Assembly (NCBI RefSeq): GCF_044704955.1
Contig: NC_091999.1
Span: 38,564,001-38,628,000, forward strand
Length of the DNA stretch: 64,000 bases
Direction of reading: 5' to 3'
Source: Pristiophorus japonicus
Taxonomy: Eukaryota
A program made the position numbers and the translations under genes. Shown here in pieces: positions 1 through 64,000 of this stretch (positions are counted from its first letter, which is position 1; the number at the start of each line of letters is the position of its first letter). The notes beneath the pieces were generated by a model. It searched no databases. It was not told the origin of the DNA and worked only from the letters and a program-made list of their open reading frames with translations.

Positions 1-35
1 GAATTTGTCCCTCTGTATATTATACTAGACCCTGT

Positions 36-1593
36 ATAGAAACATAGAAACATAGAAAATAGGTGCAGGAGAAGGCCATTCGGCCCTTCTAGCCTGCAAC
101 GCCATTCAATGAGTTCATGGCTGAACATGCAACTTCAGTACCCCATTCCTGCTTTCTCACCATACCCCTTGATTCCCCTAGTAGTAAGGACTTCATCTCA
201 CTCCTTTTTGAATATATTTAGTGAATTGGCCTCAACAACTTTCTCTGGTAGAAAATTCCACAGGTTCACCACTCTCTGGGTGAAGAAATTCCTCCTCATC
301 TCGGTCCTAAATGGCTTCCCCCTTGTCCTTAGACTGTGTCCCCTGGTTCTGGACTTCCCCAACATTGGGAACATTCTTCCTGCATCTAACCTGTCTAACC
401 CCGTCAGAATTTTAAACGTTTCTTTGAGGTCCCCTCTCATTCTTCTGAACTCCAGTGAATACAAGGCCAGTTGATCCAATCTTTCTTGATAGGTCAGTCC
501 CGCCATCCCGAGAATCAGTCTGCTGAACCTTCGCTGCACTCCCTCAAAAGTAAGAATGTCCTTCCTCAGGTTAGGAGACCAAAACTGTACACAATACTCC
601 AGGTGTGGCCTCACCAAGGCCCTGTACAATTGTAGCAACACGTCCCTGCTCTTGTACTCAAATCCCCTCGCTATGAAGACCAACATGCCATTTGCTTTCT
701 TAACCGCCTGCTGTACCTGCATGCCAACCTTCAATGACTGATGTACCATGACACCCAGGTCTCTTTGCACCTCCCCTTTTCCTAATCTGTCACCATTCAG
801 ATAATAGTCTGTCTCTCTGTTTTTACCACCAAAGTGGATAACCTTACATTTATCCACATTATTCTTCATCTGCCATGCATGTGCCCACTCACCTAACCTA
901 TCCAAGTCGCTCTGCAGCCTCATAGAATCCTCCGTGCAGCTCACACTGCCACCCAACTTAGTGTCATCCGCAAATTTGGATTTACTACATTTAATCCCAT
1001 CGTCTAAATCATTAATGTACAGTGTAAACAGCTGGGGCTCCAGCACAGAACCTTGCGGTACCCCACTAGTCACTGCCTGCCATTCTGAAAGGTCCCCATT
1101 TACTCCTACTCTTTGCTTCCTGTCTGACAACCAGTTCTCAATCCATGTCAGCACACTACCCCCAATCCCATGTGCTTTAACTTTGCACATTAATCTCTTG
1201 TGTGGGACCTTGTCGAAAGCCTTCTGTAAGTCCAAATATACCACATCAACTGGTTCTCCCTTGTCCACTCTACTGGAAACATCCTCAAAAAATTCCAGAA
1301 GATTTGTCAAGCATGATTTCCCTTTCGCAACTCCATGCTGACTTGGACCTATCATATTACCTCTTTCCAAATGCACTGCTATGACATCCTTAATAATCGA
1401 TTCCATCATTTTACCCACTACCGATGTCAGGCTGACCGGTCTGTAATTCCCTGTTTTCTCTCTCCCTCCTTTTTTAAAAAGTGGGGTTACATTGGCTACC
1501 CTCCACTCCATAGGAACTGATCCAGATTCAATGGAATGTTGGAAAATGACTGTCAATGCATCCACTATTTCCAAGGCCACCTCCTTAAGTACT
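36..1593 (-). mobile_element. CR1 LINE, 5'-truncated young copy (RT domain to 3' tail)
   Basis: ORF 198..1580(-) has CR1 RT motifs (YRPVSLTS, GVPQGSVL, FADDTKL, HLEYCVQFWSP); (ACATAGAA)n tail at the left end; 8-bp target-site duplication GACCCTGT at 28-35 and 1594-1601. Confidence 0.95.
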
Positions 1594-1730
1594 GACCCTG
1601 TCTCTTTTTACATTAAACTGAATGCTGTCTCTGTTTTTTTACACTCGGCCCAGTCTCTGTTTATATTACGCCAGGCACTGTCTCTGTTTATATTATCCTC
1701 GACACTGTCTCTCTTTTTATTACACAGATC
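1594..1730. repeat. Degenerate ~27-bp minisatellite (ctgtctctgtttatattac...) interrupted by the CR1 insertion
   Basis: Recurrent tctctgtttatatta units; a similar unit lies at 1-35 on the other side of the CR1. Confidence 0.6.
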
Positions 1731-2559
1731 ATCTTTCATTTTCAAATATATATCATTTCCCGATTTGAAAGTTATAATTGAATCTGCTGCCATCACCCTT
1801 TCAGACAATACATTCCAGGTTATTACAACTCGCTGCATAAAAAATCTCCTTATCTCCCATCTTTTATTTATTTTATCAATCATCTTAATCTTTGTCCTCT
1901 GGTTAGTCCTGCCGATGGAAACCCTACCTTCCTATCAACACTATGAAACCCCTTCACAATTTTGAAAACCTCTGTTAATTCCGCCTTAAGCATTCCCTGC
2001 TATAATAAGAATAATCCCATCCTCTCTCGTGTCTACATAATTGAACTTCCTCATGCCTTGCAGCAATCTCCTCTGCATCCTCGGCAACAGCCCGACAATC
2101 TTCCTAAAGTGTGCATTGAAATAATGCTATCTTTCTTTGCCCTTCAGATTATTTCGAAGGATACATGCTCCTTTCAAATTTGACTAACTGAGAAGTAATC
2201 TGAGCATTAATTATATTGTTAAAATGCTATTACTTGTGTTGACAATGCAGACGGTGACTGAAATGCTCAGCCACATGACTCATCTTTCAATATGATCACT
2301 GACGCCACCTGCTGATAAAGGATATCAGCTGTAGGCCCCAGAGCTTAATTTAAACATGATTCACAATTCCAACCACTATAACGTACTTGAACGTTTACGC
2401 AGAGGATTTGTTTTTAGAGCGAACCACAAGAGGTGCAGATGATCAAAAAGTATCAAGGGCGGAATTTGCAAAATGATTTTGCAAATTCACCTTCAGTTCA
2501 TAATACAGAGCCGTCAGATTAGATAAACTTCCATAATGAATAAAAACCTGACAGGAAAA

Positions 2560-3320
2560 ATGGTGCAAATGTGGCTAACAAAGGAAATTAAAGATAGTAT
2601 TCAATTAATTGAACTTGCGTAGAATGTTGACAAAACCAGTAGTAAGCCCGAAAATTGGGAAGATATTAGAATTCTGCAAAAGATGCACATGCAACTGATA
2701 ATATGGGAGAAAATATAAAATTAAATAAGCTATCAAAAACCTAAAAACAGACTGTTTGTACTTCTACACGTGTATAGAAAGATGACTTAAATTAGTGTAC
2801 TTTACAAAACAAAGTTAGGTAGGACAGTAAACAGTGAGGAGCAAGTAAGGAGGCCGCAAAGGCATATTGACAAGGTAGGTGAGTGGGCAAGGACATGACA
2901 GATTGAATATAATGTGGAGAAGTGTGAAGTTACGCATTTTGATAGGACAAATAGAAACGCAGAATATTTTTTGGATGCTGTGAAAGTGGGTAATGTTGCT
3001 ACTCAGAAAGACCTGGATGGGCTTGTACACGAATCACAGAAAGCTAACATAGAGCCAAAGTGACCAATTAGGAAAGCAAATGGTAAGCAACATTTTATTG
3101 CAAAAGGATTGGAGTATTAGAGCAAAGAAGCCTTTATGCACTTCTATAGGGCGCTGCTGAGACTACACCTGGTGTATTGTGTGCAGTTTATTTCTCCTAA
3201 ACTAAGGAAGGATATACTTGCCTTAGAGGGAGTGCATCAAAGGTGCATCAGCCTGATTCCTGGGATGGCGGAGCAGGGGTCGGGGGGGTGGGGCGGCGGC
3301 TGTCCTATGAGGAGAGATTG
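2560..3320 (+). mobile_element. Old degraded CR1 ORF2 fragments
   Basis: Remnant motifs such as YRALLRLHLVYCVQFISPKLRKDILALEGV (ORF 3136..3345) and YNVEKCEV; many stops. Confidence 0.8.
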
Positions 3321-3349
3321 TGTATCTAAGGACCATATTTTCTAGAAAA

Positions 3350-3955
3350 TCAGAACATAAGAACATAAGAATTGGGAGCAGGAGTAGGCCATACGGTTCC
3401 TCGAGCATGTCCCATCATTCAACGGGATCATAGCTGAACTTCTACCTCAACTGCACTTCCCTGCACTATCCACATATCTAAATGGAAACATATGCAGGGC
3501 TTCGGAGAAAGGGCGTGGGTTTGGCACAATTGTACAAAGTACTTCAAATGTGGTATCACCAAGTTTAGCATAACTTTTGCACTTTTCAATTCTATCCCTC
3601 TAGAAATAAACCCGCGTGCATGTTTCCTTCTTTTTATGGAATTATTAATTGTGTTGCTACTTTTAATGATGTGTGTATTTGCACTCTCAGAGACTTTGGT
3701 TCCTCCATCTCACTAGGATTCTTATTTTATAAGTGATAAGTGACCTTATTTTTCTTACCAAAACATAATACCTCATAATTATCTGTGTTGAAATTAATTA
3801 GTCAATTCATGCATTCTTGCAATTCGTAGCAGTGTTCCACAGTATTTAAACCCCGACCCGCCCCCCACTCGTGCATTTGAAAATTTAGAAATTGTGTTTT
3901 CGACTCCAAAATCTAAATCATTAATAGAAAATGTGAACAGTCGTAGACCCAGCAC
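3350..3955 (-). mobile_element. CR1 3' tail fragment plus older CR1 RT fragment
   Basis: (AGAACATA)n tail and aggagtaggccat 3' UTR motif at ~3350-3480; VLGLRLFTFSINDLDFGVENTISKF RT remnant up to the gap. Confidence 0.7.
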
Positions 3956-4164
3956 NNNNNNNNNNNNNNNNNNNNNNNNNNNNNNNNNNNNNNNNNNNNN
4001 NNNNNNNNNNNNNNNNNNNNNNNNNNNNNNNNNNNNNNNNNNNNNNNNNNNNNNNNNNNNNNNNNNNNNNNNNNNNNNNNNNNNNNNNNNNNNNNNNNNN
4101 NNNNNNNNNNNNNNNNNNNNNNNNNNNNNNNNNNNNNNNNNNNNNNNNNNNNNNNNNNNNNNNN
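3956..4164. other. Assembly gap (run of N)
   Basis: 209 consecutive N. Confidence 0.99.
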
Positions 4165-5573
4165 CGGTACTGAGACTCCAGCTGACTGCCACTACTGACA
4201 TTGTATCTGAGACATTGGATATATTTCCTTTCCTGGGATATGGGAACAGTTACACACATTTACATGTCGAAAAAAATTAAACTTAACTCCAGTACTGTTA
4301 CTGGGCAGATGTGTATAAAAATGTGTATTTTGATAATGTAAAGGTTTTAAAGTTGGCTTCCAGGTATGCGGTCAGTAGTGAGAAAACAGACCTTTGATGG
4401 ACTGCACAGAACCCCACATGCTTCATGTAAATGACACTGGTGTTCGATGCTCGCTGACGGCAGTCGGTTGGGTTACTGCCAAAAGTTGTGTGGTTCAGAT
4501 TAGCGTGAACAAGAATGGGAGAAAGATCGTATTTAAATGTTTGAACATTAAATTATTCAGTAGCACTTTTAAAACAAGAAATATTTTACATGGTATAACA
4601 TCTCGAGAATGATTGTCCGTAAATTTCATGCTCACCATTTTATAAAATAGGATTGGAAAATAATGAATTGATCCACACGGTATCGACTGTAAACTATTTC
4701 CAAATAAAGACCATTCTAGACATCCAGTCCCGTTAATCAGTACAGCATGAAGTACTGGAGTGAGGTTTAATGGCCCCACCCTACACTGCAGAGAGATGAG
4801 TGAGATTCGCAAAGTAACTAAAACAGATTTAATTGCTTTGAATATTCTCACAGAGAAGTGCCAGCTGCACTTCTTTAATATTCTCACAGAATTCTGCGCC
4901 TGGTCTAAACTAATGTCTCCATTATTCCTCATTAGTAGCCGCGCAGTGTGCGGTGTAATTTGAGCTGATTTGGATCCCTGAATAACCCCTCTCATAGCCC
5001 GGCTACCATTGGGTTGTGAAATGCCCAGATTGTGATCTGTTTCTGCTGGAGATGAAGCATTTGTTCCTGTGATATTCTGTAACACACCGCTATGTCCTGA
5101 TACACCGTGTTCCTGTTACCCGTGTCTGTTACACATTCGGTCGCTGTTAAAGTTAGCTGCAAGGGTTTGGATGTCGAGGTTTGCTGATCACATTATCGGT
5201 TCTGATTCAAAAGTTTCTCTCATAAAACACTGGTCAGAAGCGGGCACACCTTTCTTATGTGTCTCCTTCAACAGCTGTGCTTAGTGATCAGGCAAGCGGA
5301 TTCATTTTACAGCTAATTTTATAAAGGACTGTCTGGGGTTCGCAGACTAATGGGCAGTTAGTGAAATGCAATGAGAATAAATTGTATAATGTGAGAAGTA
5401 TGATCTCATCTCCAGACCAAAAGTGTGTAGCTTTAGCCAAGTGCACCGTAAATAGAATCACATTACATAGAAACATAGACACATAGAAACATAGAAAATA
5501 GGTGCAGGAGTAGGCCATTCGGCCCTTCTAGCCTGCACCGCCATTCAATGAGTTCATGGCTGAACATTCAACT

Positions 5574-8479
5574 TCAGTACCCCATTCCTGCTTTCTCGCC
5601 ATACTCCTTGATCCCCCTAGTACTAAGGACCTCATCTATCTCCTTTTTGAATATATTTAGTGAATTGGCCTCAATAACTTTCTATGGTAGAGAATTCCAC
5701 AGGTTCACCACTCTCTGGGTGAAGAAGTTCCTCCGCATCTCGGTCCTAAATGGCTTACCCCTTATCCTTAGACTGTGACCTCTGGTTATGGACTTCCCCA
5801 ACATTGGGAACATTCTTCCTGCATCTAACCTGTCTAACCCCGTCAGAATTTTAAATGTTTCTATGAGGTCCCCTCTCATTCTTCTGAACTCCAGTGAATA
5901 CAAGCCCAGTTGATCCAGTCTTTCTTGATAGGTCAGTCCCGCCATCCTGGGAATCAGTCTGGTGAACCGTCGCTGCACTCCCTCAATAGCAAGAATGTCC
6001 TTTCTCAGGTTAGGAGACCAAAACTGTACACAATACTCCAGGTGTGGCCTCACCAATGCCCTGTACAACTGTAGCAACACATCCCTGCCCCTGTACTCAA
6101 ATCCCCTTGCTATGAAGGCCAACATGCCATTTGCTTTCTTAACCGCCTGCTGCACCTGCATGCCAACCTTCAATGACTGATGTACCATGACACCCAGGTC
6201 TTTTTGCACCTCCCCTTTTCCTAATCTGTCACCATTCAGATAATATTCTGTCTCTCTGTTTTTACCACCAAAGTGGATAACCTCACATTTATCCACATTA
6301 TACTTCATCTGCCATGCATTTGCCCACTCACCTAACATATCCAAGTCGCTCTCCAGCCTAACAGCATCCTCCTCGCAGCTCACACTGCCACCCAACTCAG
6401 TGTCATCCGCAAATTTGGAGATAATACATTTAATCCCCTCATCTAAATCATTAATGTACAGTGTAAACAGCTGGGGCCCCAGCACAGAACCTTGCGTTAC
6501 CCCACTAGTCACTGCCTGCCATTCTGAAAAGTACCCATTTACTCCGACTCTTTGTTTCCTGTCTGACAACCAGTTCTCAATCCATGTCAGTACACTACCC
6601 CCAATCCCATGTGCTCTAACTTTGCGCATCAATCTCTTGTGTGGGACCTTGTCGAACGCCTTCTGAAAGTCCAAATATACCACATCAACTGGTTCTCCCT
6701 TATCCACTCTACTGGAAACATCCTCAAAAAATTCCAGAAGATTTGTCAAGCATGATTTCCCTTTCACAAATCCATGCTGACTTGGACCTATCATGTCACC
6801 TCTTTCCAAATGCACTGCTGTGACATCCTTAATAATTGATTCCATCATTTTACCCACTACCGATGTCAGACTGACCGGTCTATAATTCCCTTTTTGCTCT
6901 CTCCTTCCTTTTTTAAAAAGTGGGGTTACATTGGCTACCCTCCACTCCATAGGAACTCATCCAGATTCAATGGAATGTTGGAAAATGACTGTCAACGCAT
7001 CCACTATTTCCAAGGCCACCTCCTTAAGTACTCTGGGATGCAGTCCATCAGGCCCTGGGGATTTATCGGCCTTCCATCCCATCAATTTCCCCAACACAAT
7101 TTCCCGGCTAATAAGGATTTCCCTCAGATCCTCCTCCTTACTCGACTCCCCGACCCCTTTTTTAACCGGAAGGTTGTTCGTGTCCTCCTTCGTGAATACC
7201 GAACCAAAGTACTTGTTCAATTGGTCCGCCATTTCTTTGTTCCCCGTTATGACTTCCCCTGATTCTGACTGTAGGGGACCTACGTTTGTCTTTATGAACC
7301 TTTTTCTCTTTACATATCTATAGAATCTTTTGCAATCCGTCGTAATGCTCCCTGCAAGCTTCTTCTCATACTCCATTTTCCCTGCCCTAATCAAACCCTT
7401 TGTCCTCCTCTGCTGAGTTCTAAATTTCTCCCAGTCCCCAGATTCGCTGCTATTATTGGCCAATTTGTATGCCACTTCCTTGGCTTTAATACTATCCCTG
7501 ATTTCCCTTGATAGCCACGGTTGAGCCACCTTCCCTTTTTTATTTTTATGCCAGACATGAATGTACAATTGTTGTAGTTCATCCATGCGGTCTCTAAATG
7601 TCTGCCATTGCCCATCCACAGTCAACCCCTTAAGTATCATTCGCCAATCCATCCCAGCCAATTCACGCCTCATAACTTCAAAGTTAGCCTTCTTTAAGTT
7701 CTGGACCATGGTCTCTGAATTAACTGTTTTATTCTCCATCCCAATGCAGAATTCCACCATATTATGGTCACTCTTCCCCAAGGGGCCTCGCACAACGAGA
7801 TTGCTAATTAACCCTCTCTCATTACATAACACCCAGTCTAAGATGGCCTCCCCCCTAGTTGGTTCCTCGACATGTTGGTCTAAAAAACCATCCCTTATGC
7901 ACTCCAGAAAATCCTTCTCCACCGTATTGCTTCCAGTTTGGTTAGCCCAATCTATGTGCATATTAAAGTCACCCATTATAACTGCTGCACCTTTATTGCA
8001 CGCACCCCTAATTTCATGTTTGATGCCTCCCCAACATCACTACTACTGTTTGGAGGTCTGTACACAACTCCCACTAACGTTTTTTGCCCTTTAGTGTTCT
8101 GCAGCTCTACCCATAGAGATTCCACATCATCCAAGCTAATGTCCTTCCTACCTATTGCCTTAATCTCCTCCTTAACCAGCAATGCTACCCCACCTCCTTT
8201 TTCTTTTATTCTATCCTTCCTGAATGTTGAATACCCCTGGATGTTGAGTTCCCAGCCCTGATCATCCTGGAGCCACGTCTCCGTAATCCCAATCACATCA
8301 TATTTTTTAACATCTATTTGCACAGTTAATTCATCCACCTTATTGCGGATACTCCTTGCATTAAGACACAAAGCCTTTAGGCTTGTTTTTTTAACACCCT
8401 CTGTCCTTTTAGAATTTTGCTGTACAATGGCCCTTTTTGTTCTTTGCCTTGGGTTTCTCTGCCCTCCACTTTTCCTCAT
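5574..8479 (-). pseudogene. CR1 ORF2 (APE endonuclease + reverse transcriptase), disrupted
   Basis: Split into ORFs 7976..8479 (LCLNARSIRNK, GITETW), 6957..7976 (GDFN, SDH) and 5682..6950 (RT). One 1-nt frameshift near 8025 and in-frame stops at 6957-6959 and 5682-5684. Confidence 0.9.
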
Positions 8480-8556
8480 CTCCTTTCTGTCATATGTTTT
8501 TGCCTCCTTTTTGTTTCCCTCTATTTCCCTGCATTGGTTCCCATCCCCCTGCCATA

Positions 8557-9504
8557 TTAGTTGAACTCCTCCCCAACAGCACTAGCAAACACTCCCCCGA
8601 GGACATTGGTTCCGGTCCTGCCCAAGTGCAGACCGTCCGGTTTGTACTGGTCCCACCTCCCCCAGAACCGGTTCCAATGCCCCAGGAATTTGAATCCCTC
8701 CCTGCTGCACCATTGCTCAAGCCACGTATTCATCTGAGCTCTCCTGCGATTCCTACTCTGACTAGCACGTGGCACTGGTAGCAATCCCGAGATTACTACT
8801 TTTGAGGTCCTACTTTTTAATTTAGCTCCTAGCTTCTTAAGTTCATTTCGTAGGAACTCATCCCTTTTTTTACCTATGTCTTTGGTACCAACGTGCACCA
8901 CGACAACTGGCTGTTCTCCCTCCCTTTTTAGAATGTCCTGCACCCGCTCCGAGACATCCTTGACCCTTTCACCAGGGAGGCAACATACCATCCTGGAGTC
9001 TCGGTTGCGACCGCAGAAACGCCTATCTATTCCCCTTACAATTGAATCCCCTATCACTATCGCTCGCCCATTCTTTTTCCTGCCCTCCTGTGCAACAGAG
9101 CCAGCCACGGTGCCATGAACTTGGCTGCTGCTGCCCGCTCCTGATGAGTCATCCCCCTCAACAGCACTCAAAGCAGTGTATCTGTTTTGCAGTGGGATGA
9201 CCACAGGGGACCCCTGCACTACCTTCCTTGCACTACTCTTCCTGCTGGTCTTCCATTCCCTCGCTGGCTGTGGACCCTTCTCCTGCGGTAAGACCAACTC
9301 GCTACACGTGATACTCACGTCGTTCTCAGCATCGTGGATGCTCCAGAGTGAATCCACCTTCAGCTCCAACTCCGCAACGCGGACCGTCAGTAGCCGGAGG
9401 TGGACACACTTTCCGCACATGTAGTCGTCAGGGACACTGGTTTTGTCCTCGTGTTCCCACATGGTACAGGAGGAGCATATCACGTGACCGAGCTGTCCTG
9501 CCAT
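8557..9504 (-). CDS. CR1 ORF1 protein (zinc finger / coiled coil / SGNH esterase-like), 315 aa, intact
   Basis: CSSC...CGKC zinc finger, LTVRVAELELKVDSL zipper, VIGDSIVR and DGLHL esterase motifs typical of CR1 ORF1. Confidence 0.9.
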   Translation of the reverse strand: MAGQLGHVICSSCTMWEHEDKTSVPDDYMCGKCVHLRLLTVRVAELELKVDSLWSIHDAENDVSITCSELVLPQEKGPQPAREWKTSRKSSARKVVQGSPVVIPLQNRYTALSAVEGDDSSGAGSSSQVHGTVAGSVAQEGRKKNGRAIVIGDSIVRGIDRRFCGRNRDSRMVCCLPGERVKDVSERVQDILKREGEQPVVVVHVGTKDIGKKRDEFLRNELKKLGAKLKSRTSKVVISGLLPVPRASQSRNRRRAQMNTWLEQWCSREGFKFLGHWNRFWGRWDQYKPDGLHLGRTGTNVLGGVFASAVGEEFN

Positions 9505-9684
9505 GACTCAACCCTTAGATACACTTAAATTGCCGACAACAATGTTAAAAGTTACTGACTAAAAAGAAAAAGAAAAACTACTCACCAATCAGCAGCCAAT
9601 CACTTCCCACGTTGGCTGTGACGTCACCTATTGATTTCTTTCTACTTCTTTTTTGACTTCTCTCAGCTGGAGCTGCACAAGTAC

Positions 9685-9863
9685 GCCTCTCTCGACTCCC
9701 GCCTCTCTCGACGCTCTCCGGACTGCTGAGCCTTTTATAGGCCGCTGCCTCTCTCGACTCCCGCGTCTCTCGACGCTCCCCGGACTGCTGAGCCTTTTAT
9801 AGGCCGCTGCCTCTCTCGACTCCCGCGTCTCCCGACGCTCCCCGGACTGCTGAGCCTTTTATA
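9685..9863 (-). repeat. Three tandem 62-bp monomers in the CR1 5' UTR, each with a - strand TATAAAAGG box
   Basis: Units start at 9685, 9747 and 9809 (gcctctctcgactcccgc...gagccttttatag). Confidence 0.9.
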
Positions 9864-10112
9864 CCCATCTTTTATACCCATCTCCAGCACTCGGTTACAT
9901 AGAGTGATAAAAATTCAGATTATAGGGGATACTTTATTGGTACAGATGCATGGATATATAGCAGGAGATGGAGAAACACAAACTGGTCGTGTCTTTAGAA
10001 CCTGATAATGTATTTCAATCTCAGAGATTCACGACCCTGTGAAGCAGTGAGGAAATAAATTGATTTTATTTACAGTCCAGATGTGAGTCCATTCTGTTGG
10101 TGATGTGGAAGG

Positions 10113-10195
10113 AGTGACGTGGACCCAGAATCCGCCTCTATCAGGGAATCAACGGGCGGCGCCTGTAACCTCGCCCCCACCTCCCGGGTATTTAA
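10113..10195 (+). promoter_or_regulatory. Putative VH promoter: CRE/TCR-decamer-like AGTGACGTGG (10113-10122) and TATA-like TATTTAA (10189-10195)
   Basis: Lies about 95-175 bp upstream of the leader ATG. Shark VH promoters are known to lack the octamer and carry a TCR-like decamer; no ATGCAAAT seen here. Confidence 0.6.
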
Positions 10196-10287
10196 CTGCC
10201 GGTCACTGGGACCGCAATACAACAGTCTGGGAGTGCGTTTGCCCAGTGAGTTCTTGCCGAAATCATTCACCACACATTGCCAGGAGG

Positions 10288-10333
10288 ATGAGGTCGGCTA
10301 TTTCTCTCAGTCTGTTGCTGGCTTTCTTTTCCC
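10288..10333 (+). CDS. IGHV: IgH leader exon (MRSAISLSLLLAFFS)
   Basis: ATG at 10288, hydrophobic signal peptide, phase-1 donor GTGAGT at 10334. Confidence 0.92.
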
Positions 10334-10458
10334 GTGAGTAGTTTTTATTGTCCAAGTCTTTCATTGTTCCTGTCTCAGTGTTAGTCTCTCTGGAATGTTA
10401 CAGAATTAGGAATCGTTTCACCAGGATTGATCCTCGGGGTTTTTGATTATTTCTACAG

Positions 10459-10763
10459 GTGTCCAGTCGGATATGGTGTTGACTCAGCCCGAGGCAGAGA
10501 CCAGGATTCCCGGGGGCTCCCTGAGACTGACCTGTAAAACCAGCGGCTTAGATCTTGGTGGCAGCTACATGTACTGGGTCCGCCACGTTCCCGGACAGGG
10601 GCTGGAGTGGCTGATTAGATATTACAGTTCATCGGATAAGCATTACACCCCGGGGACTGAGGGCCGATTTACTGTGTCCAAAGATACTTCAAGCAACATC
10701 TTCGCGTTGGACATGAAGAAACTGCGGAGCGAAGACACCGCCATCTATTACTGTGCAAGGCAC
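10459..10763 (+). CDS. IGHV: VH exon, shark IgM type, open frame
   Basis: Acceptor tttctacag at 10450-10458; [13 protein letters not shown]...LTCKTSG...[12 protein letters not shown]...RFTVSKD...[10 protein letters not shown] with conserved Cys, Trp and Cys. Confidence 0.96.
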
Positions 10764-10802
10764 CACAGCGAGAGGAACCAGGGCTTGACCCGTACAAGAA
10801 CA
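10764..10802 (+). promoter_or_regulatory. VH recombination signal sequence, 23-bp spacer
   Basis: CACAGCG (10764-10770), 23 nt, ACAAGAACA (10794-10802). Confidence 0.93.
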
Positions 10803-11207
10803 GATCGAGGGGGAATTCAATAACGTCCATCATAACCTGACGGTCAGTAATTGTGTCAAATGCAATGATAACGGCATTGTTCAAAACCAGACCACAAACC
10901 GCTTCTTACAAAACTAAGACACTGATAATTCAATGGTGAAAATATAACACTGTAACCAATGTACTGAGGGAGGTTTCGGTTGTGCTCCTGTTTAATGTTA
11001 ACAGTGTCAACAATTGCCCAGCTGGACATGATGCTCGATTCACTGTGCCTGATACCTGCAGGGAGCTGGTGAGAACTGTGTTCTCCTTCTATTTGTTCTA
11101 CAAACTGTTGGCTAAATTCTAAACTTGATAAGAAGCGAATTTGTATTTGAAGTGCATGTGTATTTCGAATGAATGTTGAGAATCAGTACTGAGCAGAGAC
11201 TGAATGC

Positions 11208-11235
11208 AATATTTGTACGGGTTCCTATCACTGTG
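11208..11235 (-). promoter_or_regulatory. 12-bp-spacer RSS (D-type 5' signal) in front of the J-containing segment
   Basis: AATATTTGT (11208-11216; ACAAATATT on -), 12 nt ACGGGTTCCTAT, CACTGTG (11229-11235). No nonamer at the 22- or 23-spacer positions. Confidence 0.85.
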
Positions 11236-11300
11236 GGACCACGGGAATAAGGACGCCATGGGCTACTGGGGACCAGGGACCATGGTGACGGTGATTGCAG
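11236..11300 (+). CDS. IGHJ: Pre-joined D(D)-JH segment (DHGNKDAMGYWGPGTMVTVIA)
   Basis: WGxG J motif, phase-1 donor GTAAGG at 11301; 65 nt long, longer than a typical JH, and preceded by a 12-RSS. Confidence 0.85.
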
Positions 11301-14300
11301 GTAAGGAACATTCCTACATTCTGCAACTGTTGTATTTGTGCCTTTATTTTACATTTCTCTTTATTTTAATAATTATTTCGTTCACTGAAACTTGGGTTCG
11401 GTGGGTTCTCTATTGAGATTTTTCAATGTTTTATGTAATTCTGCTACAAAGTGATTATAGAATTCAACTGTTTCTCCACATAAGTTGTTGTTGAAGTGAT
11501 TTGGTGTTTATCTGCTAACGAGTTTCTGTGCTTGAGTTACGTTAAATCCTTTAAAGTTGTTACACTCTTTGACACTTCTGCAATGTTTAATCTCGGTGAC
11601 CTATGATTGCTGCAATTTTTCTGATCGAATACAAACATTGTGTTTAAATATTTTTGAAAGAACATTTTAAACACATAACATAAATCTTAGCGCTCAATAT
11701 ATATTCTTAAGGAATTTAAAGATTTTAGTGAAAATTACATTTGTCATCTACTGACCGAATGTTCCCGAATGCACAGATTCAATACGTGAAGTGTTGCTGT
11801 AATTAAGGACTGAAAAATTAACACATTTCCAGATGGACCTGATTTAAATTAATATTACTAACATTATAATGATGTAGTAATATCACCCATTATTATTAAA
11901 ATATGCTATAATATTAACATTAATGTATTTTACATGATCCATCAAATCACAATTCTGCTGTCATTATTTTATATTTCAGTTAAATTCAATCATAAGTTAT
12001 TTTAGTTTTAGGCGGCTTCGGTGATTGTGTAAAGAGACTTTTTGCAATGATACATTTAATTCTGCTGAAATGGTTTAGAGAATGAAGGATCTGTTCATGA
12101 AAGGTTCTGTCCGCCCCTCAGTGATGTGATTTAGTATTGATCTGCTGAGGAGAGTTTGTGCCGGTGTTATTCAGAATACCAAAAATTTGTGAAACTATTT
12201 CCCGTTTCTACAATGTTTAATATCGGTGACAGCGGGCAGCAGCAGGTTCCTGATCGAATACAAACAAGATATGTGTTTGAAACTGTTTGAAAGCAGATTG
12301 TAGGCAGAGAACAGGAAGGTTTTAGGAATCAGAAATCATTGAAATATATTTTAACATAACAATTATTGGTGATAATTATATATTCAACTATAAATTTATG
12401 TTTACGATGCTGATATTTACTGAGTGAAACGTAACTGTAATTACCAGCTATATAATTAGCAATTATTCAGGTTGTAGCTGAAATAAATTACGATTAACAA
12501 ACCGATTATAATATTATAATGCGATAATATCTTCCAATGTTATTAAAATATGTTATAATATCAATATAATTTTCTTAATATTATTTGCCTTCCAAAATCC
12601 TGCTGTACACTGGGCTCCATTAAGAGGAGCAGAAACTTTTAGAGGCTGGATACAATTATTAATTATGCCTGCAATTAGTTCACTGACAACATATTGATTC
12701 CACCGTGTGTTCAGTTTGAGTCGGGAGTTCAGTTACTTTTTACCTCCTGTTTACAGAGATGATTGGCATTGTCTTTAATTATAACTCAAAGCCGTGTTGT
12801 AAATTGCATTTTGTCAATTTAATATGAAATTCTTACTGTGCAACCGAAATTTGTTATTGAATCACTATTGTGTTTTGTTTGATACCGATAGAATTATCAC
12901 TAAACTAATCTTAAACAGTTTGCAAGATCAGCGGCTGTGAGTCAGGCGTCACCGGCAGTCAAATAATTATACATGTGATTATATTCAAATTCAAGACTGC
13001 ATAGGCTGGAGATAGGCAAATAATCCATTGAAATTCAAGCAGATTAATTTACTTAAAAAATGTTCATCTTGTTTAGAATTTAACACAACTTCCTTTCTCC
13101 CAAAGCGGTGCTATATAAGGGATAGAACGGTAGACAAAGCACAGGTCATATCTGAGAATTATGTTAATTATTATTAATATTAAATTGATGAACAAAGTCT
13201 CTCCTCCATTTTCTCATTCAGGTTCAGTGTGGCAGATGGCCTGAATGATTTGTTATCCTACAGTTTTACACTAACCATTCTGGAAATTAGTTTCAAGAAA
13301 TAGCAGAATGTATTTAATAATTAATTTGGGGGCATTGTGTGAATAATGGGAGTGAACTGTAAATGATTGTCTGTGTTATTAAATAGCAGAAGTTCTGCTA
13401 CTGACTGCAAACTGGTTTTAATTAAGAAAACCATTTTTGGGAAGTTAAGATTGTGGAGAATATTTCAGCTCGAGAGTCCAGTTTAGTAAACAAGTGGTTT
13501 ACAGCACATCGGACTTGTGACCCGGGCCGGACAGTGAACTATTTAAAATAGTCCACTCCTCAATCCATCATGTGCAATGTACTCTGAAAATAGACCCAGT
13601 TTTTGTTATGTCAGAATATGTAGAATTTAAAAATGTATCGGTAGAGAACGGGACAGAAGTAGAACTGCGTAATGAGCGTCAATTAGTCAAATGTGATTTG
13701 AGTTAAGTAAAAATAATTTATTTTTCTGATTGTATTTATGTATTAATATGCTGCTTAATATTTTACTGTTGATGAATTGTTATGGTAAGTTAAGTAAACC
13801 TTAATATATCACAAGTTGCCAGGCAGAAAAGGTTTTTAAATTATTATTCATTAATTGTATCAGTAAGACTGAAATTCAAGCACATTAAGTTAATTTCAAA
13901 AGTTCCAGGTACGTGTGCTTCTGAGGAGGAAGTGCCAGACAGGTACTCAGAGTATTTCCAATAATCAGCTAACACGAACACAAACTTAAAATGTAATATT
14001 CGTTCTAATTCATTAAACATAAATGATCTCTTGCAATTGCATTGCATACTGGTCAACATTACAGTTATTACACTAACACAAGGGTTGGAGAGAATGTTTA
14101 ATTAATTCCTAAATTAATTTAGAAGATAATGCATGTATAACTCGGCTGTGCTGAGTTCGATAAGCTATCGCTTAATATTTTAGTTGATTTTGCCTCGATG
14201 ATTTTACAGGTTATATTTACTATTGCAAATATGTCAAATCAGTGGGTGATCAGGTTTCAATGTATATGTCTCCTGGATTGTGACATTCTTACGCTGTTAG

Positions 14301-14819
14301 CTAGTCCCGTTTAACGCGCAGCACTTTCCGTGGAATGAGAATTATTTCCAGATACTTATTTTCAGGGAAATTAATTTTTACACGGTTTACAAGATAGTCG
14401 ACCGAGAGGGAGGAATGGCTGGATGTTGAATAGTTTCTCAAATAAAGATCAGTTTAATTTCAAAAAATCTGCAGAGTTGAGGTGGTTGGAAATTGACAAG
14501 AAATAAATTAGAAATCAAACAGCTTCATTGAAATTAACAGATAGAACTGGTCTCTCTCACTGGAGCACCGTTGTTGCACCGTTTGTGTCAGTTCTGTTCC
14601 TGTGCGCCTGCTCACTGTGTGAGAATCATCAGTCCTCCTGACGGGTTGCAAAACTTCTGGATTGTGATCGTGTATTGCGGGGAGTGTCATTTAACTCAGT
14701 TATTTAAGAAACTGGTATATGTGAGAAACGTAAAAGATTGACTTTAAGGTTGAGGAGTCGCCGCTGAAATGAGATCAGTAACCCAGCTTTTGACAGTCAG
14801 AAGGAGCAGTTCCGAAACA

Positions 14820-16230
14820 CCACGGGGGGACAGTAGAAGAAGCTTTAATCAGTTTCTAACCCGGTTGTACCTACCCTGGAAGTGTTTGATGGGACAGTGC
14901 AGAAGGAGCTTTACTCTGTATCTAGCCCATGCTGTACGTGCCCTGGGAGTGTTTGATGGGACAGTGTAGAGGGAGTGTTACTCTGTGCTGACCCATGCTG
15001 TACCTGTTCTGGGCGTGTTTGATGGGACAATGTAGAGGGAGCTCAACTCTGTATCTTGACCGATGCTGTATCTGCCCTGTGTGGATTGATGGCACAGTGC
15101 AGAAATAATTTTACTCGGAATCTAAACCTTGCTATATTTGACCCGTCTTACAGGGTAGTGCAGTTTAATATGCATTCATCCTTTGCTTTACATGACCTTA
15201 CAGCGCCAGACAGACCAGTGAAGAGGGAGATTTACTCTATCGAATCTGTCCTGTATCTGATTCGAGTGTTTTTCGAAAACAAATTGAAGAAACCTCAATC
15301 TGCATCTAACTAATACGATATTGAATTAGTTATTGTTATACAGTTGAGCATCAGCTAATTATTGAATGAGATTGGTCTGATCCTAAGCTTACTTTCAGAA
15401 CAAACAGTTTCAGGAAAGCAGTGCCTCGTCTGATCAGATGGATGCTCCAATTTATTTTGGCAATTTTGTACCTGCACTGGGACTGTTTGATGGGACACTG
15501 TAGAGGGTGATTAAGTCTGTATCTACCCATGCTGTACCTGCCCTGGGAATGTTTAATGGGACATTCTAGAGGGAGCTTTACACTGTACCTGTATTGGGAG
15601 TGTTTGATGGGACATTGTAGAGGAAGCTTTATTTTTTATCCAAGCCGTACTGGACCTGTCCTGAATGTGTTTAATTGGCAGTGTGGAGGGAAATCTACTG
15701 TTTATCTAACTCGTGCCGTAACTACACTGGGAGTGTTTGATATGACAGTGATGAAGGAGCTTTACTCTGCAACTAACCCATACTTTACCTTATCTGGCAT
15801 TGCTTGGTGGGACATTGCAGAGATAGCTTTAATCAACATTTAACCTTTTTTTTAGAAGGACGTGGAGCTTAATTGGGTCCTTCAATATAGATTGATCTTC
15901 TATTTAATCAGAGCTATAGGTGAGCTGGTGTGCTTTAAAGGGGAAGTGTATGGGAAGCTTTTCTTTGTACGTGTGATAATTGTGCTGAGTATAATCGGTC
16001 AATTTGATAATGCATTTTATGGGGAGACATTTCGTAGCACATCTCTGCAGTACTTGAGCTGGGAATGTTTGACGGGATAGTACAGATAACATATTACTCT
16101 GTGTGTAACCCTTGCTATACCTTGCCTGACCCACACGACAGCATAGCGGGAGCTTTGCTCTTGTATCGTGCTGTATCTGACCTGAGAGTGCTTGGTCAGG
16201 CAATGTTCAAGGCACCGTTATCTGCCACTA
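14820..16230 (+). repeat. Degenerate ~61-bp satellite (gggagtgtttgatgggacagtgtagagggagctttactctgtatctaacccgtgctgtacctgccct) in the J-C intron
   Basis: Repeated units in two blocks (~14820-15310 and ~15470-16230); same family at 29950-30545, 55190-55735 and 59610-59841. Confidence 0.85.
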
Positions 16231-16929
16231 ACAGATAGCAGATAAACTACTCGTGCCAGATATAAACAATAAATCGTCCGATTGCCCAGATTAAACAACG
16301 CACATTCATTGATGTTTATATTCTTTCTGAAAAAATGCCAAATTTTTAATGAGTTATTCATGTTTGAACATTCTGGGCATCAGATTTCTATTGAACACGA
16401 TTCGCCTGATCCTCAGCTCACTTTCAGAACAAACCGTTTCAGGAAGTGAATAACGCTCCAGAAAGCAGCGGCTGTTCTGATCTGTTGGGAGGCTGTAAGT
16501 TATTTTCACAATTTAAATGGAGGATATCGAGACTCCCGCTTCAAATAACAGTCATGAGGACCTCGTGTTTAGAAACATTATGTTGTTCAATTCATCTTGA
16601 GCAGGTTAAATGTAGGGACAAACTATGAGAGATGCAGCTATTGGCCTGGGTCACAACACAAGGTGCACAGTCACTGAGCTGCAATTCTGTGAAACATTTA
16701 AAGAGATAGAGTCAACCTGCAATAAGTCATCATTCGCAATGAACTTTAAGCCTTTATAACAGCATGCGATTGACTAATTTGCGTCAGATTTATAAGATCC
16801 CTTTATTTTAAATATCCTCTTTCATTATAACGAACAGTAAAAATAGATCTGGTAGAGGTGTCCAAAATATGAAGCGTTTCCTTCCATTAAATCTAGAAGC
16901 ACTATTCACACTGACTCGTGTAGAATGAT

Positions 16930-17840
16930 AGCATCTCACAGCACTGAAAAGGCCATTCAAGCATCGTGCCTGTGCCGGCTCTGAAAGAGCTGTCCAATTT
17001 AATCCAACTCCCCTGGGTTTTCCTTGTAAACGTGCACATGTGTCCTCCTGACATACAGGAGGATCTGCTTGGAGCATTCCTGAAATTACCAACCCTCTGT
17101 GTGAAACAATTGCCCCAATTTTCCCTTTTGATCTTTTGCCAATTATTTTAAATCTGTGACCTTTGGTTACCCACCTACCTTCCAGCGGAAGCAGTTTCTC
17201 CCTACTTGCTCTATCAAAAACTATCATAATGTTGAATATCTCTCTTACGTTTCTTCTTAACCTCTGTTCTAAGGAGAACATCCCTGCTTTTCCAATCTCT
17301 CCACATAACTGAAGTCCGCATCCCTGGCATAATCCTGGTAAAAGCCTCCCCTCTACACTCCCCAAGGGCTTGACATCCTTCCTACATTGTTGTTCCAGAA
17401 TTGTGCACAATACTCCAGCTGAGGCCTAACACGTGATCTGTATGTTTAGCATAACCGCCTTGTTTTTGTAGTCAATTCCCCATTTAGAAAGTCAAGTATC
17501 CCATAATGTTTCATAACTGTCTTACCAGTTTGCCCTGCCCCGTTCAAAGATTTGTAAATATGTACATCTACGACTCTCTGTTCGTGCATCCCCTCAAAAC
17601 AATACTATTTAGATTACACTGCCTCTCCATCTTCCACCCAATGTGCATCGCTTCTCAATGATTCGCATTAAATTGCAATTGCCATGTCCCGGCCCATTTC
17701 ACTGGTCCATCTGTCTCCTCATGGAGTCTGCTGCTTTCATGCTCACTATAGGCTACGTTGCCAGGTTTTGCCTCATCTTCGAACTTCGAAATTGTATTCC
17801 CGATAACCAAGTCCAGGTCGTTGTTATATAACAAGAACAG
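16930..17840 (-). mobile_element. Old CR1 3' fragment in the J-C intron
   Basis: Degenerate RT/C-terminal motifs (NDLDLVIGNTISKFEDEAK; FSLEQRLR...KGHRFKIIGKR). Confidence 0.75.
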
Positions 17841-18601
17841 CAATGGGAACTGAAATGGGCCATTTAAGGAGAAACTTCCAATTAACCGGATTTTGGAATG
17901 GTATTTTATTCAGATTATTAATTGAATGGGATGGAGGAGGAAACTCAAGAGGCATGCATTCAATAGGATGGGATAGAGCCCAGATCACATTGCACTGAGT
18001 GACATCGCTCTTCCTCAAATGCTGAGGAAATAAGGGAGAAATTCGACTCAATCGCGATTCATCTCCAGCTTGAATCTTAGAAACTAGACTATGGAAATGC
18101 TATCTGTTGAATTATGTGGTAGGCAAATTTAGAGGGTTTTTTGCTAACGTCCGAAGCAGGAATTCCGCTGTTACTTTGAAGTGCAGTCACAATTGTTTTG
18201 TTGGGATACACTGCAGGCAATGTGCACAGAGCGAACTTCCCCAAACTGCAATTAAATAAAGGACCAGAAATGGTGCTGATTGAGAAATAAATGCAGGCCG
18301 AAATAGCAGGAACATGCCTCTGTTCTTCTATTGTATGAACCAATGAAGGATTCTTTATTGGCGAGTTGTGTAAAGGTTCTTGTTGTGTAATGTGATAGAG
18401 CTCGGGGATAGAAAGGTGTGTTCCTGACCAGGGCATCGACAGGTGCTTATAAAGGAACTGACAGAAGCTCAAATGCCCGTGTAGTCTTTGATGGGAAAAT
18501 GGTGGAATTAGTTTATTCTGCAGTCAAATTTCGAGTTGTTTCTTTCTTTTATAAGCATGGATTACAGAGTCTAACTTGTTCAATGGGCCATTCTTTCTCA
18601 G

Positions 18602-18901
18602 TAACACCGTTTCCCCCCAATCTCTACGCCCTGCTCTCCTGCTGTGAACAACCCAGCACCGATGGCTCCATCACATACGGCTGTTTGGCGATGGACTACT
18701 CCCCCGATATCACCAGCCTTTCCTGGAAGAAAGATAAAGATCCTATCACCACTGCATTGAAGACCTACCCGTCAGTGTTCAACAAGAAAGGAATCTACAC
18801 CCAGAGCAGCCAGTTAACCATCACCAAGTCAGATGTGGGGAGCAGCACAATCTTCTGTGAGGTTCGACGTGGTGTGTCGGTCTGGGCCATCACAATGCCA
18901 G
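18602..18901 (+). CDS. IGHM: Cmu1 exon
   Basis: AG at 18600-18601, GT at 18902; [16 protein letters not shown]...[10 protein letters not shown]...WKKD...TQSSQLTI...FCEVRRG, an Ig C1 domain. Confidence 0.95.
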
Positions 18902-18980
18902 GTTAGTGATGTGGGTTACAGGGCAAACAATGATAAGATGACAAATTATGCTCAACTTGTATAGCAATTTGGTAAGACAA

Positions 18981-19430
18981 CACCTAGAGTACTGTGTACA
19001 GTTCTGCTCTCCCTATCATACTTAGAATACTGTGTACAGTTCTCGTCTCCAAATCACACTTAGAGTATTGTGTACAGTTATGATTTCCACATAATACTTA
19101 GAATACTGAGCACAGTTCTAGTTTCTTTATCACATTTAGAATATTGGTCACAATTCTGGTTTCCATCTCATACTTAGATTAGTGTCTAAAGTTCTGGTCT
19201 CCATATCATACTAAGAATATTATGCACAGTTCCGGTCTCCATATCACAGTTAGAATATTCTTTAAAGTTCTGGTTTCGATCTCATACTTAGAATACGGCA
19301 TAAAGTTGTGGTCTCCATATCATGCTTAGAATACTGTGCATGGTTCTGGACCTCATATCGCACTTAGAATATTATGCACAGTTCTGGTCTGCATATTACA
19401 CTGAGAATACAGTGCACAGTTCTGCTCTCT
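18981..19430 (+). repeat. 38-bp minisatellite x12 derived from a CR1 RT fragment
   Basis: Units (cacttagaatactgtgtacagttctggtctccatatca) start every 38 bp from 18981 to 19399; the first unit continues a CR1 remnant encoding LVRQHLEYCVQF. Confidence 0.9.
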
Positions 19431-19547
19431 GTAAATGCCTGGTTAGTGTTAGTCTGATAGCAAAGAACCTGTTAAAATATAAGGACACTTTGCATTTCTT
19501 AATCATTTATTTTACAAGCAATGTCAGTAATATGTTTTTTTTTGAAG

Positions 19548-19865
19548 ATCCTGAACCGGACATCGGTCCTCCAACTGTTCTCCTCACGCTGAGTTCCACT
19601 GAACAAATCACCACCAGCAGATATGCAAGCGCCGTGTGTTCAATCATCGATTTCCGGCCAAAGTCACTGACCGTGAATTGGCTGAAGAGTGGACAACTCC
19701 TGGATTCGGGCTTCGTCACCTCTCCCGTCTTTGAGGTGAACGGGAACTTCTCGACGGCCAGTCGGCTGACAGTCCCCGCCGAGGAATGGTTCACCGGCTC
19801 GGTCTACACCTGCCAAGTCACTCATGAAGGGGTCACGCAAAGCCGTAACTTCAGCAGATCTCAGG
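19548..19865 (+). CDS. IGHM: Cmu2 exon
   Basis: tttgaag acceptor, GTAAG donor at 19866; [13 protein letters not shown]...[16 protein letters not shown]...YTCQVTHEG...SRSQ. Confidence 0.95.
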
Positions 19866-20029
19866 GTAAGAGGCACAATCCCGGGAGGTTCCAGACCATT
19901 CTGAGCGCTGACCTAGTCAGGTGTTTCATTGGAATTAGTAAAAAGCAGAGGACTGTTCCAAATTTCCAATCATGCAGTCTGTGTATTCTTGCGATACAAA
20001 CTTGCCTTTATACAGCGCCTTCAGCGACC

Positions 20030-20425
20030 ACAGACTGAACCAAAGCGCTTGCCAGCCAATGGATTAAGTTGTGAAATGTTGTCATAGTTGTAATGTACAA
20101 AGTTCGGCAGTCATTTAGTGCACAGCAAGCTCCCAAAAACAACAGTGTGATAATGACCATTTTTTTTTGTTGAGTGATATTTCTTGAGGGATAAATATTC
20201 CCAGGCTACCAGGGAGAACTCCTCTGCTTTTCATTGAAATAATGCCAAGGTATCTTTTACCTCCACCTGAGAGGCCAGATGGATCCACGGTTTAACACCT
20301 GATCCAACTGACGGCACCTCCGACATTGCGCCATGCTCCCAGTACTGCACTGGGAGACTCAGCTTACATTTTGTGATCAAGTATCTGGAGTGTGAATTCA
20401 ATCCACTATCTTCTGGTTCAGGATT
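20030..20425 (-). mobile_element. Deu-domain SINE (SacSINE1/AmnSINE1-like)
   Basis: Contains tccacctgagaggccagatggatccacggtttaacacctgatcc...gacggcacctccgaca...cagtactgcactgg, resembling the reverse complement of the Deu core as recalled. Confidence 0.7.
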
Positions 20426-20619
20426 CCTCATTGCTCAGCTTTATTAACCTCGCCAAAGAAGTTTTCCCCTTGCTCTGATGTCAGGCAGTGAGTGAAGTGT
20501 CCTTAGTCACAGGTTTATCCTGAGTTGGCTGATCATATACGGAGTGGCAGTAGGAGTCTGGAACCCTTTCCTGCCAACTGTCCAGGAACCCTGCTAGAAT
20601 GAGCATCTACCCTATTCAG

Positions 20620-21115
20620 AGCACTGAGCCCAGTTCTGCGCTCCGCACCTCAGGAAGGATATACGTGGATGCGCTAAACTGCACGTTTACCCGAATTAAA
20701 CCGGGCCTATAATGTAAAATGATCTGGAGACGAGTATAGAACGTTAAGAGATGATCCAATTGAGGTGTTTAAGTTTATCAATGGAATTGATCGAGTAGAT
20801 ATAGAAACATTTATTTAGTTTGATGGGAGAGTCCAGAACAAGTAGCAGAACCTTAACATTAGAGTTAGGCCTTGCAGAGGTAATGTCACAAAGGATTTCC
20901 TCACAGGAAGAATAGTGCAAGTCGGGATTTCCCTCCCCAAAAGCTGCTGATGCTTGCTTTCAATTGAAAAGTTGAAAATTGAGATTGATAGATTTTTGTC
21001 AGGCAAGGTTATCAAGGCGGGAAGATGGTGTTGAGTGTTGATCAGCCATGATCTAACTGGATGGCGGGATAGGATGGATAGGCTGAATGGCCACCTACTG
21101 TTCCTATGTTGCTAT
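20620..21115 (+). mobile_element. Old CR1 3' fragment
   Basis: Degenerate RT C-terminus and 3' UTR (gatcagccatgatc...gctgaatggcc...tgttcctatgtt). Confidence 0.65.
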
Positions 21116-21816
21116 TAATGCCCTGAGGTCATATTTCACTCTGACTTTCTCTCACCAGACATGATAAATATTCAGTACTTACAGAAATTAAAAAATCTAC
21201 TTCACACCATTACAAATGATGCCCCACCATAAAGATTCCTTGGAACTCCATTCTCCCGACCTTGCACTTCTCCTCAGACGTGGGCTGTGACTGGTTACTG
21301 CACATTTTCACCGCAACAAAAAACGCAGCAAGATACCAGAAACTTAACATTGTTTCCTGTTGTCCCATAAATCTTGAAATTAATTTGACACTGGTTTTGA
21401 ACCAGTATAATGCTGGTGTCGACCTCTTGAACCTCGGGCTATTCGGGCTTCAGCTATTATAACCAGCAGAGATGAATTTGGGTGCAAGTATCTATAGACG
21501 GGTGTAAAGGAGCAAGGGATTTCAGGAAGAGCGCTATTCAATGCCTAACATAATTGCGCCCCAAAGAATTCCCATTTTACTCCGGGTATTTGCTTCACAG
21601 CCCGTTACAGGTGTCTCTGGCTGCAAATACACAGGAAATGTTACAGTTCTCCTGGAATCGTTGCCAATTAATTGTCCTTCCAATAACGGTGTTAAAGCAA
21701 CAGCGGGAGGTTGATACCTCAAATGTGATATATTCCCCTTGAAAGAGTTAAGGCTAAATATTGGTGTCCTGATTCTGAAGCTGCAGCTTTTCCTGACTTT
21801 CATTCCTGTTTCGCAG

Positions 21817-22125
21817 TGGATGTCCCATGCAGTGATTCAAAAATCACTCTTCGCCCACCGTCACTGGAACAGGTCTTACTGGAGGCGACGGTGACCTTAA
21901 CCTGCGTCGTGTCTGACGCTCCTTATGGGCTCACCGTGTCCTGGACCCGAGAAAAGGAGGCTTTGAAATCAGAGATTGCCGTCCAACCGGGAGAGGATCC
22001 CAACAGCGTGATCAGCAACTTAAACATCTCGACACAAGACTGGCTGAGTGGGGATAAGTTCTACTGCGTTGTGAGCCATCAGGATATGCCGACTCCGATC
22101 AGAGATTCCATCCACAAGGAAAAGG
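21817..22125 (+). CDS. IGHM: Cmu3 exon
   Basis: tcgcag acceptor, GTGAG donor at 22126; [32 protein letters not shown]...W...[13 protein letters not shown]...KEK. Confidence 0.95.
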
Positions 22126-23038
22126 GTGAGCGGGGCGATTGTTGCAATAAGTGAGATACTGTGACTAAGGCATGTGCAAGAGCCAATCATTATATAAAAT
22201 GTTTAATGGGCTACTTTGATCATTCAGTTTGGTAATTCCACGAACTCTGCACTCTGTGACCTGACATTATGTATTTTAGGGGAAAGTGGATTAGTCCATG
22301 AGTGAGAAAGGAATAGAAGGGTATGTTATTAGGATTAAATTAAGTGAGCTAGGAGGTGGCTTGTGTGGAACATACACACCGGCATAGACCAGTTGGCCAA
22401 ATCTCCTCATTCTGTGCAGTAAATTCTATGTAATTTTCCAGACCAATCCTTCAAGATTTCAGAGAGAAAGATTGTGTTCCCTCTGCTGCTGGATGAAAAA
22501 CCAGAAAGGCCCCAGAGGGGAAAAGGAAAAGCGTTAAAATTCAACGCAGTGTCCATTTCTCTCACATCTAACCACCTGAAATTGGCTAAATTTAAATAAG
22601 GAAGGCGAGTTGTGGGCGGTGGTATCACAGGCCACCCGGGAGAACGGGAGGATTGGAAGCCGAGTGAGGAGGTCTCGGATCGCGGGGGGTGGGTTAGGTA
22701 GGGACCCTGGATCCAGGGGTAGGTGTAAGGGCAATTACCACCTGGCTGCAGTTATCCCCGCCTCGCTGTAACTGCAGGGATTTACACAGTGTGTCAAACT
22801 GGACCAGCGACTGTTAAACACCAAATGGTGGTTAAAATTGAAGATTCCATTCTCATTTAAATATTTTACTCAACTATAATATTACAACCGGGAGTGGGCG
22901 CGTTGAGGTCGGGATATCGATTTTTACCAATTTAGCCACCTCCACGACCACAATCTGCCCGCTCCGTTAGGTTAAAGTTCACCCCCATTGTCTCTGGAAC
23001 TGTCCAGTTCATTGACCTTTATTCTAACTGTTCTACAG

Positions 23039-23430
23039 CGAAAGATCGGCGGGAACCGGCCGTGTCTGTCCTCCTGCCCTCGGTAGAAGAAGTCTCCGCT
23101 CCGAGGTTGGTCAGCCTCACCTGCTTAGTGAGAGGTTTCTCCCCCCGAGAGATCTTCGTCAAATGGACCGTCAATGACTAGCCGGTGGATTCCGGCAACT
23201 ACAAGAACACCGAGGTGATGGCGGAGAACGGCAGCAGCTCCTTCTTCATGTACAGCCTGCTATCCATTGCAGCCGAGGAGTGGGCCAGCGGCGCTTCTTA
23301 CTCCTGTGTGGTGGGACATGCAGCGATCCCCTTGAAGATCACCAACAGAATCGTCAATAAATCCAGCGGTAAACCCAGTTTTGTGAACATTTCCCTTGTT
23401 CTGATGGACACCGTCAATTCTTGTCAATGA
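23039..23430 (+). pseudogene. IGHM: Cmu4 exon with secretory tailpiece; premature TAG at 23179-23181
   Basis: [14 protein letters not shown]...[33 protein letters not shown]...YSCVVGH...NKSS|[20 protein letters not shown]; internal membrane-form donor GTAAA at 23369. Confidence 0.93.
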
Positions 23431-23468
23431 CAATCTCTCGATTGCCTTTCAGTTCTTAAATAGAAACC

Positions 23469-23474
23469 AATAAA
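23469..23474 (+). terminator. Poly(A) signal of the secretory mu transcript
   Basis: AATAAA 38 nt after the tailpiece stop codon. Confidence 0.75.
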
Positions 23475-24274
23475 GTGTTCTCCTTCCAACAGTGAGCTAA
23501 ACACACTGCCGCTCAATTAATTGTGTTTCCTATTTTGGCCAATGTGAGGGCGAAGTAGGGGGTTTGCTGTTCTCTGGTCCAAGGCTTGTACAGCCAGAGC
23601 TCCCAGTGCAGAAACACCATGGGCTAGAGACAGCGTGAAGCTCTATCTTTACAGGATTCATGAAAGTAACTTCACAAACTTCCTACCTTTCCTATTTCCG
23701 ATAAATAAAGGCAGCACATTTATATCTCGGTGTCCCTATTTCTCGGGTTGTCTACCGCAAATTCAGAATTGAAGTCAGTTTCATATTGCAGCCACGGGGA
23801 ACTGAAGTGAGTGCCACACACGAACACGAACTGTACCTCCACTCCCCACCTGAGAGAGGGGAAAGGGTAATTGTTAACCAACTTTAGAACCACTTCCCTA
23901 ACTAGAGAGAGGGGGGGGGAACGGTAATTGTTGGGCCACTTTAATACCATTCCCCCAACAGCGAGTGAGAGGAACAGCAATTGTTAACCCACTGTACACT
24001 CCCTCCTCCACCAGAGATAGGGAAATGGGCAATAGTTAACCCACTGTATCAGGCACTCCCCCAGCAGAGATTGTGATGGGTAATTGGTAATCTACTGTCG
24101 CTCCCCACTCCCCCAGCTGTGAGAGAGTAAAGGGTAATTATTAGCTTACTGGACCTATCACATCCACCAGCGAGAGGGGAAAGGGCAATGTGTAATTCAT
24201 GTAATCACCACTGCGCCCCCTGCAGGGACATGGGAAGTGAACCACCCTATTTTATATGGACTAAGTTGGCATCA

Positions 24275-27200
24275 GTACAATGTGAGATTCTAAACCATGG
24301 TCTAAATATTTAAAATTTGCCACATGAGTATTATATTCTGAAATAACTATTTATTCCACGTAATATTTTTAAATAGGGTTGGGGGTGCAGCAGTCCCTGT
24401 TAATTGTAAACAAACATGTTGAATTCTAATGGGCCATATCTAAACTGGTGATTGAATCCACTGCGGGTTTCTCACAGTTGTGTCCCTGATGTTTCTGAGG
24501 CCCATCGGTTGAATCGTTGCATTCTTTCAGCTGACGTCACATAATTCCTCAAACAGAACACATTTACACAGAGCCAGGGAGAATAAATGTGAAAGTGAGT
24601 TTGTGTGTGTTCACATGGAAGTATGTTGATGACTTTGTGTAAGTGTGTGTGTTTTTGTGTAAGTGCACAATTACACATAAACACACATAGACTTACATAT
24701 AAAGACATACATTAACACTCTGACACATAATATTATACATAACTAGAATGTAATGAAAACCATCTTTTTAAAATCCAGTTATTGATACTCTCTGAAACTT
24801 CGAACAGTAGCAATAATAGATATCAATCCAAACACACACTACACAAAACACAGTTACACACACTTACACACATAAAAACACACGTCAATCCACACACACA
24901 CTTACACAAAGCAAACTTACACAAAACACACTTACACACGCATAAACACACACACCAATCCAAACACACACTTACAAAATGCACACTTGCACACACTTAC
25001 ACACACATAAATACACACATCAATCCATACACGCACTTACATAAAACATACTTTCACACACATAAACACACACATCAATCCACACACACACTTACACCAA
25101 ACACACTTACACACACATAAACACACAGACACCAATCCAAACACACACTTACAAAAACCACACTTGCATATACTTACACACACATAAATACACACATCAA
25201 TCCATACACGCACTTACATAAAACATACTTTCACACACATAAACACACACATCAAGCCACACACACACTTACACCAAACACACTTACACACACATAAACA
25301 CACACACACCAATCCAAACACATACTTACAAAAAACACACTTGCATATACTTACACACACATAAATACACACATCAATCCATACACGCACTTACAAAAAA
25401 GATACTTTCACACACATAAACACACACATCAATCCACACACGTACTTACACCAAACACACTTACACACACATAAATACTCACATCAATCCACAGACACAC
25501 TTACACAAAACACACTTACGCACACATAAATACACATATCAATCCACACACGCACTTACACAAAACACACTTACACACACAAACATACACATCAATCCAC
25601 ACACGCACACACACATAAACACACACGTCAATCCACACACACACTTACACAAAACACAGGTGCAAACACTTACACACACTTACAAACACTTATACACATT
25701 TACAAAAATCACATTTACACACACATAAACACACTGTGTACAATGTGAGATTCTAACCCATGGTGTAAAGATTTTAAACTTGCCACATGAGTATTCTATT
25801 CTGAAATAACTATTTATTCCACGTAATATTTTTAAATAGTGTTGTGGTGAAATTGTCCCTGTTAATTGTAAACGAACATGTTGAATTCTAACGGGCCATA
25901 TCTAAACTGGTGAATTAATCCTCTGCGGGTTTCTCACAGTGTCCCTGATGTTTCTGAGGCCCATCGGTTGAATTGTTGCATTCTTTCGGCTGACGTCACA
26001 TTATTCCTCAAACAGAACACATTTATAGAGTCGGGAGAATAAATATGAAAGTGAGGTTGTGTGTGTTCCCATGGAAGTGTGTTGATGATTTTGTGTAAGT
26101 GTTTGTGTTTTTGTGTAAGTGCACAATTACACATAAACACACATAGACTTATATATAATGACATACGTTAACACTCTGACACACAATATTACACATAACT
26201 AGAATATAATGAAAACCATCATTGTAAAATCCAGTTATTGATACTCTCTGAAACTTCGAACATTAGCAATAATAGACAATAATCCAAACACACACTACAC
26301 AAAACACAGTTACACACACATAAAGAAACACTTCAATCCACACACACATTTCACAAAACATACTGACACGCACTTACACACCCATAATTACTTCACATCA
26401 ATCCACACATACACTTACACAAAATACACTTACACACACTTACACACACACATCAATCCAAACACACAATTACACAAAGCACACTTACACACACTTACAC
26501 GGAACACACTTACACACACATAAACACACACATACCAATCCAAACACACTTACAAAAAGCACACTTGCACACACATAAATAGACACATCAATCCATACAC
26601 GCACTTACACAAAACACACTTTCACACACATACACACACACATCAATCCACACATACACTTACACAAAACACAGGTACACACACTTACACACACATTAAC
26701 ACACACATCAATCCACACACACACTTACACAAAACACACTTACTCACACATAAACATACACATCAATCCACACACGCACTTACGCAAAGCACACTTACAC
26801 ACACATAAACATACACATCAATCCACACACGCACTTACCCAAAATACACACACACACACACTACACACACATAAACACACACGTCAATCCACACACACAC
26901 TTACACAAAACACACGTGCAAACACTTTTACACACTTACACAAAACACATTTACAAACACATAAACGCACACATGAATCCACACATGCACTTACACAAAA
27001 CACACGTACACACACTTAAATACACATAAACACAAAAATCAATCCAAACACACTTACAAAAAGCACACTTATACACACTTACACACACACATTTTCACAC
27101 ACGTCAATCCAAACACCCACTTACAAACACACACTTCCACATACATCAATCCAAACACTCACTTACAAAAACACACTTACACACACTTACACACACATAA

Positions 27201-27770
27201 ACACACACATCAATCCACACACACACTAACATAAAACACACACACACAAACACACACAAACTTACCTGCAAACCCACTGTTACATGTAAACACGCACACG
27301 CTTACACCTAAACATAAACGAACACTCAGACATAATCACACACTTACAGTTACAGACAAACACACACATGAACTTACATACATATACACAAGGATACACA
27401 TACACTTACACAAATGCACACACGTGAACACACTTGCACACAAACATACACACACAAACATCAATACACAAACCCTTAGACATGGACGTGCTTATACATA
27501 AACTTACCTGCACCCAACTACACCAAATCGCACACTCATAATTACAGATAAACACATGCTTCCATATAGACACAGGCCCACTTACACAAAATAACACAAA
27601 GATTTACACAGGCATACTCAATCTTACAACTGCACACGTGCACAAACTTACACATCAACAAACACAGTTACACATAAACACACACACACACACACTTTTA
27701 CACATAAACGTACACACACAGAGAAAAGCACGCACACAATTACATAAACACACACAGTAACACCCTCACA
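24275..27770. repeat. ~1.46-kb tandem duplication, each copy ending in a complex CA-rich microsatellite
   Basis: gtacaatgtgagattctaa at 24275 and 25738 followed by ~550 bp of near-identical sequence; (cacacacttacacaaaa...catcaatc)n tracts at ~24830-25735 and ~26280-27770. Confidence 0.9.
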
Positions 27771-28473
27771 GAGACACGGAAACATGAACTAATCCAGAAC
27801 AAGAGATAGTCATGCACTCACATTTACAGTAAAGAGCACAAACAAAAACGTCCGGCTATAGAAGAATGTCAATTAAAATGCAGTTTTTGGCCGGACAAAG
27901 TACCAATGCTTGGCCAGAATAAATAATACCTGATACCATAATATCTCACATTTCACTATTCTATCCTTACACATACACTGGATCAATATAGTTCTTGCAA
28001 ACCGATATGTTAATTATGGACAGAGCATTGTCTTAACAAATAAATATACAAGGTAAAAACTCACAACTGATCTCTTAAATAGCCCCTTTGGCAGGCTCCA
28101 AATAATTAACTACCTTAACCTACCGGTAAAGCAATAGAGATCCAGCTGTAATCCTCACTCGATATTTCATCATATTATTCTGGAATGATCAAGCGTAACG
28201 AAGTCATCCAAAATCAATTAGCCTCTGAGATTGAAGAAAAACTATCATATTTTCCAAAACGGACGAAAAGAGGATCATAAAGAAAGAACGACTGTGGAGT
28301 GAGGCACAGAGAGAGGTTGCTGAGAGTGATTAACTTAACACAAGGTATACATTCAAAGTTAAATTAGAGTATAAACTAATACCTTACGGGAAAGAAAAGA
28401 GGAAATAAATTAATAGTATGACATCCCGCATTAAAAACGATCTGAATATATTTCCTCCCCTACATCCCCGTAG

Positions 28474-28601
28474 ATTCCTCAGACCACATCTGGAGTGAAG
28501 AGTACGAGGACGAGAGCGACAAAATCTGGACAACCGCTTCCACATTCATCATCCTGTTCTTCCTGAGCATTTCCTACAGCACTGCCATCACTCTGGTGAA
28601 G
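28474..28601 (+). CDS. IGHM: mu TM1 exon
   Basis: cgtag acceptor, GT donor at 28602; DSSDHIWSEEYEDESDKIWTTASTFIILFFLSISYSTAITLVK with the conserved antigen-receptor TM motif. Confidence 0.95.
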
Positions 28602-28715
28602 GTGGGAAGATTCAATCCGCTCACACTTCCATCTGACGGAAGCCGTTTGACAAATCCTGAGATAAATGCCCTAGAGCACTAAACCTCAGCTTCATTCTTT
28701 TATCTCTCTATTACA

Positions 28716-28724
28716 GTCAAATGA
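28716..28724 (+). CDS. IGHM: mu TM2 exon remnant (GTC AAA TGA = VK*); its first G is also the G of the acceptor AG
   Basis: ttacagtcaaatga after a pyrimidine tract; the expected form is ttacag|GTCAAATGA. Confidence 0.8.
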   Translation, partial: VK

Positions 28725-29078
28725 TGGTCTGACTTTCGGCCGCCGTGGATTTTCTTCATCTGTTTATCATCTCTGTGTCACTAAAAATAAACTATGTCCT
28801 CTTGGTGATTCTCAGAGTAAAATGCATCAAGTTACTAGATCCGAATCAGTAGCTGAGAAATATATAACTGGGATTTCCGTCTTTGAGTTTGAAATATGTA
28901 CGATAATTGTGGCTGTAATGTAACTGTATCTCGGGATTTCACCGTGCCTTGAATATTTCGTGTGCAAATAAGTAACTTTACTCATTTTATTCACAATTTT
29001 TCCCTTCCCTTTATGCTGAACCCCTGTTTTCTCTCCCTCTGGTGTCTGTCACAACAGTACAGATAGCTGGCAGCTCCG

Positions 29079-29508
29079 ACATAAGAACATAAGAAATAGG
29101 AGCAGGAGTAGACCTAATGGCCCCTCGAGTTTTCTGCGCAATTCAATACATTCAGGGCTGATAATCGACCTCAACTCCACTTTCCCGCCCGATAGCCATA
29201 TCCCTAGTTCTGCTTGAGCCAAAAATCTATCTATTTGGGTCTTGAATATATTTAGAGACTCAGCATCCACAGCCCTCTGGGGCAGAGAATTCCAAAGGTT
29301 CAGAACCCTCTGAGTGGAGGAATTCCTCCTCGTCTCTGTCTTAACTGGCCGATCCTTTATCTTTAGATTGTGCCTCCCTAGTTCTGGACTCTCCAGCCAG
29401 GGAGAAACAACGCTTCAGCATTTATCCTGTCAATCGCTCTCAGAATCTTATGTTTCAATCCGATCACCTCTCATTATTCTAAACTCCAGAGAGTACAGGC
29501 CCAATCCA
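29079..29508 (-). mobile_element. CR1 3' fragment
   Basis: acataagaacataagaaataggagcaggagtag tail and RT C-terminal remnant (SLNIFKTQIDRFL). Confidence 0.85.
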
Positions 29509-29949
29509 TCTGAGTTCGGTTCTCAATGTTCTGCTCAGTTGTATTCACTTTTTTAAACTTCCCTGTAAATTGTTTTCTATGACATTGTTAATAAATCTGG
29601 AATCACAAATAAACTAACTTGGAATTTGCTCTGTTTATTTCTCCAAGGCTCCATTTTCCCTGTCACACTGTGTTTTATTTACCTGACAGGTATGTTTCAC
29701 CCGTCCTGTCTGGGTTGTGATTGAAACCAAGTCTCATTGGTGAAAGACCCACTGCGCCACCCAGTGTCCCTGGAGTAAAGACACCTCTACCGCTGCCTTG
29801 TTGTATCCGGTCCCAGAGGCGCAATTACTGCACAGCGACCAGATGCACCATGCAGCCTCCTCGAATATTATGGTCTGTCGCAGTCACATGGCAGGTTCTA
29901 TCAAAGAGCAGGACTCTGCTCCATCACAGCTTGTCACATTTCAGTACAC

Positions 29950-30545
29950 GACAGAGTAAGTTTCCCTCTACAGTGTCCCATACAAATCTCCTAGGGCAGG
30001 TACAGCATGGGATTGATATAAGGTAAATGCCCCTATACACTGTCCAATCAAATACTCACAGGGCAGGTAAAGCACGCATTAGATACAGAGTACAGCTCCC
30101 TCTACACCGACCCATCAAACATTCCAAGTGCAGGGAGAGCACGGTTAGATATAGAGTAATGCTCCCTCTACACTGACCCATCAAACTCTCCCAGGGCAGG
30201 GAAATCATGGGTTAGATACAGAGTAAAGCTCCCTCTACACTGATCCATCAAACTCTCCCAGGGCAGGGACAGCACGGGTTGGATACAGTGTAAAGCTCCC
30301 TCTACACTGACCCATCAAACTCTCCCAGTGCAGGGACAGCATGGGTTAGATACAGAGTAAAGCTCCCTCTACACTGACCCATCAAACTCTCCCAGGGCAG
30401 GGACAGCACGGGTTAGATACAGTGTAAAGCTCCCTCTACCCTGACGAATCAAACTCTCCCAGGGCAGGTACAGCACGGGTTAGATATAGAGTAAAACTCC
30501 CTCTACAGTGTCCCAGCAAAAGTCGCAGGGCAGGGATAGCACTGG
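29950..30545 (-). repeat. ~61-bp satellite array, opposite orientation to the J-C intron array
   Basis: About 10 units of tagatacagagtaaagctccctctacactgacccatcaaactctcccagggcagggacagcacgggt. Confidence 0.92.
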
Positions 30546-31039
30546 TTCGAAATCTGACACAAACACCGTGCACAACCTTGGGGAATCATTCCCAGAGCTC
30601 GGTGGTTTTCAGACATACACACGCTCTCTCGACCTTTTTCTGTTATACACCGCGACTCTCTCAATTTTCCAGTTGAACAGCTTTTAGACAGTATTTCAGG
30701 CAGATAAGATCCGGCACGGCACGGTGCCCATGGGTATTATGGAGCCCTCTCCGCCGGTGTGCTAGGTGGGGGCAGAGTGTGTGATCGCCGGGGAAAATCC
30801 AATTCTGATCTAATACCATTTTAGTTTTGACCAGGCTAAGTATGCGAGTGGAGCCCTCCTCTCGGGGAGAGCATTTGTACAATGAATTTTGGTTTTGGAC
30901 TGTCCTCTTTAAATGACTCCCGAGTCCAAACGTTTTAAACAGAACGAGGAGCAAAATAACCACCTGCAATCCTGCTCTAATCTCAGCAACACCCATTAAC
31001 ACTGGCACTCTGTCTCCTGTTTCCAGAATGCAGTTAGCC

Positions 31040-32811
31040 CTACTGGAATTAGTAATGGGGAACATGGAGATGGCAGAAACTCTGAACAATATTTCGTATT
31101 AGTCTTTACAGTCGAGGACGCTAGCAATATTCCGACAGTGGATAGTAAAGGGCCAATAGGACGGGTGGAACTTAACACAATCACAATCACTAAGGCGATG
31201 GTGCTCAGTAAGATAATGGGAATAAAGGCGGATAAATCCCCTAGACATGAGGGATTGCATCCTCGGGTCTTAAAAGATGTAGTGATAGGGATTGTGGATG
31301 TATTGGTTTTAATTTACCAAAATTCTCTGGATTCTGGGGAGATCCCAGGAGATTTGGAAATTGCAAATGTAATGTGCCTATTTAAAAAAGGAAGTAGACA
31401 AAAAGCAGAAAACTATAGATCAGTTAGACTAAAATCTGTGGTTGGGAAAATGTTGGAGTACATTATTAAAGAAGCTGTAGCAGGACATTTTGAAAAGCAA
31501 AATTCGGTCTGGCAGAATCAGCATGGACTTATGAAGTGGAAGTCAGGTTTGACAAATTTGATGGAGTTCTTTGAGGATGTAACGAACAGGGTGGATAAAC
31601 CAGAAACAGTGGAAGTGGTGTATTTGGACTTATGGAGGCATTTGACAAGGTGCGAGATAAACGGTTAATGCACAAGATAAACGTTCACGGGGTTGGGGGT
31701 AATATAGTAGCATGGATAGAAAAGTGGCTAACGAACATAAACAGAGAGTAGGGATAAATGGGTAATTCTCTCATTGGCAACCAGTAACTAGTGGGGCGCC
31801 GCAGGGATCAGTGCTGTGACCCCAACTATTTACTATCTATATTAACGACTTGGAAGAAGGGACTGAGTGAAACATATTCAAGTTTGATGACGTTACAAAG
31901 ATGGGAGGAAAAGCAATGTGTGAGGAGGACACAAAAAATCTGCAAAAGGACGTAGACAGGCTAAGTGAGTGGGTCAAAATTTGTCAGATGGAGTATAATG
32001 TTAGAAAGTGTGAGGTCATGCACTTTTGCAGAAAAAAATCGAAGAGCACGTTATTATTTAAATGGAGAAAAATTGTAAAATGCCGCAGCACAGCAGGACC
32101 TGGGGTATTTGTGCATGAAACACAAAAGGAGAGTATGAAGGTAGAGCAAGTGATCAGGAAGGCCAATGGTATCTTGACTTTTATTGCAAAGGGGATGGAC
32201 TATAAAAGCAGGGATGTCTTGCTAATGCTATATAAGATATTGGTGAGGCCAAACCTGGAATACGACGTGACGTTTTGATTTCCATATTTACGAAAGGATA
32301 TACTTGCTTTGGAAGCAGTTCAGAGAAGATTCACTAGGTTGATTCCGGGAATGAGGGGGGTGAGTTATGAGGAACGGTCGAGTAGGTTGGGCCTCCACTC
32401 ATTGGAATTCAGAAGAATGAGAGGTGATCTTATCGAAGAGTATAATCTTAGGGGGCTTGTCAGGATGGATTTAACGAGCATGTTTCCACTGAACTAGAGG
32501 GCATGATCTTAGAATCAGGGGCCGCCCATTTAAAACAGAGATGAGCAGAAATCTCTTCTCTCAGAGGGTTGTAAATCTGTGGAAATCGCTGCCTCAGAGA
32601 GTTCTGGAAGCTGGGACATTGATTAAATTTAAGGCAGAAATAGACGGTTTCTTAAACGATAAGGGGATAAGGGGTTATGGGCAGCGGGCAGGAAAGTGGA
32701 GCTGAATCCATGAACAGATCAGCACTGATCCTATTGAAAGATGGAGCAGGCTCGAGGGACCGTTGTGTCTACTCCTGTTCCTATTTCTTATGTTCTTATG
32801 TTCTTATGTTC
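31040..32811 (+). mobile_element. CR1 LINE, 5'-truncated, degenerate
   Basis: ORFs 31138..31668, 31901..32278 and 32309..32497 carry RT motifs; (TTCTTATG)n tail. Confidence 0.92.
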
Positions 32812-33150
32812 TACTCTGCTCCATTCCCTCTGATACCATCACCCCAAACTCAGTGATCATCACCCCAGGGATCCTGTCTCGCTGCCCTGCTCCATTCCCT
32901 CTGATACCATCTCCCTGAACTCACTAATAATCAACTGGGGATGCTGTCTGCCTTCTCTGCTCCTTTCCCCCTGATACCATCTCCACGAACTCACTGATCA
33001 TCACCCCGGGGATCCTGCCTCGCTGCTCAACTGCATTCGCTCTGTTACCATCTCCCTTAAATCATTGGTCATCATCCCAGGGATTCTGACTCCCTGCTCT
33101 AGTCCATTCCCTCTGATACCATCTCCCTGAACTCACTGATGATTACGCTG
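32812..33150. repeat. ~70-bp minisatellite x5
   Basis: ccattccctctgataccatctccctgaactcactgatcatcacccc units at ~32821, 32892, 32962, 33033 and 33104. Confidence 0.85.
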
Positions 33151-33474
33151 AGTTCTACCAGTGATATTCGCTCCCTGTTTCGCTGAACTTTGTGTACACT
33201 GTCCTTTACCGTCTGAACTTTCATTCGGAGCCCCCCGACCAAAAAACACCTCCCACGGTTTGTGGTCACACCAGAGTATCTTCCCCCGTGTTCCTTCTGT
33301 TGCCGCGCTGCTCTTTCTCTAAACCCATGCGGTCAAGGCCTGAAGCCTCCTGCAGTAGAATGACACTTAGCGTTGGCGGGAGAGTAGATTCATCGGCGCT
33401 ACTGAAGGGGCTTGGAAGTTAGTTTGGGAATGGATGGAGTTGCTGCCTAATCTAATATACCTCCTATTGACAGA

Positions 33475-35160
33475 TGTTCGAAGTTAGAGTTAAGAAGCTT
33501 ATTTTACACGTCTTTAATTAATGAATAATTTTTATGTTTGTAATTTCCAGTAAAAGTCTGGAAAATTAGTTTATAAATGATAGAAAATGGCCGTATAGCT
33601 TAAAACGCGTTTTAAAGTGACCAAAGGCTGAGAAGCAAAGCATCATGCTAAACTGAGCCATTATTATGTTATCCATTTTTGTAACTGCTGATAGAACTTA
33701 ATTTAGAACTAGAAGGATGGAGGCCAAAATTATTAATCAATCAGATAAAGGTATGCAGCATGTACCAGTTCTTATCATAATTTTTTAAAGCCAAGCTTTG
33801 TAATGCATTCGGTGTGACATGGTCCATATAACTGTTCTCAGAGAAGTGATTCCTGCCGCAGAGATGGAGGGGAGATAGAGATAACATTAAAGGTCAAAGG
33901 CAGTAGACGATATGATCTATTGTAAGGGTGAAACAGCAGCAGATTTTCATAGCATTTGAATGGGACAAAAATGGTATAAATTAACAGCTATTCTACTCAG
34001 AATGCAGTGCGAATCAAGAGAACAGGAGATAAGGAGTCGGCACCACAGTCATCTCGAGAGGTCACTATCGAGAAGTAGGCTGTGACTATAATTTGTTAAG
34101 TATTACTTTTTGTAACAGAACATAATTAACTTTATAAAGCTCTGTTTTTTTATCCATTATACCTGTAGTAAAAGCATTTGTTATGATTTGAAAAAAATGT
34201 CTCCCAGTTTGAATTAAAGATAAACCCTGAGAATAGTTGAATTGCTATAGTTAGCAAGCGGCAAAAAGCTGGTCAGTATTTAAAAACTACATCTGGCAAC
34301 CACGAAGGGACAAAACAAAGAGATATTTAAAACAAAATACAATATATTCTTTTCCAATTTCATTGGGGACTCTTGTAATTTTTTCTCTCCATTTAAAATC
34401 AGGTTGTTGTGTATAAACAGCAGACGCAAGGCAGATAGTTTGATCACCGATCAAACCTTATGGTGGGTTAATTTACATCAACCGATAATGACTATTATTT
34501 TCGATAAGGAAGCTTAATTAAAATAATTAATTTTAAATTGCCAGAGGAGTGTCTTTGGGAAGTGCATCAGAAAAAGTTAGAAAAAAGATGTGACGATACG
34601 CAAGTGCAGACACTGTTGGTAGATTGCCTAGGGGAAAACCCGAATGTGTCGCTTAAGGATACGGTCACTTTTACTGATGAACAGATTAAAGCTAAGAAAA
34701 AGAAGCTTGGTAAGGCGCTGAGTCTAGTTACCTATGCACCTTCATACTTCGCAGAACATGAATCAAAGGTCAAGAAAGAATTAGAGGATAAAATATCGGA
34801 TTGGAAAAACAAAATTCGGCTAAGAATGAAGATTTGCAAAAAATAGATTCAGACATTAAACAGAAAACTGAGATTTTGCAGAGTCAATTTGCATTAGCTA
34901 CTGAGTAATGCAACAGCTGAGTATCAATGCAATTCACGTAGGCACTGCAATGGAAAAATTAGGAAATCTTCAGATTTAAAACGAAGATCTAAGCAGAGTG
35001 GATAACCGTCTCACCAAACAATTAGAGGACTCATAGAGAGCACTGAGGGAGGCTTTGCATCGACCCCTGTAAAGGATAAATTATAAGGTTGCACATAGGG
35101 GCTCAGAATTATGATGAAGGTAGTGAATTGCTTATGTATGTAATACTTGCTGATGTAGGT
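33475..35160 (+). mobile_element. 5' part of an ERV/LTR retroelement: LTR (left edge uncertain, ends CA at 34291), PBS, degraded gag-like coiled-coil ORF
   Basis: TATAAA at 33975, ATTAAA at 34213, terminal CA followed 2 nt later by an 18-nt PBS; ORF 34538..34846 is K/E-rich and helical. Confidence 0.7.
34294..34311 (+). promoter_or_regulatory. Primer-binding site complementary to the tRNA-Arg(TCG) 3' end
   Basis: TGGCAACCACGAAGGGAC is the reverse complement of GTCCCTTCGTGGTTGCCA, the 3' end of vertebrate tRNA-Arg(TCG)-type sequences as recalled. Confidence 0.8.
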
Positions 35161-35169
35161 ATAACTCAA

Positions 35170-36388
35170 ATGTACAGACCTCCAAACAGTAGTAGTGATG
35201 TTGGGGAGGGCATCAAACAGGAATCCCACGCAAGAGATTATATGTACAAAGTTAAAGCACATGGGATTGGGGGTACTATGCTGACATGGATTGAGAACTG
35301 GTTGTCAGTCAGGAAGCAACGAGTAGGAGTAAATGGGGACTTTTCAGAATGGCATGCAGTGACTAGTGGGTTACCGCAAGATTCTTTGCTGGGGCCCCAG
35401 CTGTTACATTGTACATTAATGATTTGGATGAGAGGATTAAATGTAGTATCTCCAAATTTGCGGATTACACGAAGTTGGGTAGCAGTGTGAGCTGCGAGGA
35501 GGATGCTATGAGGCTGCAGAGTGACTTGGATAGCTTGGATGAATGGGCAAATGCATGGCAGATGACGTATAATGTGGATAAATGTGAGGTTATCCACATT
35601 GGTGGTAAAAACAGAGAGACAGACTACAATCTGAATGGAGACAGATTAGGAAAAGGGGAGGTGCAACGATACCTGGGTATCATGGTACATCAGTCATTGA
35701 AGATTGGCATGCAGGTACAGCAGGCAGTTAAGAAAGCAAAGGGCATGTTGGCCTTCATAGCGAGGGGATTTCAGTACAGGGGCAGGGAGGTGTTGATACA
35801 GTTGTACAGGGTCTTGGTGAGGCCACACCACGAGTATTGTGTACAGTTTTGTTCTACTAACCTGCGGAAGGACATTCTTGCTATTGAGGGAGTGCAGCGA
35901 AGGTTCACCAGATTAATTCCCGGGATGGCGGGACTGACCTATCAAGAAAAACTGGGTCAACTGGGCTTGTATTCACTGGAGTTCAGAAGAATGAGAGGGG
36001 ACCTCATAGAAACGTTTGAAATTCTGACGGAGTTAGACAGGTTAGATGCAGGAAGAATGCTCCCAATGTTGGGAAAGTCCAGAACCAGGTGACACAGTCT
36101 CAGGATAAGGGGCAAGCCATTTAGTACCGAGATGAGGAGGAACTTCTTCACCCAGAGAGTGGTGAACCTGTGGAATTATCTACCACAGAAAGTATTTGAG
36201 GCCAATTCACTAAATATATTCAAAAAGGAGTTAGATGAAGTCCTTGCTACTAGGTGGATCAAGGGGTATGGCGAGAAAGCAGGAATGGGGTACTGAAGTT
36301 GCATGTTCAGTCATGAACTCATTGAATGGCGGTGCAGGCTGGAAGGGCCGAATGGCCTACTCCTGCACCTATTTTCTATGTCTATGTC
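35170..36388 (+). mobile_element. CR1 copy with an internal deletion (short endonuclease piece fused to RT and 3' tail)
   Basis: YRPPNSSSDVGEGIKQE joined directly to the RT region; ORF 35409..36092; tail ttttctatgtctatgt; same subfamily as 5464-9894. Confidence 0.9.
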
Positions 36389-36909
36389 CCGTCAGAGATT
36401 GGATTCTGTCTCTGTATTAATCTGTGCTTGAACTCCATCCCCACAGACACACACAGACACATAGGTTTTCAGGGAGCATTTTCGAACATTTTTCCTAATA
36501 TTGACACGGGCGCAACTCTCCTATTCTTTTTCGAGTAAGGCTCTGGGACCTTTCACATCCACCCGAGGGTGGAGATGAAGCTTCAATTTAACATTTCATC
36601 CGAAAGTCAACTGCTTCAACAATCCCAAATTCCCCAGGTACTGCATTTGAGTGTCAGCCAAGATGACGTTACCAAGTCTCAGAGTGCGACTTAAACACAC
36701 AACCTCCTGATTCAGTCGAGAATGGAGCCACTGAAAGAAAGCCGATACCAAAGATCACAACCGTATTATTTTCCCCAAGCTTTTTAAAATTTCCAGGACG
36801 CACCAAATTCATGGTGATGATTTCCATAGACAACTGCACATACACAGAGACATACATACAGGTAGACATACACAGACACACACACAATAACCAAAAATAT
36901 ACACGCATC

Positions 36910-37445
36910 AACATAGAAACAAAAAGAATATTTGCAGGAGTAGGCCATTCGGTGCTTCGAGCCTGCAGCATCATTCAATAAGATCATGGCTGAACATTCA
37001 ACCTCAGTACCCCTTTCCTGCTTTCTCTCCATACCCCTTGATCCCTTTAGCCGTAAGGGCCATATCTAACTCCCTTTTGAATATAACTAACGAACTGGCC
37101 TCAAGAACTTTCTGTGGTAGAGAATGCCACAGGTTAACCTCTCTCTGAGTGAAGAAGTTTCTCCTCATCTCGGTCCTAAATGCCTTACAACTTATTCTTA
37201 GACTGTGACCCATGGTTCTCGAACTCACCAGCAATGGGAACATTCTACCCGCCTCTAACCTGTCCAATCTCTTCAGAATTTTATATATTTCTATGGGAGC
37301 GCCTCTCATTCTTCTAAACTCCAGTGGATACCAGCCAAGTTGATCCAGTCTCTCCTCATATCTCAGTCCTGCCATCCCGGGAATCAAGCTGGTGAACCTT
37401 CACTGTACTCCCTCAATAGCAAGGACGTCCTTCCTCAGATTAGGG
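36910..37445 (-). mobile_element. CR1 3' fragment
   Basis: ORF 37004..37387 encodes the RT C-terminus ending GIKGYGEKAGKGY; 3' UTR and tail present. Confidence 0.9.
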
Positions 37446-38043
37446 GAAGTCGACAGACACATTGAGAGACAGAGACAAACCGACAAACAGGGAGAGACAG
37501 AGAGCGAGATAGAGACAACGAGAGACATAAAGTGTGAGACTGAGAGGGGGGTTCAGACTGAATGAGACATACACAGAGATGTGTTTGCGTGCTCCAGAAA
37601 GAGAGGGAGGCAAATGGTGATGGAATGACAGAGAAAAACACAGGGACAAAGATAGAGACAAAGACGGAGACAGATAGAGAGAAAGACAGATAGAGAGAGA
37701 GGCATAGAGACAAAAACAGAAAATGATGAAAATACTCATCAGGTTGGAGACAGGGAATAACAGCGACATGGACAGGCAGATCATGGCAAAGAGAGAGCCA
37801 GTCAGACAGAGAGACTGAGAGAATCCCATTGGAACAGAACTGGACAGAGTGAGAAAGAGACAGAGACAAACAGAGTGAGTCAGAGACTCAAACACACAAA
37901 CAGTTCTCTGAAGAGAGAAAGAGGCAGAGACTGAGCGACGCAGATACATTTCACAATCGGCTCAGAGTGTCATAGAAAAATGCTGATTCAACAGGTGAAA
38001 ATCGGGTACCACTGAACAGGATGGGAGGAAATCTGTGTTAAAT

Positions 38044-38124
38044 TAAGGAGTTGAGTTCGAACCCACGCGGGTTTAAATCAATTACATTTTAAATCCAATG
38101 CCTTAACCACTCGGCAATCCTGGT
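38044..38124 (-). pseudogene. tRNA-Leu(TAA)-like pseudogene
   Basis: Reverse complement ACCAGGATTGCCGAGTGGTTAAGGCATTGGATTTAA...CCGCGTGGGTTCGAAC resembles vertebrate Leu-TAA; stems are broken. Confidence 0.75.
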
Positions 38125-38879
38125 CCTGTCAGCATTCGGATTCTGTCTCTGTGAGAATCTGGGGTGGAACCCCACCCTCACGGACACAAAGGGTTTCAGT
38201 GCGCATTTACGAACATTTTTAGTAATAGTGACACGGGGGCAGCTCTCCTATTCTTTTTCGAGTAATGCTCTGGGAACGTTCACATCCACCCGAGGTTGCA
38301 GACGGAGCTTCAATTTAACATTTCATCCGAAAGTCAACAGCTTCGAGAATGAAAAATTCCCCAAGTACTGCAATTGAAAATCAGCAAAGATTATATGCTC
38401 AAGTCTCAGGAGTGCGACTTGAACACACAAACTCCAGATTCAGTCGAGAATGCTGCCACTGAACCAAAGCCGATACCAAAGTTCACAACCCTATTATTTT
38501 CCGCAAGTTTTTTAAAAATGTTCAAGCACATACCAAATTCATGGTGATGATTTCCACAGACAGTTGCACATACGCAGAGACATACATACAGATAGACAGA
38601 CAGAGAGAGACACACACACACAACCAAAAATATACACGCACCAACGGACATGCACAGAGTGCCTTCGACATTTCGAGGGAAAGACAGGCTGAAGCAATGT
38701 CGCAAATTTGGCTGACTTTTGCGTTTTTCTATCCGTATGTATCGTGAATATTGCAGATTAATAACAATGAGTAAAAATGTGTCAGTGTTGAAAGGTGTGG
38801 CACATTATTCCATCTATCACAGGATCAGTTTTGCAAAGACCTGGTTAAATTGTGAAGTGGAATGAAAAATGCTTAGAAC

Positions 38880-38962
38880 CATAGTCGGCAAGGTTCGATC
38901 CTTCGTGATGAAAACCCAATGGATTATCTCGTCTATTGCCTTAAAATCTCGGCCACGGCTAC
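38880..38962 (-). pseudogene. tRNA-Ser-like pseudogene
   Basis: Reverse complement GTAGCCGTGGCCGAG...ATCCATTGGGTTT...CCTTGCCGACTATG; heavily mutated. Confidence 0.7.
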
Positions 38963-39167
38963 TGGCTAACTGGCTTGTTAAATGTTACTCAGATAAAACT
39001 CTGTGCAACTGACGGCCACAGAATCCTGAAACAGTCTCCGTTTGTGAAAGATCTGGAAGAGGCAATCCCCTCTTGCTGTATTTTTCGTGTTCGAAATTGC
39101 TCTTCAACTTTTTAACATTAATCTATACCAGGAAACAGAAGTAAGATTCAACATTTTGAAAAAGTTT

Positions 39168-39240
39168 CATCCTATCGGGGCATTGAACCCCACATCTCAC
39201 GCTTGACAAGCAGGGATACTGACCACGAAATTAACAAATA
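39168..39240 (-). pseudogene. tRNA-Asp(GTC)-like pseudogene
   Basis: Reverse complement ...GTGGTCAGTATCCCTGCTTGTCAAGCGTGAGATGTGGGGTTCAATGCCCCGATAGG. Confidence 0.65.
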
Positions 39241-40463
39241 TGAATTCTATCAGAGCAGGAATCGAGCTGTGAACAGAAATGGACACCATGAGAAGTAGAC
39301 AGGCACATTGAGGGACAGAGACAAACCGACAAACAAGGAGAGACAGGCAACGAGATAGAGACAACAAGAGACGGAAAGTGTGAGACTGAGAATGAGAGGC
39401 AGACAGCTGGAGAAAAAGACTCAAACGCAGACATATACAGAGATGTGTGTGTGTGTGTGTGATCCATAAAGAGAGAGAGGGAAAGATTGAGAGAAAGACA
39501 GTGATAAAGACAGTAACAAGGAGAGAGACAGATAGAGAGAGAGCGGCAGGTAGAGAGAGAGAGAGACAAAGATATAAACAGAAAATTATGGAAATACTCA
39601 GCAGGTTAGAGACAGGAACTACCAGCGACAGGCAAAGAGAGACAGACAGGCAGAGACATAGACAGACAGAGATGATGGGAAAGAGTGAGTCAGTCAGACA
39701 GAGAGACTAAGAGAATCCCATTGGAACAGAACTGGACACCGTGAGAAAGAAACAGACACATTGAGAAACAGAGACAAACATGGAAACAGGGAGTGACAGA
39801 CAGCGAGATAGAGACAAAGAGAGACAGAAAGTTTGAGACTGAGAGGGAGGGTCAGACTGAATGAGACAAAGACTCAAATACATACATACACAGAAATGTG
39901 TTTGCGTGCTACATAAAGAGAGGGAGGGAAATAGTGATGGAATGACAAGAAAAAGCCAGGGACAAAGAGAGAGAAAAAGAGGGAGACAAACAGAGAGAAA
40001 GACAGATAGAGAGAGAAACAAGTAGACAAAAACAGAAAATTATGGAAATACTCATCAGGTTAGAGACAAGGACGAACAGAGACAGGCAAAGACATGGGCA
40101 GACAGAGATGATGGGAAAGAGAGAGACAGTCAGACAGAGAGTCTGAGAGAATCCCTTTCGAACAGAACTGGACACCGTGAGAAGAATACAGATTGAGAGA
40201 CAGAGACAAACAGAAAAATAGGGATAGACAGAGTGAATCAGAGAGAGGCGGACTGAGAGAGACAAAGACTCAAACACAGAAATACATACACATCTCTCTA
40301 AAGAGAGAGAGAGAGGCATAGACAGATACAAATACAGCGAAACAGATACATTTCACAATTCATTTCATCATCTGCTCAGAGTTTCACAGAGTTACAGAAA
40401 AATGCAACTGCAACACATGAAAATCGGGTGTCACTGAGCAGGATGGGAAAAATCTCTGTTTTA

Positions 40464-40544
40464 TTAAGGAATGGTATACGAACCCACGCGGGAAAAAGCC
40501 ACGGAATTTTAAGGCCAACGCTTTAACCACTCGGCCATCCGGGT
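40464..40544 (-). pseudogene. tRNA-Leu(TAA)-like pseudogene
   Basis: Reverse complement ACCCGGATGGCCGAGTGGTTAAAGCGTTGGCCTTAA...CCGCGTGGGTTCG. Confidence 0.75.
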
Positions 40545-41308
40545 CCTGTCATCAGTTCGACTCTGTCTCTCCGAGAATCTGGGCTTCAACTCCACCCCCA
40601 TAGACAAACACACACACGTGGGTTTCAGGGAGCATTTCCGAACATTTTTAGTAATAATGACAAGGTGGCAACTCTCCTTTTCTTTTTCGTGTAATGCTCT
40701 GGGAACTTTTCCATCAAGCCGAGGGTGCAGACGGAGCTTCAATTTAACATTTCATCCGAAAGTCAACAGCTTCAAAATGCAAAATTCCCCAAGTGCTGCA
40801 GTTGGGTGTTAGCCAAAATGTATATGCTCCAATCTCAGGAATGCGACTTGAACACACAAACTCCTGATTCAGTCGAGAATGCTGCCACTGAACCAAAGCC
40901 GATACCAAAGTTCACAATCGTATTATTTTTCCCGAAGTCTTTTTAATAAGTTCCAGGACATACCAAATTCATGGTGATGATTTCCACAGACAGTTGCACA
41001 TACACAGAGACATATATAGAGATAGACAGACACAGAGACACAGACAAACACATAACCAAAAATATATACGCACCAACGGACATGCACCGATGCCTCAGAC
41101 ATATAGAGGGAGAAGCAGGCTGTATCACTGTCGCTACTTTGGCTGATTTTTGCGTTTTTCTATCCTTATGTATCGTCAATATTGCAGATTAATAGAAATG
41201 AAAAATAAATGTCAGTCTTTACAGCTGTGGGATATTATTCCACCTATTTCGGTATGTGTTTTGCAAGACCTGGTTAAATTGTGAAATGGAATGAAAAATG
41301 CCAAGAAT

Positions 41309-41391
41309 TGCAATCAGTAGGTTTCGAACCTGTGCGGGGAAACCCCAATAGATTATCGAGCTCATCACCTAAACCAGTCGGCTACGACTGC
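41309..41391 (-). pseudogene. tRNA-Ser(CGA)-like pseudogene
   Basis: Reverse complement GCAGTCGTAGCCGACTGG...CTCGATAATCTATTGGGGTTTCCCCGCACAGGTTCGAAACCT. Confidence 0.72.
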
Positions 41392-41608
41392 TGGTTTGCT
41401 GCATTTTAAATTTTACTCAAATAAAACTCAGTCATCTATCTCTGTGCAGCAGCCGGCCACAGAATCCTGAATAAGTTTCCGTTTGCTAAAAAATCTGGAA
41501 GGCAATCTTCTTTTTCAGTATTTTTACTCTTCTATATTGCTCTCGAACTTTTTAACATGAATCTATACCAAGAAACAAAAGTAAAATTCTACATTTTGAA
41601 AAAGCCTT

Positions 41609-41680
41609 CTCCCCATCGGGAAATTCAACTCTGGTCTCCCGCGTGTCAGGCGGTGATATTCAACATTGTACTAAAGAGGT
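41609..41680 (-). pseudogene. tRNA-Asp-like pseudogene (anticodon mutated to GAC)
   Basis: Reverse complement ACCTCTTTAGTACAATG...CCGCCTGACACGCGGGAGACCAGAGTTGAATTTCCCGATGGGGAG, 72 nt. Confidence 0.72.
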
Positions 41681-42367
41681 ACTGACAGGTGCAGCTTTTT
41701 AGACAGCAGGAATCGAGCTGTGAAAAGAACTGGGCACCATGAAAAAGAGGCAGACACAATGAGAGACAGTCAAACAGAGGAACTGACGGGTATGTGCTCT
41801 CTCAGAGCAGGAATCGAGCTGTGAACAGAACTGGACACCATGAGAAGTCGACAGAAACACTGAGAGACAGAGACAAACAGAGAAACAGGGAGAGACAGGC
41901 AGCGAGATAGAGACAAAGAGACAGATAAAGTGTGAGACTGAGAGGGAGAGACAGACACAGTGAGAAAATAACTCAAGCACACACATACACAGAGATATGT
42001 GCATGCTCTATAAAGAGAGAGAGGGAAAGAGTGATAGCAATACAGAGATGAAGACAGGGACAAAGAGAGACACAGAGATAGCCAGATAGAGAGAGAGACA
42101 GATAGAAAGAGAGATAGAGATAAAAAGAGAAAATTATGGAAATACTCAGCAGGTTAGAGACAGGTACGAACAGAGACAGGAAAAGAAAGGCAGACAGGCA
42201 CAGACATAGACAAATAGAAAGAGACGATGGGAAAGAGAGAGACAGTCAGACAGAGAGGGATGATGGGAAAGAGAGAGCCAAATAGACAAAGAGACTGAGA
42301 GAATCCCATTGGAGCAGAACTTTGACACCGAAAGAAAGAAAAAGAATGAGAGACAGAGACAAACAGA

Positions 42368-45300
42368 GAAACATAGAAAATAGGTGCAGGAGTAGGCCAT
42401 TCGGGCTTTCGAGTCTGCACCACCATTCAATAAGATCATGGCTGATCATTCACCTCAGTAACACTTTCCTGCTTTCTCTCCATACCTCTTGATGCCTTTG
42501 GCCATATCGGCAATATCTAACTCCCTCTTCAACATATCCAATGAACTGGCATCAACAACTCTCTGCGGTAGGTAATTCTAGAGGTTAACAACTCTCTGGG
42601 TGAAGAAGTTTCTCCTCATCTCGGTCCTAAATGACCTGCCCCTTATCATTAGACTGTGTCCCCTAATTCTGGACTTCCCCAACATCGGGAATTTTCTTGC
42701 TGCATCTAACCTGTTAAGTCCCGTCAGAATTGTTCATGATTCTATGAGATCCCCTCTCATGCTTCTAAACTCCAGTGACTACAAGCCACTGTAGATCCAG
42801 TCTCTCCTCATATGTCAGTCCTGTCATCCCGGGAATCAGTCTGGTGAACCTTCGCTGCACTCCCTCAATAGCATGAAAGTCCTTCCTCAGATTACGAGAC
42901 CAAAACTGAACACAATATTCCAGGTGAGGTCTCACAAAGGCCCTGTACAACTGCAGTATGGCCTCCCTGCTCCGATACTCAAATCCCCTAGCTATGAAGG
43001 TCAACATTCCTTTTGCCTTCTTCACTGCCTGCTGCAACTGCATGTCAGCTTTCAATGACTGATGTACCATGACGCCCAGGTCTCGTTGCACCTCCCCTTT
43101 TCCTAATCTGTTGCCATACAGACAATATTCTGCCTTCGTGTTTGTGCGACTAAAGTGGATAACCTCACATTTATCCACATTATTCTGCATCTTCCATGCA
43201 TTTGCCAACTCACCTAACCGGTCCAAGTCAGTCTGCAGCCTCTTAGCGTCCTCCTCACAGCTCACATCGCCACCCTGTTGGCATCATCTGCAAACTTGAA
43301 GATATTACACTCAATTCCTTCATCTAAATCATTAATGTATATTGTAAATTGCTGGGATACCAGCACTGAGCCCTGTGGCACCCCACTAGTCACTGCCTGC
43401 TTTTCTGAAAAGGACCCGTTTATTCCGACTCTCTGCTTCCTGTCTGCCAACCAGTTCTCTATCCACGTCAGTACATTATATCCAATACCATGTGCTTTAA
43501 CTTTGCACACCAATACGTCTGTGCGACCTTTGTGAAAGCCTTTTGAAAGTCCAAATACACCACATCCACTGGTTCCCCTTGTACACTATACTAGCTACAT
43601 CCTCAAATAATTTCAGAAGATTTGTCGAGCTTGATTTTCCTTTCATAAATTCATGCAGCTTTGACCAATCCTGTCACTGCTTTCCAAATGCGCTGCAAAT
43701 TCATCTTTAATAATTGATTCCTACATTTTCCCCACTACTGATGTCAGGCTAACCGGTCTATAATTATCCGTTTTCAATCTCCCTCCTTTTTCAAAAATGT
43801 GGTTTTACATTATTTACCCTTCAGTTCATACGAACTGATCTAGAGTCGATAGACTGTTCGAAAATGATCACCAATGCATCCGCTATTTCTAGGGCCACTT
43901 CCTTAAGTACTTTCCAATGCAGACTATCAGGCCCCGGGGATTAATCGGCCTTCAATCCCATCAATTTCCCGAACACAATTACCTGACTAATAAGGATTTC
44001 CTTCAGTTCCTCCTTCTCGCTAGATCCTCGGTGCCCTAGTATTTCTGGAAGGTTATGCGTTCCTTCCTTCGTGAAGACACAACCAAAGTTATTGTTCAAC
44101 TGCTCTACAATTTCCTTCTTCCCCATTATAAATTCACCTGAATCTGATTGCAAGGGACCTACGTTTGTCTTCTCTAATCTTTTTGTCTTCACATATCTAT
44201 AGAACTTTATTAGGTCCCCAGCAAGCTTCCTCTCATAATCTATTTCCCCCCTGCTAATTAAACCCTTTGTCCTCCTCAGCTGAATTGTAAATTTCTTCCA
44301 GTCCTCAGGTTGCGGCTTTTTCTGGACAATTTATATGCCTCTTCCCTGGATTTAACACTATCCTTAATTTCCTTTGTTAGCCACGGTTGAGCCACATTCA
44401 CCGTTTTATTTTTACTCCAGACAGGGAAATATAATTGTTGAAGTTCATCCATGTGATCTTTAAATGTTTGCCATTGCCAATCGAAATTCAAACCCTTTAA
44501 ATATCATTCACCAGTCTATTCTAGCAAATTCACGTCACATACCATCGAAGTTACCTTTCCTTAAGTTCAAGACCCTAGTCTCTGAATTAACTGTGTCACT
44601 CGCCACCTTAATAAAGAATTCTACCTTATTATGGTCACTCTTCCCCAAGGGGCCTCGCACAACAAGATTGCTAATTAGTCCTTTCTCATTACACATCACC
44701 CAGTCTAGGATGGCCAGCCCTCTAGATGGTCCCTCGCTATATTGAGTGAGAAAACCATCCCTAATACGCTCGAGGAAGTCCTCCTGCACCGTATTGCTAC
44801 CTTTTTGGTTAGCCCAATTTACATGTAAAGTAAAGTCGCCCTTGATAACTGCTGTATCTTTATGGCACGCATCCCTAATTTCTTGTTTGATGCTGTCCCC
44901 AACCTCACTACTACTCTCTGCGGATCTGTACACAACTCCTCTTGCGTTTTCTTCCCTTTGGTATTCCGCAGCTCCACCTATTCATATTCCACATCATCCA
45001 AGCTAATGGCGTTCCTTACTATTGCCTTAATTTCCTCTTTAACCAGCAACACTACCCGATCACCTTTTCATTTCTGTCTATGCTTCCTGAATGTTGAATT
45101 CCCAGCCTTGGTCACCCTGGAGCCATGTCTCCGTGATGCCAATTATTTCATATTCAGTAATTGCTGCTTGTGCAGTTAATTCGTCCACCTTATTACGAAT
45201 ACTCCTCGCAATGAGGCACAGAGCCTCCAGGCTTGTTATTTTAACACACTTGGACCCTTTAGAATTTTGCTGTAAAGTGGCCCTATTTGATATTTGCCGT

Positions 45301-45676
45301 GGGTTTCTCTGCCCTCCAACTTTACTTTTATTCTTTCACTTCTGCGCCCATTCTACTTCCCTCTGTCTCCCGTCGCCCTGCCATATTACTGTAAACCCTC
45401 CCCAGAAACTCGAGCAAACACTCCCCCTTGAAATTTGGTTCTGGTCCTGCCCAGGTGCAGACCGTCCGGTTTCGTTCTGGTCCCACCTCCCACAGAACCG
45501 GCTCCAAAGTCCCAGGAACTTGAATCCCTCCCATCTGCACCACACATTCATCTGAGCTCTCCTGTGATTCCTGCTCCGACTAGCAGGTGGCACTGGCAGC
45601 AATGCTGAGTTTGTGACCTATGAAGTCCTACTTTTTAATTTAACTCCAAGCTCCCTGAATTCAGCTTGTTGATCCT
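42368..45676 (-). mobile_element. CR1 LINE from the ORF1 C-terminus to the 3' tail, degenerate, inserted in the tRNA array
   Basis: ORF1 esterase remnant (FKFLGLWSRFCGRWDQ), endonuclease (SDHN) and RT fragments (42765..43265, 43262..43513); acatagaaaataggtgcagg tail. Confidence 0.92.
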
Positions 45677-45862
45677 CAGACACAGTGAGTCAGAGACTCA
45701 AACACGTAAAGATATATAGAGCGCTCTAAAGACAGAGAGTGAGAGGCACTTCACAATTACATTTCTTGGTCAGTTGAGAGTGTGACAGAGTTACAGTTTC
45801 AACAGAAGGCATTCGGGTATCACTGAGCAGGATGGGAGAAAATCGGTGTTAAATTCAACAGT

Positions 45863-45945
45863 TACTAGAAGTGGGGTTCGAATCTACGTGGGTATAAAAC
45901 CATTTGATCTTAAATGCAACGACTTATACACTCGGCCATTCTGCA
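45863..45945 (-). pseudogene. tRNA-Leu(TAA)-like pseudogene
   Basis: Reverse complement ...AGAATGGCCGAGTG...TTTAAGATCAAATGG...TTCGAACCCCACTTCTAGTA. Confidence 0.72.
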
Positions 45946-46682
45946 CTTGTGAACCATCACATTCTGTCTCTGTGAGAATCTGGGCTTGAGCTCCACCCTC
46001 ACAGACACACGCATACACACAGGTTTTCAGTGAGCATTTCAGAATATTCATATAAAAGTGACACGGGGACAACTCATTACTCTTTTTCGAATAATGCTGT
46101 GGGAACTTTCACATTCACCCGAGAGAGCAGACGGAGCTTCAATTTAACATTTCATCCGAAAGTCAACAGCTTCAACAATGCAAAATTCCGCAAGTACTGC
46201 ACTTGAGTGTCAACCAAGATTACAAGCTCAAGTCTCAGGAGTGGGACTTGAAGTCGAAAATGCTGTCGCTGTAGCAAAGCCGATATCAAATGTCACAACC
46301 GTATTATTTTCCCCAAATCTTTTTTAAAACTTCCAGGACATACCAAATTCATGGTGATGATATCCACAGACAGTTGCGCATACACAGTGACATATACACA
46401 GATAGACAGACACAGAGACAGAGACGCATACATAACCAAAAATATAGATGCACCAATGGGCATACACAGAGTGCCTTAGACATATAGAGGGATAGACAGG
46501 CTGAATCACTGTCGCTAATTTAGCTGATATTTGCGTTTTTCTATCCGTATGTATCGTGAATATTGCAGATTAATCAAAATGAGAAAAAAATTTCAGTGTT
46601 GAAAGGTGTGGGACGTTATTCCACCCAACCGTTTTGCAGGGATCTGGTTAAAGTTTGAAATGGAATGAAAAATTTTGAGATT

Positions 46683-46764
46683 CGTAGTTGGCAGGATTCG
46701 AACCTGCGCGGGTAAACGCCAATGGATATCGAGTCAATCTCCTTAACCACTCGGCCACGACTAC
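46683..46764 (-). pseudogene. tRNA-Ser(CGA), best preserved copy but with stem mismatches
   Basis: Reverse complement GTAGTCGTGGCCGAGTGGTTAAGGAGATTGACTCGATATCCATTGGCGTTTACCCGCGCAGGTTCGAATCCTGCCAACTACG. A and B boxes intact with a T-run downstream; mismatches in acceptor, D and anticodon stems. Confidence 0.82.
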
Positions 46765-46980
46765 TGCGTTGGCACGTTTTTAAATGTTACTCAGACAAAA
46801 CTCAATCATTCATTTCTCTGCATCAGAACATCAGAGTCCTGAAAAAGTCTCCGATTCCTAAAAATCTGGAAGAGCCAATATCCTCTTGCTGTATTTTTAC
46901 TCTTCTATGTTGCATTTGATCTTTTAATATGAATCTATACCGAATAACATAAGTACAATTCTACATTTCGAAAATGCTTC

Positions 46981-47025
46981 CTCCCGCCTGACAGGTGGGG
47001 ATACTCACGACTATATTAACGAGGT
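46981..47025 (-). pseudogene. tRNA-Asp(GTC) 5' half (T-arm deleted)
   Basis: Reverse complement ACCTCGTTAATATAGTCGTGAGTATCCCCACCTGTCAGGCGGGAG. Confidence 0.7.
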
Positions 47026-47789
47026 ACTGACGGGTGTGGATTTTGAGTCAGCAGGAATTGAGCTGTGAAAAGAACTTGACACCATGAGAAAGAGACAGAC
47101 ACATTGAGAGACAGACACAAAAACAGAAACAGGGAGAGACAGACAGCGAGCTAGAGATATAGAGAGCAAGTGTGAGACCAAGAGAGATAGGCAGACTGAG
47201 TGAGACAAAGACTCAAACAGACACATACACAGAGATTACTGTGTGTGTGCTCCATAAAGAGAGGGAGGCAAATAGTAATGGAAAGCCAGAGACAAAGACA
47301 AAGCTATGGACAAAGAGAGCGACAAAGAGAGAGAGAGAGAAATAATGAGACATAAGATAGAGAGAGAGAGAGAGATAAAAACAGAAAATGATGGAAATAC
47401 TCAACAGGTTAGAGACAGGGTCGAACAGAGACAGGCAAAGAGAGACAGACAGGCAGAGATATAGACAGACAGTGATGATGGGAAAGATAGAGACAGTCAG
47501 ACAGAGAGACTGAGAGAATCCCATTGGAACAGAACTGGACACTGTGAGAAAGACACAGGCAGATTGAGAGACCGAGACAAACAGAAAAACAGGGAGAGAC
47601 AGAGTGAGTCAGAGAGAGGCAGAGTGAGGGAGACAAAGACTCAAACACGCAAACACATGCACAGATCTCTAAAGAGACAGAGATAGAGAGTGAGGCAGAG
47701 ACTGAAAGACACAGATACATTTCACGATTCCATTTCTTTATCGGTTCAGAATGTCACAGAGTTACAGTAAAATGCAGATTCAACAGATT

Positions 47790-48270
47790 CTTCCTGTAGT
47801 TGTACAGGGCCTTGGTGAGGCCTCACTTGGAATATTGTGTTCTGTTTTGATCTCCTAATGTGAGGAACGACGTTCTTGCTATTGAGGGAGTGCAGCGAAG
47901 GTTCACCAGACTGATTCCCGGGATGGCTGGACTGTCATGTGAGGAGAGACTGGATCAACTGGATTTTTATACATTGGAGCTTAGAAGGATGAGAGGGGAT
48001 TTCATAGAAACATAAAGATTCTGACGGGACGGGACAGGTTAGATGCAGGTAGCTTGTCCCGATGTTGGGGAAGTCCAGAACCAGGGGACAGAGCCTTAGG
48101 ACAGCCATGTCAACGTGGTGCAAATTATATCATATTCATTAATTGCTGCCTGTGCAGTTAATTCGTCCACCTTATTACGAATACTCCTCGCATTGAGGCA
48201 CAGAGACTTCAGGCTTGTCTTTTTAACAACTTTGTCCCTTGAGACTTTTGCTGTAATGTGGCCCTTTTTG
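47790..48270. mobile_element. Two short CR1 pieces in opposite orientation (RT end on +, endonuclease start on -)
   Basis: LYRALVRPHLEYCV-type remnant on + (47790-48100); KSLCLNARSIRNKVDELT on - (~48115-48270). Confidence 0.8.
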
Positions 48271-50223
48271 AAAGGAATGACAAGAGTGTATGCTGTTACA
48301 GGAGGATGTGAGGGGAAACAAACATAATACAAGGGGAAGAGTACATCCGCGATGGACCAGTACGAGATCAAAAAGAATGGAAATATAAGGGGAATATCTT
48401 TATCCGTGTGCTGGAGAGAAGGAAGCCTAACTATAGGCCCTCACCCAGTGGGAGACGGTAGCAAGGATAGCTGCGGGTTTGACAATACTACGAAAGGATG
48501 TGTCATTGGAATAAACCATGCCCGAACCAAACCCACACATTACACCTCTGAAGTGCGAGGAGAATATTGTGTGATAACTAGCCTGGGATCTTATGTTACT
48601 CCAGGAATGTCGGTGGCAGTGAGAAGAGCAAACATGACATGCCAGGAAGAAAATGACATGAAATATAAGCGATGAGATTGAGCAAGATATTGATGTTTAC
48701 ATGGAAGAGCAATTCCCCTGTTATTTGAAGATTTAACTGAGCTCAAGAAATAACATTAAAAGATATCAAGAGCTGAAGGATAAAGCAAAAGATCTGGACA
48801 GTGAAATAAAGGAAAACTTGAAAAACCCGCCTTGGTACATGAGATTATACATCCCTGGATAAGGATCCTTTCCCTTACCCTAGTGTCAGTAAAGATAGTA
48901 ATAGCCTTGAGTTGGTTGGTGATGTTATCTAACAAGTGCAAAGATAGGCAAGGCTTAGCCGAGCAAAGTTACAAGATAGGGATTAGAATTATATCCCATG
49001 TGTTAGTCCTAGTGCTGCTGATAGTGGTGTTGATGCTCCTGGGAGATTGTGCAGGCAGAAACAAGAGATACAGGAAGAAGAGTTTGGCCAAGGCCCGTAA
49101 CCAAGAATGCAGAAAGCCTTTGCTTAAACCAAAGAGGGTTAATCAAACAAAAAGACGGCATGAACACATGATCTGAGTCGTGAGTGTCCCAATCCTATCG
49201 CCTGATAAACGAAACCGAGGCGGGAGACATAGGAATCAGGACAGGATAAGGCAAGGAAAGGGAGATTGTTGTTCATGGTGGGATATTTTTAAGGTCTGGT
49301 CACCTGAAGCCTACGCAGTCCTCAAATCGATGTGGCATTTAATTGAGGTAGTAATGGTCGTGGAAGGGATATGTATCGTGATCCAACTATATGAAAAGCA
49401 AACAGCTTTGTTAATTATGTAATGTAGGCATGATAGGGAGGCGAGTGACTTTGGAACGCGTTAGGGAAACAACCTAGACCCCAGAGCTTATGCACTGTCT
49501 GTACAAAAAGAAAGATGAGTGGCGTGCCAATATCCCAGGGAAATGGTCTGGGGCAGTATGTAAAGACTCCGCAAAAGATGGAACGACAATTGATCCCAGG
49601 GATATGGACTTGATATCATCATTTCGAGCAGATGGCTCAGAACATATATATGGTCAGCAGATTATTTAGAAATAATCAGGGATCAACAGGAGGGACTAAA
49701 AGTGCAGATTACAAATTGTAATTTCAATTAATAATAATAATTGCGATATTTTAAAATGGAATTAACAGGTTTTTAAATTGGAAACCACAGCCTGTTTTTC
49801 AGACTGTGGGAAGCATGTGTGGGATGCCTTCCACAGAGGAGCAGATGTTCCAATTCATAGACCAAAGGCCTTGGGAGCTGGGCACGGACACAAATAACAT
49901 AGAATTTCAATTGTATAACAAAATAAGAGTTAAATAAAAAGAATCATCACAACATGTATTTGGAATTGCCAATTAAGGCATATAGAAGCCAGATTGGAGG
50001 AGGCGCTGTACCAATCAATCATGTATTAATCAATCAGCATGTATTAAATGTAACTTTCGTAATTACTGAATGCTATCATCTGAAACTGTATAAAGTAAGA
50101 TGTCTCTGGCTCTAGTTCGAGCGTTCCTTCAAGAATAGCTTCCCTGCCGGCTTGTATTAATAAAATTTGCATTTACTTTAAGGCTAACAGAATCCTTGTG
50201 GTGGGTTGAAGTTAACCCTAACA
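48270..50223 (+). mobile_element. 3' part of an ERV-like element: degraded env-like region, purine tract, LTR (~49697-50223)
   Basis: Cys-rich ectodomain-like ORF 48352..48675; hydrophobic TM-like segments in ORFs 48832..49176 and 49180..49422; AACAGGAGGGA at 49685-49695; TATAAA 50089; AATAAA 50159; terminal CA 50222-50223. Confidence 0.6.
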
Positions 50224-50225
50224 AT

Positions 50226-50612
50226 GTTAGAGAGAAAGGGAGAGGTGGAGGGGCTCGACGAGGTTAGAGAGATAGGGAGGGGTGTCGGGCTGGAGGAGGG
50301 TACAGAGATAGGGAAGGGTGTAGGGCTGGAGGATGTTACAAAGATATGGAGAGGTGTAGTGGCTCAAGGAGGTTAGAGAGATAGGGAGGGGTGTAGGGCT
50401 GGAGGAGGTTACAGAGATAGGGAGGGCTGTAGGGCTGGAGGAGGTGACAGAGATAGGGAGGGCTGTAGGGCTGGAGGAGGTCACAGTGATAGGGAGGGGT
50501 GTAGGGGCTGGAGGAGGTAACAGAGATAGGGAGGGGTGTAGGGTCTGGAGGTGGTTACAGAGATAGGGAGGGTGTAGGGGCTGGAGGAGGTTACAGAGAT
50601 AGGGAGGGGCGG
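50226..50612 (-). repeat. ~35-bp minisatellite x11 derived from an L2 LINE 3' segment
   Basis: agagatagggaggggtgtagggctggaggaggttac units; the reverse complement resembles the L2 remnant at ~55015-55050 (cctccc...ctctgtaaactcctccagccc). Confidence 0.8.
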
Positions 50613-51009
50613 GGCCATCGAGGGATGTGAACAGGAAGCTGAGAATTTTAAAATCAGCGCCTCACTGGGGCCGAGGAGGGGGGAGATGTGCAGGAACACA
50701 ACCCCCTCACTACCTACCCTGCACTAATACCCATCATCTGTTACATCACCTGGAGTTCCAGCGACACTCCTCACCCTCTCTAATGGTATTTATCCACTCA
50801 CTGCCTCACTCAAAACTTATCTCCCATTGACAGTCCATGTGAGTGCCCTCGTTGTCCCAGAATTGCTCCCCGTGGACACCGACTGACCTTCCCCGTACCT
50901 CCGCCGCCCTCCTCCTGTTCTATGATGGCTGACAAATTCAGGTTGTGTTTCAGTCAGCAAGTGAAAGATCGGGGCGGGGGTGGGGGGTCGATGGGGAGGA
51001 GTCATATAA

Positions 51010-51086
51010 ATTAAAACATGTGGCGGCCGGAGGAAGGGGCTTGCGGGACCATGTCCGGCCCGCGGGCCGTATGTTTGACACCCCTG
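51010..51086. mobile_element. One end of a hAT (Charlie-like) DNA transposon/MITE
   Basis: ccggcccgcgggccg...gtttgacacccctg (TIR CAGGGGTGTCAAAC at 51073-51086); partner TIR not found. Confidence 0.55.
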
Positions 51087-51099
51087 ATCTACACTGTCA

Positions 51100-54050
51100 A
51101 GCCCTGTAAGAATTGTGTATGTTTTAAATAGAGATCACCTCTCATTCTTCTAACCTGTACAGAATATAGGCCTCGTCTACTCAATCTCTCCTCACAGGAC
51201 AATCCCTCCATCCCAGGAATCATTCTGGCGAACCTTCGTTGCCATCCTCAATGGTAAGTACATCCTTCCTTACGTAAGCAATCAAAACTGTACACAATAC
51301 TCCAGGTGTAGTCTGACGAGGGCCCTATATAATTGCAGTAAGATGTCGAGGAGCAAGTTATTATTTAAATGGAGAAATATTGCAATGTGCCGCAATAGAG
51401 CAGGCCCTGGGGTTACTTGTGCATGAAACACTAACGGATAGTATGCAGGTATAGCAAGTGATCAGGAGGGCCAATGGTATTTTGACCTTTTTTGCAAAGG
51501 AGATGGAGTAGAAAAGCGGGGAAGTCTTGCTGCAGCTATATAAGGTTTTGGTGAGGCCACACCTGGAATACTGCATGCAGTTTTGTTTTCCATATTTACG
51601 AAAGGATATAATTGCTTTGGAGGCAGTTCAGAGAAGGTGCACTAGGTTGATACAAGGGATCAGCAGGTTGACTTATGAGGAAAGGTTGAGTACTTTGGGC
51701 CTCTACTCATTGGAATTCCGAAGAATGAGAAGTGATCTTATCGAAACGTATAAGATTATGAGGGGCCTTGACAAGTTGGATGCAGAGCTGATGTTTCCAC
51801 TGATGGGGGATGACTCGAACAAGAGGGCATGATCTTAGAAGAAGGGGCCGCCCATTTAAAACAGAAGAGGATCAATTTCTTCTCTCGGAGGATTGTAAAT
51901 CTGTCGAACTCGCTGCCTGAGAGAGCTGTGGAAGCTGGGACATTAAATAAATTTGAGACAGAAATAATTTCTTTCAATGATAAGGGGATAAGGGGTTATG
52001 GAGAGCGGGCGGTTGAGTGGAGCTGAGTCTATGATCAGATCAGCCATGATCTCATTGAATGGCGGAGCAGGCTCGAGGGGCCGTATGGCCTTCTCCAGTT
52101 CCTATTTCTTATTTTCCTGTTCTTATGTTTACTATTATCCTCAACTACTCTTGTACTAAAGGCCGACATACCATTTCTTTTCTTAATTGCTTGCTGTGCC
52201 TGCATGTTAACTTTCATTGATTCGTGTACAAGGACACCAAGGTCCCTCTGAACAGCAACATTTCCCAATATCTCACCATTTCAAGTAGCTGTTACCAGTC
52301 TATTTTCCTGGTCTATCATTGTCCTTTTCCATAACTACGCTAAATCTAGGAGAATTACGATCAATAGCACCAATGCTCTCCCACTGATACCCCTTACACC
52401 TGCCCAGCTTAAGTCCCTAATACTAAGTACAGAACTTCCCCCTCTCTTGCTGGGCTTGCTACATACTGACTAAAAGGTTCAGCTGGTTGCTGACCCCTCT
52501 GCGAATGTAAATAGGTCCTTCCTATCCATTCCATCTAGGCCCCTCATTATTTTATATACCTCATTAACGTCTGAGCTCAGCCTCCTCTGTTCCAAAGAAA
52601 ACAAACTATTAAGAGGATTGGTGTGCTGGAGAAGGTTACAGTAATAGGGAAGGGTGAGACCCTGGAGAGATTTGAACACGAGAATGTGTATTTTAAAGGT
52701 TGATGCCATCAGCCATCTCGCCCAGCACAGAATTTAAACCACTACCAACAGGAAGGATGTTATATTTACTACTACAAATGCATAATGAGAGGAAATCAAT
52801 CTCTGTCCATTAACTACAGCGACATGGAAAGAGGGAATGAATGATCTTTAAATACCTGGTCCACTTGGCACTGAAGTGTCTGTTGACAGATACTCACGCG
52901 ATAGGCCGACTCAGGATCCACCCCTCAAGCACCGTGATTGGTTGCAGAATACGTTGCTCCCTGGACCCTCCGGACTCTGGCCTCTCTTCCTGTTGGTTCC
53001 CAGGGCAATCAATCACCACTCGCCAACATGACACTGCCACATTAAGTTGAGGGGCTCGGAGGAAGAAATAAAATGAGGCCGTGAATCTGAGTTGAGAAAT
53101 AAAATTAGAAAAGCATGATTAAATGAACAAGGAGAGACAATATAAACTAAAGGATACAATCCTAAAGAGTATGCATGAACAGGGTGATCTGCGGGTATAT
53201 GTGGACAAATCGCTGAAGATGGCAGAACAGGTTGGGAAAGCAGTTAAAAAAGCTTGCAGGATCCTGGGCATCACAGAGTACAAAAGCAAGGATGTTATGA
53301 TGAACCTTTGTAAAACACTGGTTGGGTCTCAACTGGAGCATTATTTCCAATTCTGGGCACCGCAGATTAGGATGTGATGGCCTGAGAGAGGGTGCAGAAA
53401 AGATTGACAAGAATGATTCACGAGATGAGGGACTTCAGTTACGTGGATTGACTGGAGAAGCTTGGGTTGTTCTCGTTGGAGCAGAGAAGTTTGCGAGGAG
53501 AGTTGATCGAGGTGTTCAAAATCATGAGGGGTACGGACAGAGTAGATAGAGAGATACTGTTCGCATTGGTGGAGGGGTCGAGAACCAGAGGAGACGGATT
53601 TAAAGTGGATGAGCAGAAGAACCAAAGACAATGAAAGAAAATCTATTTTATGCAGTGAGTCTTTAGGATCTGGAAAGCACGGCCTGGTTGGTGGAGGCAA
53701 ACTCAATCACAGCTTTCAAAAGCCAATTGGATAAGTATCTGAAAGAAAACATTTGCCGACCGGGGGTAAAGGGCGGGCAATGGGACTAGCTAGGAGCCGG
53801 CAAAAGCTCGACGAGCCGAATGGCCTTCCGTGCTGTAACCATTCTCTGATTGTGTGAGCAGAACCATTCTGTTCGCTGACTCAATCTAACGCCTTCCTAA
53901 GTTTGAACACCTCTGTTAAACCTGTCTACCTCAGCCTTAATTAAATTCAATGACCCAGCCTCCACAGCTCGCTGGGGCAGAGAATGCCATAGATTACAAC
54001 CCTCTGAGAGAAGAAATTCCTTCTCATCTTTGTTTTAAATGGTCTGAGGA
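51100..54050. mobile_element. Patchwork of CR1 3' fragments in both orientations
   Basis: RT remnants on + at ~51350-52130 (ORF 51527..51832) and ~53110-53855, and on - at ~51100-51345, 52130-52285, 52480-52610 and 53930-54045. Confidence 0.8.
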
Positions 54051-54659
54051 GAAAAACTGCATTTGTAAACAGAACTGGATTTACTGGGATTGCTTTGGGA
54101 ACTGAACCATGTTCATTCTGGCAGCTCTTGTTTGTTTCTGATTATCTTAATAACGCCTATATATGAGATGGAGATTAATATCTTGTATAAATGTTGAACA
54201 AATTCTCTTCGTTTCAAACACAGTGTGTCGAATATTTGATTGCTCCATGATCAGAGGAGACTAATTGATATTCTGTTACCGACTGTTCCATTTTAGTGCT
54301 TTTTCTTAATCTCACTTACATCACTCCTCAGCTAGTTCACCTTCTATTATATCAAACTCCAAACTTGTTCCGTTTGAGTACACGAGTTGTAGTTGTAGTA
54401 GACTTAATTGCAGAGTCTTACTTTAAACTCAGCTGAAATCCTTTGAACCGCCCCTTTATTGAACTGCCTTGCATAAGATTTGAAATCCGTTGCTTTCTGT
54501 AACCTGGTTTTGGAACCAATTGAATTTTAAAATGCATCCACACATTTTGCACGTGATAGCCTGTTAAATATTCTGATATTTGTAATTGTCATTTCCACAA
54601 ACGCAGCTCCCTAGCCACTGACTCAATCCCTCTCCCCAACTTGTGTCTGTGCCTGAACC

Positions 54660-55190
54660 GGACTGTTTGCAAACTTGGTGCCATACTTAACTCTGAAGTA
54701 TGTGTTTGACCACATATCCACAGCATAATTAAGAATGCATATTTCCACCTCTGTAACATCGCCGTTGCCTCAGCTCATCCGCTGCTGACCCGTCATCCCT
54801 GCCTTTGTTTCTTCTGGACTTGACTATTCCAACGCATTCCTGCCACATTCTCACCTGCATAAATTAGTGTTGATCCAAAATTCTGTTGCCCATGTCCGAA
54901 CTCTCACCAAGTCCAACTCACACATCAGCCCTCTGCTCGCTGAACTACATTCGATTCTGGTTCAGCAACGCCTTGATTTCAACATTCTAATGCATTTTCA
55001 AAACTCTCCATAGCCTCGCCCCTCCCGAGCTCTGTAAACTCCTCCAGCCCCAACCAGCACCACACCGCCCACCCATGAGATATCTGTCTTCCTGAGCATC
55101 CCTGATTATAATTGTTCAACCATTGATGGCTTTGGTGGCTGTGCCTTGTGTTGCCAAGGCCCCAAGTTCTGGAAAACCCAGCCTATACCT
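54660..55190 (+). mobile_element. L2 (LINE2) 3' fragment
   Basis: Degenerate NLG...PHIHSIIKNAYFHLCNIA...AFVSSGLDYSNA motif series typical of the L2 ORF2 C-terminus. Confidence 0.7.
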
Positions 55191-55736
55191 TTCTGTCTAA
55201 CCCGTGCTGTACCTGCCCTAGCAGTTATTGATTGGATAGTGGAGAGCAAGTTTTTCTCTCTATCTACTCCGTGCTGATTCTTTCCACGGAGTGTTTAACA
55301 GGAGAATGCAGGGTGAGCTTTACTCAGTATCTAACCCGTGTTGTTTCTCCCCTGGGTGTGTTTGATGGATAGTGTCAGGGAGCTTTACATTGTATGTAAC
55401 CCGTGCTATACCTGCGCTGGGAGTATTTGATGGGTCAGTGTTGCAGGAGTTGTACTCTATATTTAACCCATGCCGTAACTGTGATGGGAGTGTTTGATGG
55501 ATCAGTCTATGGGGAGCTTTACTGTCTGACTAACCCCTGCTGCGCCTATTGTGCGAGTGTTTGATGGGACAGTGCAGCGGGAGTTGAATTCTGTATCTAA
55601 CCAATGTTGTACCTACCCTGGGAGTGTTTGGGACAGGCGAGAGGGAGATTTAACCTTCAATAACCAAAGCTGCATCTGCCTGGGAATGTCTGGTGAGACA
55701 TTGTAGAGGGAGCTTTACTCTGCATCTAACCTGTGA

Positions 55737-56395
55737 AATCATCATCATCATCATCATAGGCAGTCCCTTTGAATCGAGGAAGACTTGCTTCCACACCTGA
55801 AGTGATTAATTTGGTGACTGAACAGTCTAATACGAGAGCCACAGACTCTGCCACAGGTGGGACAGATAGTCGTTGAAGGAAGGGGTGAGTGGGACTGGTT
55901 TGCAGCACGCTCTTTCCACTGCCTACACATGTTTTCTGCATGCGCTTGGCGATGAGACTCCCGGATGTACTTCCTCCACTAAGGGTGGTCTTTGGCCAGG
56001 GACTCCCAGATGTCAGTGGGGATCTCGCATTTTATCAGGGAGGCTTTGAGGGTGTTCTTGTAACGTTTCCGCTGCCCACCTTTGGCTCATTTTCCGTGAA
56101 GAAGTTCCGCATAGAGGACTTGCTTTGGGAGTCTCGTGTCTGGCATGCGAACTATGTGGTCTGCGCAGCGGAGCTAATCGAGTGTGGTCAGTGCTTCAAT
56201 GCTGGGGCTGTTAGCCTGGTCTAGGAAGCTAATGTTGGTGTGCCTGTACTGCCAGGTGATTTGTAGGATTTTGCGGAGACATTGTTGGTGATATATCTCC
56301 AATGAGAAAAAGTGTCTACTGTACATTGTCCATGCCTCTGAGACATACAGGAGGGCGGGTATTACTACAGCCCTGTAGACCATGAGCTTGGTCGT
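55737..56395 (-). mobile_element. RTE (BovB-like) LINE 3' fragment
   Basis: (ATC)n tail; TKLMVYRAVVIPALLYVSEAWT...HQQCLRKILQITWQ...TN RTE C-terminal motifs. Confidence 0.88.
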
Positions 56396-56483
56396 ACCTG
56401 CCCAGTGAATGGTTAATGAGACAGTGAAGAGGAAACTTATCTCTGTCTCCAACCCACGCTGTATCTGTCCTGGGAGTGTTTGA

Positions 56484-59400
56484 TAAGAACATAAGAACAT
56501 AAGAATTAGGAACAGGAGTAGGCCATCGAGCCCCTCGAGCATGCTCCGCCATTTAACAAGATCACGGCTGATCTGGCCGTGTACTCAGCTCCACTTACCC
56601 GCCAGCTCCCCATAATCCTTAATTACCTTATTAGTTAAATATCTATCTATCTGTGATTTGAATATATTCAATGAGCTTGCCTCAACTGTTTCCTTGGGCA
56701 GAGAATTCCACAGATTCACAATTCTCTGGGAGAAGAAATTCCTTCTCAACTCGGTTTTAAATTGGCTCCCCCGTATTTTGAGGCTGTGCCCCCTAGGTCT
56801 CGTCTCCCCGACCAGTGGAAACAACCTCACTGCTTCTATCTTGTCTATCCCTTTCATTATTTTAAATTTTTCTATAAGATCAACCCTCATCCTTCTGGTC
56901 CCCAACGAGAAAAGACCCAGTCTGCTCAATCTATCATCATAAGATAACACCCTCATCTCCGGAATCAGCCGAGTGAATCGTTTCGGTACTCCCTCCAAAG
57001 CTAGTGTATCCTTCCTTAAGTCAGGTGACCAAAACTGCACGCAGTACTCCAGGTGCGGCCTCACCAATACCCTGTACAGCTGCAGCAGGACCTCCCTGCT
57101 TTTGTACTCCATCCCTCTCGCAATGAAGGCCAACATTCCATTCGCCTTCCTGATTACTTGCTGCACCTGCAAACTAACTTTATGGGATTCATGCACAAGG
57201 ACCCCCAGGTTCCTCTGCACCGTAGCATGTTGTAATTTCTTCCCATTCAAATAATATTCCCTTTTCCTGTTTTTTTTCCAAGAAGAATGACCTCACATTT
57301 TCCGACATTGTATTCCATCTGCAAAACCTTAGCCCATTCGCTTAACCTATCTAAATCTCTTTGCAGCCTCTCTTTGTCGTCTACACAACCCGCTTTTCCA
57401 CTAATCTTTGTGTCATCTGCAAATGTTGTTGCACTACACTCTGTCCCCTCTTCCAGGTCATGTATGTATATTGTAAACAGTTGTGGTCCCAGCACCGATC
57501 CATGTGGCACATCGCTAACCACCGATTTCCAACCAGAAAAGGACCCATTTATCCCAACTCTCTGCTTTCTGCTCGCCGGCCAATTCTTGATCCATGCTAA
57601 TACATTTTCTCTGACTCCGTGTACCTCTATCTTCTGCAGTAACCTTTTGTGTGGCACCTTATCGAATGCCTTTTGGAAATCTAAATACACCACATCAATC
57701 GGTACACCTCTATCCACCATGCTCGTTATATCCTCAATGAATTCCAGTAGATTAGTTAAACATGATTTCCCCTTCATGAATCCATGTTGCGTCTGCTTGA
57801 TTGCACTATTTCTATCTAGATGTCCCGCTATTTCTTCCTTAATGATAGCTTCAAGCATTTTCCCCACTACAGATGTTAAACTAACCGGCCTTTCGTTAAC
57901 TGCCTTTTGTCTGCCCCCTTTCTTAAACAGAGGCGTTATATTAGCTGCTTTCCAATCGGCTGGTACCTCCGCAGAGTCCAGAGAATTTTGGTAGATTATA
58001 ACAAATGCATCTGCTATAACTTCCGCCATCTCTTTTAATACCCTGGGATGCATTTCATCAGGACCAGGGGACTTGTCTACCTTGAGTTCCATTACCCTGT
58101 CCAGCACTACCCTCATGTGATAGAGATTATCTCAAAGGCCTCCCTTCCCACATTCCCGTGACCAGCAATTTTTGGCATTGTTTTTCTGTCTTCCACTGTG
58201 AAAACCGAAGCAAAATAATTGTTGAAGGTCTCAGCCATTTCCACATTTCCCTCCATTAAATCCCCCTTCTCATCTTCTAAGGGACGAACATTTAGTTTAG
58301 TCACTCTTTTCCGTTTTATATATCGGTAAAACCTTTTTTTTTCCGTTTTTATGTTTTGTGCAAGTTTACTGTCGTAATCTATCTTTCCGTTCTTTATTGC
58401 TTTCTTTGTCATTCTTTGCTGTCGTTTAAACTTTTCCCAATCTTCTGGTTTCCCACTAACCTTGGCCAACTTTTCGGCATTGGATTTTAATTTGATACTC
58501 TCCTTTATTTCCTTGGTTATCCACCGCTGGTTATCCCTTCTCTTTCCACCCTTCTTTTTCACTGGAATATACTTTTGCTGAGTACTATGAAAGAGCTCTT
58601 TAAAAGTCCTCCACTGTTTCTCAATTGTGCAACCGTTTAGCTGTGTTTCCAGTCGACTTTAGCCATCTCTGCCCTCATCTCACTGTGGTCCCCTTTGTTT
58701 AAGCATTGTACGCTTGTTTGAGACACTACTTCCTCACCCTCAATCTGTATTAAAAATTCAACCATACTGTGCTCACTCATTCCGAGAGGATCTTTTACGA
58801 GGAGATCGTTTATTATTCCTGTCTCATTACACAGGGCCAGATCTAAGATAGCTTTCTCCCTTGCAGGTTTTGTAACATACTGTACTAAGAAGCAATCCCG
58901 TATGCATGCTATTAATTCCTCCTGAAGGCTACCCTGTCCGATTTGATTTGACCAATCGAAATGTAGGTTAAAATCTCCATGATTACTACCGTTCCTTTTT
59001 CACATGCCTCCATTGTTCCCTTGATTACTGTCCGCCCCACCGTGAAGTTATTATTTGGGGGCCTATAAACTACGCACACCAGTGACTTTTTCCCCTTATT
59101 ATCTCTAATCTCTCAAAACTGCCCTGATATCATCCTTTATTAATAGAGCTACACCACCTCCTTTCCCTTCTTGTCTATCTTTCCGAATTGTCAGATACCC
59201 CTGTATGTTTAATTCCCAGTCTTGCAGACCCCTGCAACCACGTTTCTGTAATGGCCACCAAATCATACCCATTTGTAATGATTTGTGCCGTCAACTCATT
59301 TACTTTATTTCGAATGCTGCGTGCGTTTAGGTAGAGTGCTTTAATGCTAGTTTTTGAACCATAATTTTTAGTTTTGACCCATCCTGCAGCCCCTTTATAT

Positions 59401-59605
59401 TTATACATATTGTCCCTTCCTATCACCTTGTGGTTTACACTGACCCGCGTGCTGCTCTGCTCTGTTGCCTCCTGCCTTTTGCATTATTTATTGGGGTCCT
59501 GTTCATCTGAGCTCTCCCCCAATCTAACTAGCTCAGAGCCCTCTTTTGGGTTCCGAATACTCCTCGCATTGAGGCACCGAGCGTTCATGCTTGCCTTTTT
59601 ATTAT
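56484..59605 (-). mobile_element. CR1 LINE, nearly whole ORF2, frameshifted
   Basis: ORFs 56585..57250, 57247..58116, 58113..58562 and 59175..59426 (endonuclease to RT); (TAAGAACA)n tail. Confidence 0.93.
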
Positions 59606-59841
59606 AGTGGTACAGTGTAGAGGGAGCTTTACTCTGTATCTCACCCGTGCTGCACCTGTACTGCGAATATCCGCTGGAACAGTATAGAGGGAGATTTTCT
59701 CGACATCTAACAGATCTGTATCTGCCCTGGAATGGCTGGGACAAGTTAGAGGCAGATGTAGTCTGTGTCTACCCTGTGCTGTACTTGCACTGGAAACGTT
59801 TGGTGTCACAGTATAGAGGGAGCTTTATTCTATATTTAACC

Positions 59842-62800
59842 TGTTAAGTCCAGAAAAAGTAATATGATTGAGTACTGTCGATGTGAGTAAGTGTGACCTG
59901 TCTCTTTATTCTAACTTCAGAGTGCACGTACAACATGGAAGGTCTGCTTATATACAGTGCTCCCAAGGGACGCTGGGATCTCTTGGGACTCCAACAGATA
60001 CGCCCTGTGGTGGTGGTAGAATTCTGGTTACATAGGGTTGCATACATAATATCACTCCCTCCAAAAGTCAACAGGACACTTATTTGCAAGTTGAGACGAT
60101 CTGGGGCTTTTTGCTCCTGAGCCGATCATCTCAGTACAAATGCAGATGCAGGTGAGTTGGTTGATTCTTCGCTGGGCTGCTGCGCAGCTGACCTTGCTGG
60201 GCTGCTGGGGATGATGAGTTCAGCTTCGTGGTCTGCAATGATGTTGGTTGCAACTTGTGTGTGCTTCGGAGGGCCGAAGTTGGTTGCTTGTGGCTGTCTG
60301 TGAATCGCAGTTTTGTTTGGTCCAAATGCTTTCTGCAAGTTATTCCATTTGCGAGTTTGACCTGAAACACCCTCCTCCCTTCTTTGGTTATGACAGTGCC
60401 AGCAAGCTATTTGGGACCATGTCCATAGTTGAGTACAAATACAGGGTCATTGACATCAATATTGCGTTACAAATTTGTGAGACCACAGAACATGCTTTGT
60501 TGATGCCTCCTGCCCTCGACTTGATCATGGAGATCAGGGTGAACGAGAGAAAGCCTTGTTTTGAGCACCCTTTTCAGGAGCAGCTCAGCTGGGGAACCCC
60601 GGTGAGAGCATGGTGTCTGATGCAGTGGCTGAGCAGGACTCGGACAGGTGGGTCTGCAGGCAGCCTTTTGACATGTGTTTCAAGCTTTGCTTGATGGTTT
60701 GGACTGCACGTTCTGTCTGGCCATTGGATGCGGGCTTGAACGGGGCAGATGTGATGTGCTTGATCCCATTGCGTGTCATGAATTCCTTGAATTCAGCGCT
60801 GGTGAAGCATGGCCCATTGTCGCTGACAAGGACATCAGGCAGGCCGTGCGTGGCTGGTAGGTTTTCGAGGATGGCAGTGGACGTGCTTACAGACATTATT
60901 ACACACTCAATCCAGTTAGAATAAACATCCACAAGAACGAAGAACATTTTGCCTAGAAATGGGCCAGCAAAGTTAACGTGAATCCTAGACCACGGTTTGG
61001 AGGGCCATGACCACAAACTTGGGTGCTCTGGGTGCACTGCTCAGTTGCGAGCAAGTGGTGCATTGGCGCACACAAGACTCCAAATCTGAGTCTATATTGG
61101 GCCACCACACATAGTGTCTGGCTATAGCTTTCATCATTACTATGCCTTGGTGGGCACAGTATAGGTCGCGTTTGAACATTTTCCTGCCTTTCTTGGGCAA
61201 AACCACGTGATTACCCCACAAAAGAAAGTCCGTCTGTCTGGACATTTCGTCTTTACTCCGCTGGAACAGCTTGATCTCTTCATGCATCTCCGCTGGGACG
61301 CTGGACCAGCTCCCATGGAGGATACACTTTTTACAAGGGACAGTAAAGGATCCTGGCTGGTCCTGGACCTGATCTGGCGGCTGTAACGGGTGACTTTTCA
61401 TTTTCAATTGCATCCATCATCAAGAGCAAGTCTGCAGGCTGCGCCATTTCCATCCCGGTGGTGGGAAAAGTAGCCGACTGAGGGCATCAGCGCTGTTGTC
61501 TGTGCCTGACCAGTGGTTAATTACATACTTATATGCATACAGCGTGAGCGCCCATCTTTGAATGCGAGCAGAAGCATTGGTTTTAATACCTTTGCTCTCT
61601 GTGAATAGCGATATGAGCGGCTTATGGTGAGTTTCTAACTCGAACTAAAGCCCAAACAGATACTGGTGCATTTTTTCACCTCGTAAACGCATGCCAGAGC
61701 TACTTTTTCAATCATGCTGTAGGTCCTTTCGGCCTTGGACAAACTCCTGGTCGCATAGGCGACCGGTTGCAATGTTCCCAATTCGTTTGCTAATTGTAAC
61801 ACCCGCCCGGCCCTGTACAAAGTTGCATCGCAAGCTAGCACTAAACGTTTACATGGATCATACAGGACAACCAGTTTGTTGGAATATAACAGATTTCGGG
61901 CTTTCTCAAAAGCAGTATCTTTTGATTTCCCCCGTGCCTAATAATCTCCTTTGCGCAGCCACATGTGTAGAGGTTCTAGCAAGGTGCTTAACCCGGGTAG
62001 GAAATTACCAAAATAATTGAGGAGCCCCAGGAACGACCACAACTCCGTCACATTCTGTGGTCTCGGCGCGTTCTTCATGGCCTCCATCTTGGCGTCAGTG
62101 AGTCTGATGCCATCTGCCACAATTCTTCTCCCTAAGAACTCGACCTTTGGCGCCAGGAAAAGACACTGCGAGCGTTTCAACCTGAGTCCCACATGATCTC
62201 GCTGACTTAGAACCTCTTCCACGTTCTGCAAGTGCTCGATGTTGTCTCAACCTGTGATCAGTATATCATCCTGAAAACCACGATGTGCAGAACCGAATGT
62301 AGCAGATTCTCCATGTCCCTTTGAATAATAGCCGCGGTCGATCGAATTCCAAATGGGCATCTAATGTCGATGAACACACCTTTGTGCGTGTTGATGCAGG
62401 TGAGGTCTTTTTTTTAAGATTCCGCCAGCTCCTGTGCCATGTAGGCCGAGGTCAGATCCAATTTGGTAAATATCTTTCCTCCTGCCAGTGTCGCAAATAG
62501 TTTGTTTGCCTTGGGTTGCTGGTACTGGTCCTGCAGCAAAAAATGGTTAATCGTTAATTTATAGTCCCCGCCTATTCTGACCGTGACATTGCCCTTGAAA
62601 ACCAGAGCAATCTGACTGGCCCATTCGTTGAACTCCACCAGTGCGATGATGTCCTCCCATTGCAGTCTGTCTCACTCGATCTCCACTTTCTCTCGCATCA
62701 TATATGTCACTCCCCGTGCCTTGTGATGGATGGGTCATGTACCGGGAATCAAGTGGATCTGCACCTTTCCCCTCAAGCAACTTCCGATCCCTGGCTCAAA

Positions 62801-64000
62801 CAATGATGGACTCTTGCTCAGAACCTGGGCACATGAGGCGTCATCGATGGATGAAAGCGCTCGGATGTCATCCCAGTTCCAGCGTATTTTTCGCAGCCAG
62901 CTTCTGCCGAACAATGTGGGGGCATCTCCTGACACTATCCTTAGTGGTAGTTCATGTACTGTTCCATCATAACAGACTTTTAATACGGTGCTGTTAATTA
63001 CAGGGATCAGCTCTTTCATGTAAGTTTTCAGCTTGGTGTGATGGGGCTCAGCTTGGGCCTGTCGAAGGCTCTTTTCTCATGATGGACTGACTCGTACCCA
63101 TGTCCAATTCTATGGATACTGGAATTCCGTTCAGTTCAACATTTAACATGATCGGTGGACATTTCGTGGTGAAGGTGTGTACCCCGTACACTTCTGCCTC
63201 CTCGGTTTGAGTCTCTAGTTCTGTTTGATCTACCATGGATCGGTCTTCCACTGCAATGTGGTGCTGTGCAGTGTTTGCAGCTTATCTGCACATTCGCTGG
63301 AGGTGTCCCATTGTTTCACAGCTTTTGCACGCATAGTGTTTGAAGCTGCATTGATGGGCTCGATGATCAGCTCCGCAGTGCCAACAAGCTGTTAACTGCC
63401 TCGCATTAACGCTTGATGGCAGATTCTGAGTCATCTGAGATCATGCAGCTGCAGGCGTGTACATTCTGCCATATGCATTCCTGCCTGAAAACGATGTTAC
63501 TTTGTGTACAATACTTGCCGAAACATCTGATTGTTGCGAAATTTGTTTGGTGTTATCGCTGGTGGAATAAATGCCTAGGTTATCATTATGCCTTTGCTCA
63601 GGTGCAGTGTTTCAACAGTCAATAGTTTGCGAAGGATATCCTAATGCCCAATGCTAAGCACAAAAAATCTCTTAGCATTTACTCCAGGCATCCATCAAAT
63701 TCGCAATGTCCTGCAAGGTGCGTTATTTCGCCGACGTAGCTCACCACTTCCTGGCCTTGAGACCGTTGACATGTGTAAAACCGATACCTTGCCATCAGAA
63801 TGCTCTCCTTCGGATTTCGGTGCTCCTGGACCAGCCGACACAGTTCTTCATACCATTTGGTTGTTGGTTTCACCGGAGCAAGAAAATTCTTCATGAGCCA
63901 TAGGTTGTTGCCCCGCAGAGAGTGAGGAGGATCGCCCTTTGTTTGGCAGCGTTCACATTCCCTGCCAGCTCGATGGCCATGAAGTATTAGTCGAGTCGCT
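59842..64000 (-). mobile_element. Ty3/Gypsy LTR retrotransposon, degenerate; continues beyond the window
   Basis: Order gag (63679..63894, CWHC knuckle ~63360), protease (LDMG, 63048..63251), RT, RNase H (LACDA..YA..LSKAE..YS), integrase (60585..61037), PPT (~60052-60068), 3' LTR 59842-60051 with TATA and AATAAA on -. Confidence 0.92.

Follow-up and report, generated by a model that had tools for sequence, protein, structure and literature searches.

We find that the IgM heavy-chain cluster of Pristiophorus japonicus contained in the window (the whole 64-kb stretch of DNA analysed here) combines a VH segment that is still unjoined with a D(D)J block that, on the best explanation available to us, was already joined in the germ line. 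We give this explanation a probability of roughly 70%. It is carried by the anatomy of the cluster, in which a V 23-RSS directly faces a 12-RSS, by 17 D-like nucleotides that the segment behind the 12-RSS has in excess of the J segments of sister clusters, and by the full depth at which the junction is found in bulk DNA.

Throughout, the sister-cluster data are Logan contigs of the species with at least 90% identity to the window, read as 30-nt consensus strings at loose contig ends rather than as full cluster alignments. Runs X1 and X3 are DNA and derive from one sample (S1), probably from the assembled animal, while runs X5 and X6 are RNA-like.

A single IgM minilocus

The window contains one cartilaginous-fish IgM heavy-chain minilocus, which lies on the + strand: V, J, Cmu1 to Cmu4 and transmembrane exons all lie on this strand within ~20 kb, which is the layout of such a minilocus, and a motif scan finds one VH and one J motif (WGxGT) in the entire window. 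The leader exon (10288–10333, MRSAISLSLLLAFFS.., with a GT donor at 10334) matches the leader of Heterodontus HV01 and is separated from the VH exon by an intron of 125 nt, whose GT..AG splice (10333>10459) is confirmed by a sister-cluster RNA contig. The VH exon (10459–10763) is open, ends in ..YYCARH and matches Pfam V-set with an E value of 1e-15; the closest proteins are shark IgM VH domains from Chiloscyllium, Heterodontus and Scyliorhinus, at 66–72% identity.

On the constant-region side, Pfam C1-set matches and splice sites place Cmu1 at 18602–18871 (E 9e-9), Cmu2 at 19548–19865 (E 1.4e-16) and Cmu3 at 21817–22125 (E 3.4e-9), each of them open and with approximate ends. The exon of Cmu4 and its secretory tail (23039–23430) gives a split C1-set match, to which we return below, and transmembrane exon 1 (28473–28601, ends approximate, ..TTASTFIILFFLSISYSTAITLVK) has no Pfam match and is assigned from its sequence character. 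Splice sites are intact throughout the cluster, and the leader, V, DJ, Cmu1 to Cmu3 and TM1 exons are open. The distance from J to Cmu1 is 7.3 kb. Published nurse shark IgM loci have ~400 bp between segments, so that both the ~400-bp spacing of V and DJ and the distance from J to Cmu1 agree with published shark miniloci. An identity as IgW or TCR was considered and rejected on account of the J motif WGxGTxVTV, the IgM-like C exons and the secretory tail of Cmu4.

Upstream of the leader, the region 10087–10288 is ~92% identical in sister clusters, and TATTTAA at 10189 is the sole promoter-like element seen in it; the promoter octamer ATGCAAAT, searched for with at most one mismatch, is absent from 9800–10300. 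A long LINE-type retroelement with ORF1, endonuclease and reverse transcriptase (RT) ORFs lies on the minus strand at 5682–9504, its 5' end ~430 bp before the V leader and accompanied by ~60-bp tandem repeats (9680–9860), and more RT fragments occur at 198–1580, 31–32 kb, 35–36 kb and 56–58 kb. ORFs similar to the integrase and RT/RNase H of LTR-type retroelements are found on the minus strand at 60250–63020. Downstream of Cmu4 and beyond, 24700–28000, 36600–42500 and 47200–47800 are occupied by long stretches of low-complexity sequence that is rich in CA/CT and strongly strand-skewed. A run of N stands at 3956–4164.

Recombination signals of V and of the 65-nt segment

The VH exon runs directly into a 23-RSS (10764–10802) that consists of the heptamer CACAGCG (10764–10770), a 23-nt spacer and ACAAGAACA (10794–10802); the same heptamer is also found directly 3' of V in sister-cluster contigs. 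An intersegment of ~405 bp (10803–11207) then leads to a 12-RSS (11208–11235), in which the nonamer AATATTTGT (11208–11216; ACAAATATT on the opposite strand) is followed by a 12-nt spacer and the heptamer CACTGTG (11229–11235). Directly behind this signal an open segment of 65 nt (11236–11300) begins with GGACCACGGG; its translation in the J frame is DHGNKDAMGYWGPGTMVTVIA, and a GTAAGG donor follows at 11301. From the V coding end to the DJ coding start the distance is 472 bp. All of these elements, namely the V 23-RSS, the gap, the 12-RSS, the segment and its donor, are present as the first-pass annotation had described them. Its further claim, that no RSS-flanked D lies between V and J and no 23-RSS precedes J, is borne out by a relaxed scan of 10771–11235, which returns neither a heptamer/nonamer pair nor a D between two heptamers. 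The scan does pick up a lone CACTGTG at 11041, which has no nonamer, and the best candidate for a 23-spaced nonamer before the heptamer at 11229 mismatches at 6 of 9 positions.

How much weight can be placed on the J-side signal? No other 12-RSS with a perfect heptamer occurs in that orientation anywhere in the 64 kb, and the signal adjoins the only WGxGT motif. By our own arithmetic a window should hold ~0.04 such sites, so the J-side 12-RSS is not there by chance, and we interpret it as the 5' RSS that a D has kept. Judged by sequence, the V 23-RSS and the DJ 12-RSS face each other in deletional orientation, have heptamers that begin with CAC and satisfy the 12/23 rule.

An ATG at 11204, just after a TGA, is in frame through the RSS with DJ (MQYLYGFLSLW + DHGNK..). 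A germline DJ transcript that includes this ATG may encode a D-mu-like product, and the open frame may also be due to chance.

A D-like 17 nt in front of an ordinary J

The 65-nt segment could in principle be a D fused to a J or a single long J, and the sister clusters bear on this choice. Two distinct sister J segments match the window from 11253 (or 11252) onward. Their heptamers are CACTGTG followed by TT in the DNA contigs (X1/X3), or CACTGT(G) ending at 11252 in an RNA contig (X6). Read from these loose-end strings, the ordinary J of the cluster family is 48–50 nt long and equivalent to 11253–11300. Because the sister J segments start at 11253 behind a heptamer of their own, 11236–11252 is not ordinary J. 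The sister J boundaries and the sole WGxGT motif delimit a JH proper at 11253–11300 (..DAMGYWGPGTMVTVIA, with a phase-1 donor in which G precedes GTAAGG at 11301), and this leaves 17 nt at 11236–11252 (GGACCACGGGAATAAGG, DHGNK in the J frame), which lie 5' of the sister J starts and which we assign to a D by their match to a sister-cluster D.

Such a D is visible in the relatives. In a DNA contig from a VD-joined sister, V is followed by AAGGACTACGGGAGTGGGT and then by CACGGTG, so that the D there stops at a 3' heptamer of its own, and a sister VDJ transcript (X6) has ACTGCGGGAGTGGGTAC between V and J. Compared with the sister D GGACTACGGGAGTGGGT, the 17 nt are identical at 12 of 17 positions, as good a match as is found at 9 of 128,000 window positions; over the first 11 nt the identity is 10/11, which is unique in the window, and all five differences (5/17) fall in the 3' half. 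The D part is also as long as the sister D (17 nt). It begins directly at the retained heptamer, and the J part begins 0–2 nt from the sister J coding end. As far as the short contig ends reach, D and J are contiguous here and separate segments in the sisters, which is the mark of a germline-joined gene, and the junction lies at coding ends set by the heptamers of the relatives, which is the signature of RAG. The 65-nt segment is best read as a complete D behind its 5' 12-RSS that runs into a nearly untrimmed J. Of the D1(-D2)-J germline join proposed in the first-pass annotation, the part that stands is the D-like 17 nt next to the 12-RSS; the fusion of both Ds is not supported, and the 17 nt look like one complete D. 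One recognisable D is seen in the one sister VDJ transcript contig (X6) that has a visible V-J insert.

The 12-RSS itself carries less of the argument than one might expect. In both sister J contigs AGTATTTGA precedes the heptamer at a spacing of exactly 12 nt, which parallels AATATTTGT in this cluster, with spacers that are unrelated. As far as the 30-nt strings go, this suggests that the sister J segments may themselves carry a functional 12-RSS, and the 12-RSS is thereby weakened as a sign of joining. A sister JH of the same length with a 12-RSS had been named beforehand as evidence that would speak against a join: the 12-spaced nonamer is apparently there, and the length is not, since the sister J starts at 11253. 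The similar nonamer-like element in sister J segments also bears on the earlier fear that a substitution in the nonamer A-tract would make this copy recombine poorly; the substitution is probably normal for the cluster family, and the fear would then concern all of its members and not one copy.

These sister J segments allow for a history in two steps, in which an old germline D2-J join produced a founder of the form V-D1-(12)D2J, the founder was duplicated, and D1 was then joined to D2J in this copy. We regard this history as somewhat unlikely; it refines the germline D(D)J explanation and does not contradict it. It fits the sister J segments, with their 12-spaced nonamer and 0–2 extra nt after the heptamer, but its support comes from 30-nt strings in which the site 23 nt before the sister heptamers is not visible, and no D2 remnant can be identified in this cluster.

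Less probable again, and in our judgement decidedly doubtful, is an architecture in which nothing was ever joined, so that a heavy-chain J would simply possess a 12-RSS and a long 5' end, either in a D-less V-J locus or in one whose D was lost by plain deletion. The nonamer-like AGTATTTGA at 12-nt spacing in the sister J contigs is what one would see in this case, and long J segments do occur in other vertebrates (human JH6 is 63 nt). However, the two distinct sister J segments start at 11253 and not at 11236, the extra 17 nt match a sister-cluster D that has V on one side and a 3' heptamer on the other, and a sister-cluster transcript uses a similar D between V and J.

The junction in bulk DNA

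Contigs of 289 nt (X1) and 278 nt (X3) span 11101–11389 with 0 and 1 differences, respectively, and overlapping perfect contigs (10896–11009, 10980–11130 and 11101–11389) chain across 10896–11389. The contigs across the RSS/DJ junction have a depth of 36.4 (X1) and 51.1 (X3). For the perfect contigs at 11006–11130 and 11101–11389 the depth is 36–37 (X1) and 47–51 (X3), and other unique contigs of the same cluster lie at 33–37 (X1) and 45–57 (X3). The D(D)J junction thus appears to be carried by every copy of the cluster in DNA sample S1, although the animal may be heterozygous.

The agreement between junction depth and flank depth argues against a lymphocyte clone that makes up a minority of the cells, and likewise against a collapse in the assembly. 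Such a collapse had been raised in the first-pass annotation as a way in which the join could prove spurious, and it does not hold up against short-read contigs that cross the junction with 0–1 mismatches at full flank depth. Heritability of the junction is strongly suggested, on the basis of one sample from one animal. One further X1 DNA contig joins V to J through 37 other nt (10759–11276) at a depth of 5.6; this V-J joint either belongs to a diverged paralog that is VDJ-joined in the germ line or stems from somatic rearrangement, in which case the sample would contain lymphocyte DNA.

That the D(D)J block is itself a somatic lymphocyte rearrangement, or an artefact of assembly (a collapse or chimera of a D RSS and a J), has a chance that we put close to nil: shark thymocytes and B cells often contain V-DDJ intermediates (PMC2435157), and the low-depth V-N-J joint (5.6) implies lymphocyte DNA or a joined paralog in the DNA sample, but the junction-crossing contigs, with 0–1 mismatches, stand at the depth of the unique flanks (36–37 in X1, 47–51 in X3) and overlapping perfect contigs run across 10896–11389.

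How the join would have arisen

Shark IgM loci have the order V(23), (12)D1(22), (12)D2(12), (23)J. With this order, a D-to-J join together with a D1-to-D2 join would leave exactly the arrangement that we see, a V 23-RSS facing a D 12-RSS. A D (possibly D1 with a fully trimmed D2) would have been joined to JH in the germ line, most likely by RAG, and the join would have deleted the D-J intersegment along with both of the RSSs facing each other across it. The 12-RSS on the 5' side of the D would have been retained, and VH would have stayed unjoined with its 23-RSS. Joined Ig genes in sharks are generally accepted to be the work of RAG in germ cells. From this, from the RSS arrangement and from V-DDJ as a known product of RAG (see the comparison below), we infer a RAG-mediated germline D(D)J join, that is, RAG as the agent and a germ cell as the place and time.

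The capacity of the cluster to rearrange is likewise a deduction from its structure. What would remain to be done, much as in a light chain, is one V-to-DJ deletion that obeys the 12/23 rule and takes out 472 bp. In the CDR3 produced by it, the D and J part (..HGNKDAMGYW) would be fixed and the V-DJ junction alone would be variable.

Functional state of the cluster

An in-frame TAG (23179–23181) lies within Cmu4 of an otherwise open IgM constant region. The part of Cmu4 before the TAG corresponds to C1-set profile positions 1–37 and the part after it to positions 43–85, and these matches on either side of the TAG mean that one domain has been cut in two. A functional IgM heavy chain has all of its exons open and its splice sites intact, and it is at Cmu4 that this cluster departs from that state. 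Because the secreted and the membrane form both use the TAG-bearing Cmu4, the V-DJ cluster copy in the assembly is probably a pseudogene, at least on this haplotype.

In the RNA-like runs X5 and X6, which are small and consist of contigs that drop rare forms, we find no contig over 11236–11251, only contigs of sister clusters at ~90% identity. The first-pass annotation had envisaged a working heavy chain with a semi-invariant CDR3; with the in-frame TAG in Cmu4 and no RNA contig that contains the D part, this expectation is not supported, and the cluster is more likely to be what past RAG activity in the germ line left behind than a gene that still supplies semi-invariant antibody. Besides spliced and VDJ-joined forms, X6 holds sister-cluster contigs of unrearranged V+RSS and RSS+J (ends at 10764 and 11252), which suggests that IgM clusters give germline (sterile) transcripts.

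Significance

Cartilaginous fish are well known for Ig segments joined in the germ line, and the novelty of the V-DJ configuration is modest. It is chiefly from such joining that RAG is known to have been active in the germ cells of these fish and to have reshaped their antigen-receptor loci. A heritable V-DJ would mean that the D-to-J-first pathway of shark lymphocytes has left germline products as well, and it would provide a natural example of a heavy chain that needs no more than one 12/23 join. Taken together with the VD-joined sisters, the V-DJ cluster offers a way of counting and ordering germline RAG events. Two things limit its value, the probable pseudogene status of this copy and the familiarity of germline joining in general. 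It is chiefly of use as a member of a set of partly joined clusters that could together yield the history of RAG action in the germ line of the species.

A more far-reaching and speculative idea, which we think unlikely, is that the IgM family of this species is built throughout on J segments preceded by a 12-RSS: a D2-J join made in the germ line long ago would have been duplicated, and later germline RAG events would have turned its descendants into VD-DJ and V-DDJ clusters. If this were true, several clusters would assemble in one step, like light chains, and intact V-DJ members would provide semi-invariant heavy chains with little need for RAG, for example in early life. The genome would then preserve, in readable form, one germline RAG event after another.

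Comparison with known systems

The germline-joined forms listed in reviews and open primary papers are VD-J, VD-DJ and VDJ for heavy chains (horned shark, skates) and VJ for light chains, and V-DDJ and V-D-DJ appear there as somatic intermediates only. We find no germline V-DJ heavy-chain cluster in the open literature; subscription papers fall mostly outside this scope, and an earlier description is possible. The view of the first-pass annotation that a germline V-DDJ is not commonly described accords with the open reviews, which give VD-J, VD-DJ and VDJ and not V-DJ.

The known germline-joined IgM clusters share with this one the minilocus layout (V, J and Cmu exons ~7 kb on), a fusion in inherited DNA, the loss of the facing RSS pair and the presumed action of RAG in germ cells. 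They differ in that V is always part of the fused block, whereas in this cluster V remains outside the fusion and the fused segments are D(D)J. Correspondingly, the RSS pair that survives here is the V 23-RSS and the D 12-RSS, while in the known clusters it is a pair on the D/J side.

Nurse shark IgM1gj, a fully germline-joined VDJ with neonatal expression, resembles the cluster in its germline-fixed contribution to CDR3, and it is a precedent for a joined heavy chain with an early-life function. It needs no rearrangement, is without Cmu2 and is expressed; the V-DJ cluster, in contrast, would still need one V-to-DJ join and has four Cmu exons with a stop in Cmu4. IgNAR type III has a germline D1-D2 fusion, and there, as in germline VJ-joined shark light chains, fusion in the germ line likewise restricts junctional diversity, although the isotype and the fused segments are different and light chains have no D.

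The mammalian DJH intermediate is reached by the same order of events, with D joined to J first, the 5' 12-RSS of D retained and the V 23-RSS joining afterwards, and the in-frame ATG at 11204 upstream of DJ is reminiscent of mammalian D-mu transcripts; however, that intermediate is somatic and transient, and the V-DJ described here is probably fixed in the genome. The somatic V-DDJ of nurse shark IgH, a RAG product that is prominent in Group 5 genes (Malecek et al. 2008, PMC2435157), is identical in structure, with V unjoined, D1D2J fused and a V-D intersegment of ~400 bp. In the nurse shark this configuration is found in lymphocytes and thymocytes and is polyclonal, whereas here it stands in the assembled genome and at full depth.
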